Positions 1-64,000 are shown, numbered from the stretch's first letter. The stretch: 64,000 nt of DNA from Candidatus Latescibacterota bacterium (GCA_964291625.2 OZ220089.1:768001-832000), one strand, 5' to 3'. Notes: generated from the letters alone by a model not told the origin. A program made the numbers and translations.

Positions 1-1608
1 CATCTCAACGACGAGGCCTCCCTCGGCTTCGGGGACGGCACCATCGGCTGCTACTGCGACTTCTGCCGGTCCGAGTTCCGAACCGCCACGGGCCGCGAGC
101 CACCCACCTCGCGCGACTGGGACGACCCCCTGTGGTACGCCTGGCTGGAGGCGCGGTTCGACAACTGGCAGGCCGTGCACTCGGAGCTGCGCGCCGCCAT
201 CAAGGAGGTCCGGCCCGACGTGGTGGTGGGCATCCAGCACAGCCCCGTCGTCCCCGAGCGCAACTACAACGCCTGGCAGACCGGCATCCGCCTGGGCCGC
301 GACGCCATCGCCCACGACGTCATCGCAACCGACCCCTACCACTACAACCACCACCATCTCATCCTGCACCGGCCCCACCGCCGCATCCTCTCCGAGACGA
401 CGCGCAGCCTCGTGGCCGCCTGCCTGGACCGCCAGGTCGACATCTACCCCCAGGGCTTCATGCCGCCGTCCCAGGCGGTGCCCATGGGCCGCCAGGACGG
501 GCTGCTGGCCGCGGTCGTGCCCTTCGCCCTGGGCGCCGACCTGGTGATGCCCTACACCTACGAGCAGATGAAGATCATCCCGGGGTTCTTCGAGGCCTTC
601 GACGAGGCCCGGCGGCTGATGCCGGCCTTCGCCTGCCACCGGCCTTACGCCTTCGCCACCATGCTCATGCCCCAGCAGTCCGAGATCTACGGCCATCACG
701 CCTCGGCCTGGGGGCACGGCGGCCTCCTCACCATGGTGGACCTGCTCTACCGGACCGGCCTGCCGTGGCAATGGTTCTGGGACGAGCGCCTCGACGACGC
801 CGGCGATCACCTGCGGGGCCCGCTGATCTTGCCCGAGACCCACTGCCTCACGGCCAGCCAGATCGAGCGCATCGAGGCTCTCGCCGCGGCCGGCGAGGGC
901 CTGCTGCGGGTCGGCAACCGGCCGGAGGGCCCCTGGGAGGGCCGCGGCCCCTGCCCGCTGCCTCAACAGATCCACTCGGGCGCCTTCGAGATGGAGCTGC
1001 GCGGCGGCCATCCGCTGACCGACGGCCTGGAGCACCCGGTGATCCTCGCCACGAGGGTGGACGGCCCGGGCCCGGAGGGCGAGGTCCTCGGCACGGTGGA
1101 GGGCCGGCCGGCGCTGGTCCTGGCGGAGGAGGGGGGCCGCCGGGAGGTCTGGCTGGCCGGCATGCCGGCGGTCACCTGGACCGGGAGGATCCCCGCCAGC
1201 TCCCTCCTCGAGGAGACCAGCAACGTGGAACTGCTGCGGCGGCTGGTCCTGTGGGCCTCGGGGCGCCGGCCCCTGGCGCGGCTGGACCCCTTCCCGCCGG
1301 AGGACGACTACCGCAGCCTGAGGCCCGCCGACCGGCGCGCCGTGCCCACCCTGGAGCTGCTCCCCATGACCGCGGAGGACTCGCTGCTGGCCATCGTGTT
1401 CCCCTACACGCCGGTGGGCTGCCGCACGTCGCTGGTGATCGAGCCGCCGGAGGGCCGGAGCCTGGGGCCGGTGCGGGAGATCTGGACCGGGCAGGACTGG
1501 AGCGGCCGCGTGGAGGCGGGGCCGGACGGCGCGGCGCGTATCCCCCTCGACATCCCCGGCGACTGCGACCTGCTGGCCCTTCAGGTGACACTGGAGGAGG
1601 ATCGATGA
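1..1608 (+). CDS. Putative glycoside hydrolase (GH42/beta-galactosidase-like TIM barrel), 5'-truncated by window
   Basis: Frame 1 is open from base 1 (HLNDEASLGFGDGTIGCYCDFCRSEF...). CYCxxC followed by an aromatic-rich helix is typical of GH42-like proteins. ATGA overlap with the next gene. Confidence 0.6.
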   Translation, partial: HLNDEASLGFGDGTIGCYCDFCRSEFRTATGREPPTSRDWDDPLWYAWLEARFDNWQAVHSELRAAIKEVRPDVVVGIQHSPVVPERNYNAWQTGIRLGRDAIAHDVIATDPYHYNHHHLILHRPHRRILSETTRSLVAACLDRQVDIYPQGFMPPSQAVPMGRQDGLLAAVVPFALGADLVMPYTYEQMKIIPGFFEAFDEARRLMPAFACHRPYAFATMLMPQQSEIYGHHASAWGHGGLLTMVDLLYRTGLPWQWFWDERLDDAGDHLRGPLILPETHCLTASQIERIEALAAAGEGLLRVGNRPEGPWEGRGPCPLPQQIHSGAFEMELRGGHPLTDGLEHPVILATRVDGPGPEGEVLGTVEGRPALVLAEEGGRREVWLAGMPAVTWTGRIPASSLLEETSNVELLRRLVLWASGRRPLARLDPFPPEDDYRSLRPADRRAVPTLELLPMTAEDSLLAIVFPYTPVGCRTSLVIEPPEGRSLGPVREIWTGQDWSGRVEAGPDGAARIPLDIPGDCDLLALQVTLEEDR

Positions 1609-3029
1609 GCGAGAGCTGGAACATCGTCGTCGTCGTGGCGGACACCTTCCGCACCGGCTATCTCGGCGCCTACGGCAACGACTGGGTCCACACGCCCAAC
1701 CTGGACCGCTTCGCCGCCGAGGGCGTGCGCTTCACCAACGCCCATCCCGAGTGCCTGCCCACCATCCCCACGCGCCGCACCCTGCACTCGGGCCGCCGGG
1801 CCTTCCCCTTCCCCACCTATTCGCCGGTGCCCTGGGACAACGTCTACATCCCCGGCTGGCAGCCGATGTCGGCCGACGAGCCGGCCGTGGCCGAGGACCT
1901 CGCCCGCGGCGGCTACCACACCGGCTTCTTCGCCGACGTGCCCCACTACTTCGTGCCGGGGATGAACTTCACCCGCGGCTTCCGGCAGTGGGAGTTCGTG
2001 CGGGGCCAGGCCGAGGACCGCTACCGGGCCGCCGCCCGCGCCGACGAGGCCCTGGTCTCGCGCTACCAGGGCAACCCGAACCGGATCCGCGCCCACCTGG
2101 TCAACGTGCAGCCCCACCGGCCCGAGGAGACCTGGCCCACGGCGCGGCTCTTCCGCTCGGCCATCGAGTTCGTGGAGCAGAACGCCGGCAACGCGCCCTT
2201 CTACCTCTACGTGGACGGATTCACCCCCCACGAGACCTGGGAGGCGCCGCTGCACTACTACGACCTCTACGGCCGCCGCGAGGACCGCGAGCCCGTCCTC
2301 CTCAACCTGCCCTACCGCCCCCTCGACGACGAGGCCGTCGAGGCCCGCCTGGAGAGCGTCAAGGCCAACTACGCCGGCCTGGTGACCCTCGTCGACACCT
2401 GGTTCGGCAAGCTGGTGGGGACGATCGACCGGCTGGGGCTGAAGGAGAGCACCCTCGTCATCTTCCTCAGCGACCACGGGACCAACTTCGCCGACAACGC
2501 CGAGCGGGTCACCGGGAAGCCGGCGGGCTACATGTACCCCGGCACCATGGACATCCCCCTGCTCGTGCGCCATCCCTCCGGCGCAAACGCCGGGACCGCG
2601 TGCGACGAGCTGGTCTACACGCTCGACGTGCCCGCCACGGTGATCGCCGCGAGCCGGGCGGAAACGGCCGGCGAGATCGAGGGGCAGAGCCTGCTGCCAC
2701 TGGTGGAGGGAACGCCGGGGTTCAGTCCCCGCGAGTACCTGACCTGCCGCTACGGCAACTTCGTGTGGTACAAGGACGGGAAGAATTGGTACTTCTCGGA
2801 CGTCGACTTCCAGGGGCCGCGGCTCTTCGACCTCGAGGCGGATCCGGAGTGCGGGGAGAACATCGCCGCCCGGGACCCCGACAGGATCTCCCTCGCCCGG
2901 GAGCGCATCCTGGCCGACGCCGGGGGCCGCCTGCCCCGCTACGAGCACCGGGGCACCGACGCCCTCGGCCGGCCCGAGTACGCCGAACAGCAGACACAAC
3001 CGACACAACAGACGGGAGGAACGGCATGA
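1605..3029 (+). CDS. Sulfatase-like hydrolase (alkaline phosphatase superfamily), Thr at nucleophile position
   Basis: MSESWNIVVVVADTFR..., TPNLDRFA, PTIPTRRTLHSGR, PHETW, IFLSDHG, LFDLEADP. SD GGAGG at 1596-1600. Confidence 0.9.
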   Translation: MSESWNIVVVVADTFRTGYLGAYGNDWVHTPNLDRFAAEGVRFTNAHPECLPTIPTRRTLHSGRRAFPFPTYSPVPWDNVYIPGWQPMSADEPAVAEDLARGGYHTGFFADVPHYFVPGMNFTRGFRQWEFVRGQAEDRYRAAARADEALVSRYQGNPNRIRAHLVNVQPHRPEETWPTARLFRSAIEFVEQNAGNAPFYLYVDGFTPHETWEAPLHYYDLYGRREDREPVLLNLPYRPLDDEAVEARLESVKANYAGLVTLVDTWFGKLVGTIDRLGLKESTLVIFLSDHGTNFADNAERVTGKPAGYMYPGTMDIPLLVRHPSGANAGTACDELVYTLDVPATVIAASRAETAGEIEGQSLLPLVEGTPGFSPREYLTCRYGNFVWYKDGKNWYFSDVDFQGPRLFDLEADPECGENIAARDPDRISLARERILADAGGRLPRYEHRGTDALGRPEYAEQQTQPTQQTGGTA

Positions 3030-3832
3030 AACTCAGCTTCCACACCTGCGGCCTCGAATGGTGGTCCCTCGAGGACGCGATCAACGAGCTGGCCGACATC
3101 GGCTACGACGCCTGCGGGCCGATCCTCGCCCCCGGCGGCCACGTCGATCCGGACAAGATCACCAGCAGCGAGATCGAGCGGTACAAGCAGCTCGCCGCCG
3201 ACCGCAACCTGGCGATCAGCACCCTGAACCCCTGGAAGATCGGCGGCTTCTCCACCAAGGTGGAGAGCGGCGAGACGGAGCGGTTCTTCCGGCGCGCCCT
3301 CGACCTGGCCGCCGAGTTCGGCGCCGGCAGCGTGAAGTTCCTGGCCGGCAGCCACCCCGACGGGGAGATGGACGGCTGGAAGGCGATGGTCAAGGTCTGC
3401 AAGCGGCTCTGCCACCACGCCGAGCAGGTCGGCGTCGACCTGCTCATGCAGAACCACGAGAACCAGCTCATCGACACCTCCAACTGCTTCGCCCTGCTGC
3501 GCCACCACGTCGGGTCCGAGCGCCTCCAGGCCACCCTCGACGTCTCCAACATGGCGATCCTCATGGAGGACCCCTGCCGCGCCATCCACGACCACGCCGA
3601 CAACATCCGCTACGTCCGCATCAAGGGCATGCTCCTCCACTACCCCTACGCCACCCAGTGCGCTCCCGGCGCGCCCGGCGACATCGTCGACTGGAAGGCG
3701 GTCTTCACGGCGCTGAAGGACGTGGGCTACACCGGCTACATCGAGCCCGTCACCTATCCGTGGTTCCCGCCCGACTTCCACCGGACCAACTACGAGTGGT
3801 GCCGCGAGCTGGCGGCGGAGGTGGGGCTGTAG
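3026..3832 (+). CDS. Sugar phosphate isomerase/epimerase (xylose isomerase-like TIM barrel)
   Basis: MKLSFHT..., QNHEN, LDVSN, G-DIVDWKAVFTALKDVGYTGYIE. ATGA-coupled to the sulfatase. Confidence 0.85.
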   Translation: MKLSFHTCGLEWWSLEDAINELADIGYDACGPILAPGGHVDPDKITSSEIERYKQLAADRNLAISTLNPWKIGGFSTKVESGETERFFRRALDLAAEFGAGSVKFLAGSHPDGEMDGWKAMVKVCKRLCHHAEQVGVDLLMQNHENQLIDTSNCFALLRHHVGSERLQATLDVSNMAILMEDPCRAIHDHADNIRYVRIKGMLLHYPYATQCAPGAPGDIVDWKAVFTALKDVGYTGYIEPVTYPWFPPDFHRTNYEWCRELAAEVGL

Positions 3833-3919
3833 GGAGTAGCCGGGGGGCCGCGGGCCTGCACCGGCTCGCGGCCAACCCTCGCCTCTCCGGACCGAGAGAT
3901 CCCGGCGAGTGATTGCTGG

Positions 3920-4129
3920 CACCGGTTCGCGCAACTGGTGGAAACGTCTCAGCGCTCCGACCAGGGCGTCCTGCACCGCGTCGAGGGCCTCGTCGTGCGA
4001 GCCGAGGTATCCGAGGGCGTCGCGGTAGAGCTGGTGCTGATGGCGCCTGACGAGGGCCTCGAAGGCGGCCAGGTCCCCGTCCGCCGCGGCCCGGGCCAGG
4101 GAACCGTCGCCGGTTGCTGCGGTCTGCAT
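3920..4129 (-). pseudogene. ECF sigma-70 factor N-terminal (region 2) fragment
   Basis: MQTAATGDGSLARAAADGDLAAFEALVRRHQHQLYRDALGYLGSHDEALDAVQDALVGALRRFHQLREP. Similarity stops there and no region 4 follows. Confidence 0.7.
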
Positions 4130-4130
4130 A

Positions 4131-4177
4131 CCCGTAGTGACACCCCGTAGAGACAGCCGGTAGAGACACCCGGTAAC
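4131..4177. repeat. Imperfect 13-bp tandem repeat (about 3.5 copies)
   Basis: cccgtagtgacac/cccgtagagacag/ccggtagagacac/ccggtaac, directly upstream of the sigma fragment. Confidence 0.7.
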
Positions 4178-5174
4178 ATCTCGCACCGCGACCCCGACAT
4201 CGCCGCCTTCGAGCAGGGAGTGTGGACCCCCATGGTGAAAGAGAGAGAATGAACGACGACTCTGAAGCGGCCCCGCCTCCTGCTAACCGCCCCCGCAGGA
4301 TGGATCGATGGCTGGGGGCCCTGTTCCTGGCGGCGGTCGCGGCTCCGGCCGGGGGAGAGTCGGAAGGGACGGCCACGGTCAGCGGCTTCGTGCGCGACCT
4401 CCGGGACGGCGAGAGCCTGCCCTACGCCGCGGTCTCCGCCACCGTGGACGGCCGGGAGACCGGCACGCTGAGCAACGCCGACGGCTACTACGCCCTGCCG
4501 GACATCCGGCCGGGGACCTTCGTGCTCACCGTCCGCCACCTCGGCTACGCGGCGCGGCGGGACACGCTCTCCGTGGCCGCCGGGCAGGCCCTGCGTCGCG
4601 ACATCGAGCTGGAGCGGGAGGAGCTGAAGATGGAGGCCGTCGTCGTCGAGGCCGAGGCGGAGGCGGCGGACAGCGAGCTGAGCCGGCAGTCGAGCGTCGT
4701 CCTCCTGCCGATGAAGTCCCTGCAGAGGATGCCGGCCATGGGCGAGCCCGACCTGCTGCGCAGTCTGCATCTGCTGCCGGGCGTCCAGGCGGCGTCGGAC
4801 TACAGCAGCGGGCTCTACGTGCGCGGCGGCGGACCCGACCAGACCGGCATCCTCCTCGACCAGGTGCGTCTCTACAACCCGTCCCACGCCTTCGGCTTCT
4901 TCTCCACCTTCAACCCGGACGCCATCAAGGACGTCACCTTCTACAAGGGCGCCTACCCGGCCCGCTACGGCGGCAACCTCGGCGCCGTCCTCGACGTGCA
5001 GAACCGCGACGGCGGAAGTGTACCCCGTCAACTGGACAGGAATTGGGCTTGTGCAAGCGAGCGTCTCGAGATGTGATGGAGCGGTACGGCGCCCCGGGGC
5101 CCGGATCGAAGCCCGGCCTCCCGGACTTGCACCCAGGCCGGGCCCCCGGGGCCGTGAGGAGAGCCCCCCCGCGC

Positions 5175-6002
5175 TCAGGCCGCCCGGTGGTAGACATCGC
5201 TGGGGGTCTCGTAGTCGAAGGCCTGGTGCGGCCGCTCGAGGTTGTAGAAGCGGAAGTAGGCCGCCACGCCCTCGATCAACTCGGGGACGGTGTCGTAGGC
5301 CTTCAGGTAGATGTCCTCGTACTTCAGGGAGCGCCACAGCCGCTCGATGAAGATGTTGTCCAGCACCCGGCCGCGGCCGTCCATGCTCACCCGCGCCCCG
5401 GCGGCCTCGACCCGCTCGGTGAAGGCGGTGCTGGTGAACTGGGCCCCCTGGTCGGTGTTGAAGATCTCCGGCCGCCCCTGGCTCAGAGCCTCCTCCAAAG
5501 CCTCCAGGCAGAAGGCCGCGTCGAGGGTGTTGGAGACCCGCCAAGCCAGCACGTAGCGGCTGAACCAGTCCATGACCGCCACCAGGTAGACGAAGCCGGA
5601 AGGCATCGGCAGATAGGTGATGTCGCTGCACCACACCTGGTCCGGCCGGTCCACGGTCATCCCTCGCAGCAGATACGGATAGACCCGGTGCTGAGGGTTG
5701 GGAGTGGTCGGTCGCGGGCGAGGATAGATCGCCTGCAGGCCCATGACCTTCATCAGGCGATGCACGCGCTTGAGATTGACCGGGTGCCCCTGCCGCCTCA
5801 GAGCCGCGCAGATCCGGCGCACGCCGTAGACCGGGCGCTTGGTGTAGATCCGGTCGATGACGTTCATCAGGTCGAGGGTGAGCGGGTCTGGCCCCTCCGG
5901 GTGGTAGTAGAAACTGGATCGGGCCAGCCCGAGCAGCTCGCACTGCCGGTGCACGCTCAGCTGGGCGTGGCGCGGCTCGATGAGAGCGCGGCGCTCAGCC
6001 AC
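5175..6002 (-). CDS. IS3 transposase OrfB (rve integrase core)
   Basis: DDE motifs [15 protein letters not shown] and [10 protein letters not shown]; YNxxRPH. Confidence 0.95.
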
Positions 6003-6288
6003 CGACAGCCTCGTGTTTTTTTTGAAGCCACTCCAGCTCCATCTGCAGGCGACCGATCTGCTCGTAGAGCTCGGGCACCGAGGCGGCCTCCTCGTCCGGC
6101 CGCCGGCCCCCGGGGCCCTGGAAGGCCTCGGGCAACCGCTCCAGCAACTGCTTCTTCCAGCCGTGGATCTGGCTGGGGTGGACGGAGAACTTGCGGGCCA
6201 GCTCGTTGACCGTCTGCCGCTCGCGCAGGGCCTCCAGAGCCACCTTGGCCTTAAACTGAGCCGAGTGCGTCTTGCGTTTCCTCGTCAT
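5995..6288 (-). CDS. IS3 transposase OrfA (HTH)
   Basis: [21 protein letters not shown]...[19 protein letters not shown]8 run near the end. Confidence 0.9.
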
Positions 6289-7920
6289 CCAACCCCCTCC
6301 GGACAGTAGCTCGGTGGACGAAAAGTCTCGCTTAGCCACCTGTCCAGGATTTGGGGTACATTACCGGCAACCGCCGCCGCTTCAGCAACACCGGCGGCGT
6401 CAGCATGATCTCCAGCCGCCTCGTGAGCGAGGGGCCCCTGGGCCGGGGCTCGTGGATGGCGGCCGGCCGGCGCACCTACATCGACCCGGCCCTGCGGGCG
6501 CTGCGCCGGAGCGCCGACGGCCTCGACGGCCTCGGCTACTGGTTCTACGACCTCAACGCCAAGATCAACACCCAGCTGACGCCCGACGACAACCTGATGG
6601 TCAGCGCCTACGGGGGCGCCGACCATCTCGACATCACGGTGAGCGACAGCACCAACACCCTCTCCTTCGGCAACGAGTGGGGCAACCGCGCCCTGACCGG
6701 GCGCTGGACGCACCTGTTCACGCCGGCCCTGTTCGGCCGCGCCATCCTCCTCTACTCCCGCTACCACAGCGACATCCTCCTCGACCTCTTCGGCACCCCG
6801 GTCGAGATCCGCAACAAGGTGCGGGAGGTCACCCTCAAGGGGGATGCCGACTGGTTCGCCTCCCCGGACCACACCCTGCGGGCGGGAGTCGACCTCACTC
6901 GCTTCCGCTTCGACTACAAGGTGCGCTTCGAGGAGTACCGGGAGGAGCAGGTCGTGGAGCCGTACCTGCTCTCCGCCTACGTCCAGGAGGACTGGCAGGC
7001 GACGCCCCTGACCGAGGTCCGGCTCGGCCTGCGGGGCTCCTGGTACGAGGAGGGAGGGCGCCTGTCCCTGAACCCGCGCTTCTCCCTGAGCCGGGTCCTG
7101 CGGGAGGGCTGGCGGGTCAAGGTCGCCGGCGGCAGCTACCGGCAGTACCTGCAACTGGTGTCGACGGAGGGGTTCGGTGGCGGCGACGTCTGGGTCTCCC
7201 TCGACGAGACCGTCGAGCCCGGGCGCTCATACCAGGGGGTCACGGGACTGGAGTGGGAGCCTTCCGGCGACTGGCGGGTCAGCCTCGAGTCCTACTACAC
7301 AGACCTGGCCAACCTCGTGGTCCTCGACGAGGACCAGGCCGAGAACGCGGAGCAGCGGACCTCGGAGGACGTCTTCAAGACCGGCGGGGAGGGCTACGCC
7401 ACCGGCCTGGAGCTGTTCGCCGAGAAACGCCGCGGGGCCCTGACCGGCTGGCTGGGCTACACCCTCGGCTGGACGCGGAGGAAGTTCCCGGAGGTCGACG
7501 AGGGCCGCGCCTTCCCGCCCAAGTACGATCGGCGTCACGACCTGTCGCTGACCGCCAGGTACACTGCGGGGCGCTGGACCTGGACGACCAGCCTGGTCTA
7601 CGCCACCGGCCAGGCCTATACCCCGGCCGGGGCCCGCTACACCCTGCGCGACCCGGCGTCGGGCCGCCCCGTGGACCGGCTCCTGGCGGCGCAGCGCAAC
7701 AGCGCCCGGATGCTGCCCTACCACCGCCTCGACGCCGGGGTGCGGCGCCAGGCCCGGCTCTTCGGCGCCGAGGTCGAGTACTACCTGCAGATCTTCAACC
7801 TCTACAACCGCCGCAACGAGTGGTTCATCCAGTACGACCCCGAGGACTCGGAGAAGGAACCGACCGTGGTCCGGATGCTGCCCATCGTGCCGACTTTCGG
7901 CTTCGACTTCAGGCTCTGAG

Positions 7921-8922
7921 ATGATGCCCGCATTCCTGCTGCTGCTGGCCCTCGCGCCGCTCCTGTCCTGTGACGCCCCCGGCCCCCTCAAGGCCGACCG
8001 GGACCCCGGGGAGCTCTTCGGCCCCGGCGAGGAGACGCTGATCGTGGTCGACGCCGTCCTCATCGTCGACGCGCCCCTGCCCCCGGTCCTGGTGCGGCGC
8101 ACCGAGGCGCCCGGGGTTCGCTACGAGGCCGCGGCCACCGGCGTGACCGGGGCCGAGGTTTCCATCCGCCACGGCGACGCCCGGTTCGCGTACCGCCCCG
8201 ACCCGGCCCACGCCGGACGCTACCTGCCGCCCGACGGCGCGCCCCGGGTCGAGCCGGGCGGCGAGTACGAGCTGCGGGTGACCAGCGGCGACGCCCCGGT
8301 CGTGAGGGCCCGGACCCTTACGCCGGCGAGGGTGCGCGTCGAGGAACTGGTCTGGCTCGACGAGGACCTGGAGACGGAACTGCAGCAGCTGAGGCTGTTC
8401 TCCGAGATCGGCGACGGGGTCTACGAAGCCGGCGAGAACCAGCTGGAGTATCCGCGGGGCCTGCTGGTGGCCCTGCTCGAGGGCGCGGGCGAGCCCGGGT
8501 TCTACCAGTTCGCCACGTTCAACCTGGAGAGCTACAGCCCCTACCTGCTCGACCCCGAGTGGATCGACGAGGGGGACTTCGAGCTGGAGCGCCAGAACAC
8601 CTCCCCCCTGCTGCGGGCCGAGGACAGGTACCTCTACCTGCCCTGGGACGGCATCTACCACGCCGGGCGCTACAAGGTCAGGCTCCACGCCGTCGACCGG
8701 AACTGGTACGACCTCGTGCGAACCGACAACATCGACGCGGAACGCGGCGCCGGCGAGGCCGGCCAGTCCTTCCAGCGGCCCCTCTTCCACGTGGAGAACG
8801 GGATCGGCCTCTTCGCCTCGGCCGCGGTCGATTCCTTCGGCTTCTTCGTCCGGCCCAGGGGCAGCCCGCCCTGCTCCGGGTGCCAGTGCTGGGACTGCGC
8901 GGAGGCGCCGCCGGAGGAGTGA
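7921..8922 (+). CDS. DUF4249-like lipoprotein (TonB receptor partner)
   Basis: Lipobox LLSC, IVVDAVL, C-terminal HVENGIGLF. Immediately follows the TBDR. Confidence 0.7.
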   Translation: MMPAFLLLLALAPLLSCDAPGPLKADRDPGELFGPGEETLIVVDAVLIVDAPLPPVLVRRTEAPGVRYEAAATGVTGAEVSIRHGDARFAYRPDPAHAGRYLPPDGAPRVEPGGEYELRVTSGDAPVVRARTLTPARVRVEELVWLDEDLETELQQLRLFSEIGDGVYEAGENQLEYPRGLLVALLEGAGEPGFYQFATFNLESYSPYLLDPEWIDEGDFELERQNTSPLLRAEDRYLYLPWDGIYHAGRYKVRLHAVDRNWYDLVRTDNIDAERGAGEAGQSFQRPLFHVENGIGLFASAAVDSFGFFVRPRGSPPCSGCQCWDCAEAPPEE

Positions 8923-8952
8923 CGGGGGCCTCGAAGGCGGCCCAGACAAGGG

Positions 8953-8987
8953 AAGCTGCCCACCGAGGTGCGACAGATCGCGTCGCA
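8953..8987 (-). promoter_or_regulatory. Putative WYL box/promoter copy 4 (orphan)
   Basis: TGCGAC-agatcgc-GTCGCA at 8969-8987. On the minus strand it reads TGTCGC-N11-CAGCTT. Confidence 0.6.
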
Positions 8988-9144
8988 GGCACGGAAGAGA
9001 AGCGGGGTGACTGGGCTCCGAGCTTGGGGCCGGGCCTCTCGATGTATATTCCGCCGCCAGCCTGGCGGACGGCCCCATCCACCAGCCCCTGGATCCCGGG
9101 GCGGACCGAAGCCCACCAGGCTACCTCTTCCGGAGAGAAGACCG

Positions 9145-12108
9145 ATGAGCAAGCTCCCGTTCCTGCTGCTGATCCTCACCTGCGGGGCCGTCTGGGCCCA
9201 GCCGAAGGGCCACATCGAAGGCACGGTCACCGCCGAGGACGGGGTAATCCTGCCCGGCGCCGGCATCGCCGTGCGGGGACCCGGCCTGCCCGATGGGGCC
9301 GGAAGCGTCTCGGGCGAGGAGGGGCGGTTCCGCATCGCCCTTCCGGCGGGTGCCTACGAGGTGGAGATCACCTTCGTCGGCTACAGGAGCGAGAAGCGGG
9401 AAGCGGTGCGGGTGCGGGCCGGCGAGACGACGCGGATGAACGCGGTCCTGGCGGCGGAGGTTCTCTACCTGGGGCAGGAGGTGGTCACCGCCTCGCGCCG
9501 GCAGGAGAAGATCCTGGACGCGCCGGCCTCGGTCTCCGTGGTCGACGGCGGCGATGTCCGCAACAAGCCGGCCCTGACCGTGGCCGACCACGTCAAGGAC
9601 CTGCCGGCGGTTGACTTCGCCCAGACGGGACTGGCGAACAACATGGTGGTGGTGCGCGGCTTCAACAACATCTTCTCCGGTTCCCTGCTCACCCTGACGG
9701 ACAACCGCATCGCGCGGGTGCCCTCGCTGCGGGTGAACGCCATGAACTTCATCCCCCTGGTCAACGAGGACGTGGAGCGGATCGAGGTCGTCCTGGGGCC
9801 GGGGTCGGCCCTGTACGGACCCAACAGCGCCGACGGGGTCATGCACGTCATCACCCGCTCCCCCCTGACCTCGCAGGGCACCAACGTCTACCTGGGGCTG
9901 GGCGAGCGCGATCTGCGCAAGACCGAGATGCGCCACGCCGGCATGGTGGGGGACGGCCTGGGCTACAAGATCTCGGCCCGGTACTACACGGGCACCGAGT
10001 GGGAGTACACCGATGCGGAGGAGGAGAAGGCGCGGCAGCAGAGGCTGGCGGAGATCGCCGCCGGCGCCGACCTGCCGCCCCTGCCGGAGCGCGACCCCCA
10101 CACCCGCAACCAGAGCCTCGAGGCGCGTCTGGACTGGCGGGCCTCCGACGACCTGACGGCGATCCTGTCGGCGGGGCACAACAAGGCGAGCATCCTCGGC
10201 CTCACCGGCGTGGGCGCGTCGCAGACGATCGACTGGCAGTACAACTACACCCAGCTGCGCCTGCTTCACGGCGACTGGTTCTTCCAGGCCTTCCGCAACT
10301 GGAGCGATGCGGGCGACAGCTTCCTGCTGCGCACGGGGGTGCCCGTCGTCGACCGGTCCTCCCTGACCGTGCTCCAGGGGCAGCACACCTCCACCCTGGG
10401 CGCGCGCCAGCGCTTCACCTACGGCGTCGACGCCCTGCTGACGCGGCCCGACACGGAGGGCACCATCATGGGCCGCAACGAGGACGACGACGACCTCGAC
10501 GTCCTCGGCGGCTACCTGCAGAGCGAGACCGCCCTCGCCGGTCCCCTGGAGCTGGTGCTGGCCCTGCGTTACGACTACCACAGCCGGCTGGCCGACCCCG
10601 AGCTGTCGCCCCGGGCCGCCCTGGTCTACAAGCCGAGGGAAGCCCAGACCCTGCGGCTGACCTACAACCGCGCCTTCAGCACGCCCACGGCGAACAACCT
10701 CTACCTCGACCTGCAGACCTCCCGCGATCCCTTCGGTCTGGCGCCGGCCTTCTCGCCCCTCTTCGCGTCCCTCGGCCTGGGGGAGTTCCGGCCCATCGAC
10801 GTCTGGACCCAGGGCAACTACCGGGGCGGCGAGTACGGCTTCACCTTCCGCCGGGGCGAGAACGGCCGGCCCCTGTTCCGCTCGCCCTTCGCGCCGATGG
10901 CCGGTCGGACGGCCGACCAGTACCTGCCCCTGGACGATCCGCTGTTCACCAACGTCATGTGGGGGATCGGCCGGCAGTCGGTGCTCGCCCGGCTCGGCCC
11001 GGTCTTCCAGCAACTGGCCGCCGGCGCCATGATGGCCCAGGGCCTGGGAGCCGAGGAGGCCCAGGCGGCGGCCGGTCAGCTGGCGGCGGACCTGCCCGGC
11101 ATCGTGCCCGAGCAGCTGCCCGGCCTGCGCAACCGGCTGGGACGTCTGAACATCGAGACCGAGCCTCTCGGCGAGGAGCCCGACCCGAACCGCCAGTCCT
11201 TCTTCTTCGTGGAGGCCGACGGCGTCACGCCGGTCACCGCCCACGACGTGCCGCGCATCGAGTCGGCCATCACCCAGACCTTCGAGATCGGCTACAAGGG
11301 GGTGCTGGCCGACAGGGTGGTGGTCGCCGCGGACCTGTATCAGTCCCGGGTCGAGAACTACGTCGGCTCCGTGTCGGTGGAGACCCCCAACGTCTTCCTC
11401 GATCCGGCGAGCCTGGGCCAGGCCCTCGGCGAAGGCATCGGCCAGGCCCTCGCCGATCCGGAGAACGCCGAGCTGGCCGCGGTCCTGGCGGCCCTCGACG
11501 CGGCGCAGGTACCGGGGTTGGTGCAGGGCAACAACAACGGCACCTCCGTGGACGAGCTGGCCGGCCTCCTCACGGCGGGGGCGGCGGCGATCCCCTACGG
11601 CACCGTCTCCCCCGAGCAGGCCTCCGATCCCTACGCCCTGGTCATGAGCTACCGCAACTTCAAGGCCGTCACCATTCGCGGCCTCGACCTGGGCCTGGGC
11701 TGGTACCCCACCGACCGGTTGCGGCTCACGGGGAGCTACTCATACGTCGACGACAACTGGTTCGAGAACGTGAGCTACTCCCATGGCGATGGGGGCGCCG
11801 ACATCGCCCTCAACGCCCCCCGGCACAAGAGCAAGCTGGGCCTGGACTACGACTTCGCCGACCTGGGGCTGACGGTGGGAGGCCGAGTTCGCTACACCGA
11901 TTCCTTTCCCATGAGCTCGGGCGTGTACGCGGGCGTGGTGGACACCTACACGGTGCTGGACCTCAACCTGAGCTACGAGCTGCCGTTACAGCAGGACCTG
12001 GTGCTGCAGGTCGATGCGAGCAACGTGCTGGACCGGCCTTATCAGTCCTTCGTCGGCGCCCCGGAGGTGGGGCGGCTGGTCTTCGGCCAGGTGGGGCTGC
12101 GGTTCTGA
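9145..12108 (+). CDS. TonB-dependent receptor
   Basis: Signal peptide MSKLPFLLL, VVTASR..., IERIEVVLGPGSALYG-like plug motif, C-terminal VGLRF. Long insertion in the barrel. Confidence 0.93.
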   Translation: MSKLPFLLLILTCGAVWAQPKGHIEGTVTAEDGVILPGAGIAVRGPGLPDGAGSVSGEEGRFRIALPAGAYEVEITFVGYRSEKREAVRVRAGETTRMNAVLAAEVLYLGQEVVTASRRQEKILDAPASVSVVDGGDVRNKPALTVADHVKDLPAVDFAQTGLANNMVVVRGFNNIFSGSLLTLTDNRIARVPSLRVNAMNFIPLVNEDVERIEVVLGPGSALYGPNSADGVMHVITRSPLTSQGTNVYLGLGERDLRKTEMRHAGMVGDGLGYKISARYYTGTEWEYTDAEEEKARQQRLAEIAAGADLPPLPERDPHTRNQSLEARLDWRASDDLTAILSAGHNKASILGLTGVGASQTIDWQYNYTQLRLLHGDWFFQAFRNWSDAGDSFLLRTGVPVVDRSSLTVLQGQHTSTLGARQRFTYGVDALLTRPDTEGTIMGRNEDDDDLDVLGGYLQSETALAGPLELVLALRYDYHSRLADPELSPRAALVYKPREAQTLRLTYNRAFSTPTANNLYLDLQTSRDPFGLAPAFSPLFASLGLGEFRPIDVWTQGNYRGGEYGFTFRRGENGRPLFRSPFAPMAGRTADQYLPLDDPLFTNVMWGIGRQSVLARLGPVFQQLAAGAMMAQGLGAEEAQAAAGQLAADLPGIVPEQLPGLRNRLGRLNIETEPLGEEPDPNRQSFFFVEADGVTPVTAHDVPRIESAITQTFEIGYKGVLADRVVVAADLYQSRVENYVGSVSVETPNVFLDPASLGQALGEGIGQALADPENAELAAVLAALDAAQVPGLVQGNNNGTSVDELAGLLTAGAAAIPYGTVSPEQASDPYALVMSYRNFKAVTIRGLDLGLGWYPTDRLRLTGSYSYVDDNWFENVSYSHGDGGADIALNAPRHKSKLGLDYDFADLGLTVGGRVRYTDSFPMSSGVYAGVVDTYTVLDLNLSYELPLQQDLVLQVDASNVLDRPYQSFVGAPEVGRLVFGQVGLRF

Positions 12109-12118
12109 GGAGGGCGGG

Positions 12119-12583
12119 CTACTGGCCCTTCTCCTCTCTCCTCGTCGCCATGTGCCTGGTGACGAATTCACAGAAGCTCTTCGCCATTTCGTTGTCCACC
12201 TGCTCGAAGAATACGGTGTAGCCCTCCGCGACAAAGAACACCTTGCCCATCACAAAACCCGTGTTGTACCGAACAGAGGAGATTGCCTCATAGGGGAAGT
12301 CTTGAACGGTGAGCCCATACAACATCCCCTTGTCGACGAAGAGAAGTCGGCTGTCCGTCGCCAACAGCAGGCCATTTCCTCCGCTCTCTCGCTTCGCGTA
12401 GATCGCATGCCGGATGACCTCACCCTCACCGAGAATGTGGGGTAGTTCCTTGATTTCGGAACGGCCCCAATGGCCCTTGAATTCAGATCCGTCAAGGCCG
12501 TGAATGCCGAAGTCGGACGGCGGGCGTTTGGCAGCGCAGGAGAAAGCCACGCATGCGGCCATGGCAGTCAGGACGATCCTCAT
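12119..12583 (-). CDS. Lipoprotein with bacterial PH domain (bPH_3-like)
   Basis: Lipobox-like AFSC; GLLLATDSRLLFVDKGMLYGLTVQDFPYEAISSV. Confidence 0.75.
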   Translation of the reverse strand: MRIVLTAMAACVAFSCAAKRPPSDFGIHGLDGSEFKGHWGRSEIKELPHILGEGEVIRHAIYAKRESGGNGLLLATDSRLLFVDKGMLYGLTVQDFPYEAISSVRYNTGFVMGKVFFVAEGYTVFFEQVDNEMAKSFCEFVTRHMATRREEKGQ

Positions 12584-12678
12584 CTTGGATGCTCCTCGAG
12601 AGATGGGCGGGAGACGGTCTCTTCCCTCCGCCCGGTGGATGGGGTGGTAGAGCGCGCGCCAACGGCGCGTTTAGATGG

Positions 12679-12712
12679 AATCTGTTCAGGAGGTGCGACA
12701 GATCGTGTCGCA
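12679..12712 (-). promoter_or_regulatory. Putative WYL box/promoter copy 3
   Basis: TGCGAC-agatcgt-GTCGCA at 12694-12712. Minus strand TGTCGC-N10-CAGATT, upstream of the PH lipoprotein. Confidence 0.7.
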
Positions 12713-12762
12713 ACCGCGGAAGGGACACCGCGCGAATGGGGTTCCGCGCTTCGGGCCGGCCC

Positions 12763-13254
12763 TCACCCCGCCACCAGGACCGCCAGATCGACCACCATCC
12801 CCTCCAGGAAGGATGCCAGCGCTACCGTCAGCAGATCCCCGTTGCGGTCCTGGATCAGGAGCGCGCCCTCGGCGACGGCGAGGATCGGCGTCTCCAGCTC
12901 CTGCGCTTCGGGCACGATCGACACCGCCGAGACCAGGAGATAGTCGAGGGGCATGTACAGGGAGAGGTCGGACTCCTGATCGGTGGCTTTCAAGTAGAGA
13001 GCCCGGAAGCTCGTCGGGGTGATCCGGTCATCCTCGATGAGGATGTAGCCGTCCTCATCGTAGAGAGAGGCGGTCAGCCGCCGCTCGATGACGGTCCCTT
13101 CTTCGGGCGGACCCATCTCGCCCTGAGGGCCGGCTTCTCCCTGGGGCCCGGTCTCCCCCTGAGGACCCGCCGGCCCCATCGGTCCCTCCGGACCCTGGCA
13201 GGCGAGAAGGACGAGGACGGATAGCACGAACATCGAGTGAAGTCTGCTGCGCAT
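12763..13254 (-). CDS. Lipoprotein with short collagen-like Gly-X-Y repeat
   Basis: LLAC lipobox, then GPEGPMGPAGPQGETGPQGEAGPQGEMGPP. SD AAGGAGG precedes ATG 13254. Confidence 0.85.
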   Translation of the reverse strand: MRSRLHSMFVLSVLVLLACQGPEGPMGPAGPQGETGPQGEAGPQGEMGPPEEGTVIERRLTASLYDEDGYILIEDDRITPTSFRALYLKATDQESDLSLYMPLDYLLVSAVSIVPEAQELETPILAVAEGALLIQDRNGDLLTVALASFLEGMVVDLAVLVAG

Positions 13255-13285
13255 GGACACCTCCTTGATTGGGGTTCAGGAGGTG

Positions 13286-13319
13286 AACCTGCGCAGGAGG
13301 TGCGACAGATCGCGTCGCA
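13286..13319 (-). promoter_or_regulatory. Putative WYL box/promoter copy 2
   Basis: TGCGAC-agatcgc-GTCGCA at 13301-13319. Minus strand TGTCGC-N10-CAGGTT. Confidence 0.7.
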
Positions 13320-13415
13320 GGTCAGCTGCCTTCTTCACTCGGCCAGAACGAGAATCGGCCGGCCCAATGGAGACTTGGACCAGCCGACTCTGGGCGCAGC
13401 CTTGTCAGGCGCGGA

Positions 13416-14207
13416 TCACTCTCTCAGCTTGCTCTCGAGCGTCTCCAGCCAGCGATACCCGTACGCCGGGACCTCGGCTGACGAGGTCGCGCCGTCGGGG
13501 AACATGGGGAACCTCTCGACGCGAAGGCGGTAGTCGTAGTCGTGCAAGGGCTGGAAGCCCACGATCTCGCCGCGGAAGGGGGCGCCGTTGACGACCTTGC
13601 AGTACCCGGGATGGCCGTCGCCGCACTCGACCCTGTGCCGATCCACGGTGATCTCCTCTTCCGTGCCCGACGCTTCGCTCCGGGAGGTGATTTCGCTCAG
13701 CACGTAGCGGCCGTCGGCATACCTGCTCGCCTCGAGGATGTAGTGGTTGCCGGCCTCGTACTCGAAGTTGGTGATCATGTCGTCGTACGGGGCCCCGTCC
13801 ACCACCATGCAGAAGTCGTCGCTCCGGAAGCAGATCACCCGCGCCGGTCCCACCGACAAGGTGGCGGGCGTGGATGGCGCGGGGGTCTTCTCCAGCAACT
13901 CCAGCAGGCGGTAGGCGTACTGGCCGGCGTCCTGGGGCGGTTCGCCGCCGCCCCAGGGATCGTACTTGCCGATCCGCAGCCGATAGTCGTAGCCGGGCTC
14001 GTACTCGAAGCCCTCGATGCCGTCGTAGAAGAGCCCGCCGTCCACGACCATGCACGACTGCAGGCCCACGCCGTAGCACTTGGCCAGGGTGGGGCCGACG
14101 GTCACCTCCCGTGTCTCGAGGTACTCGCCGTCCGGGTCGGTGGAACGGTCGCAGCCGGCCACGAGCAGGGCCGGCAGGAGGAGAGGGGTGATGTATCTGG
14201 CGGGCAT
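13416..14207 (-). CDS. Lipoprotein with three tandem DUF4377-like domains
   Basis: LVAGC lipobox. Three repeats of V-x-P/R..C..C-MVV..IEGFEYEPGYDYRLRI-like motif. Confidence 0.8.
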   Translation of the reverse strand: MPARYITPLLLPALLVAGCDRSTDPDGEYLETREVTVGPTLAKCYGVGLQSCMVVDGGLFYDGIEGFEYEPGYDYRLRIGKYDPWGGGEPPQDAGQYAYRLLELLEKTPAPSTPATLSVGPARVICFRSDDFCMVVDGAPYDDMITNFEYEAGNHYILEASRYADGRYVLSEITSRSEASGTEEEITVDRHRVECGDGHPGYCKVVNGAPFRGEIVGFQPLHDYDYRLRVERFPMFPDGATSSAEVPAYGYRWLETLESKLRE

Positions 14208-14329
14208 GGTGTCCTCCTCGTCGCGGTGCTGCGGCCGCCATCCTGGATCCCGCGGGGATCGCGGCAGGCGCCGGCGGTCCGTCTTCGAATATACCCATGA
14301 GCGGGTTCAAGGGTTCCGGAATCCGATCT

Positions 14330-14684
14330 TGCCTCGGTGACCCGGCTTGGCCTCGCACTCGCCGCGCAGCAGTCCGGCGAGGGCCTCCGGGTCCTGCAGG
14401 TGGCCCAGGATCTCCGCGCGGCCCTCGGAAGCAGGTCCTTCCAGGCTCGGCCATTGCGGATCTCGCCCGGCATCTCGGTCTGGATATGGATGATCCAATA
14501 GCCGATCGCGGCGGACATGCAGTCCGGGATGGCGCGTGAAGGCCGTCCGGTGAGGGCGAGATTGATGGCCACGAGCGAGCAGGCGGGCTCCTCGGGGCCC
14601 CCTCCGCTTGAGAGCTCATGGGTCGCCAGGAAGGTAGGTTCCGAGTCGGTGATCCGCCTCCGCGCTCCAGGTTGAGGTGCTCAT
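14330..14684 (-). pseudogene. Frameshifted hypothetical gene (resembles a phage-type hypothetical family)
   Basis: SD GGAGGAGG then ATG 14684 (MSTSTWSAEADHRLGTYL). Continues in another frame as ACSLVAINLALTG..IPDCMSAAIGYWIIHIQTEMPGEIRNGRAWKDLLPRAA. The family call is from recollection only. Confidence 0.5.
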
Positions 14685-14724
14685 GCGTCCGTGTGATCCT
14701 CCTCCGAGTGCGTCGCCTGAGCAA

Positions 14725-14758
14725 AGAGTAGCGGGGACCCGCGGCAGATCACGTCGCA
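14725..14758 (-). promoter_or_regulatory. Putative WYL box/promoter copy 1, overlapping the stop of the WYL remnant
   Basis: Minus strand TGCGAC-gtgatc-TGCCGC-N10-TACTCT. Confidence 0.65.
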
Positions 14759-14970
14759 CCCTCCCCATCCAACCCCAGGGCCGCCCGCATCTCCTCCCGG
14801 ACCGCCTCGCGCAGCTCTTCCGGCTCCAGCACCTCGGCGGGGGCTCCGAAGCCCAGGACCCAGCTCTTGATCTCGAAGAACCCGCCAGCCCGCAGGCGCA
14901 GGACCACGCGCCCGTCGGCAACTCCTCCAACTGCCGGCTGGGGGCAAGCGCTCCCGCACGCGGGGCACCC
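14745..14970 (-). pseudogene. Duplicated, decayed 3' end of the WYL gene
   Basis: Near-identical to 15399-15628 (e.g. cagctcttccggctccagcacctcggcgg...ccgaagcccaggacccagctcttgatctcgaagaaccc), with indels. Confidence 0.9.
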
Positions 14971-15027
14971 GCGGGATCACGTGCGGGCCGGGCGCATGGC
15001 CGATGCGGCGGCGGGCCTCGTCGACGT

Positions 15028-15078
15028 AGGTTTGAGGACGGAGACGTGGTTGAGGTCGATTACACAGACTATCACTGA
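15028..15078 (+). pseudogene. higB: HigB (RelE-family) toxin C-terminal remnant
   Basis: RFEDGDVVEVDYTDYH* matches the HigB C-terminus, 12 bp upstream of higA. The rest of the gene is missing. Confidence 0.75.
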
Positions 15079-15090
15079 GGAGGCGAGCAA

Positions 15091-15384
15091 ATGGGTATGC
15101 ACAACCCTCCCCATCCGGGTGAGATCGTTCGGTACGAGTGCCTGGAACCGCTGGGATTGACGGTCACGCGTGCGGCGCAAGGGCTGGGTGTGACCCGTCA
15201 GGCGTTGTCGGACCTGGTGAACGGGAAAGCTGGAGTATCGGTGGAGATGTCCATTCGCCTGTCCCAGGCGTTCGGCTCCACACCGGAGACCTGGCTCGGG
15301 ATGCAGATGGCCTTTGACCTTTGGCAAGCCCAGGACCGAGCAAAGCAAATCGAGGTTGAGGACTTCAAGGCTGCCGCCAGGTAG
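15091..15384 (+). CDS. higA: HigA-family addiction module antitoxin
   Basis: MHNPPHPGEI..LEPLGLTVTRAAQGLGVTRQALSDLVNGKAGVSVEMSIRLSQAFGSTPETWLGMQ. Confidence 0.93.
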   Translation: MGMHNPPHPGEIVRYECLEPLGLTVTRAAQGLGVTRQALSDLVNGKAGVSVEMSIRLSQAFGSTPETWLGMQMAFDLWQAQDRAKQIEVEDFKAAAR

Positions 15385-15402
15385 TGGTGGGCAGCTACCA
15401 GA

Positions 15403-16380
15403 TCACGTCGCACCCTCCTCCCCCAACCCCAGGGCCGCCCGCATCTCCCCCCGGACCGCCTCGCCCAGCTCTTCCGGCTCCAGCACCTCGGCGGCGGCTC
15501 CGAAGCCCAGGACCCAGCTCTTGATCTCGAAGAACCCTCCGGCCCGCAGGCGCAGGACCACCCGCCCGTCGGACAGCTCCTCCAACTGCTGGCTGGGGTG
15601 CCAGATGCGCTCGCGCACGTAGGGCGCCTGGTCCGCGGTGAAGCGGACCGCCACGTCCATGGGCTCCTCGTAGGAGACCCCGAAGGCGTTGCGCACGCGC
15701 TCGTCGATGGGCAGATGCTCCGGAGGCTCGAACTCCTCCTCCGTCACCTCCACCCTCTCGAAGCGCTCGACGGCCTGGGTGATGAGATTGTCGTACCGGG
15801 GAACCCGGGAAATCACGTACAGGCCGCCGCGGTAGGGCAGGAAGCGCAGGGGCTCGATCTCGTACTGCGACGCCCTCGCCGCCCTCGGCGAGCGGTAGCT
15901 CACCCGGCAGACGCGGCGCCGCAGAATGGCCCGGTCGAGATTCTCCAGGGTTTCGCGGGCCTCCTCGTACGGCTTGTGGCCCCTCGCCAGAGGTACGTAG
16001 GCATCGGCGGCCCTCTCGAGGAACTGGCGCATCTCGGGCGACATGGCCCCGGTCAGGCGGCGGACCGCCGACCGCAGATGCTCTCCGAAGGGCGTGCCCT
16101 CCAGCCCAAGGCCTGCCCGCTCGGCGAAGATCATGGCCGCCACCTCGAGGACCGGAAAGTTCAGAGGCAGACCGGTTTCCTTGTCCAGCTTGTAGTAGAC
16201 GCGCTGGTCGCGGCGTTCTTCGCCGATCAGGAAACCGGCCTCGCGCAGGTCTCCCAGGTCGCGCTGAACCGTCCGTACCGTGACGCCGGGATCCTGCGCA
16301 AGCTCGTGCACCGTCTTGCCGTAGCGCGCGGCCTGCAGTTCCCGCAGCATGTCCAGCTGTCGTACGAGCTGTTTGCTCAC
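15403..16380 (-). CDS. HTH-WYL-WCX transcriptional regulator (PafC/DriD/YafY-like)
   Basis: wHTH ELAQDPGVTVRTVQRDL; WYL core VSYRS..IEPLRFLPYRGGLYV; WCX RERIWHPSQ..WVLGFGAAAEVLEPEEL. Confidence 0.93.
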   Translation of the reverse strand: MSKQLVRQLDMLRELQAARYGKTVHELAQDPGVTVRTVQRDLGDLREAGFLIGEERRDQRVYYKLDKETGLPLNFPVLEVAAMIFAERAGLGLEGTPFGEHLRSAVRRLTGAMSPEMRQFLERAADAYVPLARGHKPYEEARETLENLDRAILRRRVCRVSYRSPRAARASQYEIEPLRFLPYRGGLYVISRVPRYDNLITQAVERFERVEVTEEEFEPPEHLPIDERVRNAFGVSYEEPMDVAVRFTADQAPYVRERIWHPSQQLEELSDGRVVLRLRAGGFFEIKSWVLGFGAAAEVLEPEELGEAVRGEMRAALGLGEEGAT

Positions 16381-16390
16381 GGCGATCTCC

Positions 16391-18775
16391 TCACCTCAGC
16401 AGCAGCATGCGCCGGTGCACCGCCCACTCGCGGGTCTCGAGCCGGTAGACGTAGACGCCGCTGCCCGCTTCCCGGCCGTACTCGTCCCGGCCGTCCCAGG
16501 ACAGGCGGTGCTCGCCGGCCCCGGGGGCGTGGACCTGCAACTCCCGCACCACCTGGCCCGACAGGTTGTAGATGCGCAGGCGCATGGCCTCGCCCGCCAG
16601 GTTCACCGGCACCTGGAGGGGGATCACCGTGGAGGCGTTGAAGGGGTTGGGCGCGTTCTGCTGCAACACCGGGCGGGCGGGGCCCGCTCCCGGGCGAATC
16701 TCCCAGGCTTCCTCCGCTACGACCACCACCATGGCCTGCCCCAGCTGGGCGAAGACGGCCAGTATTTCGGGCTGACCTGCCAAGCCTTCGTAGAGCCGCC
16801 TCGGCATCTCCGGGCGGTAGGCCCGGTCGATCCATATGTCGTCCCGCAGCACGAAATCGCGCCCCATCCAGTGGGCGGTCTCGCCCGTCTCCTCCACCGA
16901 CGTGGCCATCAGCCCGTCGTCGTCCTCGCCATCCTCGCCGTCATCGGCGCCCTCGCTGTCCGGGAAGTCATCAGTGCGTGTGGGGGCGCTTGCGAGCCCA
17001 TCGCCGCCACCCCCGTCCCGCGGCTCGGGGTTGACCTCCACGCCCTCGTCCGGGGCGAACAGGGAGGTCCGCCGCGTCACCAGGCGGTAGTCCAGCCCCA
17101 GGGCCAGGATGTCGTCGAGCAGCTCCTGCTCGGGGCCGAAGCGGGCGATCTGCTCCTCCAGGGCCAGCACCTTCTGGTAGGCCCACAACCGGGGCAACAA
17201 CTCCAGCGACACATCGGTATCCGTGAACTCCAGCGGGTAGTCCACCAGGACGTCCGCCTCCCCCACCTGGCCGCTCACGCTCAGGGTGTAGAGCCCGCCC
17301 TGCTGGTAGCGGCCCACCTGGAACAGCTCCCGGCCCGCGGCCAGGGCCTCCACGCCCCGCGGGTGCACGTCGTGGATCTCCGCCGTGCCGAAGGACAGCT
17401 CGTCCACCAGCAGCACCGGGAAGGTGAAGTCCTCGAACAGCTCGCGAAGGGCCGCCTCGATGTCTCCCTCCTCCGACAGGAAGTGGGACTCGCCGCCGTG
17501 CTCCTCGGCCAGCACGGTCAGGAAGTTCTGGTCCACGTCGCGGCCCACGCCGATGGTGAACAGGCGCGCCCGGCCCTCCGACCACTTGCCCACCAAGTCG
17601 CTCAACGGCCCCAGCTCGATCTCGCCGATATTCGGCAGGCCGTCGGTGAGGAAGATCACGTGGTTCACCCGGCCGGCGGGGAAGGCCTGCTGCATCGCTC
17701 TTCCGAGACCCGCCTCGAAGTTGCTCACCCCCAACGCGTCCTGCTGGTTGATGAAGGCCGCCGCCGACTCCAGGTTCGACCGGTTGGCCGGCACCGGCGC
17801 CGCGGCGAAGGCATCCGCCCGGTGGCTGAAGACGACGATGTTGAACAGGTCCTTCTCCACCAGATTCTCCAGCGCCGCCACCAGCGCCCCCTTCACCGCC
17901 TCCAGCTTGCCCCGCTGCATGCTCGACGAGATGTCGATCACGAAGGTCAGGCTCCGGGGCAGGGGATCGGCCGCGGTCAGCTCCGGCACGGGCGGCAGCC
18001 ACAGGGCGTAGTAGCCCAGGGCCTCGTCCTCCTCCGGCGCGAAGCTGAGCACCGTCGGCAGCTCCAGATCTCCGGTCCGCTGCAGGCTGAGGGTGAAGTC
18101 CTCCCGCGGCGTCAGGTCCTCGTCGCCGTAGAACACGTTCGCCGTGTGCGCGTCGGGACGGCCCACCTCGGTGAGCCGCGGCAGGCCCGAGGTGGTCGCC
18201 TCGAAGACGTGCTGGCTGCGCACGTGGGCGCGCAGCACGAACAGCTCCATCTGCAGCGCCTGGTCGGTCTCCGGCGCCAGCGGGAAGGTGTAGTCGATGC
18301 GGCCGTTGCGCGCGTCGAGCAGCTGCATGTACTCGAACTCCACCCGCCGGCTGCCCTGGGCCGGGAAGGGGAAGATGCTCAGCCGGAACGAGTTCGGCGT
18401 CACCTGCTCGATCAGGGCCGGATCGATGCGCTGGCGCACGATGTCGTCGTAGACCCGCCGCGCCTCCTCCTTCTCCATGATCAGCCCCTGGATCCGCTTG
18501 TCGCCGATCCACAGCACCAGGTCGGTGATGATGGCGCCCTCGGGCAGGGTGAACTCGTAGATCCCCTCCACCTCCCACTCGGCGTGGTTGGTGAAGATCT
18601 GGTCCGTGCGCGTGCGCGCCACCCGCTCGTCGATGCGCACCTCCACGGTGACCGACGTCAGTTCCAGGTGCTGGCGCCCGTCGTCGCCGACGCCGGTGTA
18701 CACGTAGCCGATGCCGAGGGCGGGCAAGGGGGTCAGCAGCAGGGCGGCGGTGAGAAGGATGTGTCGAGAGTTCAT
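16391..18775 (-). CDS. Secreted VIT-VWA domain protein with FlgD Ig/T9SS-like C-terminal tail
   Basis: Signal peptide. VIT motif DQIFTN..EGIYEFTLPEGA; MIDAS DISSSM and FLTDG; tail QNAPNPFNAST..WDGRDEYGREAGSGVYVYRL. Confidence 0.9.
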   Translation of the reverse strand: MNSRHILLTAALLLTPLPALGIGYVYTGVGDDGRQHLELTSVTVEVRIDERVARTRTDQIFTNHAEWEVEGIYEFTLPEGAIITDLVLWIGDKRIQGLIMEKEEARRVYDDIVRQRIDPALIEQVTPNSFRLSIFPFPAQGSRRVEFEYMQLLDARNGRIDYTFPLAPETDQALQMELFVLRAHVRSQHVFEATTSGLPRLTEVGRPDAHTANVFYGDEDLTPREDFTLSLQRTGDLELPTVLSFAPEEDEALGYYALWLPPVPELTAADPLPRSLTFVIDISSSMQRGKLEAVKGALVAALENLVEKDLFNIVVFSHRADAFAAAPVPANRSNLESAAAFINQQDALGVSNFEAGLGRAMQQAFPAGRVNHVIFLTDGLPNIGEIELGPLSDLVGKWSEGRARLFTIGVGRDVDQNFLTVLAEEHGGESHFLSEEGDIEAALRELFEDFTFPVLLVDELSFGTAEIHDVHPRGVEALAAGRELFQVGRYQQGGLYTLSVSGQVGEADVLVDYPLEFTDTDVSLELLPRLWAYQKVLALEEQIARFGPEQELLDDILALGLDYRLVTRRTSLFAPDEGVEVNPEPRDGGGGDGLASAPTRTDDFPDSEGADDGEDGEDDDGLMATSVEETGETAHWMGRDFVLRDDIWIDRAYRPEMPRRLYEGLAGQPEILAVFAQLGQAMVVVVAEEAWEIRPGAGPARPVLQQNAPNPFNASTVIPLQVPVNLAGEAMRLRIYNLSGQVVRELQVHAPGAGEHRLSWDGRDEYGREAGSGVYVYRLETREWAVHRRMLLLR

Positions 18776-18815
18776 GGCCGGCTCCTTTCGAAGGAGGGGG
18801 ATGGCAGAGGTTCGA

Positions 18816-20798
18816 TCAGTAGGTGACTATGACACCCCGTGCTCTCAGGGCGGGAATGTGTTCGTTGATGGCCTGATCACTGAGGGGGTTGCCTCCCAAA
18901 CGTACTGTATCGCCTTCACCCAGGCCGGTGTTGGCGACCAGGGAACTGATGTCCTGGATCTGGTTGCGACCCAGCCACAGCCTTTCCAAGTTCGCCAAGG
19001 CGGCCAGAGGGCTCACATCGACGATCTCGTTGCTGCTCAGGTACAGCGTTCTCAGGCTGGTCAAGGAGGCCAAGGGGCTCACATCGACGATCTCGTTGTA
19101 GCCCAGAGATAGCCATGCCAAGCTGGTCAAGGCCGCCAGTGGACTCACATCGACGATCTCACTGCTGCTCAACTCCAGCTCTCTCAGGTTGGTCAAGGCG
19201 ACCAGAGCACTCATATCGACGATCTCGTTGCCACCCAGAAACAGACGCTCCAAGTTGGTCAAGGCGACCAGTGGACTCACATCGACGATCTCATTGCTGC
19301 GCAGAGACAGATTTGCCAAGTTGGTCAAGGCGACCAGTGGACTCACATCGACGATCTCGTTGCCACCCAGAGACAGCCGCTCCAAGTTGGTCAAGGTGGC
19401 CAGTGGACTCACATCGACGATCCTATTGCTGCGGAGCTCCAGCGATTTCAAGCTGGCCAAGGCCGCCAGAGGACTCACATCGACGATCTCGTTGAAACTC
19501 AGGAACAGCACTCTCAGGTTGGTCAAGGCGGCCAGAGGGCCCACATCGACGATCTCGTTGTCATGCAGCCCCAAATCTTCGAGTTGGGTCAAGGCGCCGA
19601 GAGGGCTCACATCGACGATCTCGATCGCGTCCAGCCACAGCCCTTCCAAGTCAGCCAGGGTGGCCAGAGGGCTCACATCGACGATCTCGTTGTAACTCAG
19701 GTCCAGCTCTCTCAGGTTGGTCAAGGCGGCCAGAGGGCTCACATCCACGATCTCGTTCTCGTCCAGCCACAGCCCCTCCAAGTTGGTCAGGGTGGCCAGA
19801 GGGCTCACATCGACGATCTCGTTGTAACTCAGGTCCAGCTCTCTCAGGTTGGTCAGGGCGGCCAGAGGGCTCACATCGACGATCTCGTTGAAGTCCAGAC
19901 ACAACTCCTCCAAGCTGGTCAAGGCCGCCAGAGGACTCACGTCGACGATCCCCCAGCCTGGGAGCTGCAACACTCCCAAGCCGACGGCTTCCGCCAGGGT
20001 AACAGGACCCTCCGGCCGCCCCAATGCCCCCAAGACCCACTCTTCCAACTCAGATCCTTGGACCAGGTTGAAAGAAGGGATGAGCACCATCGAGTCTTCG
20101 AGCAGAGCAAGGTCTCTGTCGAATGTGTGTGGAGTGACCTGTACGAAGGAGGCAATCTCCTCTCCCACTGAGCTCCGGTTTCCCAGGTACTCGACCAGCC
20201 TGTCTGCAGGGGCAGGGTGATCCAGGTCAACTGCCAGGGTGATGCTGCTGTCGATCTGTACCGCCACTCGCCCCGTGCGGCCCTGCCAGCGCTCCTGCAG
20301 GAAGGCTGTCACCGCCTCCCAGCCGATGAGGTCGGGGCCTTTCTCCAGCACCGCCAGCTCTGCCGCGCCCGGGTCGATCCGCCAGTCGATGGCGGCCAGG
20401 CCCGCCGGCAGGTCGGCGGGCTCACCGGGCCTCAGCGAGAGGCGCGGGCTACCACCCCCCGGGCGCGTCCACACCAGTGTCTCCTGCCGCAGACTGGACG
20501 GATCGACGCAGTGAAGGGCCACCAGGCTGTCGGGCCAGCCCTCGTATGCCACCTGGATGCCAGAGAGCGCCTGCTCGGCTTCATCCGCCAGGTCCACCCA
20601 CAGGCCGCGGGGGAACTCCGGAGACTCGATCATCACCCGGCCGGCGGCATCGCTCACCGCTTGCGCCCGGCCGGTGCTGTCGGTGCCGGCGGCGAAGGGG
20701 AACTCAGTCTGTGCCGCTGCCGTGGTGGCGGCCAGGACCAGGAGGACTCCGGCTCGAAGCAGGGACGGCGGTGGACCGGTCAGGGCGATTCGGGCCAT
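18816..20798 (-). CDS. Secreted internalin-like leucine-rich repeat protein (copy 1)
   Basis: Signal peptide, about 270-aa N-domain, roughly 15 22-aa repeats of type LxxLxLxxNEIVDVSPLAAL, cap LGGNPLS..IPALRARGV. Confidence 0.92.
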   Translation of the reverse strand: MARIALTGPPPSLLRAGVLLVLAATTAAAQTEFPFAAGTDSTGRAQAVSDAAGRVMIESPEFPRGLWVDLADEAEQALSGIQVAYEGWPDSLVALHCVDPSSLRQETLVWTRPGGGSPRLSLRPGEPADLPAGLAAIDWRIDPGAAELAVLEKGPDLIGWEAVTAFLQERWQGRTGRVAVQIDSSITLAVDLDHPAPADRLVEYLGNRSSVGEEIASFVQVTPHTFDRDLALLEDSMVLIPSFNLVQGSELEEWVLGALGRPEGPVTLAEAVGLGVLQLPGWGIVDVSPLAALTSLEELCLDFNEIVDVSPLAALTNLRELDLSYNEIVDVSPLATLTNLEGLWLDENEIVDVSPLAALTNLRELDLSYNEIVDVSPLATLADLEGLWLDAIEIVDVSPLGALTQLEDLGLHDNEIVDVGPLAALTNLRVLFLSFNEIVDVSPLAALASLKSLELRSNRIVDVSPLATLTNLERLSLGGNEIVDVSPLVALTNLANLSLRSNEIVDVSPLVALTNLERLFLGGNEIVDMSALVALTNLRELELSSSEIVDVSPLAALTSLAWLSLGYNEIVDVSPLASLTSLRTLYLSSNEIVDVSPLAALANLERLWLGRNQIQDISSLVANTGLGEGDTVRLGGNPLSDQAINEHIPALRARGVIVTY

Positions 20799-23188
20799 CG
20801 GAAGCTGCCGGGCAGTCGATCCGGGATCTCGGCCAAACCGGGTGCTCCTGGCCGATGCCAGGGGCGGGCAGGGGGGCCACCAACGCGGCCATGGGGACCA
20901 ATCGCAGTTGGATAGCCGGCTCTCTTCGCAGAGGGCGGGCCGGGCGTGTCGAGGATGACTTCGACACCCCTGGCTCTCAGGCCGGGGATCTGTTCATCGA
21001 TGGCCTGGTCGCTGAGAGGATTGTCCTGCAGGTACAGCGTGTCACCATGGGTCAGGACCCCGCTGTCGACCAGGGAACCGATGTCCCGGATCTCGTTGCC
21101 ACTCAGATCCAGCCATTCCACCCCGGGCAGGGAGGCCAGTGGGCTCACGTCGACGATCTTGTTGGAATGGAGAGACAGCCACTCCAGGCTGGTCAGGGAC
21201 GCCAGAGGACTCACGTCGCTGATCCCGTTGCCACCCAGGCCCAGCCGTTCCAGGCGGGTCAGGGAGGCCAGAGGGCTCACATCGACGATCCGGTTGTTCG
21301 ACAGGTCCAGCTCATCCAGAAGGGTCAGGGAGGCCAGAGGACTCACATCAACGATCTTGTTGCCACCCAACCCCAGTCCTCCCAGGCGGGTCAGGGAGGC
21401 CAGGGGGGCCACACCGGCGATCTCGTTGTGGCCGAGGAACAGCGCCTGCAGACTGGTCAGGGAGGCCAGGGGACTCACATCGAAGATCCCGTTGTAGTGC
21501 AGAGCCAGCCATTCCAGGCCGGTCAAGGAGGCCAAGGGACCCACATCGACGATCCTGTTTCCACCCAGTCCCAGCCACTGCAAGCTGGACAGGGAAACCA
21601 GAGGGCTTGCATCCGCGATCTCGTTGCCCCCCAGACCCAGCCCTTCCAGCGTGCTCAGGCAGGCCAGGGGACTCACATCGGCGATCTCGTTGGAATGCAG
21701 GGACAACTCCTCCAGGCTGGCCAGGGAGGCCAGGGGGCCCACATCGGCGATCCGGTTCTCCCACAGCCACAACTCTTCCAGGCTGGTCAGGGAGGCCAAA
21801 GGACTCACATCGACGATCTCGTTGGCTTGCAGGCCCAACCATTCCAGCCGGGTCAACGAGGCCAGAGGGCTCACATGGACGATCCCATTCCTGCCCAGAC
21901 CCAGTCCTTTCAGGCGGGTCAGGGAGGCCAGAGGGCCCACATCGACGATCTCATTGCCGGTCAGACCCAGCTGGCTCAGTTTGGTCAAGGAGGCCAGAGG
22001 GCTCACATCGACGATCTCATTCCCCCACAGCGACAGCCATCCCAGGCTGGTCATGGAAGCCAGGGGGTTCACATCGACGATCCGGTTCTCGCTCAGGTCG
22101 AGGGTTCCCAGGATGGGCAGGAGGGCCAGAGGGCTCACATCGGCGATCTCGTTGTTGCCAAGATACAGCCATGTCAGGCGCCTCAGGGAGGCCAGGGGAC
22201 TCACATCGACAATGTCGTTGTCCTCCAGGAACAGGTATATCAAGCCGGTCAGGGAGGCCAGAGGGCTCAGGTCGGCGATGTCGTTGTCATCCAGCACCAG
22301 CCGCTGCAAGCCGGTCAAGGCGGCCAGAGGGCTCACGTCGACGATCTGCTCGCCTCTGAGATCGAGCCTTCTCAGGGCGGTGGCCTGTGACAGGGTAACC
22401 CGGCGGCTGGACGTGCCCAGTTCCGTCAACACCCACCATTCCAGCCTGGACCCCGGGGCCAGGACGAAGGAAGTGATGAGTACAATCGAGTCTTGGAGCG
22501 GAGCATGGTATCCATCAAGTGCGTATGGATACAGGACGGCCTCGATGACAGAAGCTCTTGCTCCCAGTGATCTCTCTGCCCTGTCCTGGAGGTAGCCGAT
22601 CAGCCGCCCTGCCCCCTCCGGGCGAGTCAGGTCGGCAGCTACGGCTGTGCTGCTGTCGATCTGCACCGCCACCCGGACCTGCCCACCCTGCCAGCGCGCC
22701 TTCAGAAAGGCGGTTACCGCGTCCCAGCCGATGAGCTCGGGCGCGGTCTCCAGCACCAACAGCTCTTCGGCACCCGGCTCGACCCGCCAGTCGATGGAGG
22801 CCAGCCCCGGTGGCAGGCCGGCGGGTTCTGCGGGCATGATCGCCAAGCGCAGGGGATCCCCCCGGGGGCGGGCCCACAGGAGGGTCTCCTGCCGCAGGCC
22901 GGTCGGGTCGACGGTCCAGATGGCCGCCAGGCTGTCCGCTCGGCCCTGGTACTCCACCTGGATGCCGGCCAGCGCCTGCCCCGCCTCGTCTGCGAGATGC
23001 AACCACACGCCGCGGGGAAACTCCGGCGACTCGATCATCACCCGGCCGGCGGCATCGCTCACCGCCTGCGCCCGACCGCGGCGGTCGGTGCCGGCGGCCT
23101 GAGGGAACCCGGTCTGCGCCGTGGCTTCCGGAGCCCCGAGCACCGGAATCGCCAGGAGGAATCCCGATCGAAGGATGGCCAGATGCAT
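20780..23188 (-). CDS. Secreted internalin-like leucine-rich repeat protein (copy 2)
   Basis: Same N-domain (AAGTD..GRAQAVSDAAGRVMIESPEFPRG), about 20 LRRs and the same cap. C-terminal run-on tail. Confidence 0.9.
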   Translation of the reverse strand: MHLAILRSGFLLAIPVLGAPEATAQTGFPQAAGTDRRGRAQAVSDAAGRVMIESPEFPRGVWLHLADEAGQALAGIQVEYQGRADSLAAIWTVDPTGLRQETLLWARPRGDPLRLAIMPAEPAGLPPGLASIDWRVEPGAEELLVLETAPELIGWDAVTAFLKARWQGGQVRVAVQIDSSTAVAADLTRPEGAGRLIGYLQDRAERSLGARASVIEAVLYPYALDGYHAPLQDSIVLITSFVLAPGSRLEWWVLTELGTSSRRVTLSQATALRRLDLRGEQIVDVSPLAALTGLQRLVLDDNDIADLSPLASLTGLIYLFLEDNDIVDVSPLASLRRLTWLYLGNNEIADVSPLALLPILGTLDLSENRIVDVNPLASMTSLGWLSLWGNEIVDVSPLASLTKLSQLGLTGNEIVDVGPLASLTRLKGLGLGRNGIVHVSPLASLTRLEWLGLQANEIVDVSPLASLTSLEELWLWENRIADVGPLASLASLEELSLHSNEIADVSPLACLSTLEGLGLGGNEIADASPLVSLSSLQWLGLGGNRIVDVGPLASLTGLEWLALHYNGIFDVSPLASLTSLQALFLGHNEIAGVAPLASLTRLGGLGLGGNKIVDVSPLASLTLLDELDLSNNRIVDVSPLASLTRLERLGLGGNGISDVSPLASLTSLEWLSLHSNKIVDVSPLASLPGVEWLDLSGNEIRDIGSLVDSGVLTHGDTLYLQDNPLSDQAIDEQIPGLRARGVEVILDTPGPPSAKRAGYPTAIGPHGRVGGPPARPWHRPGAPGLAEIPDRLPGSFRWPESP

Positions 23189-23527
23189 GGAGCCGGCCTC
23201 TCGTGGGAAGGGTGCTGTCCTCGATGGGCGGACGTCGAACCCATCCTGCAAGCGGGAATTCTCTGCCCTGCCAGTGTTGAGCGAGGGGACGCGCCCTGTC
23301 GGCCGCCGCCGAGGCGCCTGACAGCACCCCTCCCCAAGTCGGGCAAGCTACACATTCCTTGAGATGGCAGAAAGGGAAAACCAGACACTGGCGGGAAACC
23401 TGCCGGATATCCAGTGACGGGCAATCGATACGGGTTTGTCGTATCCGTGCCGGACACTGCGTCCAATGTCGGCAATACGGAATCACCGTACGACGGACGT
23501 GCAGGTCCCTTGGGGCGGTTGCGGAGG

Positions 23528-23953
23528 TCAGTATTCCACCCTTACTCGTCTGGGTCGATCCGCCAGTCGATGCCGGCCAGCCCCGGTGGCAGGTCTGCCC
23601 GGGCCGCGGTCCGGAGGGCCAGGCGCAGAGTGTCGCCACCGAGGCGGGTCCACAGCAGCGTCTCCTGCCGCAGACCCGACGGGTCGGCAGACCAGATGGC
23701 CACCAGGCTGTCGGTCCGGCCCTCCTATTCCACCTCGATGCCGGCCAGCGCCTGCTGCTTCATCCGCGAACTCCATCCACAGGCCGCGGGGAAACTCCGG
23801 CGACTCGATCATCACCCGGCCGGCGGCATCGCTCACCGCCTGCGCCCGGCCGCTGCTGTCGGTACCGGCGGCGAAGGGGTACTCCGTCTGCGCTGACGAC
23901 GCGGAAGGTGTCAGCGCCAGGAGAAGCACGGCTCGAAGGGTCGTGAGGTACAT
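23528..23953 (-). pseudogene. Truncated, frameshifted third LRR paralogue (N-domain only)
   Basis: AQTEYPFAAGTDSSGRAQAVSDAAGRVMIESPEFPRGLW then a frameshift. DNA homology ends near 23550. Confidence 0.85.
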
Positions 23954-24032
23954 GGAGGGCCTCAGGGCAGGAATACACCACCCGGCAGCCGTGAGCCGAC
24001 CATCTGGTCTCCCCGGCGCTCCTCCAGATGCC

Positions 24033-26381
24033 TCACCCGGAATCCTCCGGCCTCAGCACCTGCACCGTCTCCGCTTCCGCCTCGATCCGCGGCCAGTCCC
24101 ACAACTGCGGGATGTACTCCAGGTCCGCCCACTTCCGCGCCTGGTCGGCGTAGTGGTGGCTGCCGGGGTGGCCGGAGGCCCCCAAGGGCACGATCCAGAG
24201 GGAGCGGCTCCAGTCGGAGGGGTCGTGGATGTAGCGGTTGACGGACAGACCGGTGACAGTGAAGGGGCCCCTCGGCGGGAAGCTCCCCGCCAGGGGCGTG
24301 TCGGAGTCGCCGTGGACGCTCAGCGGCGGCGGGTCGAGCCACTCGGAGCACTTAGGATACGCGTCGGACAGGGGATGCCGCGGCCGGGTGCGGTGCAGGC
24401 GCCCCCAGGTCCAGGTGGAGATCTCCTCGCCTAACTCGGCGGCGAGGGCGTCGACGGCTTTCTCCAGCGCGGGGACGACGAGGCTGCTCCAGTCCTCCAC
24501 GGGGACGGGCAGCGCGGCGGGGTCGTCCTGCTCCATCGCCTTGTGCAGACCCAGGGCCGCCTCCCGCAGGACGGCGTCGGAGCCGGCGGCGCCCGAGAGC
24601 ACCTCGCCCGCCGCTTCGCCGAAGAGCTCCTCGATCACGCGCAGGATCATCCGCTTCCTCACCTCCGCGTGGATGGTGGGCGCCACCCGGTCGCGGTCGG
24701 CGCGGCCGTCCCATTTCTCGAGGACCGCCGCGGCTTCGGCGGCGCGGCCATTCAGCCCTTGGATGGTGCCCAGCACCCCGCAGAGCACACGGGCGGGGTT
24801 GGAGACCATGTCGGCGTGGATGGCCGCCATATCGTCGCTGGCGGCGCTCCCGGGCTGCAGATCGAGGAGGTGCGACTGCACGCGGCGGGCCCGGAAGTCG
24901 TGGGAGAAGTTCAGGCCCACGTAGTAGGGGTAGTCGTGGCCGGCGACTCTCTGGTTGCAGGTGACGGTGTACCCGCATTCGGGATTGATCGCCTTTGGCA
25001 GCTCGTCGTGCGGGATGTAGCCGTCCCACTCGTGGTCCCCGCTCCAGCCCGGCACGGCCCGCCAGCCGTTGGCCTCGCCCCGCACGGGGATCAGCCCCTC
25101 GTGCAGGTACCCGAAGTTCCCCCCCACGTCGGCCACGGCGTAGTTGTTGACGCGGTCGGTCCAGTTGCGGAAGGCGTGGTGCAGGCCGTCGACGCTCTCG
25201 GCCCTCATGGCGTCGCGGGCGGCGTCCAGCCAGGCGGTGCCTTCCCGCAGGCCGGGGTCGCCGATGGCGATGCCGTGCCCGGCGGCCGGGTCCCCGGCGA
25301 TCACGGGTCCGTGATGGGTGATGGTGATCTCCGCGGGCTCCGCGGAGCCGCCGCGGACGTCGATCGACTCGCGCAGGACCTCGGCGGGCAGCCACTCCCC
25401 CTTGAACTCGTACTCGCGCCCTTCGGCGGTCTCGCGAAAACGCTCGATGAACAGATCTTGTGTATCGGCGCCGCCGTGGGTCATGCCCCAGGCGACGCGG
25501 TCGTTGTGACAGAAGTGGAGGGCCCCCGGCACTCCCGGCACCGAGTGGCCGATGACGTGGACGGTGGGACAGGAGAGGTGGACCTGGTAGTAGACGGAGG
25601 GCACGTCCAGGCCGCGGTGGGAGTCGCCGGCCACCAGCGGCATGCCCGATTGCGTCAGCCCGCCGGAGATCGACCAGCCGTTGGAGCCGGCCTCGATCTC
25701 GCCCAGCCAGTTGGCCTCGCGCACGGCGCCGTCGAGGGCCCCCAGGCCGTCGAGAAGGGGCCCCTCGTACTCCGCCCCGGGAGGCACGGTGAGCAGATTG
25801 CCGCGTGGATACCCCTTCATTAGCTTGGCGAGAGGTTCCGCCAGGCCCCTGGCCGCCAGCCGCGTGCGGAACAGCTTCGCCTCGAACGTCCCCAGCAGGG
25901 TGTTGCGGATCTTGTACACCGCCGCGCAGTGCCAGTCCGCCCACGGCTCCGGTTCCTTCTCCAGGAGTGAGTATTCCACGGGCAGGGCGCGGGTCGTGTC
26001 GATGAAGGCGTTGACCCCTTCGGCGTACGCCCGGACCATGTCGCGGGCCTCGGGGCTGCTGGCCTCGAGATCGCGCCGGGCCGCCCGTCCCATGCCGGCG
26101 GCGCGCAGCAGCCGGTCCCGCTTCAGGCCGGCGGCGCCGACGATCTCCGACCAGCGGCCGAGGGCCTGGTGGCGGTCGGCGTCCATGTGCCAGAGACGGT
26201 CCTGGGCGGTGGCGAAGCCCTGGGCGAAGAACAGGTCCCACTCGCTGGCGGCGCGAATGTGGGGGATGCCCCACGAGTCGCGGAAGACGTGCACCGGCTC
26301 CCGCAGTCCGGGCAGCGACAGGGGCGAGGTCACGTCGGGCAGGGCGGCCTGCAGGTCGTGGCGGGTGATCTCTCTCGTCAT
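24033..26381 (-). CDS. Penicillin acylase family protein (Ntn hydrolase)
   Basis: RDSWGIPHI, AQGFATAQDRLWHMD, GSNGW nucleophile, GASGHPGSHHYADQ. Confidence 0.95.
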   Translation of the reverse strand: MTREITRHDLQAALPDVTSPLSLPGLREPVHVFRDSWGIPHIRAASEWDLFFAQGFATAQDRLWHMDADRHQALGRWSEIVGAAGLKRDRLLRAAGMGRAARRDLEASSPEARDMVRAYAEGVNAFIDTTRALPVEYSLLEKEPEPWADWHCAAVYKIRNTLLGTFEAKLFRTRLAARGLAEPLAKLMKGYPRGNLLTVPPGAEYEGPLLDGLGALDGAVREANWLGEIEAGSNGWSISGGLTQSGMPLVAGDSHRGLDVPSVYYQVHLSCPTVHVIGHSVPGVPGALHFCHNDRVAWGMTHGGADTQDLFIERFRETAEGREYEFKGEWLPAEVLRESIDVRGGSAEPAEITITHHGPVIAGDPAAGHGIAIGDPGLREGTAWLDAARDAMRAESVDGLHHAFRNWTDRVNNYAVADVGGNFGYLHEGLIPVRGEANGWRAVPGWSGDHEWDGYIPHDELPKAINPECGYTVTCNQRVAGHDYPYYVGLNFSHDFRARRVQSHLLDLQPGSAASDDMAAIHADMVSNPARVLCGVLGTIQGLNGRAAEAAAVLEKWDGRADRDRVAPTIHAEVRKRMILRVIEELFGEAAGEVLSGAAGSDAVLREAALGLHKAMEQDDPAALPVPVEDWSSLVVPALEKAVDALAAELGEEISTWTWGRLHRTRPRHPLSDAYPKCSEWLDPPPLSVHGDSDTPLAGSFPPRGPFTVTGLSVNRYIHDPSDWSRSLWIVPLGASGHPGSHHYADQARKWADLEYIPQLWDWPRIEAEAETVQVLRPEDSG

Positions 26382-26413
26382 CTCTTCATCTCTCGATTCG
26401 CGCAAGCTGGAAG

Positions 26414-27187
26414 GTGGATGATGTGTCAGGCGTAACCCCCGAGGAGAGGTTCCAGTTCGATCTCGAAGGCTATCTCGTGGTGCCCGGTGTGCTCGACCGC
26501 CGGGAGGTGGCGCGGCTCAACGAGCTGGCCGACGAGGTCTGGGCCGGCGAGCCCGGCGAGGACGGCCTGCGGCGCACGAGCCGGGTCTCGCAGTGGGGCC
26601 CCGCCTTCCGCGACCTGATCGACCATCCCCGCATCCTTCCCTACCTGGTGGAGTGGCTGGGGCCGAAGTTCCGCATCGATCACGACTACTGCATCTTCAT
26701 GAGCCCCGGCGCCAGCCGCGGCCATCTCCACGGCGGACCGGCGCCCCAGTCGGGGGAGGGCGACCACTGGTACCGCTACTACCCCGACGGCACGATCCGC
26801 AACGGCCTCACCGTCTTCACGTACAACCTGAGCGACTGCAATCCCGGCGACGGCGGCTTCGCCTGCATCCCCGGAAGCCACAAGACCAACCTGCGCTCCT
26901 CGGTTCCGCGGGAGGTGATGCGCTTCGAGCGCCCCGCCCACTACGTGCGGCAGCCGCCGGCGAAGGCGGGCGACGTCCTCATCTTCACCGAAGCGCTGAT
27001 CCACGGCACCCTTCCGTGGACGGCCAGCCACGAGCGCCGGGCCCTGCTCTACAAATACAGCCCCGGCCACTCCTCCTGGAGCGACACCTACTACGATCCC
27101 GCCGAATATCCCGGCGCGACGGAGCAGCAGATCCGCATCATGGCCCCGCCCTCCGTGGGCCGGCGGCCCGACTCGGTGCAGGCCTGA
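26414..27187 (+). CDS. PhyH-family Fe(II)/2-oxoglutarate enzyme (HGG variant)
   Basis: FDLEGYLVV, LHGG, GGFACIPGSHK, KAGDVLIFTEALIHGT, RRALLYKY. Confidence 0.9.
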   Translation: MDDVSGVTPEERFQFDLEGYLVVPGVLDRREVARLNELADEVWAGEPGEDGLRRTSRVSQWGPAFRDLIDHPRILPYLVEWLGPKFRIDHDYCIFMSPGASRGHLHGGPAPQSGEGDHWYRYYPDGTIRNGLTVFTYNLSDCNPGDGGFACIPGSHKTNLRSSVPREVMRFERPAHYVRQPPAKAGDVLIFTEALIHGTLPWTASHERRALLYKYSPGHSSWSDTYYDPAEYPGATEQQIRIMAPPSVGRRPDSVQA

Positions 27188-27408
27188 GTGGATTCCCCGG
27201 CCGCCAACCCTCTCAGGCCGGACGCCGTCAGCTCTTCATCGATAGCGGGGTGATGGAGGACCCGCGCGAACCGGACCCGGGGCGCCGCTACAAGATGCTC
27301 CACCGGGACCGGACGGGAAAGCGGGAGCCGGGCGTCGGCCCCCGCGACGACGCACGTCTCAAGCTCCACCTGCGATCCACCCGTCGGCACTCGTTTCCCA
27401 TCGACTGA
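27188..27408 (+). pseudogene. Collapsed remnant of a glycosidase-like beta-propeller gene
   Basis: RRQLFID, VMEDPREPDPGRRYKM and LKLHLRSTRRHSFPID resemble the N-terminal, middle and C-terminal motifs of a much longer family, here packed into about 70 codons. Confidence 0.4.
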
Positions 27409-27417
27409 GGACTCTCC

Positions 27418-30129
27418 ATGCCATCATACGACGATGTCTGGATCACCCGCGGCTTCGAGGCCTTCCGGCGGGGCACCTTCGGCAACGCCGGACAGAACCT
27501 CTACGTCTCGCGCGCCGGGGTCCTGCAGCGCATCCATCACCTCGACCTCAACCGCGACGGCTACGTGGACCTGGTGTTCTGCAACGCCCAGGTCCACATG
27601 GAGGCGCCGCCGGCCTTCGTCTACGGCGACGTCTTCGGCGCCTGCCACCGCACCGAGCTGCCCGCCGGCGGCAGCCCGACAGCGGCGGTGGCCGACATCA
27701 GCGGCGATGGCTACGCCGACCTGATCATCGGCAACGAGAAGAGCGGCAACGCCGGGCGCCTGAACGCCAACATCTACTTCGGTTCGCCCGAGGGGTTGAG
27801 CGAGCGCTACCAGACCCTGGTGCCCGCCCACAAGTGCACGTCGGTGGCCGCCGGCGACTTCGACGGCGACGGGCGGGTGGACCTGGCCTTCATGACCGAG
27901 GGCCACGTGCGCCTGTTCCAGCAGACCGAACTGGGCCTCGAGGCCAAGAGGTACGTCGACACCGAGATCGAGGGGGTGCAGCTCGGGGCCGCCGACCTGG
28001 ACGGCGACGGCCATGACGAGCTGATCGTCACTGCCGACGACCGGCCGCCCCGCATCTACTGGGGCGGCGAGGGCGGGATCGATCCCGGCCGCTTCACTCA
28101 GGTGCCGGCGCCGGAGGGCTGGGAGCCGCCCGGCCTGGCCGAGACCGAGCTGCTCTCCGAGGAGGAGCGGGTGGGGCCGGTGGCGCCCCTGGCGATCGCC
28201 CTCCGGATCGCCGGCGAGCGGCTGCTCTTCGTGGCCGGCGGCGCCTCCCAGTTCCTGGTGCCCGTCGGGGATGACCGCTCCTTCGGACCGCCCCTGAGCT
28301 TCGCCTGCCGCAACGCCCTCTCCGTGGCCGCCGGCGACTTCGACGGCGACGGACTGCTTGACCTGGCCTTCGCCTGCCGCGACGTGGACGGCGGCGACGA
28401 GTGCAGCTGGCTCTACTTCGGCGGCGAGAGCGGGTTCTCCGAGGACGCCCGCCTGGCAGTGCCGACCCACCGCGCCTGCGACGCGGTCCTGGCCGACCTG
28501 AGCGGCGACGGCGCATCCGACCTGGTGATCTGCCAGCAGCGGACGGCGCGGCTCTTCAGCGTCGACTCCCTGGCCTTCGCCGGCGGCGCCCGCCAACTCG
28601 GCGAGCCGGTGCGGCTGCCAGCCCACGGCGCCCGGCGGGTGCTGGCGGCCCGGTTCTCCGACGATCCCCTCCCCCAGGTGGTCTTCGCCAACGCCGAGGG
28701 CCGGCGCGCCGATCAGGGCGTGGACAGCTACCTCTACTACGGGGGGCCGGACGGGTTCTCGCCCGAGCGCCGCACCGAGCTGCGCAGCCCCGGCACCGCC
28801 GGGGCCCTGGCCTGCGACATCGACGACGACGGCTGGGCGGACCTGCTGTTCATCAACAGCTGGGAGAACGCCATCCACCTCGACGCCGGCTCCTACCTCT
28901 ACCGCGGCGGTCCCGAGGGCTTCCGCAACGAGCCCGACCTGGTCATCCCCACCCGCTACGGCTGGTTCGCCGCCATGGCCGACCTCGACCGCGACGGCTA
29001 CCTCGACCTGGTCATCTCCCATTTCCACAAGGCGGAGATCCACATCTACCGCGGCGCCCCGGGAGGCTTCGACCTGGAGTCTCCGCAGGTGTTCACCGTC
29101 CTGGACGGCCCCGGCGACTACATCCCGCCCCGGCGGCTGGCCCTAGCCGACTTCGACCGTGACGGGTGGCTGGACCTGGTCATCTCCGGCACCGGCCTGA
29201 ACCGCCTGGTGATCCTGCGCGGCGGCCCCGACGGGTTCAGCCCCGAGCGGCGCTGGACGCTGCCCACCTCCAACATCTCCGGCTACCCCGTAGCCCACGA
29301 CCTCACCGGCAACGGCTGGCCCGACCTCCTCCTCGGTGGCGGCAAGCCGACCTTCGGCCAGCCCCACGACTCCTTCAACCACATCTTCTGGAACGGTCCC
29401 GAGGGCCTGCGCGCCGACCGCCAGACCCAGTTGCCCTGCAACACCGGGCACCGGGTGGCGGTGGCCGACTTCAACGGCGACGGCATCCCCGACCTGCTCT
29501 GCTGCGGCTACACGAGCACCGTCGAGCGGGACATCGACGCCCTCATCTACTGGGGCAACCGCGAGACCGGCTTTCGGCCCGGCGACTTCACGCGGCTCCG
29601 GGCCCACTCCTCGGCCGGCTGCCTGGCCGCCGACTTCAACGGCAACGGCTACGTGGACATCGCCATCGCCAACCACAAGACCTTCGGCGATCACCTGGGC
29701 GAGTCCTTCGTCTACTGGAACGGCCCGGAGGGGTTCTCCGAGGAGCGCCGCACCCGCCTGCCCACGTCGGGGCCCCACGACCTCGCCTTCGCCCAGACCC
29801 GCAACATGACGGACAACTCCGAGCAGGAGTACTACGTCTCCGAGCCGTACCACCTGCCCGAGGGGGCCCGGGTGCGGCGCCTGGACTGGGAGGCGGATCT
29901 GGCGCCGAAGACCTGGGTCCGCGCCCAGCTGCGCAGCGCCTCGTCGCCCGAGGGGCTGGAGGCGGCGCCGTGGACCACCGGCCACGAGGAGGAGTGGCTG
30001 GAACGGGGCGAGGCGGTGCCTGCGGAGGCCACGCAGGGGCGGTGGATCCAGTACCGGCTGGCGCTGGGAGCGGTCAGCGGCGGGTGTACCCCGAGGGTGA
30101 GCGAGGTGCGGGTCGAGCACGGGGGGTGA
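27418..30129 (+). CDS. FG-GAP/VCBS repeat protein
   Basis: More than 12 D-x-D/N-x-D-G-x-x-D-L motifs and YWG motifs. No obvious signal peptide. Confidence 0.9.
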   Translation: MPSYDDVWITRGFEAFRRGTFGNAGQNLYVSRAGVLQRIHHLDLNRDGYVDLVFCNAQVHMEAPPAFVYGDVFGACHRTELPAGGSPTAAVADISGDGYADLIIGNEKSGNAGRLNANIYFGSPEGLSERYQTLVPAHKCTSVAAGDFDGDGRVDLAFMTEGHVRLFQQTELGLEAKRYVDTEIEGVQLGAADLDGDGHDELIVTADDRPPRIYWGGEGGIDPGRFTQVPAPEGWEPPGLAETELLSEEERVGPVAPLAIALRIAGERLLFVAGGASQFLVPVGDDRSFGPPLSFACRNALSVAAGDFDGDGLLDLAFACRDVDGGDECSWLYFGGESGFSEDARLAVPTHRACDAVLADLSGDGASDLVICQQRTARLFSVDSLAFAGGARQLGEPVRLPAHGARRVLAARFSDDPLPQVVFANAEGRRADQGVDSYLYYGGPDGFSPERRTELRSPGTAGALACDIDDDGWADLLFINSWENAIHLDAGSYLYRGGPEGFRNEPDLVIPTRYGWFAAMADLDRDGYLDLVISHFHKAEIHIYRGAPGGFDLESPQVFTVLDGPGDYIPPRRLALADFDRDGWLDLVISGTGLNRLVILRGGPDGFSPERRWTLPTSNISGYPVAHDLTGNGWPDLLLGGGKPTFGQPHDSFNHIFWNGPEGLRADRQTQLPCNTGHRVAVADFNGDGIPDLLCCGYTSTVERDIDALIYWGNRETGFRPGDFTRLRAHSSAGCLAADFNGNGYVDIAIANHKTFGDHLGESFVYWNGPEGFSEERRTRLPTSGPHDLAFAQTRNMTDNSEQEYYVSEPYHLPEGARVRRLDWEADLAPKTWVRAQLRSASSPEGLEAAPWTTGHEEEWLERGEAVPAEATQGRWIQYRLALGAVSGGCTPRVSEVRVEHGG

Positions 30130-30142
30130 GAGCCCCGCCGCT

Positions 30143-31306
30143 TCAGATCACTCCCGACAGATCCGCCACGAAGAGCTGGCGCACGCCTTCCGGGGCCGCC
30201 TGGAAGCAGACCTTCCGGTAGTCGCGGCTCCAGACGGGGTGGCCGTCCAGGCGGAGCGGCCGCTGCTCGAGGGAGCGCTGGTCGATCGTCGGCAGGGCGC
30301 ACAGGCCGCACTGCCTCTGCGCGTGGAGATCCGCCAGGCGCAGCACCACATCCTGCCCACCGTTGCCGGCGAGATAGTCGGTGATCAGCCAGCGGCCCGA
30401 GGGCTCCACGCTCGGGTGACCTCCGCCCTCCAGGGTATCGCTCAGCAGCCGGCGGCCGGTGCCGTCGCGGTTCACCTGGCAGTAGCGGATCCCGCCCTCC
30501 TCCTCCACGTTGCGCACCAGGTGCTCGCCGTCCCCTTGCCAGTTCGGATGCCCTCCCCCGGCGTTCCAGGGGGAGTCGAAGGGCAGGAAGCACAGGTTGC
30601 CGCCGTCCGGGTCCATGGCGAAGGTGGCGGGGTTCCGCCCCCCGGAGCCGTCCGGGAAGAGGCAGCGCAGGACCTGCATGATGCCGGTGCCCTGGCGGTT
30701 GAACTTGGAGTGCCAGAAGTAGAAGGTGCCGTCCTCCCGGGGCAGCGGGCGCGGCAGGCGGGCGGCCGCGTCGGCCAGGCTCAGCAGCAGGGTGCGCTCG
30801 CCGGTGGCCAGGTCGGTGCGCCAGATGCCTTCGTCCTCCGCCGCGCCCGGAGGCAGACGCCGGGGCCGTAGGGGATCGGCGCAGGGCACGCCGTACCCCG
30901 GCTGGGTGGCGTCGAGCAGCTCCAGCGGAAAGCCGATGACGCAGGACTCGTCCGGGGCGATGTGGTACATCGGTCCGGCGAAGACCGTCCTCTCCCCGGA
31001 GGCGAGATCGATACGCACGCAGCGGGCCTCGCCGTCGACGACGTCGTTGGTGTAGAGGCGGCGGTCGGTGGCTCCCCAGTTGAGCAGCGCCCCGGTCTGG
31101 AAGCCCCAGCAGCGGGTGGTGCCGACGGTGCGGATCGACTGTTCCCGCAGGTCGATGACGCAGATCTGCGCCTCGTCCCCGAGGACCGCCAGGCGGTCCT
31201 CGAAGGGCAGTCGCGTCGCGGCCAGGTAGCGCTGGGAAGGGCTGAAGGGGCAGACGTCGTAGTAGGTGTGGACGTATGGCGCGTCCCTCGGAGTCACCCG
31301 CGTCAC
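30143..31306 (-). CDS. Hypothetical beta-propeller protein (TolB/oligogalacturonate lyase-like)
   Basis: YYDVCPFSPSQRYLA, GGHPNW, GGHPS, LDGHPVWSRD. Start is uncertain. Confidence 0.7.
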   Translation of the reverse strand: MTRVTPRDAPYVHTYYDVCPFSPSQRYLAATRLPFEDRLAVLGDEAQICVIDLREQSIRTVGTTRCWGFQTGALLNWGATDRRLYTNDVVDGEARCVRIDLASGERTVFAGPMYHIAPDESCVIGFPLELLDATQPGYGVPCADPLRPRRLPPGAAEDEGIWRTDLATGERTLLLSLADAAARLPRPLPREDGTFYFWHSKFNRQGTGIMQVLRCLFPDGSGGRNPATFAMDPDGGNLCFLPFDSPWNAGGGHPNWQGDGEHLVRNVEEEGGIRYCQVNRDGTGRRLLSDTLEGGGHPSVEPSGRWLITDYLAGNGGQDVVLRLADLHAQRQCGLCALPTIDQRSLEQRPLRLDGHPVWSRDYRKVCFQAAPEGVRQLFVADLSGVI

Positions 31307-31389
31307 GGGAACCTCGAAGGCGCCGGGGCGGAAGGGCTCGAACTCGCAGGAGCACTCCCCCGCGGAGTCGCCCCTCCCGGCCGGACGGG

Positions 31390-32328
31390 TCAGGGGGTCC
31401 AGGTCCTGGCCAGCTCGGCGTACTCCCGCGCCTGGCCGGCGATGTCGACACCCACATCGGCGGACCAGGCGTCGAGGATCTCCCGGAAGACGGGGCCGGG
31501 GCGGCCGTCCCCCACGGGGCGGAAGTCGAAGCGGGTGATCGGCACCATGCAGATGGAGGTGCTCGTGAACCAGGCCTCCTCGGCGCCGCGCACGTCGTAG
31601 GGCTCCAGGTCGGCCTCGACCACGGGGCGGCCGAGCTTCTCGGCCAGCTCCATGCAGGCGCCCCGGGAGACGCCGCGCAAGATGTCGTGGGGATGGGGCG
31701 TCAGGATCTGCCCGTCCTTGACCATGAAGAAGTTGTTTCCCGTGCCCTCGGTGACGAAGCCGCGCTCGTCGGTGAGCAGGGCCATGGCGCCCTCCTCCAT
31801 GCGGCTCACCTGCAGGTCGGCGCGCTTGTAGAAGATGCGGCTGCGGCTCTTCACCTTCGGGTCGATGTAGCGCGCCGGCACCGACTGCTGCTGGGGGATG
31901 ATGAAGTGGGCCCCCGACTCGTACTTGTCGGCCAGGCCGCCGATGTGGCGCACCAGGGGGATGACGTTGATCGTCACGATCGGGCTGTCGCCCTCGGGGA
32001 CCAGCTCGGCGTAGAGGCCGAGGGCGCCGCGGGTGACGTCGTGCATGATCTGGAAGTCGTAGTCGCCGAGGGCCTCGCGGTTGCGCTCGATGGTGGCGTA
32101 CGTGGCCTCCTCCATGTCGTCGATGGACATCTCCAGGTCGATCTCGGCGTAGTCGATGGAGGCGTAGAGGCGGTCCAGATGCTCGCGCAGGCGGTAGGGC
32201 TTCTGCCCGAAGGAGCGGGTCATCTCGAAGACCATGTCCCCGTACATCAGGGCCGAGTCGAAGATGGAGATGCGGGCCTCCTCCTCGGCGACGAACTCCC
32301 CGTTGAAGTAGACCCGGCGGCTCGACAT
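31390..32328 (-). CDS. Class IV PLP aminotransferase (IlvE/PabC-like)
   Basis: YGDMVFEMTR, HLDRL, catalytic K in VKSRSR, EGTGNNFF, ILRGVSR. Confidence 0.93.
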   Translation of the reverse strand: MSSRRVYFNGEFVAEEEARISIFDSALMYGDMVFEMTRSFGQKPYRLREHLDRLYASIDYAEIDLEMSIDDMEEATYATIERNREALGDYDFQIMHDVTRGALGLYAELVPEGDSPIVTINVIPLVRHIGGLADKYESGAHFIIPQQQSVPARYIDPKVKSRSRIFYKRADLQVSRMEEGAMALLTDERGFVTEGTGNNFFMVKDGQILTPHPHDILRGVSRGACMELAEKLGRPVVEADLEPYDVRGAEEAWFTSTSICMVPITRFDFRPVGDGRPGPVFREILDAWSADVGVDIAGQAREYAELARTWTP

Positions 32329-32388
32329 CAGCGTTCTCCCTGTCGCGTGTGGATCTCCCGGCGGCGTGCGCCGCGGCTCGGACCCGCG

Positions 32389-33381
32389 TCAGCCGCGGAT
32401 CCCCCTGAGCAGCGTCTCCTGCACGAGCAGCTCGTGCTCCCGGGGCCGGTCGGGCTCCTGGCCGCCGGCGATCGTCGCCAGGAAGGCTTCCAGCTCCCGG
32501 TCGTAGGAGGTCTGGCGGTCGCAGCCCTCCAGCTCGACGATCTGCTCGCCCTTGCGGAAGCCGCCGCGGTCCTCGTCGAGGCAGAGACGCACCGCGTGGC
32601 CCGGCTCGAAGGGCTCCAAAATGATGGCGCTGCCCCGGGTGCCGTAGACCTCGAAGCGGCGCGCCATGGGCGCCGTCTCCATGGCGGCGATGTCGACGAT
32701 GGCCATGGCCCGGTCGAACTCGTAGACCCCGAGGGTGTTGTCGCTGAAGGCGGGGACCTGCCCCGTGTCGTTGCGCAGGAAGGCGGTGACCCGGGCGGGC
32801 CGGCCCAGCATCCACACGACCAGGTCGAGCATGTGGCCGGCGAGATCGTAGTGGACACCGCCGGCGTGGGCCTCGGCGATGCGCTCGCGCGCCTCAGGGG
32901 GGACGCTGGTCGACATGTGGGCGCGCACCGAGAAGACGTCGCCGAGGAACCCCGAGCGGGCCCACTCCGTCACCTGGGCGAAGATCGGGTTGTAGCGCAG
33001 CATGTAGCCCATCTGCACGTGCAGGCCCTGCTCGCGGGCGCTGTCGAGGACGCGCTCCCACTGCCCGTAGTCGTCCCCGGCGGGCTTGTCGTACCACACG
33101 TGCTTCCCCGCGGCGACGATCTGCTCGGTCTGGTCGAGGCTCTGGGAGTTGCGTCCCTCCGAGGCGACGGCGGCGATGCTGTCGTCGGCCAGCATCTCCT
33201 CGGCGGTTTCGTACCAGTGCAGACCTTCGTACACGGGATTGTCCGCGGCGCGGCGGCGCTCTTCGTCGTCGGGCTCGCAGATCCCGGCGACCTCGACGAC
33301 GGGGCTGCTCCTCATGGAGCGCATCTTGCCCGCCGCGTGGCCGTGGCCGGTGCCTGTCTGGGCCATGCGCACTCTGTTCAT
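32389..33381 (-). CDS. Gfo/Idh/MocA oxidoreductase
   Basis: GTGHGHA, GKHVWYDKP, GYMLRY, DLAGHMLD. Confidence 0.92.
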   Translation of the reverse strand: MNRVRMAQTGTGHGHAAGKMRSMRSSPVVEVAGICEPDDEERRRAADNPVYEGLHWYETAEEMLADDSIAAVASEGRNSQSLDQTEQIVAAGKHVWYDKPAGDDYGQWERVLDSAREQGLHVQMGYMLRYNPIFAQVTEWARSGFLGDVFSVRAHMSTSVPPEARERIAEAHAGGVHYDLAGHMLDLVVWMLGRPARVTAFLRNDTGQVPAFSDNTLGVYEFDRAMAIVDIAAMETAPMARRFEVYGTRGSAIILEPFEPGHAVRLCLDEDRGGFRKGEQIVELEGCDRQTSYDRELEAFLATIAGGQEPDRPREHELLVQETLLRGIRG

Positions 33382-33459
33382 CGGCCAGCTCTCCTTGCGA
33401 TCCTGAAGCGGGCAAGAGTATCCCGGGGAGGGGGGTGGGGCAAGAATGGGCGACCGCCC

Positions 33460-34653
33460 TCAGGCCGATGCCGTCGCCGGCACCTCCCCGAGAGCAATGT
33501 CCCTGATCGGCAGGTGGACGACCGCGGCGGCGATCCCAAGGACAATCGCCCCGACCCAGACGGCATCGTAAGACCCCGTGGCGTCGTAGATGCGGCCCCC
33601 GAGCCAGACCCCCAGGAAGCCGCCGACCTGGTGGCTGAAGAAGACGATCCCGTAGAGAGAGGAGAGCCGAGCCGGTCCGAAGATCTGCGCCACCATGCCG
33701 CTGGTGAGGGGCACGGTGGCCAGCCACAGGAAGCCGATGGCGCAGGCGAAGACCAAGGCGGTGGCGGTGGTGACCGGCACCACCAGGAAGCCGCTGATGA
33801 TGAGGGCCCGGGCGAGGTAGAGGAAGCTGAGGAGGTACTTCTTCCGGTAGCGGTCGCCGAGGCGGCCGAAAAGCCACGATCCCCCCATGTTGAACAGCCC
33901 CACGAGAGCGAGGGCCGTGGCCGCGATCATCTCGGGGAGTCCGTGGTCGGCGAGGTAGGGCGGCAGGTGGGTGGCGATGAAGGCGACGTGGAAGCCGCAG
34001 ACGAAGAAGCCGGCGTTGAGCAGCAGGTAGCCCGAGTGCCGGCCCGCCCGCGACAGGTGGCGGGAGAAGCTGTCCTCGATGTCGGAGGCGTGGGGGGCCT
34101 GCGAGGCCCGCGGGAACCCGAGGGCGAAGGGGGCGATGGCCGCGACCACGGCGGCGCCGTAGAGCAGGGTCGCCTGCCAGGAGACGGTCTGGATGAGCCA
34201 CTGGATCAGCGGCACGACGGCGAAGGTGCCGAAGGAGCCGGCGGCGGTCACGAGGCCGAAGGACGAGGCCCTCTTCTCGGCGGGCACGACGCGGGCCACG
34301 GCGCCGAGGAGGACGACGTAGGAGGTGGCGCTGAGAGCGAGACCGACCAGGGCCCCGAGGGAGAGGTAGGTGAGCCAGGGGGTGCTGGCCACGGCGAGGA
34401 GGGCGAAGCCGGCCGCGTAGAGGAGGGCTCCCACGGCCACCACCCGGCGGGGGCCGATGCGGTCGGCGAGGATCCCGGCGACCGGCAGCCCGAAGAGGAT
34501 GTTCTGCAGGGCCATGGCGAGGCTGAAGGTCTCCCGGCCCGTGGACAGCGCTTCGGTCACCGGCTGCAGGAAGAGGCCGAAGGACTGCCTTGCACCCATG
34601 GAGACGGCGACGATGACCGCGCTCACCAGGATGACGAGGGTGGATCTGCTCAA
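33460..34653 (-). CDS. MFS transporter
   Basis: About 12 TM helices, GILADRIGPRR, FFVCGFH, HQVGGFLGVWLGG. Confidence 0.93.
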   Translation of the reverse strand: MSRSTLVILVSAVIVAVSMGARQSFGLFLQPVTEALSTGRETFSLAMALQNILFGLPVAGILADRIGPRRVVAVGALLYAAGFALLAVASTPWLTYLSLGALVGLALSATSYVVLLGAVARVVPAEKRASSFGLVTAAGSFGTFAVVPLIQWLIQTVSWQATLLYGAAVVAAIAPFALGFPRASQAPHASDIEDSFSRHLSRAGRHSGYLLLNAGFFVCGFHVAFIATHLPPYLADHGLPEMIAATALALVGLFNMGGSWLFGRLGDRYRKKYLLSFLYLARALIISGFLVVPVTTATALVFACAIGFLWLATVPLTSGMVAQIFGPARLSSLYGIVFFSHQVGGFLGVWLGGRIYDATGSYDAVWVGAIVLGIAAAVVHLPIRDIALGEVPATASA

Positions 34654-34742
34654 GACGGGGCGTGGGGGCCGGCCGGAGCTCAGGCTCGGCGGCTCCGATG
34701 GGCAACGGGGGATCGGTGGCTGGCCGCGGTCAGGGGTTGGCT

Positions 34743-35321
34743 CTATCCGCCGCCAAGCCGGACGCCGAGGCCGAGGACGAGGGAGAAGACGTCAGCTTCG
34801 GCATCGAGCCATCGGCGATACTGCCCTTCCATTCGCAGAAGAAGAGCAGGCCGGATGCGCCATTGGTAACCCAAACCGAACCCGGCGCTGTAATCGGTCT
34901 CGGAATAGTCTTTGGTGACCCTGTCAGCCCAATCAACCCAACTCAGGGAGCCTTGCCCCAGCAGGTAGATGCCGGGCCTTGAGCTGCCTCCCGGAAAGAA
35001 GGCGGCCCGGCCTCCCAGCCAGAGTGCATTGAGCGTTGAGTCGAAACTCTCCCCAACATACTCAAAATCCGAGGAAGTCCTCCGAAAGGCGAACTCCGGA
35101 CCAATGGCCAGTTGCTCACCTGGAAGCCAGGATACGTAAAGTGAGGGCAGAGACGGGGCCGGCCCAGGAATCTCCCCCCCGGGAAACTGAATCAAAGTCC
35201 CGTCTCCCGTATCGTCCGTGCCACGGCTGGCCACCCCGAACAGCATCCCCACTTCCTGGGCCGTAGCCTGCGAGACCAGCATGAGAGCCACAAAGCAGGT
35301 CAGCAACGTACGAAGCTGCAT
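34743..35321 (-). CDS. Small outer-membrane beta-barrel protein
   Basis: Signal peptide, alternating beta strands, C-terminal LGLGVRL. Lower GC than the flanks. Confidence 0.7.
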   Translation of the reverse strand: MQLRTLLTCFVALMLVSQATAQEVGMLFGVASRGTDDTGDGTLIQFPGGEIPGPAPSLPSLYVSWLPGEQLAIGPEFAFRRTSSDFEYVGESFDSTLNALWLGGRAAFFPGGSSRPGIYLLGQGSLSWVDWADRVTKDYSETDYSAGFGLGYQWRIRPALLLRMEGQYRRWLDAEADVFSLVLGLGVRLGGG

Positions 35322-35412
35322 GGTGCACCTCCTCGGCGCGCCCTGGGGGGCCGGCTGTCGGCTGACTTGCGGACGCGCGCGCCGGGGGCGGCGGATCCCG
35401 AGCGCAGGTGCC

Positions 35413-36273
35413 TCAGGCCGCTTCCAGCCGGTTCTCCGGCATGTTCTCCAGCCGCGTCAGCCAGTAGTGGGCGTCGAAGTTGTCGTCGCCGGTGAGGAAC
35501 CTCCACAGCTTGATGCGGTTGACGATCTCCAGGCGCCCGTCGGCGGCCTCGAACCAGGGCTCCTGCTGGTTGAGGATCGTGGCGACCCCCTGCTGGTGGC
35601 TCGACCCGCCGTAGATGATCTCCGGCCCTCCGCCCTCCTCCAGGTCGTCGGTGTTCCACAGCCGCAGCTGCCGCACCGCCGGGTTGAGGCGGATCTTGAA
35701 CATGTAGCGGACGCGGTCGGTCTGGTTCCGCCGGCCGCAGTGCCAGATGCCGTGGTGGACGACGGCCAGGGTGCCGGCCTTGCAGACCATGGGCAGCTGG
35801 CCGAGGAAGTTCTGGTAGCGGCCAACGTCGAGCTCGTTGACGCGGCGGAAGTGGCTTCCCGGCAGGAGCATGGTGCCGCCCATCTCCAGCGGGACGTCGT
35901 GGGGGAAGTACATGAGCTGGATGTCGAAGTGCATGCGCGTGTCGATGATCGAGTCGCCGTGCAGCCCCTGGGCGTGGCCCTCGTTGGGCTGGCGCACGTG
36001 GACGGCCTGGTGGTCGAAGAGCGGGTCCGGGCCGACAAGGCTCTGGACGATCCCGTGGATCTCCGGCATCCGGAGCATGCGCCCGATGGCGGACTCGGGA
36101 TAGCACTTCGACAGGGGCGTGCCCGCCGGCTGGCTGGCGATGCCGTCGCCGTCGATCTCGGCGATCACCGCCTGGTTGATCTCCTCGGGCACGATCTCGT
36201 CGAACCGCAGCACGCCGCGGGCGACGAACTCGGACATCTGTCTCGAGTCGAGCAGGTATTGCTTGTCCACCAT
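35413..36273 (-). CDS. PhyH-family dioxygenase (canonical HxD)
   Basis: LHGD, GGTMLLPGSH, HHGIWH, RYMFKIR. Confidence 0.9.
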   Translation of the reverse strand: MVDKQYLLDSRQMSEFVARGVLRFDEIVPEEINQAVIAEIDGDGIASQPAGTPLSKCYPESAIGRMLRMPEIHGIVQSLVGPDPLFDHQAVHVRQPNEGHAQGLHGDSIIDTRMHFDIQLMYFPHDVPLEMGGTMLLPGSHFRRVNELDVGRYQNFLGQLPMVCKAGTLAVVHHGIWHCGRRNQTDRVRYMFKIRLNPAVRQLRLWNTDDLEEGGGPEIIYGGSSHQQGVATILNQQEPWFEAADGRLEIVNRIKLWRFLTGDDNFDAHYWLTRLENMPENRLEAA

Positions 36274-36551
36274 CAGTCGATCTCCTCCAGCTTCTCGAAG
36301 ATGAACTCGTTCTTCTGAAACGAGGTTGTGTACTCGGTGCCCGGATAGGGCGGGTTCAGCTGCGGGAACTGGATCACCCGCCAGCCGTCGAGCAGGGCGT
36401 CGAGGCCGGTGGCGTACGGGGGCTCGGTGCTGTCGCCGGTCGTGTGGTGCTCCCGGCCGGTGCCGTCGTAGAAGGTCCAGCCCTTGACCGGGCTGTCGAG
36501 GGCGGAGTAGGACAGGTAGAGGATCATCACTTTCTGTCGGCGCTGCGGCAT
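36273..36551 (-). CDS. Small hypothetical protein coupled to PhyH
   Basis: 92 aa with good codon bias; TGATG overlap with the PhyH gene. Confidence 0.75.
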   Translation of the reverse strand: MPQRRQKVMILYLSYSALDSPVKGWTFYDGTGREHHTTGDSTEPPYATGLDALLDGWRVIQFPQLNPPYPGTEYTTSFQKNEFIFEKLEEID

Positions 36552-36581
36552 CGTCGACCTTCCCCCGGCTGGTTCTTACGT

Positions 36582-36619
36582 AAAAAGGCCGCCGGGTCCC
36601 CCTCGGCCCGGCGGCCTTT
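36582..36619 (-). terminator. Rho-independent terminator
   Basis: Minus strand AAAGGCCGCCGGG-loop-CCCGGCGGCC-TTTTT, downstream of 36681-37001. Confidence 0.8.
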
Positions 36620-36680
36620 CGGTTGTCGTGAAAGGGCCGCTGCCACTACCCGCGACGGCCCCGCTCATCGGACCTGATCC

Positions 36681-37001
36681 CTACTTGACCCGGTTGATCG
36701 CCCTCTTGCAGAGGATGGTGACGGCGCCGCTGAACAGGGCGACGCTCACGCCGCCGAGAATGCCGTTCAGGGGATCGCCGACGGCGGGGATGTTGCTCAG
36801 CACGCCCGTGCCCGCCGCCCCTCCGACGGCGAGGGTGACAACCAGGTAGGCGGTGGCGTCCTCCGCATCGACCGCCATGGCCCCGTACACAAGGCCCAGG
36901 ATGACAAGGACAAGCGGCAGGTAGCCTCCGATCGCCCCGGCTGCCAGGCCCTCCACGATGGCCGCCAGTGTGATCAGGCCAATCAGGATTCGAGTTGCCA
37001 T
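36681..37001 (-). CDS. Small multi-pass membrane protein
   Basis: 106 aa, hydrophobic, SD GGAGG, own terminator. Confidence 0.8.
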   Translation of the reverse strand: MATRILIGLITLAAIVEGLAAGAIGGYLPLVLVILGLVYGAMAVDAEDATAYLVVTLAVGGAAGTGVLSNIPAVGDPLNGILGGVSVALFSGAVTILCKRAINRVK

Positions 37002-37262
37002 TTCTTCCTCCCTGAGAAATCGGCGTCACGCCCAGGGGCCACACCTCCCGTGACGATCACCGACGGCGGAGCCGCCGGACATGTACGCCCGTGGCAAAGA
37101 ATCGTCTCGAAGAATCGGCTTTTGGTTCCCTGGCACCGTCGTGTTTCTCGGACCTCGGCGCCGGACGAGGCCGGCGCCGGGAGGGAGAGACCGTCTGTCG
37201 GGGCAGCCAGTATGATGGCATTTCAGAGGCCGGACAGCAAGCTTTTTCGGTCCCCTTGCTGC

Positions 37263-38918
37263 TCAGCCGGGCACCTCCTCCAACGGGAAGCGGTAGCCTC
37301 TCACGTAGCAGTTGTGGCCGCGGTCCGGCTGCAGCCAGGCCAGGGACGGGAACCCCACGGCCATGCCGTTGCCGAAGTAGTCGACGACGAAGCACTCGCC
37401 GTCGGCGAAGGCCACGGGCACCGGCTTGCCCCAGTCGCCGGCGTCGACGCAGTGCTCCAGCTCCAGCAGACGGTCCTCCTGCCAGGCGTCGGGCAGGCCG
37501 TCCCGGTCGTGCCGCCAGCGGTAGCGGTGGTCGGGCAGCCAGCGGTTGCCGGTGATGTCGAGGCTCACCGAGCGCCACAGGCTGCGGCCGGCGTTGGAGG
37601 GCCGGACGTACCGGGGCAGCCGCACCCGCATCGGGTAGAGCTCGGGGCGCGGCAGCTCGCGGTGGTCGAACTTGCAGCCGAAGGCGTTGCATGGGGCGTG
37701 GCTCACCGGCGCCAGGTCGATGGCGGGAAAGACGAGGACCTGCCGGCCGTCCACGTGGACGCGGAGCACCCCCCGCTCCAGCTCCAGGCGGTAGCGGTGC
37801 CACTGGTCGCCGGCCACGGCCACGCGGCTGTGGCCGGGGATGTGCTCCAGGTCGATGTGATCGGGGTAGATGCGCAGCCAGCCGGCGCCCCTGAGGCCGA
37901 GGCTGCAGGCCTGTCCGGCGTTGGCCGGGCAGCGGACCTCGGCCTCGAGGACCACGTGGGCCGCCGCATCGTCGGCCGGCATCAGGTAGAACTGGGCGAA
38001 GGCGCCGGGGGCGTCGTCGGTCTGCAGCAGCAGGCCTTCGTCCGTGAGCTGCACCGGCGAAGCCCCGGCCGCCGGATAGCGGCACGACGACAACCGGTAC
38101 CCCGGCAGATCCCCGAGATCGCCGCGCCACACGAGGCTGTTGGCCCGGCCGCCGACGTTGCGGTAGGCCAGCAGGTGGGTCCCGTCGCCGAGGTCGAAGG
38201 CCGCCGGCCAGTGGCCGACGAAGGGGGTCGCATACGGCCGGCTCCAGGTGCGCCCGCCGTCGTCGGAGGCGGCGGCGAAGATGGGGAAGTTGGCGTAGTG
38301 GTTCTCGCGCATGAGGATGACAAGGCGGCCCCCCGCGGTCTCGGCCAGGCAGGCCTCTCCCAGCTGCAGGGGACAGTCCTCCGGCACCACGGGATCTCCG
38401 AAGGGCTCCCACGTCCGCCCGCGGTCGAGGGAGCGCAGCAGCCGGTTGAGGCCGGTGTAGACCAGCAGCTCGCCGCTGCGCCGCTCCAGGACGGCGCCGT
38501 CCTGGCGGAACCCCTGGCCGCGGGCCATGGGCCGCTCCGGCGACCAGCTCCCGCCTTCGTCGTCGCTGACGCGCAGGATGGGGGTGGTGGGACGGCGCTC
38601 CGGCCAGCCCTCGGAGAAGTAGTGCATGAGCACGCGGCCGCCGCGCAGGGCGGTCAGGTAGAGGCCGCCGGTGGCGACGAAGGGCCGGCCGCGGTCGAAG
38701 TCGCCCTCGGCCAGGGTTTCCGGCGCCGCCCAGGTGCGGCCGCGGTCGCCGCTGGTCATGGCCACGACCCGCTGCCAGCGCGAGGCGCCGTGGCCGTAGG
38801 CCTGCTTGACGCCCAGAACGAGGCGGCCGCCCGGCGTCAGGCAGAGGCCGGCGAAGCCCTGCCACAGGCCCGGGTCGCGGGCCACGAAGGCGGTCTGGTC
38901 GGAGGGGACGGTTCTCAA
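37263..38918 (-). CDS. BNR/Asp-box sialidase-like protein
   Basis: Four Asp boxes: SGDRGRTW, SDDEGGSW, SLDRGRTW, SDDGGRTW. TTG start with GGAG SD. Confidence 0.85.
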   Translation of the reverse strand: MRTVPSDQTAFVARDPGLWQGFAGLCLTPGGRLVLGVKQAYGHGASRWQRVVAMTSGDRGRTWAAPETLAEGDFDRGRPFVATGGLYLTALRGGRVLMHYFSEGWPERRPTTPILRVSDDEGGSWSPERPMARGQGFRQDGAVLERRSGELLVYTGLNRLLRSLDRGRTWEPFGDPVVPEDCPLQLGEACLAETAGGRLVILMRENHYANFPIFAAASDDGGRTWSRPYATPFVGHWPAAFDLGDGTHLLAYRNVGGRANSLVWRGDLGDLPGYRLSSCRYPAAGASPVQLTDEGLLLQTDDAPGAFAQFYLMPADDAAAHVVLEAEVRCPANAGQACSLGLRGAGWLRIYPDHIDLEHIPGHSRVAVAGDQWHRYRLELERGVLRVHVDGRQVLVFPAIDLAPVSHAPCNAFGCKFDHRELPRPELYPMRVRLPRYVRPSNAGRSLWRSVSLDITGNRWLPDHRYRWRHDRDGLPDAWQEDRLLELEHCVDAGDWGKPVPVAFADGECFVVDYFGNGMAVGFPSLAWLQPDRGHNCYVRGYRFPLEEVPG

Positions 38919-39184
38919 GGGGTGCTCCCGGTTCGGAAGGAAGGTAGGCCGGGTGTCCCAGGGGGCTGTGGCGAAGCCAGACCCGGATTCCACGAGGAAG
39001 CCACTCTCCCGGGGGCGTGCCTCACCGCTCGAAACGCTCCTTCTCCGGCCGCAGCCCGGGCCAGGGAGGGGAACCCCCACGCGCATCCCGTTGCCGAAGT
39101 AGTGGGAGGAGTTCGCGGGCCCGGTGGACGCGGTCCGGCCCAGATGCGAAGCTTGATTCGGGCCCAGGGCCGAGGAGACCGCCG

Positions 39185-40756
39185 ATGACCGAATCCAGCC
39201 GTTACACCGCCGACCAGCCGGCCGGCCACGAGGTCCTGCACGCGGCGCGGGAACTGCGCTACCGCATGCTCGCCGACCCGCACAGGCCCGGGTACCACTT
39301 CGCCATCCCCGAGGACAACGGCCACCCCGGCGACCCGAACGGCGCCTTCTTCGCCAACGGCCGCTACCACCTGATGTACCTCTACAACCACGCCGATCTC
39401 GGCTTCGTCTGGGGGCACGTCTCCAGCGCCGACCTGCTGCACTGGCGCCACCACCCGTACGCCATCGGTCCAGGCGAGGGCGACGTGGGCTGCTTCAGCG
39501 GCGGCGCCTTCCTCGATGGCGACGGCCGCGCCGTCCTCTCCTACTGGGGGCTCTGGGAGGAGCGCGGCATCTGCCTCGCCTTCTCCGGCGACGAACACTA
39601 CGACACCTGGACCAAGAGCGCCGCCAACCCGGTGATCGCCTCCACCGGCCGCGGCTTCACCGAGACCGTGGACGGCCGCGGCCAGCCGCTGGTCTACGGC
39701 TCCTCCGACCCTTCGCAGATCTGGAGGAAGGACGGCCGGTACTACCTGCTCACCGGCAACCTGCAGGTTCTCGACAAGCTCGGCCGCGCCGAGGACTCCC
39801 CCCCGGAGCAGCAGGGGGACCGCCTCTACCTGTTCGTCTCCGACGACCTGGAGCGCTGGGACTACCTGCACCCCTTCTACGAGTCCCGCCGGGAGTGGAC
39901 GGACCGCAGCGAGGACAACATGTGCCCCAGCTTCCTGCCCCTGCCGTCGAGCGAGAGCGGCGGCGAGCCGAGCGGCCGGCACCTGCTGCTGTTCATCTCC
40001 CACAACAAGGGGTGCCAGTACTACGTCGGCACCTACGACACCGCCGGCGACCGCTTCATCCCGGAGCGCCACGGCCGCATGACCTGGTGCGACAACGCCT
40101 ACTTCGCCCCGGAAGCCCTCGTCGACGGGCAGGGCCGCCAGATCATGTGGGCCTGGATCTTCGACGACCGCCCCGAGGAGGTGTGGCGGCCCAGCGGCTG
40201 GAACGGCATGTACGGGCTGCCGCGCGCCCTGTGGCTCGGCGACGACGGCGGCCTGCGCATGGCCCCGGTGGAGGAGCTGTCCCTGCTGCGCCAGGGGCAC
40301 CGTTCGAAGGGCCCCTTCGCAGTAAGCGGCGGCCAGGAAGTCGAGCTCGAGCTGTTCGGCCGCGAGCTGATGGAGCTGGAGATCACCATCGATCCGGGGT
40401 CCGCCCGGCGCTGCGGCGTGCGCGTCTGCTGCTCGGAGGACGGCCGCGAGGAGACGGCCCTGCTCTACGACGCCGGGGCCGGCGAGTTGCAGTGCGACAC
40501 CACCCGCAGCAGCCTCGGCTTCGGCCGCAAGGTGGTCGAGGCCGGCCCCCTGGAGCTGCCGCCGGGGGAGCCCCTGCGCCTGCGGGTCTTCGTGGACCGC
40601 TCCATCGTCGAGGTCTACGCCAACGAGCGCCAGGCCCTGGCCCGGGCCGTGTACCCCACTCTCGGGGGCCGCGGGGTGCGGGTCTTCGCCGAGGGCGGCG
40701 AGGCCCGCGTGGCCAGCGCCCACGCCTGGGAGCTGATGCCCTCCAACCCATTGTAG
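39185..40756 (+). CDS. Glycoside hydrolase family 32 protein (non-canonical)
   Basis: HRPGYHF, GDPNG, WGHVSSADLLHW, FSGG, SDP, MCP, C-terminal VDRSIVEVY. Confidence 0.9.
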   Translation: MTESSRYTADQPAGHEVLHAARELRYRMLADPHRPGYHFAIPEDNGHPGDPNGAFFANGRYHLMYLYNHADLGFVWGHVSSADLLHWRHHPYAIGPGEGDVGCFSGGAFLDGDGRAVLSYWGLWEERGICLAFSGDEHYDTWTKSAANPVIASTGRGFTETVDGRGQPLVYGSSDPSQIWRKDGRYYLLTGNLQVLDKLGRAEDSPPEQQGDRLYLFVSDDLERWDYLHPFYESRREWTDRSEDNMCPSFLPLPSSESGGEPSGRHLLLFISHNKGCQYYVGTYDTAGDRFIPERHGRMTWCDNAYFAPEALVDGQGRQIMWAWIFDDRPEEVWRPSGWNGMYGLPRALWLGDDGGLRMAPVEELSLLRQGHRSKGPFAVSGGQEVELELFGRELMELEITIDPGSARRCGVRVCCSEDGREETALLYDAGAGELQCDTTRSSLGFGRKVVEAGPLELPPGEPLRLRVFVDRSIVEVYANERQALARAVYPTLGGRGVRVFAEGGEARVASAHAWELMPSNPL

Positions 40757-40796
40757 CAGCACTCATCCCTCAACCCTTTGCGAGGAGAACCACGCA

Positions 40797-41276
40797 ATGA
40801 GCTTTCGCAAAGCGGCCGCATGCGCGGCCGCCGTCTGCCTGTCCACCGTCGCCGTGCTCGAGTCGCAGCCGCCGGGTGGCGGGTTCCCGGGCGGCGGCAT
40901 GGTCCACACCATCACGAAGGCGGCCGGCGCCTCCCCCGACCAGGTCTTCGCCATGTTGGCCTTTGATGAGAAGTTCAACGTGACCGACGAGCAGTTGCCG
41001 GGGCTGCGCGAGGCCCTGCGGCCGCTGTACTTCGAGCAGCGCCAGTCGCTGGCGCAACTCATGCTCGGCGGCGGCGCCGGCAACCCCCAGGCCATGATCC
41101 AGGCCCTGGGCCAGCAGCAGAGCAAGATGCGCGACAAGGTCCTGGCCGCGGTCTCCGAGACCCTGAGCGCCGACCAGATGGCGACCCTGAAGGCGGCGTT
41201 GAAGCAGCCGCCGCTCCCGCCCGGGATGGGCCAGGGGAGTGCCGGACCGCGCGGGGAGCCCCCCCCGGGCTACTAG
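40797..41276 (+). CDS. Secreted helical protein (Spy/CpxP-like)
   Basis: Signal peptide, VTDEQ and LSADQ motifs, Gly/Pro-rich ends. Confidence 0.6.
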   Translation: MSFRKAAACAAAVCLSTVAVLESQPPGGGFPGGGMVHTITKAAGASPDQVFAMLAFDEKFNVTDEQLPGLREALRPLYFEQRQSLAQLMLGGGAGNPQAMIQALGQQQSKMRDKVLAAVSETLSADQMATLKAALKQPPLPPGMGQGSAGPRGEPPPGY

Positions 41277-41442
41277 CCGCCGCGCCGTCGAAGACCCGGC
41301 GCCCAAGCTGCTCCAGGATGGGCCCGCGCAGGGGAACGGCGTCTGACCGATGGCCAGCGCCGGAGGGCCGCGGTCGGCGCCGGTCTCCTGCGGGCCCGTC
41401 CTGGGCCGGCGCCAACCGCGTACTCACCAGGGTCTTGCGGAC

Positions 41443-42357
41443 CTACCGCCAGTGCGGGGGCACGATGGGAGCGTCGAACCCGAGCTTCTCCGCGACCCAG
41501 GTCTCCTCGTACAGGCCGTCCTTGTAGCCGGAGCGCTGAGAGGCGTGGACCGTCGTCTCGCCGCGGATGCTGTCCGTGAACGGACGAATCGCTTCCGGCC
41601 CCAGCATCGAGCCTTCGGGCTCCGCCATGATGAGGGTGGTCGCCGCTACGCTGGGGGCGAAGGCCCGCAGGTCGAAGCAGGACAAGGTGGCCGCCACTGC
41701 ATCCCGCGCCGACGGAGTGCTTCTCAGGAAGTCGTTGTACTCTTCCAGAGGGTAGGCCCGGGCGCGTTCCGCGAGAGCGAGGGAATCGAGGAACAACGCG
41801 GGCGTGCACGCCAGGTGGGTGGCCATCGGCCGCAGGGCGAGCGTCTGCAGGGCCACATCGTTGCCGATGGCCGCTACCCGCGTCCTGTCGACGAACTCGA
41901 GGGAGTTGAGGAACTCCAGGCCCCGCACCGCGTCGGCGGCGATCCCCCGGAAAACGTAGGTCGCCGGCGATTCGATCCCCTCGGTGAGCAGTCCGGGGAA
42001 CATCGCCGCGAAGGGCTTGTCGGCGTTTCGCTGTCCCCTGCCGGCCAGGGAGAACGTCACGAACCGGCTGCGGATGGCGTTCGCCGATCCCTGGGGGATC
42101 ATCTGATGTACGCTCATGTACTTCGGCGGCCAGTAGAGCGCCGGAAACGGCCCGTCTCCCTTCGGCACGCCCAGGTATCCGTAGAGCCGGTACGGACCGA
42201 TGCTGGTGAGGCGGATACCGCTCATGGTGGCGAAATCGGTCTCCCGCAGCGGTATCGCCTCGACTTCAGGCTCCGCTGGCGTCGAGTCCAGTTCCGCGAG
42301 AACGCCTTCCCAGTACGCGTCGAACCCCTCCGGCCTCGGGAAGGTGGATTCAGGCAT
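41443..42357 (-). CDS. Acetylxylan esterase (CE7)-like paralogue lacking the catalytic motif
   Basis: RPEGFDAYW and FPGLLTEGI are conserved, but AIGND stands in place of GxSQGG. Confidence 0.8.
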   Translation of the reverse strand: MPESTFPRPEGFDAYWEGVLAELDSTPAEPEVEAIPLRETDFATMSGIRLTSIGPYRLYGYLGVPKGDGPFPALYWPPKYMSVHQMIPQGSANAIRSRFVTFSLAGRGQRNADKPFAAMFPGLLTEGIESPATYVFRGIAADAVRGLEFLNSLEFVDRTRVAAIGNDVALQTLALRPMATHLACTPALFLDSLALAERARAYPLEEYNDFLRSTPSARDAVAATLSCFDLRAFAPSVAATTLIMAEPEGSMLGPEAIRPFTDSIRGETTVHASQRSGYKDGLYEETWVAEKLGFDAPIVPPHWR

Positions 42358-43267
42358 CCGGCGCCTCCAGGCCGAGATGACGGGCGAAGAAGTCGCCCTC
42401 GATCGCCCCGTGCTCGTGACCTCCCGCGTCGTGTCCGTGGCCATCGTAGACGTAGAGCCGCTTCTCCTCGCTCGCGATTTCGCGGAAGAGGGCGTGACCC
42501 GTCTCGGGGGGGCAGATGTTGTCCTGCAGCCCGATGTTGACGATGACGGGGCAGGTGATCCGGTCCGCGAAGTTGATGCAGTCGAAGTAGCTCAGCGTCC
42601 GCTCGACCTGCTGTCGGCTGTCCGGGTGAAGCCTGAGATAGTCGTTGATCTCCTGGTACGGGTAGGTGCCGGTGAGCTCGATCGAGTCCATGAACCCGGT
42701 CAGGTACGGCGCCCCGGCGGCCGCGGCCCTCACCTCGCCGCGCATGGCGGCGGTGCACAGGGTCAGCCCGCCTCCCTGGCTGCTCCCCCGGACCCCGATC
42801 CTGTCGGGGTCCACCTCGGGCCGGGAGAGCAGGAAGTCGACGCCGCGCCAGGTGTCGACGTAAAAGCCGCGGTATGAGTACACGTTGCGGTCCACGATCC
42901 CGTAGGTCAGAAGACCCGGGTATCCGGGATTGAACTGCCCGTTGGAGCGCAGCTTGCCCCGCGGCGCGACACACAGCGTGGCGTAGCCTGCTTGCGCCCA
43001 CCCTTTGGGAATGGCCGGATCGCCCAGGTACCCGGGGCCGATCAGGAGCGCCGGCAGCGGCCCTCGCCCTTCCCTCGGCAGGCAGTACCAGGCCGCGACT
43101 CTCACGTGGTCGATGCTGTCGTAGAAGATCTGGAAGACCTCGACTCCTTCATCCGACCGCAAGGGGTCCGGCTCGACCTCCGCGTTGAGCTCCACGAGGG
43201 CCGCCTGGTCCATCACGTCCGCCCAGAAGGCGTCGAAGTCGTCGGGCTTGCGCGTGCCGGCCATCAC
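42350..43267 (-). CDS. Acetylxylan esterase / cephalosporin-C deacetylase (CE7)
   Basis: KPDDFDAFW, GSSQGG, GLQDNICPP, GHGH. Confidence 0.93.
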   Translation of the reverse strand: MMAGTRKPDDFDAFWADVMDQAALVELNAEVEPDPLRSDEGVEVFQIFYDSIDHVRVAAWYCLPREGRGPLPALLIGPGYLGDPAIPKGWAQAGYATLCVAPRGKLRSNGQFNPGYPGLLTYGIVDRNVYSYRGFYVDTWRGVDFLLSRPEVDPDRIGVRGSSQGGGLTLCTAAMRGEVRAAAAGAPYLTGFMDSIELTGTYPYQEINDYLRLHPDSRQQVERTLSYFDCINFADRITCPVIVNIGLQDNICPPETGHALFREIASEEKRLYVYDGHGHDAGGHEHGAIEGDFFARHLGLEAPDA

Positions 43268-43821
43268 ACCTTTCTCACAACATCTCCAACCCGTATCGCG
43301 CCCGGGCGGACGACCTTGGCGTTGACGCCGCGAAGCTGAAGCCGCTTGCCCTCCGGAGAGCTGATGAACTTCAGCGCCTCCAGCCCGAAGCGGGCCGCGT
43401 ACTTCCTGCAGCCCGTGTGGGGCGGCTCCGTGATCTCGATCAGGGCCTCGCCGAGGGACAGGCGGGTCCCTGGCGGAATGTTGTCCACGCTCAGGTCGAA
43501 GTCGACGTAGAGCTGGTCCCCCGCCAGGGGCCGGCGCCCTTCTTCCGGGGCCACTGCGGCCATGGCGCGGGCGTTCGTCAGGGTGAGCTGCAGCTCCGGG
43601 TTCGCAGAGCCATCCGGGGTCTGCGAGCTGCCGCGCTGTTTCCAGTTGTCCCCCACCAGTCCCTCCGCCGGATCGAGTTCCCCCGAGTCCAGGACTTCCC
43701 GCGTCTCCGTCTGCGGCCTCCGCACGATGAGTCTCAGCACACCGGCGGTCCTGGGCGACTGACGGATGTGGTCCAGCCCGGCCATGAGCTCTTCCAGGGG
43801 CACGTGTCTCTCTTCTTCCAA
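43264..43821 (-). CDS. MOSC domain protein
   Basis: GLVGDNW, LAGDQLYVD, PHTGCRKY, LRGVNAKV. TTG start after AAGGAGG. Confidence 0.9.
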   Translation of the reverse strand: MEEERHVPLEELMAGLDHIRQSPRTAGVLRLIVRRPQTETREVLDSGELDPAEGLVGDNWKQRGSSQTPDGSANPELQLTLTNARAMAAVAPEEGRRPLAGDQLYVDFDLSVDNIPPGTRLSLGEALIEITEPPHTGCRKYAARFGLEALKFISSPEGKRLQLRGVNAKVVRPGAIRVGDVVRKV

Positions 43822-43968
43822 GTCGACCTCCTTGTCTTTGGCGGCAGCGGATACCTTAGCCCGGGCGATCTGTCCCGACCAGGGTCGGAACGACTCCCAT
43901 GGAAGTGGCGCGCCGCCCATCGGCCATGCCGTACTGCCGGCAGCCTGGGTCCATGTGACGACTGGAGG

Positions 43969-45948
43969 CTACTTGATGTGCACCAGCGGCCGGCGGTGCA
44001 GTTGGGCGCCGACGCTCAGACTGGCCCAGTAGAGCCCCGAGGCCACTGGACGCCCCCGGTCGTTGCGGGCATCCCAGACCGCCAGATGGCGGCCTGCCCC
44101 CCGGCCGGCGGCCAGCCGGCGCACCAGCTGGCCATCGACCCCGTAGATCCGCAGGGCATACTCCGCCTCGACGGGCAGGCGAAAGGGGATTCTCGTGAAA
44201 CTGTTGAATGGATTGGGGTAGTTGCCCGACAGGGCCGCCCGGCCGGGGGTGCTCTGCTCCACCTCTTCCACGCCGGTGCGGACGACCGCGGGCAGGTACT
44301 CGGAGAGTGCGGCGCCGCTGATGATGTGGGCTTCCCCCGCGTTGTCGCGTTGGTTGCCGGGGCCGTCGCCGGCCATGCCGTTGGGGATGGCGTCGACGCG
44401 TCCGTCGCCGTCCATGTCGCCGCTGGCCCCCCAGTAGGCCGAGAAGTCGACCGGGTCGGGCGCCGCGATCCACACGACGGGCACGGCGGGATCGGCCAGG
44501 TCGATCTCCCGGGGCAGGTCGGGGCCGCCGGCCATCACCGCGAAACCGCCCGCCAGGCGGCGCTTCAGCGGCCCCTCGTCGCCGGGCACGCCGACGAAGA
44601 GGTCGTCGTAGCCGTCGCCGTGGATATCGCCGGCCGCCACGGCGTCGCCGGTGATCGCCTTGGGGCGAGCCCCGTAGATGACTGTCATGTCCTGCGTCGG
44701 CGCGGCCATGTCCAGCCGCTGTCCGCGCCGGCGGGGACCGCCGTACACCACGTACACCTCGCCGGCGTCGGGGCGCATGTTGCCCGGACCGTCGGCCCGG
44801 TAGGCGCCGATGAACAGGTCCTGGATACCATCGCCGTCGATGTCGGCCAGGACGATCTCCTCCCCCAGGCGGTCGGGCGAGTCGTCATCGCCGCCGTCGG
44901 CGCCGTAGACGATGGTCAGATCGGCGGGCGGATCCCCTGCCAGGTCGATGGCGGGCGGACGCCGGGGACCGCCGTAGACCACGTACATCTCGCCGGCGTT
45001 CTCCCGCTGGTTCCGCGGGCCGTCGCCGGCGCCGCCCCTGCGCCGGTAGGCGTTGCGCAGGGTACCGAAAGCGGCCGCGCCAATGGCGATGTCGTCGAAC
45101 CCGTCGCCGTCGAAGTCGCCGGCGGCCACCGTCGACCCGGCGTGGTCCAGGGCATCGATGCCGTAGATGATGGTCCTGGGGTGTTCCGAGGCCGCCAGAT
45201 CGATGGCCGAGTCCGCATCGAGAGGGCCGTAGAGGACGTACACCCGCCCCGTCTCGACCTCCCCCGTCATCCCCGAGGCCTGGTCGGCCCCCACCACCGC
45301 ATCCCGGTGGCCGTCGCCGTCGAAGTCGCCGGCGGTCATCCAGACGCCCAGGCGGCCGTTGCCCTCGGCGCCGGTGACGACGCTCAGCCCCTCGGGCCAG
45401 GGGCGTTGGGCCAGATCCAGCCGCCCGCCCGCGGCGCGCAACCGGGAGATGAGCTCGGCCGAGAACAGGTATAGCTTGCCGGCGTCGGGGCGTTCGGGGG
45501 CATCGGCGTAGAAGGCGCCCACGAGCAGATCGGCGCGACCGTCGCCCACGAGGTCCTCCACATGGGTCTTGATGCCGAAGAGGTCGCGGCGGGCCTCGCC
45601 GTACAACGTGACCACATCCCGGGGTCGGCGGCCAGGTCCAGGCCGTCCCCCGATAGCGGGGTGCTGAAGCAGACGGCCACTTCGCCGGAGTTGTGGCGGT
45701 CATTGGCGGGGCCATCGCCGGCCATGGCCGAGATCACCAGGGCATACGTCGCGCCCGTCGACGTCGAGATCACCCGCGGTGAAAGGGGATTCTCGTGAAC
45801 TCGTTGCATCGTTGATGTCGGGGTTGTACACCGTGAACTGCCCCGCCTGGGCGGTATCGGCCAGGTCCCAGACATGCACGATCTGGGAGGAGACCGGCAT
45901 GGCCAGGCAGCACCACAGGAGCGGCGACAGGAGGGCGCCGCGCTTCAC
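43969..45948 (-). pseudogene. Secreted FG-GAP (integrin alpha-like) protein with FlgD/T9SS-like tail, frameshifted at the 5' end
   Basis: The signal peptide and first repeats run through three successive frames, with shifts near 45750 and 45615. The main ORF 43969-45615 has FG-GAP repeats and a NYPNPFN tail. Confidence 0.75.
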
Positions 45949-45961
45949 GGACCCACACACT

Positions 45962-46741
45962 TCATGTCGAAACCCGCTCAACGGCCTCGAAGAAGCCCGC
46001 GTTCGATGCGCTGAAGCCGTACTGCTGCTCCACTTCCCGGATGGCGATCTCCGTCGTGAACAACTCATCGAAGGTGTCGGGAAACTCCACCCCGGTCGTG
46101 GCGTCGCGGAGCAGTACGATGTTGTAGCCGTACCGCCCCATGGCGCGGATGCCGTAGTCCCTGCCCAGTACACACCAGTTGGTTGCGAAGCCGGCATAGA
46201 GCAGATGCACGATCCGCCGCTCCTCCAGCAGCTCGTGCAACTGCGGCCCCGTGGCGATGACGAACTCCTCGGGCTGCACATCGATGGCGGGAGAGACGGA
46301 GAGTTGCGGCGCCAGCTCGTCCCAGTGCACGCCGATACCCGGCGGCTGACTGCGAGGTCCGCGGTAGACGGCATGGTCGCCCTCCCGGTTCCGGAAAGCG
46401 GCGGGCGGCCACGTGGGCGCGGCGGACGGTTCGGGCGGCTTGTGCCGGCGGAGCTGCGGGAACTGCTCCGCCACCGGCGGCGAAGGGGCGTGTACGATGG
46501 TCAGGCCCACCCGCCGCGCCGCGTCCAGCACCGGCGCGATGCAGTCGGCCGTGATCCGTGCGGCCCGTTCCATCCAGCTCTCGATGAAGTGCACGTTCCA
46601 CAGATCGACGAGGACCAGCGCGGTCTCCTCGACCGGCAAGGGCATGTCGAGCTCGCGGCGGATGAAGGCGGTCTCGCGGCACGGCACATCGGCGGGTGTG
46701 CTGTCCTGGAAGTAGCGGACACGCAGGTTCAGGCGCTTCAT
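45962..46741 (-). CDS. Isochorismatase/cysteine hydrolase family protein
   Basis: TALVLVDLWN, LYAGFATNWCV, LLRDATTG. Confidence 0.88.
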   Translation of the reverse strand: MKRLNLRVRYFQDSTPADVPCRETAFIRRELDMPLPVEETALVLVDLWNVHFIESWMERAARITADCIAPVLDAARRVGLTIVHAPSPPVAEQFPQLRRHKPPEPSAAPTWPPAAFRNREGDHAVYRGPRSQPPGIGVHWDELAPQLSVSPAIDVQPEEFVIATGPQLHELLEERRIVHLLYAGFATNWCVLGRDYGIRAMGRYGYNIVLLRDATTGVEFPDTFDELFTTEIAIREVEQQYGFSASNAGFFEAVERVST

Positions 46742-46803
46742 GGCACCTGAACATAGGCAGATTGGTGAACCGCGGCCGGTACCCCCATCCCCGGGCCGCC
46801 GGG

Positions 46804-49800
46804 CTACTCCGCCCTCGATTCGTAGGCCGACAGCTGCTCCAGCATCGGCTCCCGCAGCTTCACCGGCGTCAGGTCGATGGCCTGCCGCTGGATGGCCGCG
46901 GCGGCCGGCCATTCCCCCTGCCGGGCCCTGGCCTGGGCGATCCCCAGCAGGGTCTGCACCAGCGTCCTGCGGGCCAGGGGCAGGCTCACCTGCCGGGCCT
47001 GGGCCTGCTCCAGCACCTGGCGCGCCTCGTCGACGCGCCCGGCCCGCGCCAGGGCGATGACCAGGTTGTTGAGGGCCCTGGCATCGTCGGGGATCAGCTC
47101 GACGGCGCGGCGGAAGTGGTCCAGCGCTTCGGCCAGGCGCCCCTGCTCCTCGAGCAGGACCCCTGTGTTGATGTGGGCCCTCGGAAAATCCGGCCGCAGG
47201 GCCAGCGCCCGGCGCAGCGAGCCCAGGGCCGCCGCCGACTCACCCCGGGCGTAGTGGGCCATCCCCTGGCCGTAGTGGGCCTCGGCCAGCTCCGCATCCT
47301 GCGCCAACGCCCGGCCATAGTGAGACATGGCCGCCTCGATCTCGTTCTGGCGCAACAGGACATTGGCCAGATTCGTGTACGTCTCGGCCTCCGATGCCAA
47401 CTCCAGCGAACGCTCGAAGGCCTCCTGCGCTTCGGTCAGGCGCCCGGCCTCCGCCAGGGCCAACCCCAGCTTCGACCACGCCCCCGGGTGCGCGGGGTCG
47501 ACGCGGACGGCCTGGCGATAGCGGTCGATCTCCTGCTTGAGAGGCTGCAGCGCTTCGAACTGGCGCAAGGCCTGGTTGGCCGCCTGCTCCTTGCCCAACC
47601 GCTGGTAGGTCCGCGCCAGGTCGAGGTAGGGCATCGGCTCCCGGGGCGCCAGTTCCCGCGCCCGGGCAAAGGCGGCGATCGCCGCCTCGCCGTCGCCGAG
47701 GTGGTTGCGGGCCAGGCCGAGGCGGTAGTGGGTCTCCCAGTCCCCTGGCGCCAGGGCCGCGGCCCTCGCCAGGGTCGCCGCGGCCCTGGCGGGCTGGTTG
47801 AGATGGAGATAGGCGACCCCCAGCAACCGGGCCACCTCGACGACCGCGGTGTCCTGAGCCGCAACGCGCTCCAGCACCTCCACCGCCTCCTCGTAGCGCC
47901 CCAGTCCCGAGTAGAGGGTCACGCCGGCGGCGTAGTGCAGCCGCACCGCGTCCGGATAGTGCCTCAGCGCTGGCCGCACCAGGGCCACGACCTCGCGATA
48001 GCGGCCCTCCTTGTAGAGCGCGGTGGCCCGCTCGTAGTACTCCTCCGCCGTCCAGTCCGGATGGAATGCAACCTCCTCGATGGAGTCCGCACGTGCGACC
48101 AGCGTCGCCGGTTCCACCACCGGCGGCGACACCTGGCGGCTGTAGTGGGCGATCTCCCCTCCTCGCCCTCGCGCAGGACGAGATAGCGCCGAAGGGGAGG
48201 ATCTTCCACGACCTGCACCTGCCCCGACGGCCAGCGGACCTCGATCCTGTCGACCTGCGCCCGCTCTCCCAGCCCGAAGAGCACCCGGCCGTCGTTGGCC
48301 GACAGATAGCCATAGCCGCGCTTGGCCTGCCGCACGAGCACCCGCCCCTCCGCCTCGAGGCGTACGCCGGCTCCTTCGGCGGACTCCCCCGGCGCGGCGA
48401 TGAGATCCAGACCCACCCAGTCGTTGCGGTTGCCGCCGTCGTTGCGCAGCAGCACCAGGCGGTCGTTGAGGTTGTTCACCGCCAGATCGAGGTCGCCGTC
48501 GTTGTCGTAGTCGCCGAAGGCGGTGCCCCGGCTGACCTGCTCGGCCTCCAGACCCGCCGGGTCGGCCAGGGCGAAGACGCCCTCCCGGTTCCAGTACAGC
48601 AGGTTGCGCTGGCGGTAGCTGAGCCCGAGGGGACGGGCTTCGAGTTGGGGGTAGAGGTGTCCGTTGGCGACGAACAGATCGAGCCAGCCGTCCAGGTCGA
48701 AGTCGGCCAGGGTTGTGCTCCATCCCAGGAAAGGCCGCACGGCGCCCCCGAGACCCGCCGCGTAGGTCGCATCGGCAAAGGAGGCGTTTCCCAGGTTCTC
48801 GTACAAGGTGTTGACATCGTCGGAGAAGTTGGTGACCAGGAGATCCAGGTCGCCGTCGTTGTCGTAGTCGCCGCTGTCGGTCCCCATGCCGGCCTGGGGG
48901 CGCCCATCCTCGCTGTAGGCCACACCGGCCAGGGCCCCTACTTCGCGCAGCCGCCAGTCGCCGTCGTTGCGATAGAGCAGGTTGGGGGTCGAGTCGTTGG
49001 CGACGTAGATGTCCGGGTCTCCATCCCCGTCGTAGTCGGTGAAGAGCACACCGAGGCCGAGGTGGGTGGGCTGGTCGATTCCCGTCGCCGCGCTCACATC
49101 GGCAAAGGTGCCGTTCCCCTCGTTGCGATAGAGCACGTCGGCCTGGCCGTCCAACCCGTGGGGGCCGCAGAACACGGGCAGGCCCTTCCAGCCGCTGCAT
49201 GGCTCACCGCCGGCGGGTGGGTTGTCCAGGTCGAAGACCAGGTAGTTGGCCACATAGAGATCGAGCCAGCCGTCGGAGTCGAGATCGCCGAAGGCGGCAC
49301 TGGTCCCCCAGCGGCGGTCCTCGGCGCCCGCCTCGATGGCCGTGAAGGTGCCGTCTCCCTCGTTGCGGTAGAGGACGTTCGGCCCCCAGTAGGTGAGGTA
49401 GAGGTCGAGGTCGCCGTCGTTGTCGGAGTCGGCCGCCGCGCAGCCCATCCCCCAACCCGTCCGCGCCAACCCGGCGGCCTCGGTGACATCTTCGAAGGCA
49501 CGTCCGCCGTCCGGGGCCGGAAGGTTGCGCCACAGGCGGTTGCCCGTCCCGGGCACGCCCTCGGTGCGGGTGCCGTTGACGGCGAACAGATCCAGCCAGC
49601 CATCGCCGTCGGCATCGAAGAAGGCCACCCCCGAGCCCATGGCCTCCAGGATGAAGCGCTGCTCAGGGCCGCCGGAGACGTGGACGAAGTCCAGCCCCGC
49701 CGCTTCGGTGACATCCGCAAAGCGCACGGTATGCCTCGGCGTCTCGGCCATGCGCTCCGCTGCCGGCTCGGGCGCACATCCCCACATCCCCAGGCTCAGC

Positions 49801-49883
49801 AGGGCGGCCACGGCCACAGCCTCCGCGGGGGCGCGTTGCAGGGCAGGGCCGCTTGCCGGACGCAGTTTCCCGGCACCGCTCAC
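46804..49883 (-). pseudogene. CRTAC1/ASPIC-UnbV FG-GAP protein fused to a TPR domain, split by one frameshift near 48158
   Basis: FADVTEAAGL, FG-GAP repeats and ASPIC FGLG..IEVRWPSG. The TPR ORF continues directly in another frame with no evident start or SD. Confidence 0.75.
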
Positions 49884-49900
49884 GAGGAGGCGCCGCGGCT

Positions 49901-51394
49901 TCAGCTCTCGATTCTCTCGAACAGGGCCGCCACCTCCGCCTCCTTCTCCTCGCTGCGCCTCGAGAGATAGCCCTCGCCGAAGTAGATGGTCAGCGCCACC
50001 AGGAGCTCCACACCCGTGTAGATCTCGAACCTGTCGGTGAACTGGATCATGATGAAGTAGGTCGCCACACCGCCGATGAAGGACAGGATCGCGCCCCGGG
50101 CGGTGGGGCGCTTCCAGATCATCCCGAACATCAACGGAATGGCGATGGGCGACAGGAGACCCCCGAAGAGCTTCACCGTCAGGGAGAACACCTTGTTCAT
50201 CCCCGGACTCTGGGAGATCACGACGGCGGTCACCAGGACCGCCAGACCGAAGATGGCCGTTATCGCCATTCCCGCCCGGAACAAAGCCGTGTCGTCGATG
50301 TGGCGCTTGAAGTTGCGCTGGTAGAAGTCCTTGGTGAAGACCGCGGCCAGGGCGTTGATGTCGCTGTCGATCATCGACATGGTGGCGGCGAACATGGAGC
50401 ACACGAGCAGTCCGATCAGCCCCGGCGCCAGGGCCGAGAGGATCTTCTCCGTCACCAGGACATAGGTCTGATCCAGATCGAAGCCGGCCACCGGCAGCAT
50501 GGTGACGGGGTCGAAGTGCTCGGGCAGCAGCAACGGCGCCGCCCAGGCGGGGACGAAGATGACGATCGGATAGAACAGATAGAGGACCGCCGACAGGAGG
50601 GCCGCCTTCTGGGCATTCCTCGGCTTCTCCACCGACACGAATCGCTGGGCCAGTCCCCAGGTGCCCCCGTTGTAGCTGAGGATGATCACCACCACGTACA
50701 CCAGCCAGAAGCTCACGCTGATGCCGCCTTCGGCGTTGAAGAAACCGGCGCGCTCCGGGGGCAGGCTGTCCCACATCGTGCTCCAACCGCCCACCATGTC
50801 CAGGGCGATGAAGAGCACCACCAGACTCATGACAAGCTGTACCACGAACTGCACCAGGTCCGTGAGTACCGTCGCCCACAGCCCGCCTACGAAGACGTAG
50901 GCGATGGTGATCAGGCCGGATACGACGATGATCGGCACCACCTCCCAGCCGGTGACCACGTGGACGACGATCGAGATCGCGAAGAGCTTGATGCCGAGGT
51001 CGAGGAACTTGAGGAGGATGCCGGAGACCGCGATCAGGCCCCTCACGGAGTTGCCGTAGCGCGCTTCGAGGTATTCCACCGGCGTGAGGACTTTCAGTCT
51101 CGACCATCTCGGCGCCCAAATGAGGCAGCCGATCATCAGCGCCACGAACACGCCGAGGGAGAACAGGGTCCACATGCTGAACCCCGTGACCGCCGCGCGG
51201 CCGGCAAAACCGACGAAGACGACCGCGCTGTACCCCGAGACGTGGTGGGAGATGGCCGCCATCCACCAGGGCAGCCCGTGGCCCGCCACGAAGTACTGTT
51301 CCACATTGCCCGACTTCCGCTTGGCCAGGATCCCGATCCAGGCCATCAAGGCGGCGTACACGGCGATCACCACATAGTCGATCTGTGTGAGCAT
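49901..51394 (-). CDS. Sodium:solute symporter
   Basis: YFVAGHGLPWW, GGLWATVLTD, AQRF, FAATMS; about 13 TMs. Confidence 0.95.
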   Translation of the reverse strand: MLTQIDYVVIAVYAALMAWIGILAKRKSGNVEQYFVAGHGLPWWMAAISHHVSGYSAVVFVGFAGRAAVTGFSMWTLFSLGVFVALMIGCLIWAPRWSRLKVLTPVEYLEARYGNSVRGLIAVSGILLKFLDLGIKLFAISIVVHVVTGWEVVPIIVVSGLITIAYVFVGGLWATVLTDLVQFVVQLVMSLVVLFIALDMVGGWSTMWDSLPPERAGFFNAEGGISVSFWLVYVVVIILSYNGGTWGLAQRFVSVEKPRNAQKAALLSAVLYLFYPIVIFVPAWAAPLLLPEHFDPVTMLPVAGFDLDQTYVLVTEKILSALAPGLIGLLVCSMFAATMSMIDSDINALAAVFTKDFYQRNFKRHIDDTALFRAGMAITAIFGLAVLVTAVVISQSPGMNKVFSLTVKLFGGLLSPIAIPLMFGMIWKRPTARGAILSFIGGVATYFIMIQFTDRFEIYTGVELLVALTIYFGEGYLSRRSEEKEAEVAALFERIES

Positions 51395-51565
51395 GGGCCT
51401 TTCCTGTTTGGAGCCGGACCTTGGGGGGAACTTCGGCAGGGGAGGGATAAGAGGGTTTCTGCCGGATACCCTGTCAAGGTGCCAGGGCGGATCCGGTTCT
51501 GAAGCCTGAGCCTGCTGGCCGCCGCCGCCCGGGCCGGCAGGCCGCCGGCCCCTGACGGCGTTCCC

Positions 51566-53263
51566 CTACCGCTGGCGCACCCGCTTGCGCACCTGCGCCA
51601 GGTAATACCGGGCCTGCGCGTGATCCGGATCGGCCTCGAGGGCCTGGCGAAAAGCCCGCGCCGCCTGGTTCAGCTGGCCCTGGCGCATGCGGACCACGCC
51701 CACCCCGTTCCAGGCGCCGGCACTCTCCGGGTCCAGGGCCAGGATCTGCTCGAACGCCCGCAGGGCCTCTGGCCACGAACCCCGCTGCAGGTGGACCCCG
51801 CCCAGGTTGTACCAAGCCTTGAGATAGGCCGGTTCGAGAGCCACCGCCTGCCCGAAGGAACGGCGAGCCTCGTCCCAGGCCTCCCGTCGGACCTGCACGA
51901 GCCCCAGGTTGTGCCAGGCCATCGCGTACTCGGGATAGATCTCCAGGGCGGAGCGGTTGCAGGCCTCGGCACTGTCGAGACGGCCGGCCTCGGCGTGCAT
52001 CCGTCCCATCCCCAGGTGCGCACGGGCGCTGCGGGGGGCGGATTGGATCTGGGCGCGGTAGAAGCTCTCGCCGTCGGCCCAGGTGGCGTTGCGCGCCACC
52101 GTCAGAACCGCATAGGTGCACAGCAATACCAGACCTCCTGCCCAGACTCCCCGACCCCGGCGCTGTGCCAGCCGCCAGAGGCCCCAGCCCAGCAGCACGC
52201 AGAACGCCGCGGATGGGGCGTAGATCAGCCGTTCCCCCATGATCGTCGGCACCAGCACCAGGAAGTTGCTCGTCGGCGCCGCCAGGATCGCATAGCTGCC
52301 CACGACGAATGCGACCATCGGCGACCGCTGCCGCAGGCGCCAGGCCGCCGCGGCGGCGATGAGCACCGCCGCCAGGAAACCGGCCGCTCCCCCGTCCAGC
52401 GGACCACTCACCAGCGGGATCTGCGCATGGGAGTAGTCCGAGGAGAGCCCCAGGGGCCAGACCAGCAGGCGCAGGTAGGCGAACTGCACGCTGGCAGCCG
52501 TCAGCAATCGCTCCGGAAGGGCGGCGTCCACCAGGGGATTGTCCAGCGCATTGATCTGGCTGTCGGTGGGCCCGAGGACCGCCTGGCGAAAAGCCAGCCA
52601 GCCCACCAGGACCAGGACGTAGCCGCCGTAGACCCGCCAGCGAGCCTTGAGGGACCGGGCGGTGCAGAAGTCCAGCCACAGGGCGGCGAGGAGCCAGGCG
52701 GCGGCCGACTCCTTGCTCAGCAGGGAGAGGCCGTAGAGCGCCCCGGCTCCGATCCACTTGCCGCGGCGGTGCAGGAGCAGGAAGGTCGCACCCAGCATCA
52801 TGGCGAGGGGCTCGGCTCGACCGGTGATGAAGGCCACCGCTTCGGTGTGGACCGGATGCGCGGCAAAGAGCAGGGCGGCGGCGAGAGAGGCGGGGAGGGC
52901 CAGGCCCAGCCGCAGCGCCAGGAGCAAGAGGGCACAACTGGCCCCGGCGTGGAACGCGGCATTGACCACATGGAACCCGGCGGCGTGCGCGCCGGGCAGC
53001 CCCAGGGACTCGTTGGCCCGGTAGTTGAGCGCCAGGGTCCAGACCGTGAGAGGACGGTAGTGGTGGGAGTGGAGGATCTCGCCCCAATAGCGGCCGGCCA
53101 GGATCCGGTCCAGCCGCCACGGGTCGTGCATCAGCTCGTTGGCGGGGATCAGCTTGCGGTCGTCGTAGACCAGCTCGTTGCCCAGCGAGTTGGCGTACAC
53201 CCCGCAGGCGACGAGGGCCACCAGGGCCAGGGCCGCCCACCGGCTGCGGCCGGCGTCACCCAC
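51566..53263 (-). CDS. TMTC-like membrane glycosyltransferase with TPR repeats (DUF1736-type)
   Basis: YDD, YRPLT, FHVVN, LFAAHPVHTEAV..GRAE, SKE, LSSDYS, GERLIY, C-terminal TPRs. Start is approximate. Confidence 0.85.
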   Translation of the reverse strand: MGDAGRSRWAALALVALVACGVYANSLGNELVYDDRKLIPANELMHDPWRLDRILAGRYWGEILHSHHYRPLTVWTLALNYRANESLGLPGAHAAGFHVVNAAFHAGASCALLLLALRLGLALPASLAAALLFAAHPVHTEAVAFITGRAEPLAMMLGATFLLLHRRGKWIGAGALYGLSLLSKESAAAWLLAALWLDFCTARSLKARWRVYGGYVLVLVGWLAFRQAVLGPTDSQINALDNPLVDAALPERLLTAASVQFAYLRLLVWPLGLSSDYSHAQIPLVSGPLDGGAAGFLAAVLIAAAAAWRLRQRSPMVAFVVGSYAILAAPTSNFLVLVPTIMGERLIYAPSAAFCVLLGWGLWRLAQRRGRGVWAGGLVLLCTYAVLTVARNATWADGESFYRAQIQSAPRSARAHLGMGRMHAEAGRLDSAEACNRSALEIYPEYAMAWHNLGLVQVRREAWDEARRSFGQAVALEPAYLKAWYNLGGVHLQRGSWPEALRAFEQILALDPESAGAWNGVGVVRMRQGQLNQAARAFRQALEADPDHAQARYYLAQVRKRVRQR

Positions 53264-53274
53264 CCTGATATGTC

Positions 53275-53871
53275 CTAGTCGACAAGACTCTCCTTGACGG
53301 AGTCGAACCACTCCGCAAAGGGTTCCTGCAATCCGGGATCCTCGGTCAAGGGACTCCACCTGAGGACGAACTTGTGGTGATCAGAGAGAGCTTCCCACTC
53401 GAGTTCACCACTTGCTGCGCAGCTCAAGTGATAGTGCTTGCGCTCAACAATGGTGGTCAGAGCATTCTCCGGTATCCAGCCGGTTACCTGAAACGAGATC
53501 CTCTCCGAACCAAGCCGCTCTCTTTCCACATAGTCGATCTGCACGAAGCCGCTCTCAGCCCCTTGAGTATCGACACGAACTCCTCTCGGAATCGTGACCC
53601 AGTGGAAGCTGGCACTGTCCGGTCGAGAGTATACCAGGGAAGTCTTCTGGACGACGGCCGTGCCGGGAGGCAGCTGCTCCCGTTCGGACAAGAGCTCTGC
53701 CACGACATCCAGGTCGGCGAGACCCGTCTCCTCGCGGGCCTCCCGGAGTGCCGCGGCGGCAAAGGACTCTCCCTCTTCGACCGTACCGGCCGGGATCTGA
53801 TTCCCGGCGTATGGGTGCTTCAACAGGAGCGTTATGAAGCAGATGACCTTTCCCAGCGCCATGGCAGACAT
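53275..53871 (-). CDS. NUDIX hydrolase with SH3-like insertion
   Basis: Nudix box GTVEEGESFAAAALREAREETG. Lower GC. Confidence 0.85.
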   Translation of the reverse strand: MSAMALGKVICFITLLLKHPYAGNQIPAGTVEEGESFAAAALREAREETGLADLDVVAELLSEREQLPPGTAVVQKTSLVYSRPDSASFHWVTIPRGVRVDTQGAESGFVQIDYVERERLGSERISFQVTGWIPENALTTIVERKHYHLSCAASGELEWEALSDHHKFVLRWSPLTEDPGLQEPFAEWFDSVKESLVD

Positions 53872-54092
53872 CGTGGATACACCCCCTTGGGTATTCTCTC
53901 AGGCTTCGCCCGATCCGGCCCGAAGCTACAAGCTGACTTGAACGGTCACAAGCATCGAACCACCCCATGCGGGGGCCGTTGAACCCCCCGGGAACCCTTG
54001 CACCTGAGGGTTCCAGGGTTGACATTGGCGGAGGCCGGACGGTTGGGCGAGGACCGGATACGCCACATCCGGTCCCACAACTGGAGGATGGA

Positions 54093-55112
54093 CTGATCAC
54101 AGAGCCGAAACGGCGGATAGCGATTGCGGGGGCCGGGAATATGGCGCGGACGCGGGGCCAGGCGTTTCTGGACACCGGCCGTGCCGAGATCTGCGGTGTC
54201 GCCGCCCGCCGCGCAGAGCGCGCCGAGAGCTGCGCGGCCGAGTTGGGGTGCCACGTCTTCCACGACGACTATCGCCGTCTGGGAGAGACCGGTCCGGACG
54301 CGGTCCTCGTCGAGGTTCCCCATCGCGTGCAGGATGAGGTCTCCCTCTGGGCGCTGGATGCCGGCTTCGATCTCCTCGTGGGCGGATGTCTGGCTTCGAG
54401 TGTGGCGATTGGGCGCCGCATCATCGAAGGGGCCACCCGGAACCGCGGCATCGTGGAGGCCGGCTTCCAGCGCCGTTACGACCCGGCCTGGGAGGAGATC
54501 CGGCGTCTCGTGACGGGCGGCCATCTGGGAGAGCCGGTGATGGCCGTCACCATGGCCCTCTGGAACCCGGACCCGGACGAGTGGTACTACGATCAGGAGG
54601 CGAGCGGCGGGATGCCCTTGACCCACATGAGCTACTGCTATCTCAATGCGGTCCGTTGGATCCTCGGCCGGCCGACCACCGTCTCCGCCCTGGCCAACCG
54701 CGTGCGGAATACGACTCCCGGCCACGTCGCGGAGGAGACCTGCGGCGCCCTCATCGGGTTCGAGAGCGGGGCCTTCGCCTCAGCCACGGCGAGCTACATC
54801 GGGCCGGAGGGCATGACCGACCCGCAGCCGCGATTCATCTGCGCCGAGGGTGGGACCCTGCCCAATGCCGACAGCCCGCCGGGCAAGGAGACCATCACCG
54901 TCTTTCGCGGGGGCCGTTCCGAGGTTCGCGCCTTTGAGAGCGAGCCGTCCCCCTTTGTCCGGCAGGCAGCCGCATTTCTGGATGCCCTGGAGAGCCGCCG
55001 CGAGGCCCGCAATCCGCCGGAAGATGCCCTGCTGGACGTGAAGATCGCCGAAGCCGTCTCGGTCTCGGCCCGGGAGCACAGGACGGTCTGTCTGACGGAA
55101 GCAACCGCCTAA
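54093..55112 (+). CDS. Gfo/Idh/MocA oxidoreductase
   Basis: IAIAGAGNMA, GFQRRYD, SGG. Start is uncertain (CTG 54093 after GGAGG, or ATG 53967). Confidence 0.85.
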   Translation: MITEPKRRIAIAGAGNMARTRGQAFLDTGRAEICGVAARRAERAESCAAELGCHVFHDDYRRLGETGPDAVLVEVPHRVQDEVSLWALDAGFDLLVGGCLASSVAIGRRIIEGATRNRGIVEAGFQRRYDPAWEEIRRLVTGGHLGEPVMAVTMALWNPDPDEWYYDQEASGGMPLTHMSYCYLNAVRWILGRPTTVSALANRVRNTTPGHVAEETCGALIGFESGAFASATASYIGPEGMTDPQPRFICAEGGTLPNADSPPGKETITVFRGGRSEVRAFESEPSPFVRQAAAFLDALESRREARNPPEDALLDVKIAEAVSVSAREHRTVCLTEATA

Positions 55113-56056
55113 AGGGCCGCCCACTTCCGATACTCCTCCAATGCGTCTTCACGGCTCACGAAGGGCTTGAAGACCGCGCGGGCACGGAAGCTGTACTCCG
55201 TCAACGGTCGACAGTCCCTGATGAGGATGGAGAAGTCCCACGCCGGATTGTTCAGGCCTCCCCCTCCTGGCGCGACGGCGAACCGAAGGGTCTCGGTGCT
55301 CTTGAACATCATCTGGAGCATCATGTTTCGCCAGCGTCCGTAGAAGAACGGATGGATGTATCGGGCAGGCCGGATGTTGTGGAACAACCGGCCCCGTGGA
55401 TCCGGTTCGCCTTCGACCAGGGCATCCGCTTCACTCGCGAAGACCGGCCCGTGCGCCGGTTGCTCCGCCAACGATTCGACCCACTCTTCCGGGCCGCTGC
55501 TGTCCCTGCGGCCGAGGAAACAGGTGTTCTTGTCCTCGGGCTCGTGGATGTAGCTCGCCCAGAACAGCCCCAGCCAGTCCCCCTCGAAGGAGCCGGGATG
55601 AGCGACGCACCTGGTTTCCAGATCGATGTAGTGGGGTGGAACAAGGGTGAAGGTCGTGCTGACCTCGATGCGGCGGGGTTCGGGGATGGAGGTCGTCAAT
55701 TGGACCGAGTTGTCGTCAAGCCGGGTGAGTCGGCCCGGGGTTGGCGGGGTCCCGAGCTTGCCCCCCAGCCAACGGGGAATCATCGAGCGGCCGGTCCGGT
55801 CGTAGATGAACTCGAAGTTGAGGCTGCTGCCCCACGAGGACCGGAAGATGCTCTCCCGGGGGCCTCGCCGGCTGTAGAGCTGACGCACACCGTTGTAACC
55901 GTTGGCCCTTTCGAAGGGAAAGGCGACGTCGTCGAAGCGGCCCTCCTTGTTCGCGCGGGAGAGCTCATCGACCCGTGCTTGCGGAAAACCTCCTCCGTCG
56001 TCGTTGTCCACCACTTCGACGAAGATGTCGCCGTCGATGAGAAACTGACTACCCAT
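55109..56056 (-). CDS. Hypothetical protein (galactose mutarotase-like beta-sandwich, tentative)
   Basis: GYNGV, LNFEFIYD, GLFWASYI, NPAWDF; SD GAGGAGG. Confidence 0.7.
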   Translation of the reverse strand: MGSQFLIDGDIFVEVVDNDDGGGFPQARVDELSRANKEGRFDDVAFPFERANGYNGVRQLYSRRGPRESIFRSSWGSSLNFEFIYDRTGRSMIPRWLGGKLGTPPTPGRLTRLDDNSVQLTTSIPEPRRIEVSTTFTLVPPHYIDLETRCVAHPGSFEGDWLGLFWASYIHEPEDKNTCFLGRRDSSGPEEWVESLAEQPAHGPVFASEADALVEGEPDPRGRLFHNIRPARYIHPFFYGRWRNMMLQMMFKSTETLRFAVAPGGGGLNNPAWDFSILIRDCRPLTEYSFRARAVFKPFVSREDALEEYRKWAAL

Positions 56057-56122
56057 GGCAGGATTCCTCCTCAGACCGCGTCGCCGCGCCAGCCGACTCC
56101 CCGTCTCGCGCCAGTCCTTGCA

Positions 56123-57220
56123 TCACTCCTCCCTTGCGATGCGTCTCACCAGCGACCGCATGTCGAGCCGGCCGTCCCGGTTGGTCTGCACGGCGATCGT
56201 CATCCCCGAAGCTGCGTAGTGGGTCACGTGGGTGCGGTATCCCGGCCACAGGCCGCCGTGGCCGAAGGTCTCCCCGCCTTCGTACACGAAGAGTCCGAAG
56301 CCGTAGTGCCGGCCGGGCGAGGCCGGGTCGCGCCAGCCGCCGACCAGCATCCGGGAAAAGCTCTCCGGCTTCACGATGCGGCCCTCGGTCAGGGCCCCGT
56401 AGAACTCGACGAGCATGGTCGGATTCGTGGTGAGCCCGCCGCCGGTCCACTCGGAGGACGGATCGATCTTCATGGTGCCGTCGTCCCTCAGGTTGCGGGC
56501 GCCGTGCATGTAGCCTGGGGTGATGTTCGGCAGCACCGACCGGTCCTGGAGCCCGATCTGGTGCAGGCCCTGGGGCTCGAGGATGCGCTCCCGGAGCAGG
56601 TCGTAACAGGCGCGGCCCGTGGCCGCCTCGATCAGACGTCCGAGGACGAGGTAGCCCGAATCCGAGTACGAGAACCCCTCCCCCGCCGGGAACAGGGGTT
56701 TGCGGCCGGCGAAGGCGATCAGTTCCTCCGGCTCGAAGCGGATCGTGCCGTGACGGATCGCGCGATAGATGGACTTCAGCCGGTAGCGGAACGACCGCGG
56801 GTAGTCGCCGATACCCGCGGAGTGCGACAGGAGGTGGCGGACCCGGATGTCCTGCGCGTTGGGCACCCGCTCGTACCAGGACGCGTCGCCCAGCCACCTC
56901 GACGCCGGATCGTCGAGGGAGAGCACGCCGTCCTCCACCAGCAGCATCGCCAGGGTCGCGAAGAAGGTCTTGCCCGTGCTGCCGCCGGGCATGCCCACCG
57001 TGTCGTCGAGGGCGATCTCCTCTTCCACGTCGGCGAGGCCCACGGAGGCGCGCACCATGCGGCCGTCCGGGAAGCGCACGGCGGCGCGCAGCCCGGGCAT
57101 CTCCATCTCGGCGCGCGCCTCCTCGAGCAGCGCCGCGAGCGCAGCCTGGTCCAGGGCGACAGCCGGGGGGCAAGCGGCGAGCAGGACAACCGACAGGCGA
57201 TGGCACAGGGCCCTGGACAT
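56123..57220 (-). CDS. Serine hydrolase (beta-lactamase class C-like)
   Basis: SxxK (STGK), LLSHSAG, YSD, HGG; signal peptide. Confidence 0.92.
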   Translation of the reverse strand: MSRALCHRLSVVLLAACPPAVALDQAALAALLEEARAEMEMPGLRAAVRFPDGRMVRASVGLADVEEEIALDDTVGMPGGSTGKTFFATLAMLLVEDGVLSLDDPASRWLGDASWYERVPNAQDIRVRHLLSHSAGIGDYPRSFRYRLKSIYRAIRHGTIRFEPEELIAFAGRKPLFPAGEGFSYSDSGYLVLGRLIEAATGRACYDLLRERILEPQGLHQIGLQDRSVLPNITPGYMHGARNLRDDGTMKIDPSSEWTGGGLTTNPTMLVEFYGALTEGRIVKPESFSRMLVGGWRDPASPGRHYGFGLFVYEGGETFGHGGLWPGYRTHVTHYAASGMTIAVQTNRDGRLDMRSLVRRIAREE

Positions 57221-57225
57221 TGCGG

Positions 57226-57882
57226 CTATCGCTTGTAGTAGTGCCTGATCTTCGGGTCTCGGAACCGGACGACGGAGTTGTTGTTCCCCCAGACCGCCAG
57301 GCCAACGGCACCGCGCGGCGCCTCCGGCAGCGTCAACCGGTTGACCAGAACGCCGTCGACGTAGCTCGTCACCGAGTGATCCCGGACCTTGAGCACAATG
57401 TCGTACTCCCGGCCGGGGTCCATGACGAAATCGACGACATCGAGCTTGGCGTCCTCGCCAGTCTCCTCGTTCCGGCGGCCGATGACCATCGTCTTCCAGC
57501 CGGCCAGGTAGGTCAGGGAGTGCGACGAGGCGCCGTCGCCCGAGATTCCGAAGACCAGCTGCGGACCGATGAACCCCTTCTCGATGGTGGCCTGTACCTT
57601 GAGTTCATAGGCGGCCCACGTCCCATCTCCCTGGACGAGCCGCCCGCGGTTGGCCTGTCCCGTGTCGGCGATGATGGCGTCACCTTCGCGGCGCCATACG
57701 GAAGGGGAGAACGGAGCCTCGCTGGCATGCCACCCGGCGAGGCCCTGACCCGCCATCATCGACTCCCATGGCTTGCCGATGTCGGCCCGGCCGTAATCGT
57801 TCTCGAAAGAGGGGGTTTCGCCAGCGGCACTCATGGCGGCAAGCAGTCCGATGTAGATTGCATGGGGAATGGCGCGCCTCAC
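57226..57882 (-). CDS. DUF1080 (3-keto-disaccharide hydrolase-like) secreted protein
   Basis: GLAGW, WRREGDAII, GAVGL, VRFRDPKIR. Confidence 0.8.
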   Translation of the reverse strand: MRRAIPHAIYIGLLAAMSAAGETPSFENDYGRADIGKPWESMMAGQGLAGWHASEAPFSPSVWRREGDAIIADTGQANRGRLVQGDGTWAAYELKVQATIEKGFIGPQLVFGISGDGASSHSLTYLAGWKTMVIGRRNEETGEDAKLDVVDFVMDPGREYDIVLKVRDHSVTSYVDGVLVNRLTLPEAPRGAVGLAVWGNNNSVVRFRDPKIRHYYKR

Positions 57883-57965
57883 TTGTCTGGTGACCGTCAG
57901 GGCCGGCAGGGCATGGGAAACAGACGGCTTTGGGTTGATTCGCTGTCAAGGCGCCGGGAGATGAC

Positions 57966-60005
57966 ATGAACGGACGGAGCCGGCCGGTATCGAAGCCGGA
58001 ATTCGAGGTGAGACTGGACCGCCGGATGCGCATGCCGATGAGCGACGGGGTCGAGCTGGCGGCCGTGGTCGCCCGGCCCGACGCGCCCGGGGAGTTCCCG
58101 GCGATCATCGCCTACAACCCCTACCGCCGGTTGCCCGGTATCGAAGCCGGCGTCTCCGAGAGCGGCTACGACCACCGCCGCCACGGACCCGCCTGGTTCG
58201 CCCGCCGCGGCTACGCCGTCGTCTCCTTCGACGCCCGCGGCACCGGGAACTCGGGGGGATCGACCGCCGACATCTACTCGGAGCGGGAACGGCGGGACGG
58301 GTACGAGGCGGTGGAGTGGGTCGCGGCCCAGCCCTGGTGCAGCGGCGCCGTGGGCATGTGGGGCATGTCCTTCGGCGGCGTCGTGCAGTGGCAGGTGGCG
58401 GCCCAGAGGCCGCCCCATCTCAGGACCCTGGTGATGGGCTCCTCGAACACCGACGTCTACCTCGACTGGACCCACCCCGGCGGCTCGATCCGCCCCTACA
58501 TGTTCGACAGCTACTCGCCGTTGATGACGGCCTACAACTTCGCTCCCCCCGACGTGGAGATCGCCGGGCCCCTGTGGGAGGAGCTGTGGCGGGAGCGCCT
58601 GGAGAGCAACGTCCCCTGGGGCCTCGGGTACATCACCCATCCGCTGCAGGGACCCTACTGGAGGGAGCGTTCCCTGGAGCCGGACTACGGCCGCATCGAG
58701 GTGCCGGTGCTGTTCTGGTGCGGCTGGTCCGATCCCTACCCCAGCCCGATCCTGCGCGCCTTCTCCAGGCTCGACGTCCCGAAGAAGATCCTGCTCGGGC
58801 CGTGGGGCCACTACTGGCCCGAAGAGGCCCTGCCCGGTCCCCGGATCGACTTCCGCCACGAGATGCTGAAGTGGTACGACCGCTGGCTGAAGGGGGGGGA
58901 GACCGGCGTGATGGATGAGCCCGCGGTCTCCCTCTTCGTGCGCAAGTACAAGGAGCCGGCGGCGCACATGCACCTCGAGGACGCCGGGTTCTGGAGATCG
59001 GAGAAGGAGTGGCCCCCGGCGCGAAACCGGGATACGCCCTTCTACTTGCAGCCCGGGGGAGAGCTCGGCCGCGAGGCTCCGGACCGCGGGGATTCCGCGA
59101 GGGAGTTCACCTACAACCCCGCTGTCGGCATCACCGCCGGCATCTACTGGGGCGGCGGGATCATGCCCTGGGCCATGCCGGTCGACCAGCGGCTCGACGA
59201 GGCCCTGTCATTGACCTGGACCACCCCGCCGCTGGAGGGGGATCTGGAGGTCACCGGCAATCCGGTGGCCGTGCTCCACGTCAGCTCCAGCGCGCAGACC
59301 GCCTACTTCCACGTGAAGCTGACCGACGTCGCCCCGGACGGCACCTCGAAGTGGCTGACCGACGGCGGCCTGCTCGGGACCCACCGCCGTTCCCACTCGA
59401 GTCCCGAGCCGATGGAGCCGGCAAAAGTCTACGAGCTGCCCATCGAGATGAAGTACGTCTCCTACCTCTTCGAGAAGGGCCACCGCATCCGCCTGAGCGT
59501 GGCCGGAGCCGACTTCCAGAACGCCTGGCCCACCCCGCTGGCGGCGGTCAACAGCGTTCACTGCGGCCGGGACCGCCCGTCCAGGGTCGTGCTGCCGGTG
59601 ACGCCGGCGCCAGGCCGGTCACTGCCGGAGCCTGCCTTCGAGCCCTCGCCGCGGACCCCGGCGGCGATGGAGGACCTGCCCCCCAGCCGGCACGAGATCA
59701 CCCACGATCACGTGGCCGGCACGGTGACCGCCGAACTGGCGAGGGACAGCACCGGGAGCGCGGTGGCCGGGCGGGCGTGGTCGAGGTACACCGTGTCGCC
59801 GAAGAACCCGGCCGAGACGGTGCTGAAAGCCGGGTACGTGTACGAGCCGCCCCATCCGCAGAAGAGGATCGTCGTCGAGGCGAAGGAGGTCCTGCGAAGC
59901 GACGCGGAGTCCTACCACTTCTCGGCGGAGGTGGAGATAACCGTCGACGGAAAGCGCTACTTCGACAAGAGCTGGAGCGTCACCGTGCCCAGGGAGCTGG
60001 GGTGA
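57966..60005 (+). CDS. CocE/NonD family hydrolase
   Basis: MSDGVELAA, DARGTGNSGG, GMSFGG, GWSD, GPWGH, FEKGHRIRL. Confidence 0.95.
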   Translation: MNGRSRPVSKPEFEVRLDRRMRMPMSDGVELAAVVARPDAPGEFPAIIAYNPYRRLPGIEAGVSESGYDHRRHGPAWFARRGYAVVSFDARGTGNSGGSTADIYSERERRDGYEAVEWVAAQPWCSGAVGMWGMSFGGVVQWQVAAQRPPHLRTLVMGSSNTDVYLDWTHPGGSIRPYMFDSYSPLMTAYNFAPPDVEIAGPLWEELWRERLESNVPWGLGYITHPLQGPYWRERSLEPDYGRIEVPVLFWCGWSDPYPSPILRAFSRLDVPKKILLGPWGHYWPEEALPGPRIDFRHEMLKWYDRWLKGGETGVMDEPAVSLFVRKYKEPAAHMHLEDAGFWRSEKEWPPARNRDTPFYLQPGGELGREAPDRGDSAREFTYNPAVGITAGIYWGGGIMPWAMPVDQRLDEALSLTWTTPPLEGDLEVTGNPVAVLHVSSSAQTAYFHVKLTDVAPDGTSKWLTDGGLLGTHRRSHSSPEPMEPAKVYELPIEMKYVSYLFEKGHRIRLSVAGADFQNAWPTPLAAVNSVHCGRDRPSRVVLPVTPAPGRSLPEPAFEPSPRTPAAMEDLPPSRHEITHDHVAGTVTAELARDSTGSAVAGRAWSRYTVSPKNPAETVLKAGYVYEPPHPQKRIVVEAKEVLRSDAESYHFSAEVEITVDGKRYFDKSWSVTVPRELG

Positions 60006-60015
60006 GCAATCGCAC

Positions 60016-61155
60016 TCAGTAAAGGCCGGGGACGATCCGGTACTTCACCCGGGCCTGGTACTCGGCCCACTTCTCGGGGCCGTACTTCTCCGCGCAGTGC
60101 CTGTCGTCATCCCGCTGCCGGTAGGTGAACATGGAGACGACGAAGACGAGGTAGGTCCAGGCCCAGAGATTCGTGAAGTAGCCGAAGACCAGGGCGATCG
60201 ACAGGGCCAGGAACCCCTCGCCCATGTAGTTGAAGTGCCGGGCCACACCCCAGAGACCGCTGCACAGGATCCTGCGGTCTCCGGCCTCGATGTACGTCGG
60301 CTCGATGAGCCCGAGGAACTTGCGGTCGGGCCATCGCTTGAAGGTGTACTTCTGCAGGTTGGCGCCGCGCGAGATCCCCCACCCGAACAGAAACAGCGCC
60401 GCCGCCCCGATGAGCCACACCTTCGACCATACCGGCGAGAATCCGGGGTCGGGATACGCGGCCATGCCCCACAAGGGAAGGATGAACATCCAGCCGTAGA
60501 CCACGAGGCCGCCCCACCACAACTTGAAGCCCAAGCTCTCGTGGATCAGATCGTAGGTATAGAGCTGGACGCGCTCGAAGATGAAGTAGTCCAGCACGTA
60601 GAACGTGAAGAACGCCGCGTACAGGAAGACGCCCGGATTGGAGTTCTCGCCGAAGAGCTGGTAGTGGTACACGGCTCCGGACAGGGCGTTGAGGGACAAC
60701 ATCGTCCCGCCGACGACATAGAAGTACATCTTCACATCGAAGCGCTCGTTGAAGAGCTGCAGCTCCTGGGCCCGCCCGAACCACAGGGCCAGGAGCGGGT
60801 TCTTCACCCTGCCCTGGGGCTGGCTGAAGACCGAGATGATCGTGAAGATCGTGGTGAAGACCGTTCCGCCCGCCACCGCATAGATCGAGGACCGGTAGAA
60901 CCAGTCGCGCGGCATCCCGGTGAGCTCGAGGGCCCACACGATCAGGGCGACGGCAAAGACCAGAAGACCATTAAGCCGATAGGAGCGGGGTTCGCCGGTC
61001 TCCGGGTTGATGACATAGCCGGGGACCCGCCTTCCCGGCAGTATGAGCTGGGCCAGGAAGAACGCGGCGAAGATCACCAGCGGGGTGAAGAAACCCGCGA
61101 CCGCTTCCGTCGGCGAGAGCTCGAAGAGGTGGCCGATGCCGAGCCATTCAATCAT
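60016..61155 (-). CDS. ERG4/ERG24-family sterol reductase-like membrane protein
   Basis: YRLNG, TYDLIHESLGF, ANLQK..FK, SGLWGVARHFNYMGE, DDRHCAEKYG. Confidence 0.88.
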   Translation of the reverse strand: MIEWLGIGHLFELSPTEAVAGFFTPLVIFAAFFLAQLILPGRRVPGYVINPETGEPRSYRLNGLLVFAVALIVWALELTGMPRDWFYRSSIYAVAGGTVFTTIFTIISVFSQPQGRVKNPLLALWFGRAQELQLFNERFDVKMYFYVVGGTMLSLNALSGAVYHYQLFGENSNPGVFLYAAFFTFYVLDYFIFERVQLYTYDLIHESLGFKLWWGGLVVYGWMFILPLWGMAAYPDPGFSPVWSKVWLIGAAALFLFGWGISRGANLQKYTFKRWPDRKFLGLIEPTYIEAGDRRILCSGLWGVARHFNYMGEGFLALSIALVFGYFTNLWAWTYLVFVVSMFTYRQRDDDRHCAEKYGPEKWAEYQARVKYRIVPGLY

Positions 61156-61265
61156 GGTGGAGTATCCATCTTCGATGGGCTCCAGCAGCGGACTTACGGC
61201 CTCCGAGCGTTGCCGGGAAGTCGGTCACGCCGGGGCCTGCAGTCCAGCCATCGAACCCGGTTGTC

Positions 61266-61784
61266 TCAGCGCGCTTTCCAATTGGTGTGGAAGTCCAGCT
61301 CCTGAATCAGGTCGAATGTGGTTATGCACCGAACATCGAAATCGCGACTCACGTCAGGCAGCTTTCGGTTACCCCGGGTTCGGCTCGGCTTGGAATGTTC
61401 GGTAGTTACCACACACCTCCCTTGTATGTCCACGAGAGCATAGGCGACCAGGAACGGGTCCCTTCCGATTTTCTCGATTTCCTCATCGCTCAGGTCACTC
61501 GCATATCCCTCTTCGGTGATCTGAGCAACCAAATCCACAGAAGCCTCTTCATCCAGGACGATCAAATCTTCGTTAGTCCTTAACCACTCGACCAACGGAT
61601 CCGGCCGATCATCTGGCGGCAAGGGATAGATGACCTCTTCAAAGAACTCTTGAGGAATCTTGATCCGGCCGCGGGTGCCCATCTCCAACAACCATCCCCA
61701 GAACTCAGGAATCCTTTCCACAGGGTAGTAATCCCGATTGGCATCAATGAGCACATTGGCGTCCAAGAGGTAGAGCATGGGCAT
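61266..61784 (-). CDS. DUF4411-family PIN-like protein
   Basis: YLLDANVLI, FWGWL, DPFLVAYA, VVTTE, KLPDV. Confidence 0.85.
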   Translation of the reverse strand: MPMLYLLDANVLIDANRDYYPVERIPEFWGWLLEMGTRGRIKIPQEFFEEVIYPLPPDDRPDPLVEWLRTNEDLIVLDEEASVDLVAQITEEGYASDLSDEEIEKIGRDPFLVAYALVDIQGRCVVTTEHSKPSRTRGNRKLPDVSRDFDVRCITTFDLIQELDFHTNWKAR

Positions 61785-61787
61785 GCC

Positions 61788-62981
61788 CTACCGTGCACGA
61801 CCTGCGTCCAGCAGTGATTGTACCTGCCGGGGTTTGAGGCCCAGCATTTGCGCCGCCTTGGCAGTTGACAGAGCATCAGCCGCCATCATACGCTCCGCCA
61901 GCCCGATCATCCGATTGCCCAGGCGATGACGACGCACCCTGTAGTAGCTTGGCCCACTTTCCTGCTCACGTGCCTGCGCGCGGCGCCTTTCCCGCTCCCC
62001 ATGCCATGCTTGTCGGAATATGCCAGCCAACTGGTTGTAAGTCCTCTGAGAGATCAGATCACACCGATATACCTTGTAGGCAACCATAGCGCTGCTCACC
62101 TTGATCTGGGTCGCAAGCGCCGTGATTCGTTCTGAGATCTGGCGGACATCGCCGTGGCTATCGAGGACGAGCCCTTCCAGTTCTCGCTCAGGTAGCAGGA
62201 ACTCCCCGGCAACATCATTGCAGAACCGCTCTACCTCGTTTTCCACACTACTACCGCTGATCCCGGTATGACCGAGAAGGAGGTGCACGGTCTCATGCAA
62301 CAGGGTGAACGACCAGGCAGGTTGTGCATCCTGGTCGTTGACGACAATGAAAGGAGCCACTTCGTCCGCGATGGAGAATCCTCGAAAGACCGCCGTATCC
62401 AACGCCGTCCTGTAGTTGCCCAAATCCCCCTTGAGCAGGACAAATATCCCCGCATCCTCCGCCTTGCCGCGCAACAGGCCAAACGCGAGCGACGCGCTCG
62501 ACTGGGCGCGATAGTCGGTCGTATCAAGGCCCAGTAGCACCTGCAATGATTCCAAGACTGGCGCGCGGCCATCTTCCATCTGGTGAGAGCCAACGAAAGG
62601 CAACGTCTCCGCTTCATCTTCATCCTCCAGCATGGCGCGAACCATGCTCTGACGTGCCCTGATCTCCCTGATCAACGCATCCAACCGCGCCTCATCAGAG
62701 CTTCGATCGCTTCCTGTCAGCGTCCGGAAGTCCACCCCGCGCTTACCCATCTGCGGCGGTTTGGAGAGGTAGAACGTCAGCAACGGACGGCGGTACTGTC
62801 CGGCCATCTTTACCAACTGGGGGCGGGTGGGCTCCTTTCTGCCCTGCTCAATCCGGGCAAGCTTCTCTGCCGCGGTAGACCTGGGACTATCCTGGAAGCC
62901 CAGTTGCCTGGCCGCCTCCCCCTGAGTAAGGCCGGCGGTCTCCCGGGCCCAGATCATGATGGCAGGATTCACCTTGGGCAT
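61788..62981 (-). CDS. XRE-HTH plus ImmA/IrrE metallopeptidase
   Basis: N-terminal HTH (WARETAGLT..), FRGFS, HExxH (LHETVH), ERFCNDVAGEFLLP. Confidence 0.92.
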   Translation of the reverse strand: MPKVNPAIMIWARETAGLTQGEAARQLGFQDSPRSTAAEKLARIEQGRKEPTRPQLVKMAGQYRRPLLTFYLSKPPQMGKRGVDFRTLTGSDRSSDEARLDALIREIRARQSMVRAMLEDEDEAETLPFVGSHQMEDGRAPVLESLQVLLGLDTTDYRAQSSASLAFGLLRGKAEDAGIFVLLKGDLGNYRTALDTAVFRGFSIADEVAPFIVVNDQDAQPAWSFTLLHETVHLLLGHTGISGSSVENEVERFCNDVAGEFLLPERELEGLVLDSHGDVRQISERITALATQIKVSSAMVAYKVYRCDLISQRTYNQLAGIFRQAWHGERERRRAQAREQESGPSYYRVRRHRLGNRMIGLAERMMAADALSTAKAAQMLGLKPRQVQSLLDAGRAR

Positions 62982-63116
62982 CTCTACAGTCCTTGCTCTA
63001 TTCGACGGGCGTCGTCGGTTGCCCTCACGCTGCCTCCCCCAGTTCCAAGAAGCTATGCTACGTCGCGCACCGGTGCACCGCCCCTTTCAGCCGCCAATAG
63101 CGAATGGCGGCCCCCC

Positions 63117-64000
63117 TCAGTCCAGCACCCGGTCCTGCCCCGCCGAGGCCGCGTCCAGCCGCCCCCGCTCCTCCGGGGTGATCGACCAGCCCACGGCGCC
63201 GGCGTTCTCCTCCATGTGGGCCGCCGTGTCGCCGCCGGTGATGGCGGCCGTCACCTCGGGATGGGAGAGGACCCAGTTGATCGCCGTCTGGGCCAGGGTG
63301 CGGCCGTGGGCGTCGGCGATCTCCCGCAGGATCGTCAGCGTCCGGCGCGCGGCCTCGTTGAGGTGCTTCTCCAGGTTTCCGGCGCGGCCGCTGGCGTAGA
63401 GGGTGCCTTCCGGCGGCGGCTGCCCCGGGGTGTACACGCCCGAGAGCAGACCCACCCCGAGGGGGCTGTAGGTCATGACCCCGAAGCCCTGGTCGCGCTG
63501 CGCTGGCCACATCTCGCGCTCCAGGTCGCGGTTGAGGAGGTTGTAGGGGTTCTGGATGCAGAGCAGGGGATCGAGGCCGAGGCGGTCCTGGGTCCACAGC
63601 GCCTTGAGCACCTGCCAGGTCTGGAAGTTGGAGACGCCCATGTAACGGGTCTTGCCGGCGCGCACGACATCGTCGATGGCGCGTAGCGTCTCCTCGAGGG
63701 GCGTCCGGTCGTCATAGACGTGCAGGATGTAGATGTCGATGTGGTCGGTCTCGAGGCGGGCGAGGGTGCGGTCGATCTCGCGCAGGATGTGGTAGCGCGA
63801 CAGGCCGGCGTCGTTCGGTCCGTCGCCGATGCGGCTGGCCACCTTGGAGGTGACCACGAGGTCGTCGCGGTGACGCTTGAGGACCCGCGCCAGGACCTGC
63901 TCCGACGTGCCGCGGGTCTCGTACACGTCGCCGAAACCGTAGACGTTGGCGCAGTCGATGAAGTTGATCCCCAGCTCGACGGCGCGCTCGATGGCGCGCT
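63117..64000 (-). CDS. Aldo/keto reductase, 5'-truncated by window
   Basis: GINFIDCANVYG, TSKV, LARLETDHIDIYILH, GVSNF, YSPL. Confidence 0.95.
   Translation of the reverse strand, partial: RAIERAVELGINFIDCANVYGFGDVYETRGTSEQVLARVLKRHRDDLVVTSKVASRIGDGPNDAGLSRYHILREIDRTLARLETDHIDIYILHVYDDRTPLEETLRAIDDVVRAGKTRYMGVSNFQTWQVLKALWTQDRLGLDPLLCIQNPYNLLNRDLEREMWPAQRDQGFGVMTYSPLGVGLLSGVYTPGQPPPEGTLYASGRAGNLEKHLNEAARRTLTILREIADAHGRTLAQTAINWVLSHPEVTAAITGGDTAAHMEENAGAVGWSITPEERGRLDAASAGQDRVLD

Follow-up and report, generated by a model that had tools for sequence, protein, structure and literature searches.

The described regulator most similar to the one reported here is DriD of Caulobacter crescentus, a homodimeric activator built of wHTH, three-helix bundle, WYL and WCX. 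Its operators have the core CGxC-N7-GxCG and are described as covering the -35 position of promoters that have no -35 element, with a constant distance to the -10 hexamer. The reported regulon comprises didA, bapE, recJ and dnaG, and 68 of 69 alpha-proteobacterial DriD homologues are reported to have a site in their own promoter. The WYL protein DdaA of Acinetobacter, an activator in the DNA damage response that is modelled as a homodimer, reads CGAC-N7-GTCG (PMC13010146); its targets include recA, ssb, uvrA and the aciT gene. Mycobacterial PafBC consists of two WYL proteins, PafB and PafC, either as a heterodimer or fused, and uses a single half-site. Its motif, tGTCgg(N10)tA(N3)T, provides a -26 element in place of the -35 element (PMC8635444), and PafBC is described as having no three-helix bundle (PMC10853764). 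Both for DriD and for PafBC, substitution of the -35 contact and recruitment of RNA polymerase are reported as shown. SiwR of Mycobacterium smegmatis, also a homodimeric WYL activator, is described as binding an imperfect palindrome of 19 bp, situated between the -35 and -10 regions of an adjacent operon (PMC10693628), and as controlling DinB-like genes. CapW and BrxR, in contrast, are repressors of defence systems; they are of wHTH-WYL-WCX build and have palindromic operators.

Here we describe a WYL gene and its repeated palindrome, TGCGAC-N7-GTCGCA, in a 64,000-nt stretch (hereafter the window) of a Candidatus Latescibacterota genome. The protein has the domain order of DriD, and the palindrome contains the DriD-like core in the form CGAC-N7-GTCG, shared with DdaA; DdaA is compared by its published description only, and SiwR likewise by description rather than by sequence or operator. 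In other respects the system differs from DriD: sequence identity is ~22%, the operator is located at the regulator gene's 3′ end, the spacer is a fixed RYGATCT instead of being AT-rich, the ssDNA-contact arginines of DriD are not conserved in the alignment, and the putative targets are lipoproteins and AAA ATPases. We consider it likely, from sequence and by analogy, that the WYL protein is a DriD/DdaA-type factor, acting most probably as a homodimer on TGCGAC-RYGATCT-GTCGCA at promoters that lack a -35 element.

Operator copies and promoter geometry

A pattern scan of the window found three exact palindromes (Table 1), as against 0.02 expected, and none of 100 shuffles reached three. A copy with two mismatches has the spacer common to the exact copies, and the remaining five two-mismatch matches in the window have spacers unrelated to it. 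The 5.9-Mb genome as a whole contains four exact copies and one copy with two mismatches, with no match for the reversed control; the fourth exact copy (G000:C1:1580442) lies beyond the window, ~800 kb away. In a weight-matrix scan of the whole genome these five sites scored 20–51 and the next best position 9.3, a gap which mainly means that there are no further near-copies, because the matrix was built from the pattern-found sites. A REP-like or MITE repeat was considered and rejected: there are five copies in 5.9 Mb, and their presence follows that of the WYL orthologue. The local observations of the preliminary description were all recovered, namely the three exact palindromes, the degenerate copy at 14740, the half copy over the WYL stop codon and the minus-strand continuations, which read TGTCGC-N10 followed by CAGGTT, CAGATT or TACTCT and, in one copy, N11-CAGCTT.

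The geometry was determined on 90 distinct operator sites from relatives, with at most two mismatches, gathered from 36 DNA stretches; many of the sites are orthologous. A YAnnnT -10 hexamer (A at position 2, T at position 6) stands exactly 9 nt past GTCGCA in 75/90 sites; the same test at eight shifted registers gave 0 to 23 of 90. The PafBC-like string TGTCGC-N10-YAnnnT likewise holds in 75/90 sites. In 71/90, a ribosome-binding site with an ORF of 50 aa or more follows within 300 nt (median 57 nt), and the operator is preceded by an A/T-rich tract in 46/90. No paired -35 and -10 element was detected by a promoter scan of 8500–16800, and by our own reading of the consensus a -35 element is absent at every 16–18-nt spacing. 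The spacer is nearly invariant (RYGATCT, 7 nt); DriD is reported to contact few bases at the centre of its site (PMC10853764). Transcription starts near 13279, 12672 and 14718 are predicted from the -10 positions. The promoters had been described beforehand as DriD/PafBC-like, which agrees with the fixed operator-to--10 distance and the missing -35 element, and also as hybrid, which does not hold: the didA oligonucleotide of DriD reads GTCGCA, 9 nt, CAATCT, the same geometry, where CAATCT as the -10 hexamer is our own reading of the oligonucleotide printed in the Methods of PMC13004042, not the authors' assignment. Published DriD promoters thus appear to share this arrangement. As far as the DNA itself can tell, the palindrome is a genuine cis-element, the operator of promoters without a -35 element.

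A DriD-like protein and the sign of its regulation

DriD was the best solved sequence relative of the WYL protein (E 6e-12 over residues 5–316). An AlphaFold2 model (mean pLDDT 76) places helices 77–93, 97–111 and 115–132 between the HTH and the WYL sheet, and Foldseek matched DriD best (3e-18; its chains occupied ranks 1–7), followed by PafBC (3e-14), with BrxR or CapW at ~1e-5. The DriD segment RRTAER aligns with VRTVQR, such that Arg37 and Arg41, which read the half-site guanines in DriD (PMC10853764), are Arg36 and Arg40 here. Among 34 homologues T37, R40 and D41 were invariant, and R36 and Q39 were conserved in at least 90%. The residues listed for ssDNA contact in DriD (PMC9186387) gave a divided picture in a hand reading of one alignment: Tyr168 and Tyr192 have equivalents, Y162 and Y188, that are both invariant in the 34 homologues, and Arg176, Arg178, Lys202, Arg204, Trp206 and Arg207 have no like residue aligned. 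Two invariant arginines, R192 and R206, lie near these unaligned positions. Single-stranded nucleic acid (ssDNA) is proposed as the signal by analogy.

Judged from sequence and modelled fold, the WYL protein belongs to the DriD/DdaA class, and this membership makes a homodimeric activator the best reading. The homodimer is suggested by the palindromic site, the single gene and the WCX domain: there is one 325-aa WYL gene, the neighbouring WYL sequence being a 3′ fragment of the same gene, and the full palindrome and single gene distinguish this system from the paired WYL proteins and single half-site of PafBC. Self-regulation in the manner of the DriD homologues is not the rule here, as CGNC-N7-GNCG was missing within 300 nt upstream of the WYL gene in 30 of 36 homologues, and only one of the six that had it showed matching CGAC and GTCG arms.

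In the mechanism that we favour, the operator would span about -40 to -22, with the YAnnnT hexamer 9 nt downstream and, in many relatives, an A-rich tract just upstream; the active bound dimer would replace the missing -35 contact and so recruit RNA polymerase. Alternatively, the same protein and sites might constitute a CapW/BrxR-like repressor that leaves the promoter upon the signal, which we regard as unlikely. An operator at -40 to -22 would clash with polymerase contacts, and the A-rich tract (46/90) together with a good -10 hexamer (75/90) might give regulator-free activity; yet neither the consensus reading nor the promoter scan found a -35 element, and the activators PafBC and, by our own oligonucleotide reading, DriD have this same geometry. 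CapW and BrxR resemble the present system in build, in palindromic operators and in the defence-like genes nearby, ssDNA-sensing WYL repressors are known (PMC11662680), and the islands of relatives hold a PD-(D/E)XK nuclease matching PDC-S26 models and AAA ATPases with weak matches to IetA models. Against this, the fold match to DriD and PafBC is better by 8–13 orders of magnitude than that to BrxR and CapW, and the protein has the three-helix bundle, which PMC10853764 assigns to homodimeric activators. By analogy, the WYL protein is probably an activator rather than a repressor.

Association of the palindrome with the WYL gene

Of 168 genomes from the phylum, 29 contained the motif (28/76 in the family, 1/31 in a sister family and 0/61 elsewhere), and the phylum-wide reversed control gave one match. 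A scan of genome and relatives for co-occurrence with WYL orthologues, proposed in the preliminary description, bore the association out: of the 76 family genomes, 25 had motif and orthologue, 46 had neither, and five were discordant (three with the motif only, two with the gene only), although such counts overstate independence because the genomes are kin. G007, G153 and G163 had operator sites and no WYL orthologue with the query used. Overlap between the complete palindrome and the WYL stop codon was seen in 18/22 close orthologue genes (17 genomes). Of 14 homologues from sister families, at 44–48% identity, 10 carry a diverged operator, YRCGAC-N7-GTCATA or GTCGTA, that is located 5–6 nt past the stop codon and keeps the 9-nt spacing to a TAnnTT hexamer. 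By genome comparison, the palindrome is tied to this WYL gene.

It is very unlikely that the motif serves another regulator while the WYL gene travels along in one mobile island. The islands vary, third-position GC is reduced in those of several genera (genes in relatives were called with a crude in-house ORF and GC3 caller), a 77%-identical WYL orthologue in another family suggests transfer, and three genomes have sites without the gene; however, a palindrome arm lies within the WYL coding sequence in 18/22 genes, the operator sequence shifts along with the WYL protein clade, and the recognition helix has retained the two arginines with which DriD reads the same core. Moreover, no second DNA-binding gene recurs in the island gene listings, higA-like ORFs occurring here and in G027 only. 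We find it hardly credible that the copies, rather than being promoters, serve in recombination, mark cassette boundaries or make up a small mobile repeat. Although same-orientation sites flank short genes, ~55-bp modules are nearly identical before unrelated genes and an IS3-family element is present, the genome has only five copies, the strict -10 register with downstream ribosome-binding sites and start codons would be unexpected of recombination sites, and no integrase stood beside the arrays in a non-systematic look at the island gene listings.

Locus layout, putative target genes and possible regulon growth

The WYL gene starts 8 nt past the stop codon of an upstream VIT-vWA gene. The half operator at its 3′ end is a putative remnant, the higA insertion having removed its promoter-proximal arm, and the WYL fragment on the far side of the insertion shows 85% protein identity to WYL residues 267–325. 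We take the adjoining degenerate operator to be the displaced original WYL-promoter junction, because in relatives the full palindrome lies over the WYL stop codon and here the WYL 3′ fragment is just upstream. The ATPase relic is also found in the relative genomes G002 and G007. The first intact gene behind the degenerate promoter near WYL is that for the DUF4377 lipoprotein, whose start in G002 lies 240 nt past the operator site. Elsewhere in the window, an IS3-family element occupies 5175–6339.

Table 1. Features of the WYL locus, in window coordinates
Feature	Position	Strand	Evidence or detail
WYL regulator gene, 325 aa (wHTH, three-helix bundle, WYL, WCX)	15403..16380	-	Pfam HTH_11, WYL, WCX
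Half operator (one arm and spacer) over the TGA stop (15403-15405) of the intact WYL gene	15394..15412	-	Sequence comparison
higB remnant and intact higA (HTH_3, 15091-15384), between the two copies of the WYL 3′ end	14971..15384	+	Pfam HTH_3; remnant by frame translation
Duplicate of WYL gene 3′ end, fragment	14745..14970	-	90.9% DNA identity over 230 nt to 15399-15628
Degenerate operator, two mismatches in promoter-proximal arm	14740..14758	-	-10-like TACTCT at 14730-14725
Tandem-AAA ATPase gene relic, last 34 codons	14319..14420	-	tblastn, 79% identity to C-terminus of G006 ATPase, E 4e-13
DUF4377 lipoprotein gene, 263 aa	13416..14207	-	Pfam PF14302, E 2.3e-21
Exact operator, putative promoter of collagen-like lipoprotein gene	13301..13319	-	-10 CAGGTT at 13291-13286; predicted start near 13279
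Collagen-like lipoprotein gene	12763..13260	-	Weak Pfam Collagen match, below cut-off; translation
Exact operator, putative promoter of bPH_3 lipoprotein gene	12694..12712	-	-10 CAGATT at 12684-12679; predicted start near 12672
Bacterial PH-domain (bPH_3) lipoprotein gene, 154 aa	12119..12583	-	Pfam PF14470, E 2.3e-15
Orphan exact operator facing the 3′ end of a plus-strand DUF4249 gene	8969..8987	-	-10-like hexamer one base out of register

At the 13301 operator, a ribosome-binding site and an ATG lie 46 nt past the palindrome, and orthologous promoters exist in relatives, where the collagen-like lipoprotein is the most frequent gene behind the motif. Its likely start is the ATG at 13254, and a lipobox, LLAC, closes the signal peptide. 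The 12694 operator has an ATG 110 nt downstream, an arrangement that is the same in G002. Behind the 8969 operator no gene remains in this genome; in G002 and G007 the orthologous site heads a 150-aa lipoprotein gene that is absent here. The distal fourth site heads a gene for a Cdc48-like tandem-AAA ATPase, and in relatives the same promoter heads an accessory DnaB gene, a ClpP-like gene with a winged-helix AAA ATPase, or a PD-(D/E)XK nuclease gene. The sequences point to three putative working promoters, those of the collagen-like lipoprotein, the bPH_3 lipoprotein and the distal ATPase, and to two more that are decayed. Of the targets first named, the collagen-like and PH-domain lipoproteins stand, and the supposed decayed hypothetical gene is the ATPase relic; the view that the regulon consists of lipoproteins rather than DNA-repair or defence genes fails on the ATPase here and on the DnaB, ClpP-like and nuclease genes of relatives.

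The ancestral order was probably WYL gene, directly followed by operator and promoter, then ATPase gene, the first operator being embedded in the final WYL codons, GGT GCG ACR TGA. Since these codons form an operator arm, we tentatively suggest, as a possibility we still find doubtful, that regulator and first operator are a single unit and that the regulon grows by copying a ~55-bp promoter module, with an output in the envelope and in protein unfolding or degradation. The copied module would consist of the A-rich tract, the operator and the -10 hexamer, and such copying would fit the nearly invariant spacer and flanks before unrelated genes.

The system is a fresh example, in a sponge-associated bacterium, of a known regulator class, with unusual target genes. 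If the suggested unit and module copying are correct, any gene landing downstream of WYL would fall under its control, and the response would be aimed at the envelope and at protein unfolding or degradation, replacing the DNA-repair regulons of DriD, DdaA and PafBC. Its effectors would then be the collagen-like lipoprotein, the Cdc48-like ATPase and the ClpP-like gene with its AAA partner, and its trigger could be a nucleic-acid signal such as arises from phage attack or DNA damage.

Distribution of the palindrome and the WYL gene

The palindrome TGCGAC-N7-GTCGCA, the predicted site of the WYL protein, occurs in three exact copies in the window, where shuffling predicts 0.02 (none of 100 shuffles reached three). 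The G+C content of the window is ~69%. All three have the plus-strand spacer AGATCRY, which recurs in a copy with two mismatches; the spacers of five further two-mismatch matches in the window are unrelated to it. The preliminary description had listed these four copies and a half-site at the WYL stop codon correctly but had missed a fourth exact copy, ~800 kb away from those in the window. In the 5.9-Mb assembly as a whole we counted four exact palindromes and one degenerate one, with no match to a reversed control, and a weight matrix derived from related sites gave these five scores of 20-51, the next best position scoring 9.3. Given so few copies, the large gap in scores and the clean control, the motif is not a dispersed repeat; the concern that it might be a widespread REP-like element is thereby removed.

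Features of the WYL locus and the distal site (window positions unless a contig is named; hexamers lie 9 nt after the palindrome on the minus strand)
Feature	Position	Strand	Hexamer	Details
Exact palindrome	8969		one base out of register	Directed at the end of a DUF4249 gene on the plus strand
Exact palindrome	12694		CAGATT	Predicted promoter of a bPH_3 lipoprotein gene
Exact palindrome	13301		CAGGTT	Predicted promoter of a collagen-like lipoprotein gene
Degenerate copy, two mismatches	14740		TACTCT	Followed by the ATPase relic and, beyond it, a DUF4377 lipoprotein gene
Distal exact palindrome	G000:C1:1580442		TACGTT	Predicted promoter of an ATPase gene, ~690 aa judged from the full-length relative in G006
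ATPase relic	14319-14420			Last 34 codons of the same ATPase family, 79% identity
One palindrome arm and spacer	15394-15412			Overlaps the WYL stop codon (TGA)
WYL gene	15403-16380	minus		Starts 8 nt past the stop of a VIT-vWA gene
WYL 3'-end copies	14745-14970 and 15399-15628			90.9% identity over 230 nt
higB remnant and intact higA	14971-15384			Between the two WYL 3'-end copies
Two overlapping ORFs	5175-6339	minus		Resemble both frames of an IS3-family insertion sequence (by eye, from translations)
Two large tandem paralogous leucine-rich-repeat protein genes	18816-23251			660 and 823 aa; upstream of the VIT-vWA and WYL genes

Scanning 168 genomes of the phylum with at most one mismatch, we found the motif in 29, namely 28 of 76 in the family (source genome included), 1 of 31 in a sister family and none of 61 elsewhere; with the motif reversed there was one match over all 168 genomes. 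In the relatives, sites are mostly grouped locally, 2 to 7 to an array. When the 76 family genomes were searched with the WYL protein (E <= 1e-40), 25 had both motif and orthologue and 46 had neither. These counts are not a clean statistic because the genomes are kin; even so, in several genera, motif and orthologue are present or absent together. Three genomes have the motif alone (G007, G153 and G163), and two have the orthologue alone (G004, where it is a fragment at a contig end, and G029, where identity is 48%).

In G007, a collagen-like gene is broken (L039, 7127-7363), and in G153 the ORF behind a site shifts, by eye, within a few residues from the N-terminus of the secreted-protein family to a DnaB-like stretch (L062). 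These decayed targets fit decay following loss of the regulator. G054, of the sister family, carries besides its own 45% WYL homologue an orthologue of 77% identity, accompanied by f1-type sites, in a region of low third-position GC (L037, 9370-10356). This suggests that the regulator and its promoters moved together by horizontal transfer.

A predicted operator at the stop codon of the WYL gene

The physical link between motif and gene is stronger evidence than the presence/absence counts. Of 22 close orthologue genes (17 genomes, at least 70% identity), 18 have a complete palindrome running across the WYL stop. These genes end GGT GCG ACR TGA, so that one operator arm belongs to the coding sequence and the stop falls within the spacer. 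The exceptions are the source genome, G027, G155 and G156. In the source genome, the operator was interrupted at the WYL stop by insertion of higB/higA; the WYL gene that is still intact retains one arm and the spacer, and the displaced junction at 14740 later lost two bases of the other arm.

Homologues in sister families (44-48% identity) have a diverged, imperfect operator 5-6 nt past the stop in 10 of 14 cases. These were found by inspecting the DNA directly after each stop codon; a stricter screen (palindrome with at most one mismatch, giving by rough estimate ~0.5 chance matches per 7 kb) had missed them. Their sequence is YRCGAC-N7-GTCATA, or TACGAC-N7-GTCGTA in one genome, again followed after 9 nt by a hexamer, TAnnTT. 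Operator sequence therefore follows the protein clade, and the layout is kept. At the sister-family loci L067:3999-4085, L068:3975-4060 and L069-L076, a strong intrinsic-terminator hairpin (-18.6 kcal/mol, z -6.0) begins 1-2 nt past the predicted -10 element, and a start ~7 nt after this element would sit within the 5' arm of the hairpin. Read-through from the WYL gene may thus terminate at the hairpin, which transcripts from the WYL-dependent promoter would escape.

The neighbourhood of the leucine-rich-repeat genes recurs in G002, G006 and G007. Contigs from one metatranscriptome and three other runs match 7500-19000 at 90-99%; they derive from mixed communities and carry no strand, ends or level, and gaps in their coverage have no meaning.

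Promoter geometry and kinship with DriD

We collected 90 distinct sites (at most two mismatches; many orthologous to each other) from 35 stretches around motif sites in relatives, to which the first 30 kb of the window were added. At 75 of the 90, the hexamer 9 nt past GTCGCA carries A in its second and T in its sixth position; in eight registers offset by 1 to 4 nt, the same pattern is found at only 0 to 23. The search pattern did not include these columns, which therefore support independently a -10 element at a fixed distance; TAAGTT, TAAATT, TAATAT, TAGGTT and CAGGTT are the most frequent hexamers. Within the 300 nt downstream, 71 of 90 sites have a Shine-Dalgarno-like sequence and an ORF (50 aa or longer), the median distance from the palindrome being 57 nt (a simple in-house ORF and GC3 method supplied the ORFs in relatives). 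Directly upstream of the palindrome, 46 of 90 sites have an A/T-rich tract (~TAAAAAATTTC), which is absent at the sites of the source genome's own genus.

With the -10 element placed at -12 to -7, the palindrome spans approximately -40 to -22, and no -35-like hexamer fits at 16-18-nt spacing. Transcription starts would lie ~7 nt past each -10 element, near 13279 and 12672 on the minus strand of the window. Likewise, a consensus scan of 8500-16800 returned no site having both -35 and -10 elements. Promoters of this kind have been described for other WYL activators. In mycobacterial PafBC promoters, tGTCgg(N10)tA(N3)T, a -26 element is reported to replace the -35 (PMC8635444), and Caulobacter DriD sites are reported to lie over the -35 position, always equally far from the -10, in promoters lacking a -35 element (PMC13004042). 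The didA promoter oligonucleotide in the Methods of the latter article reads GTCGCA, 9 nt, then CAATCT, which we take to be the -10 element. On this reading the arrangement is the ordinary DriD one, and the 'hybrid promoter' of the preliminary description is not needed.

The protein itself matches Pfam HTH_11, WYL and WCX, and its only solved sequence relatives at E <= 0.001 are DriD chains (6e-12 over residues 5-316). An AlphaFold2 model (34 homologues, mean pLDDT 76) comprises a winged HTH, three helices (77-132), a WYL sheet and a WCX domain. In Foldseek it retrieved DriD first (3e-18), followed by PafBC (3e-14) and the repressors BrxR and CapW (~1e-5), with low TM-scores because the domains are oriented differently. 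DriD Arg37 and Arg41, described as reading the guanines of CGxC-N7-GxCG (PMC10853764), align with Arg36 and Arg40 of the WYL protein (stretch VRTVQR). Thr37, Arg40 and Asp41 are invariant across 34 homologues; Acinetobacter DdaA likewise uses CGAC-N7-GTCG (PMC13010146). In the ssDNA pocket of DriD, two tyrosines are conserved in the alignment and the arginines are not aligned.

The best reading, by analogy with DriD, is that a WYL homodimer would sit on the palindrome and substitute for the missing -35 contact. We regard the protein as quite probably an activator rather than a repressor, because the promoters lack a -35 element, because of their geometry, and because activators are its closer kin. 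A difference from DriD lies upstream of the gene: 68 of 69 alpha-proteobacterial DriD homologues are reported to have a site at their own promoter (PMC10853764), whereas no CGNC-N7-GNCG lies within 300 nt upstream of the WYL gene in the source genome, nor in 30 of 36 WYL homologues overall. Over all 90 sites the 7-nt spacer is nearly constant (RYGATCT, with GATC inside it), although DriD, by the account in PMC10853764, barely contacts the middle of its site. The promoter modules may be copies that share a common descent; the spacer may be read, methylated, or simply passed on with such modules.

Predicted targets and what they imply

That lipoprotein genes are targets, as the preliminary description proposed, is upheld, but they are not the whole predicted regulon, which includes an AAA ATPase and, in relatives, DnaB and a ClpP-like gene. 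The full-length ATPase of G006 contains two AAA domains, and its closest kin are Cdc48/VCP-type ATPases. In relatives, the commonest target of this promoter type is the collagen-like lipoprotein. The promoter type also precedes the tandem-AAA ATPase; a protein with a ClpP-like N-terminus (by eye), then a winged-helix and AAA ATPase (PF22977, PF00004); an accessory DnaB, additional to the housekeeping copy; and several unnamed small proteins. A PDDEXK_4 nuclease occurs within the arrays, with no site seen immediately before its gene. In G002 and G007, the site orthologous to 8969 precedes a 150-aa lipoprotein gene that is missing in the source genome. Because the sister-family operators precede an ATPase homologue, the conserved core consists of the WYL gene followed by the operator and, after that, the AAA ATPase.

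At L047 (G160), L064 (G140), L042 (G025) and L034 (G019), the motif is followed by accessory genes for DnaB-family helicases. These genomes carry a higher-scoring housekeeping dnaB elsewhere, and the G160 island has two accessory copies; the source genome has the housekeeping copy only. A protein-atlas search with the collagen-like lipoprotein retrieved collagen-repeat clusters only, with scores below 0.9 and none naming the C-terminal domain. We do not class the ATPases as defence proteins, as PADLOC and NCBIfam match the generic AAA core only (e.g. IetA/IteA at 79 bits, cut-off 510).

We conclude that this is a real, well-defined cis-regulatory system and a new member of the DriD/DdaA class, unusual in gene layout and target set. 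If so, DriD/DdaA-type WYL activators that share this operator core and this promoter geometry would reach from Proteobacteria to Gemmatimonadota; a literature search found no paper containing both "WYL domain" and "Gemmatimonad". Fusion of the operator to the stop codon would be one way to keep a regulator and its first promoter linked. The regulon predicted from sequence has very low noise, with five sites in one genome, and is directly testable. Its predicted targets are unusual: a collagen-like lipoprotein, and a Cdc48-like ATPase whose pairing with the regulator holds across families. They point to an output of WYL signalling not yet described.
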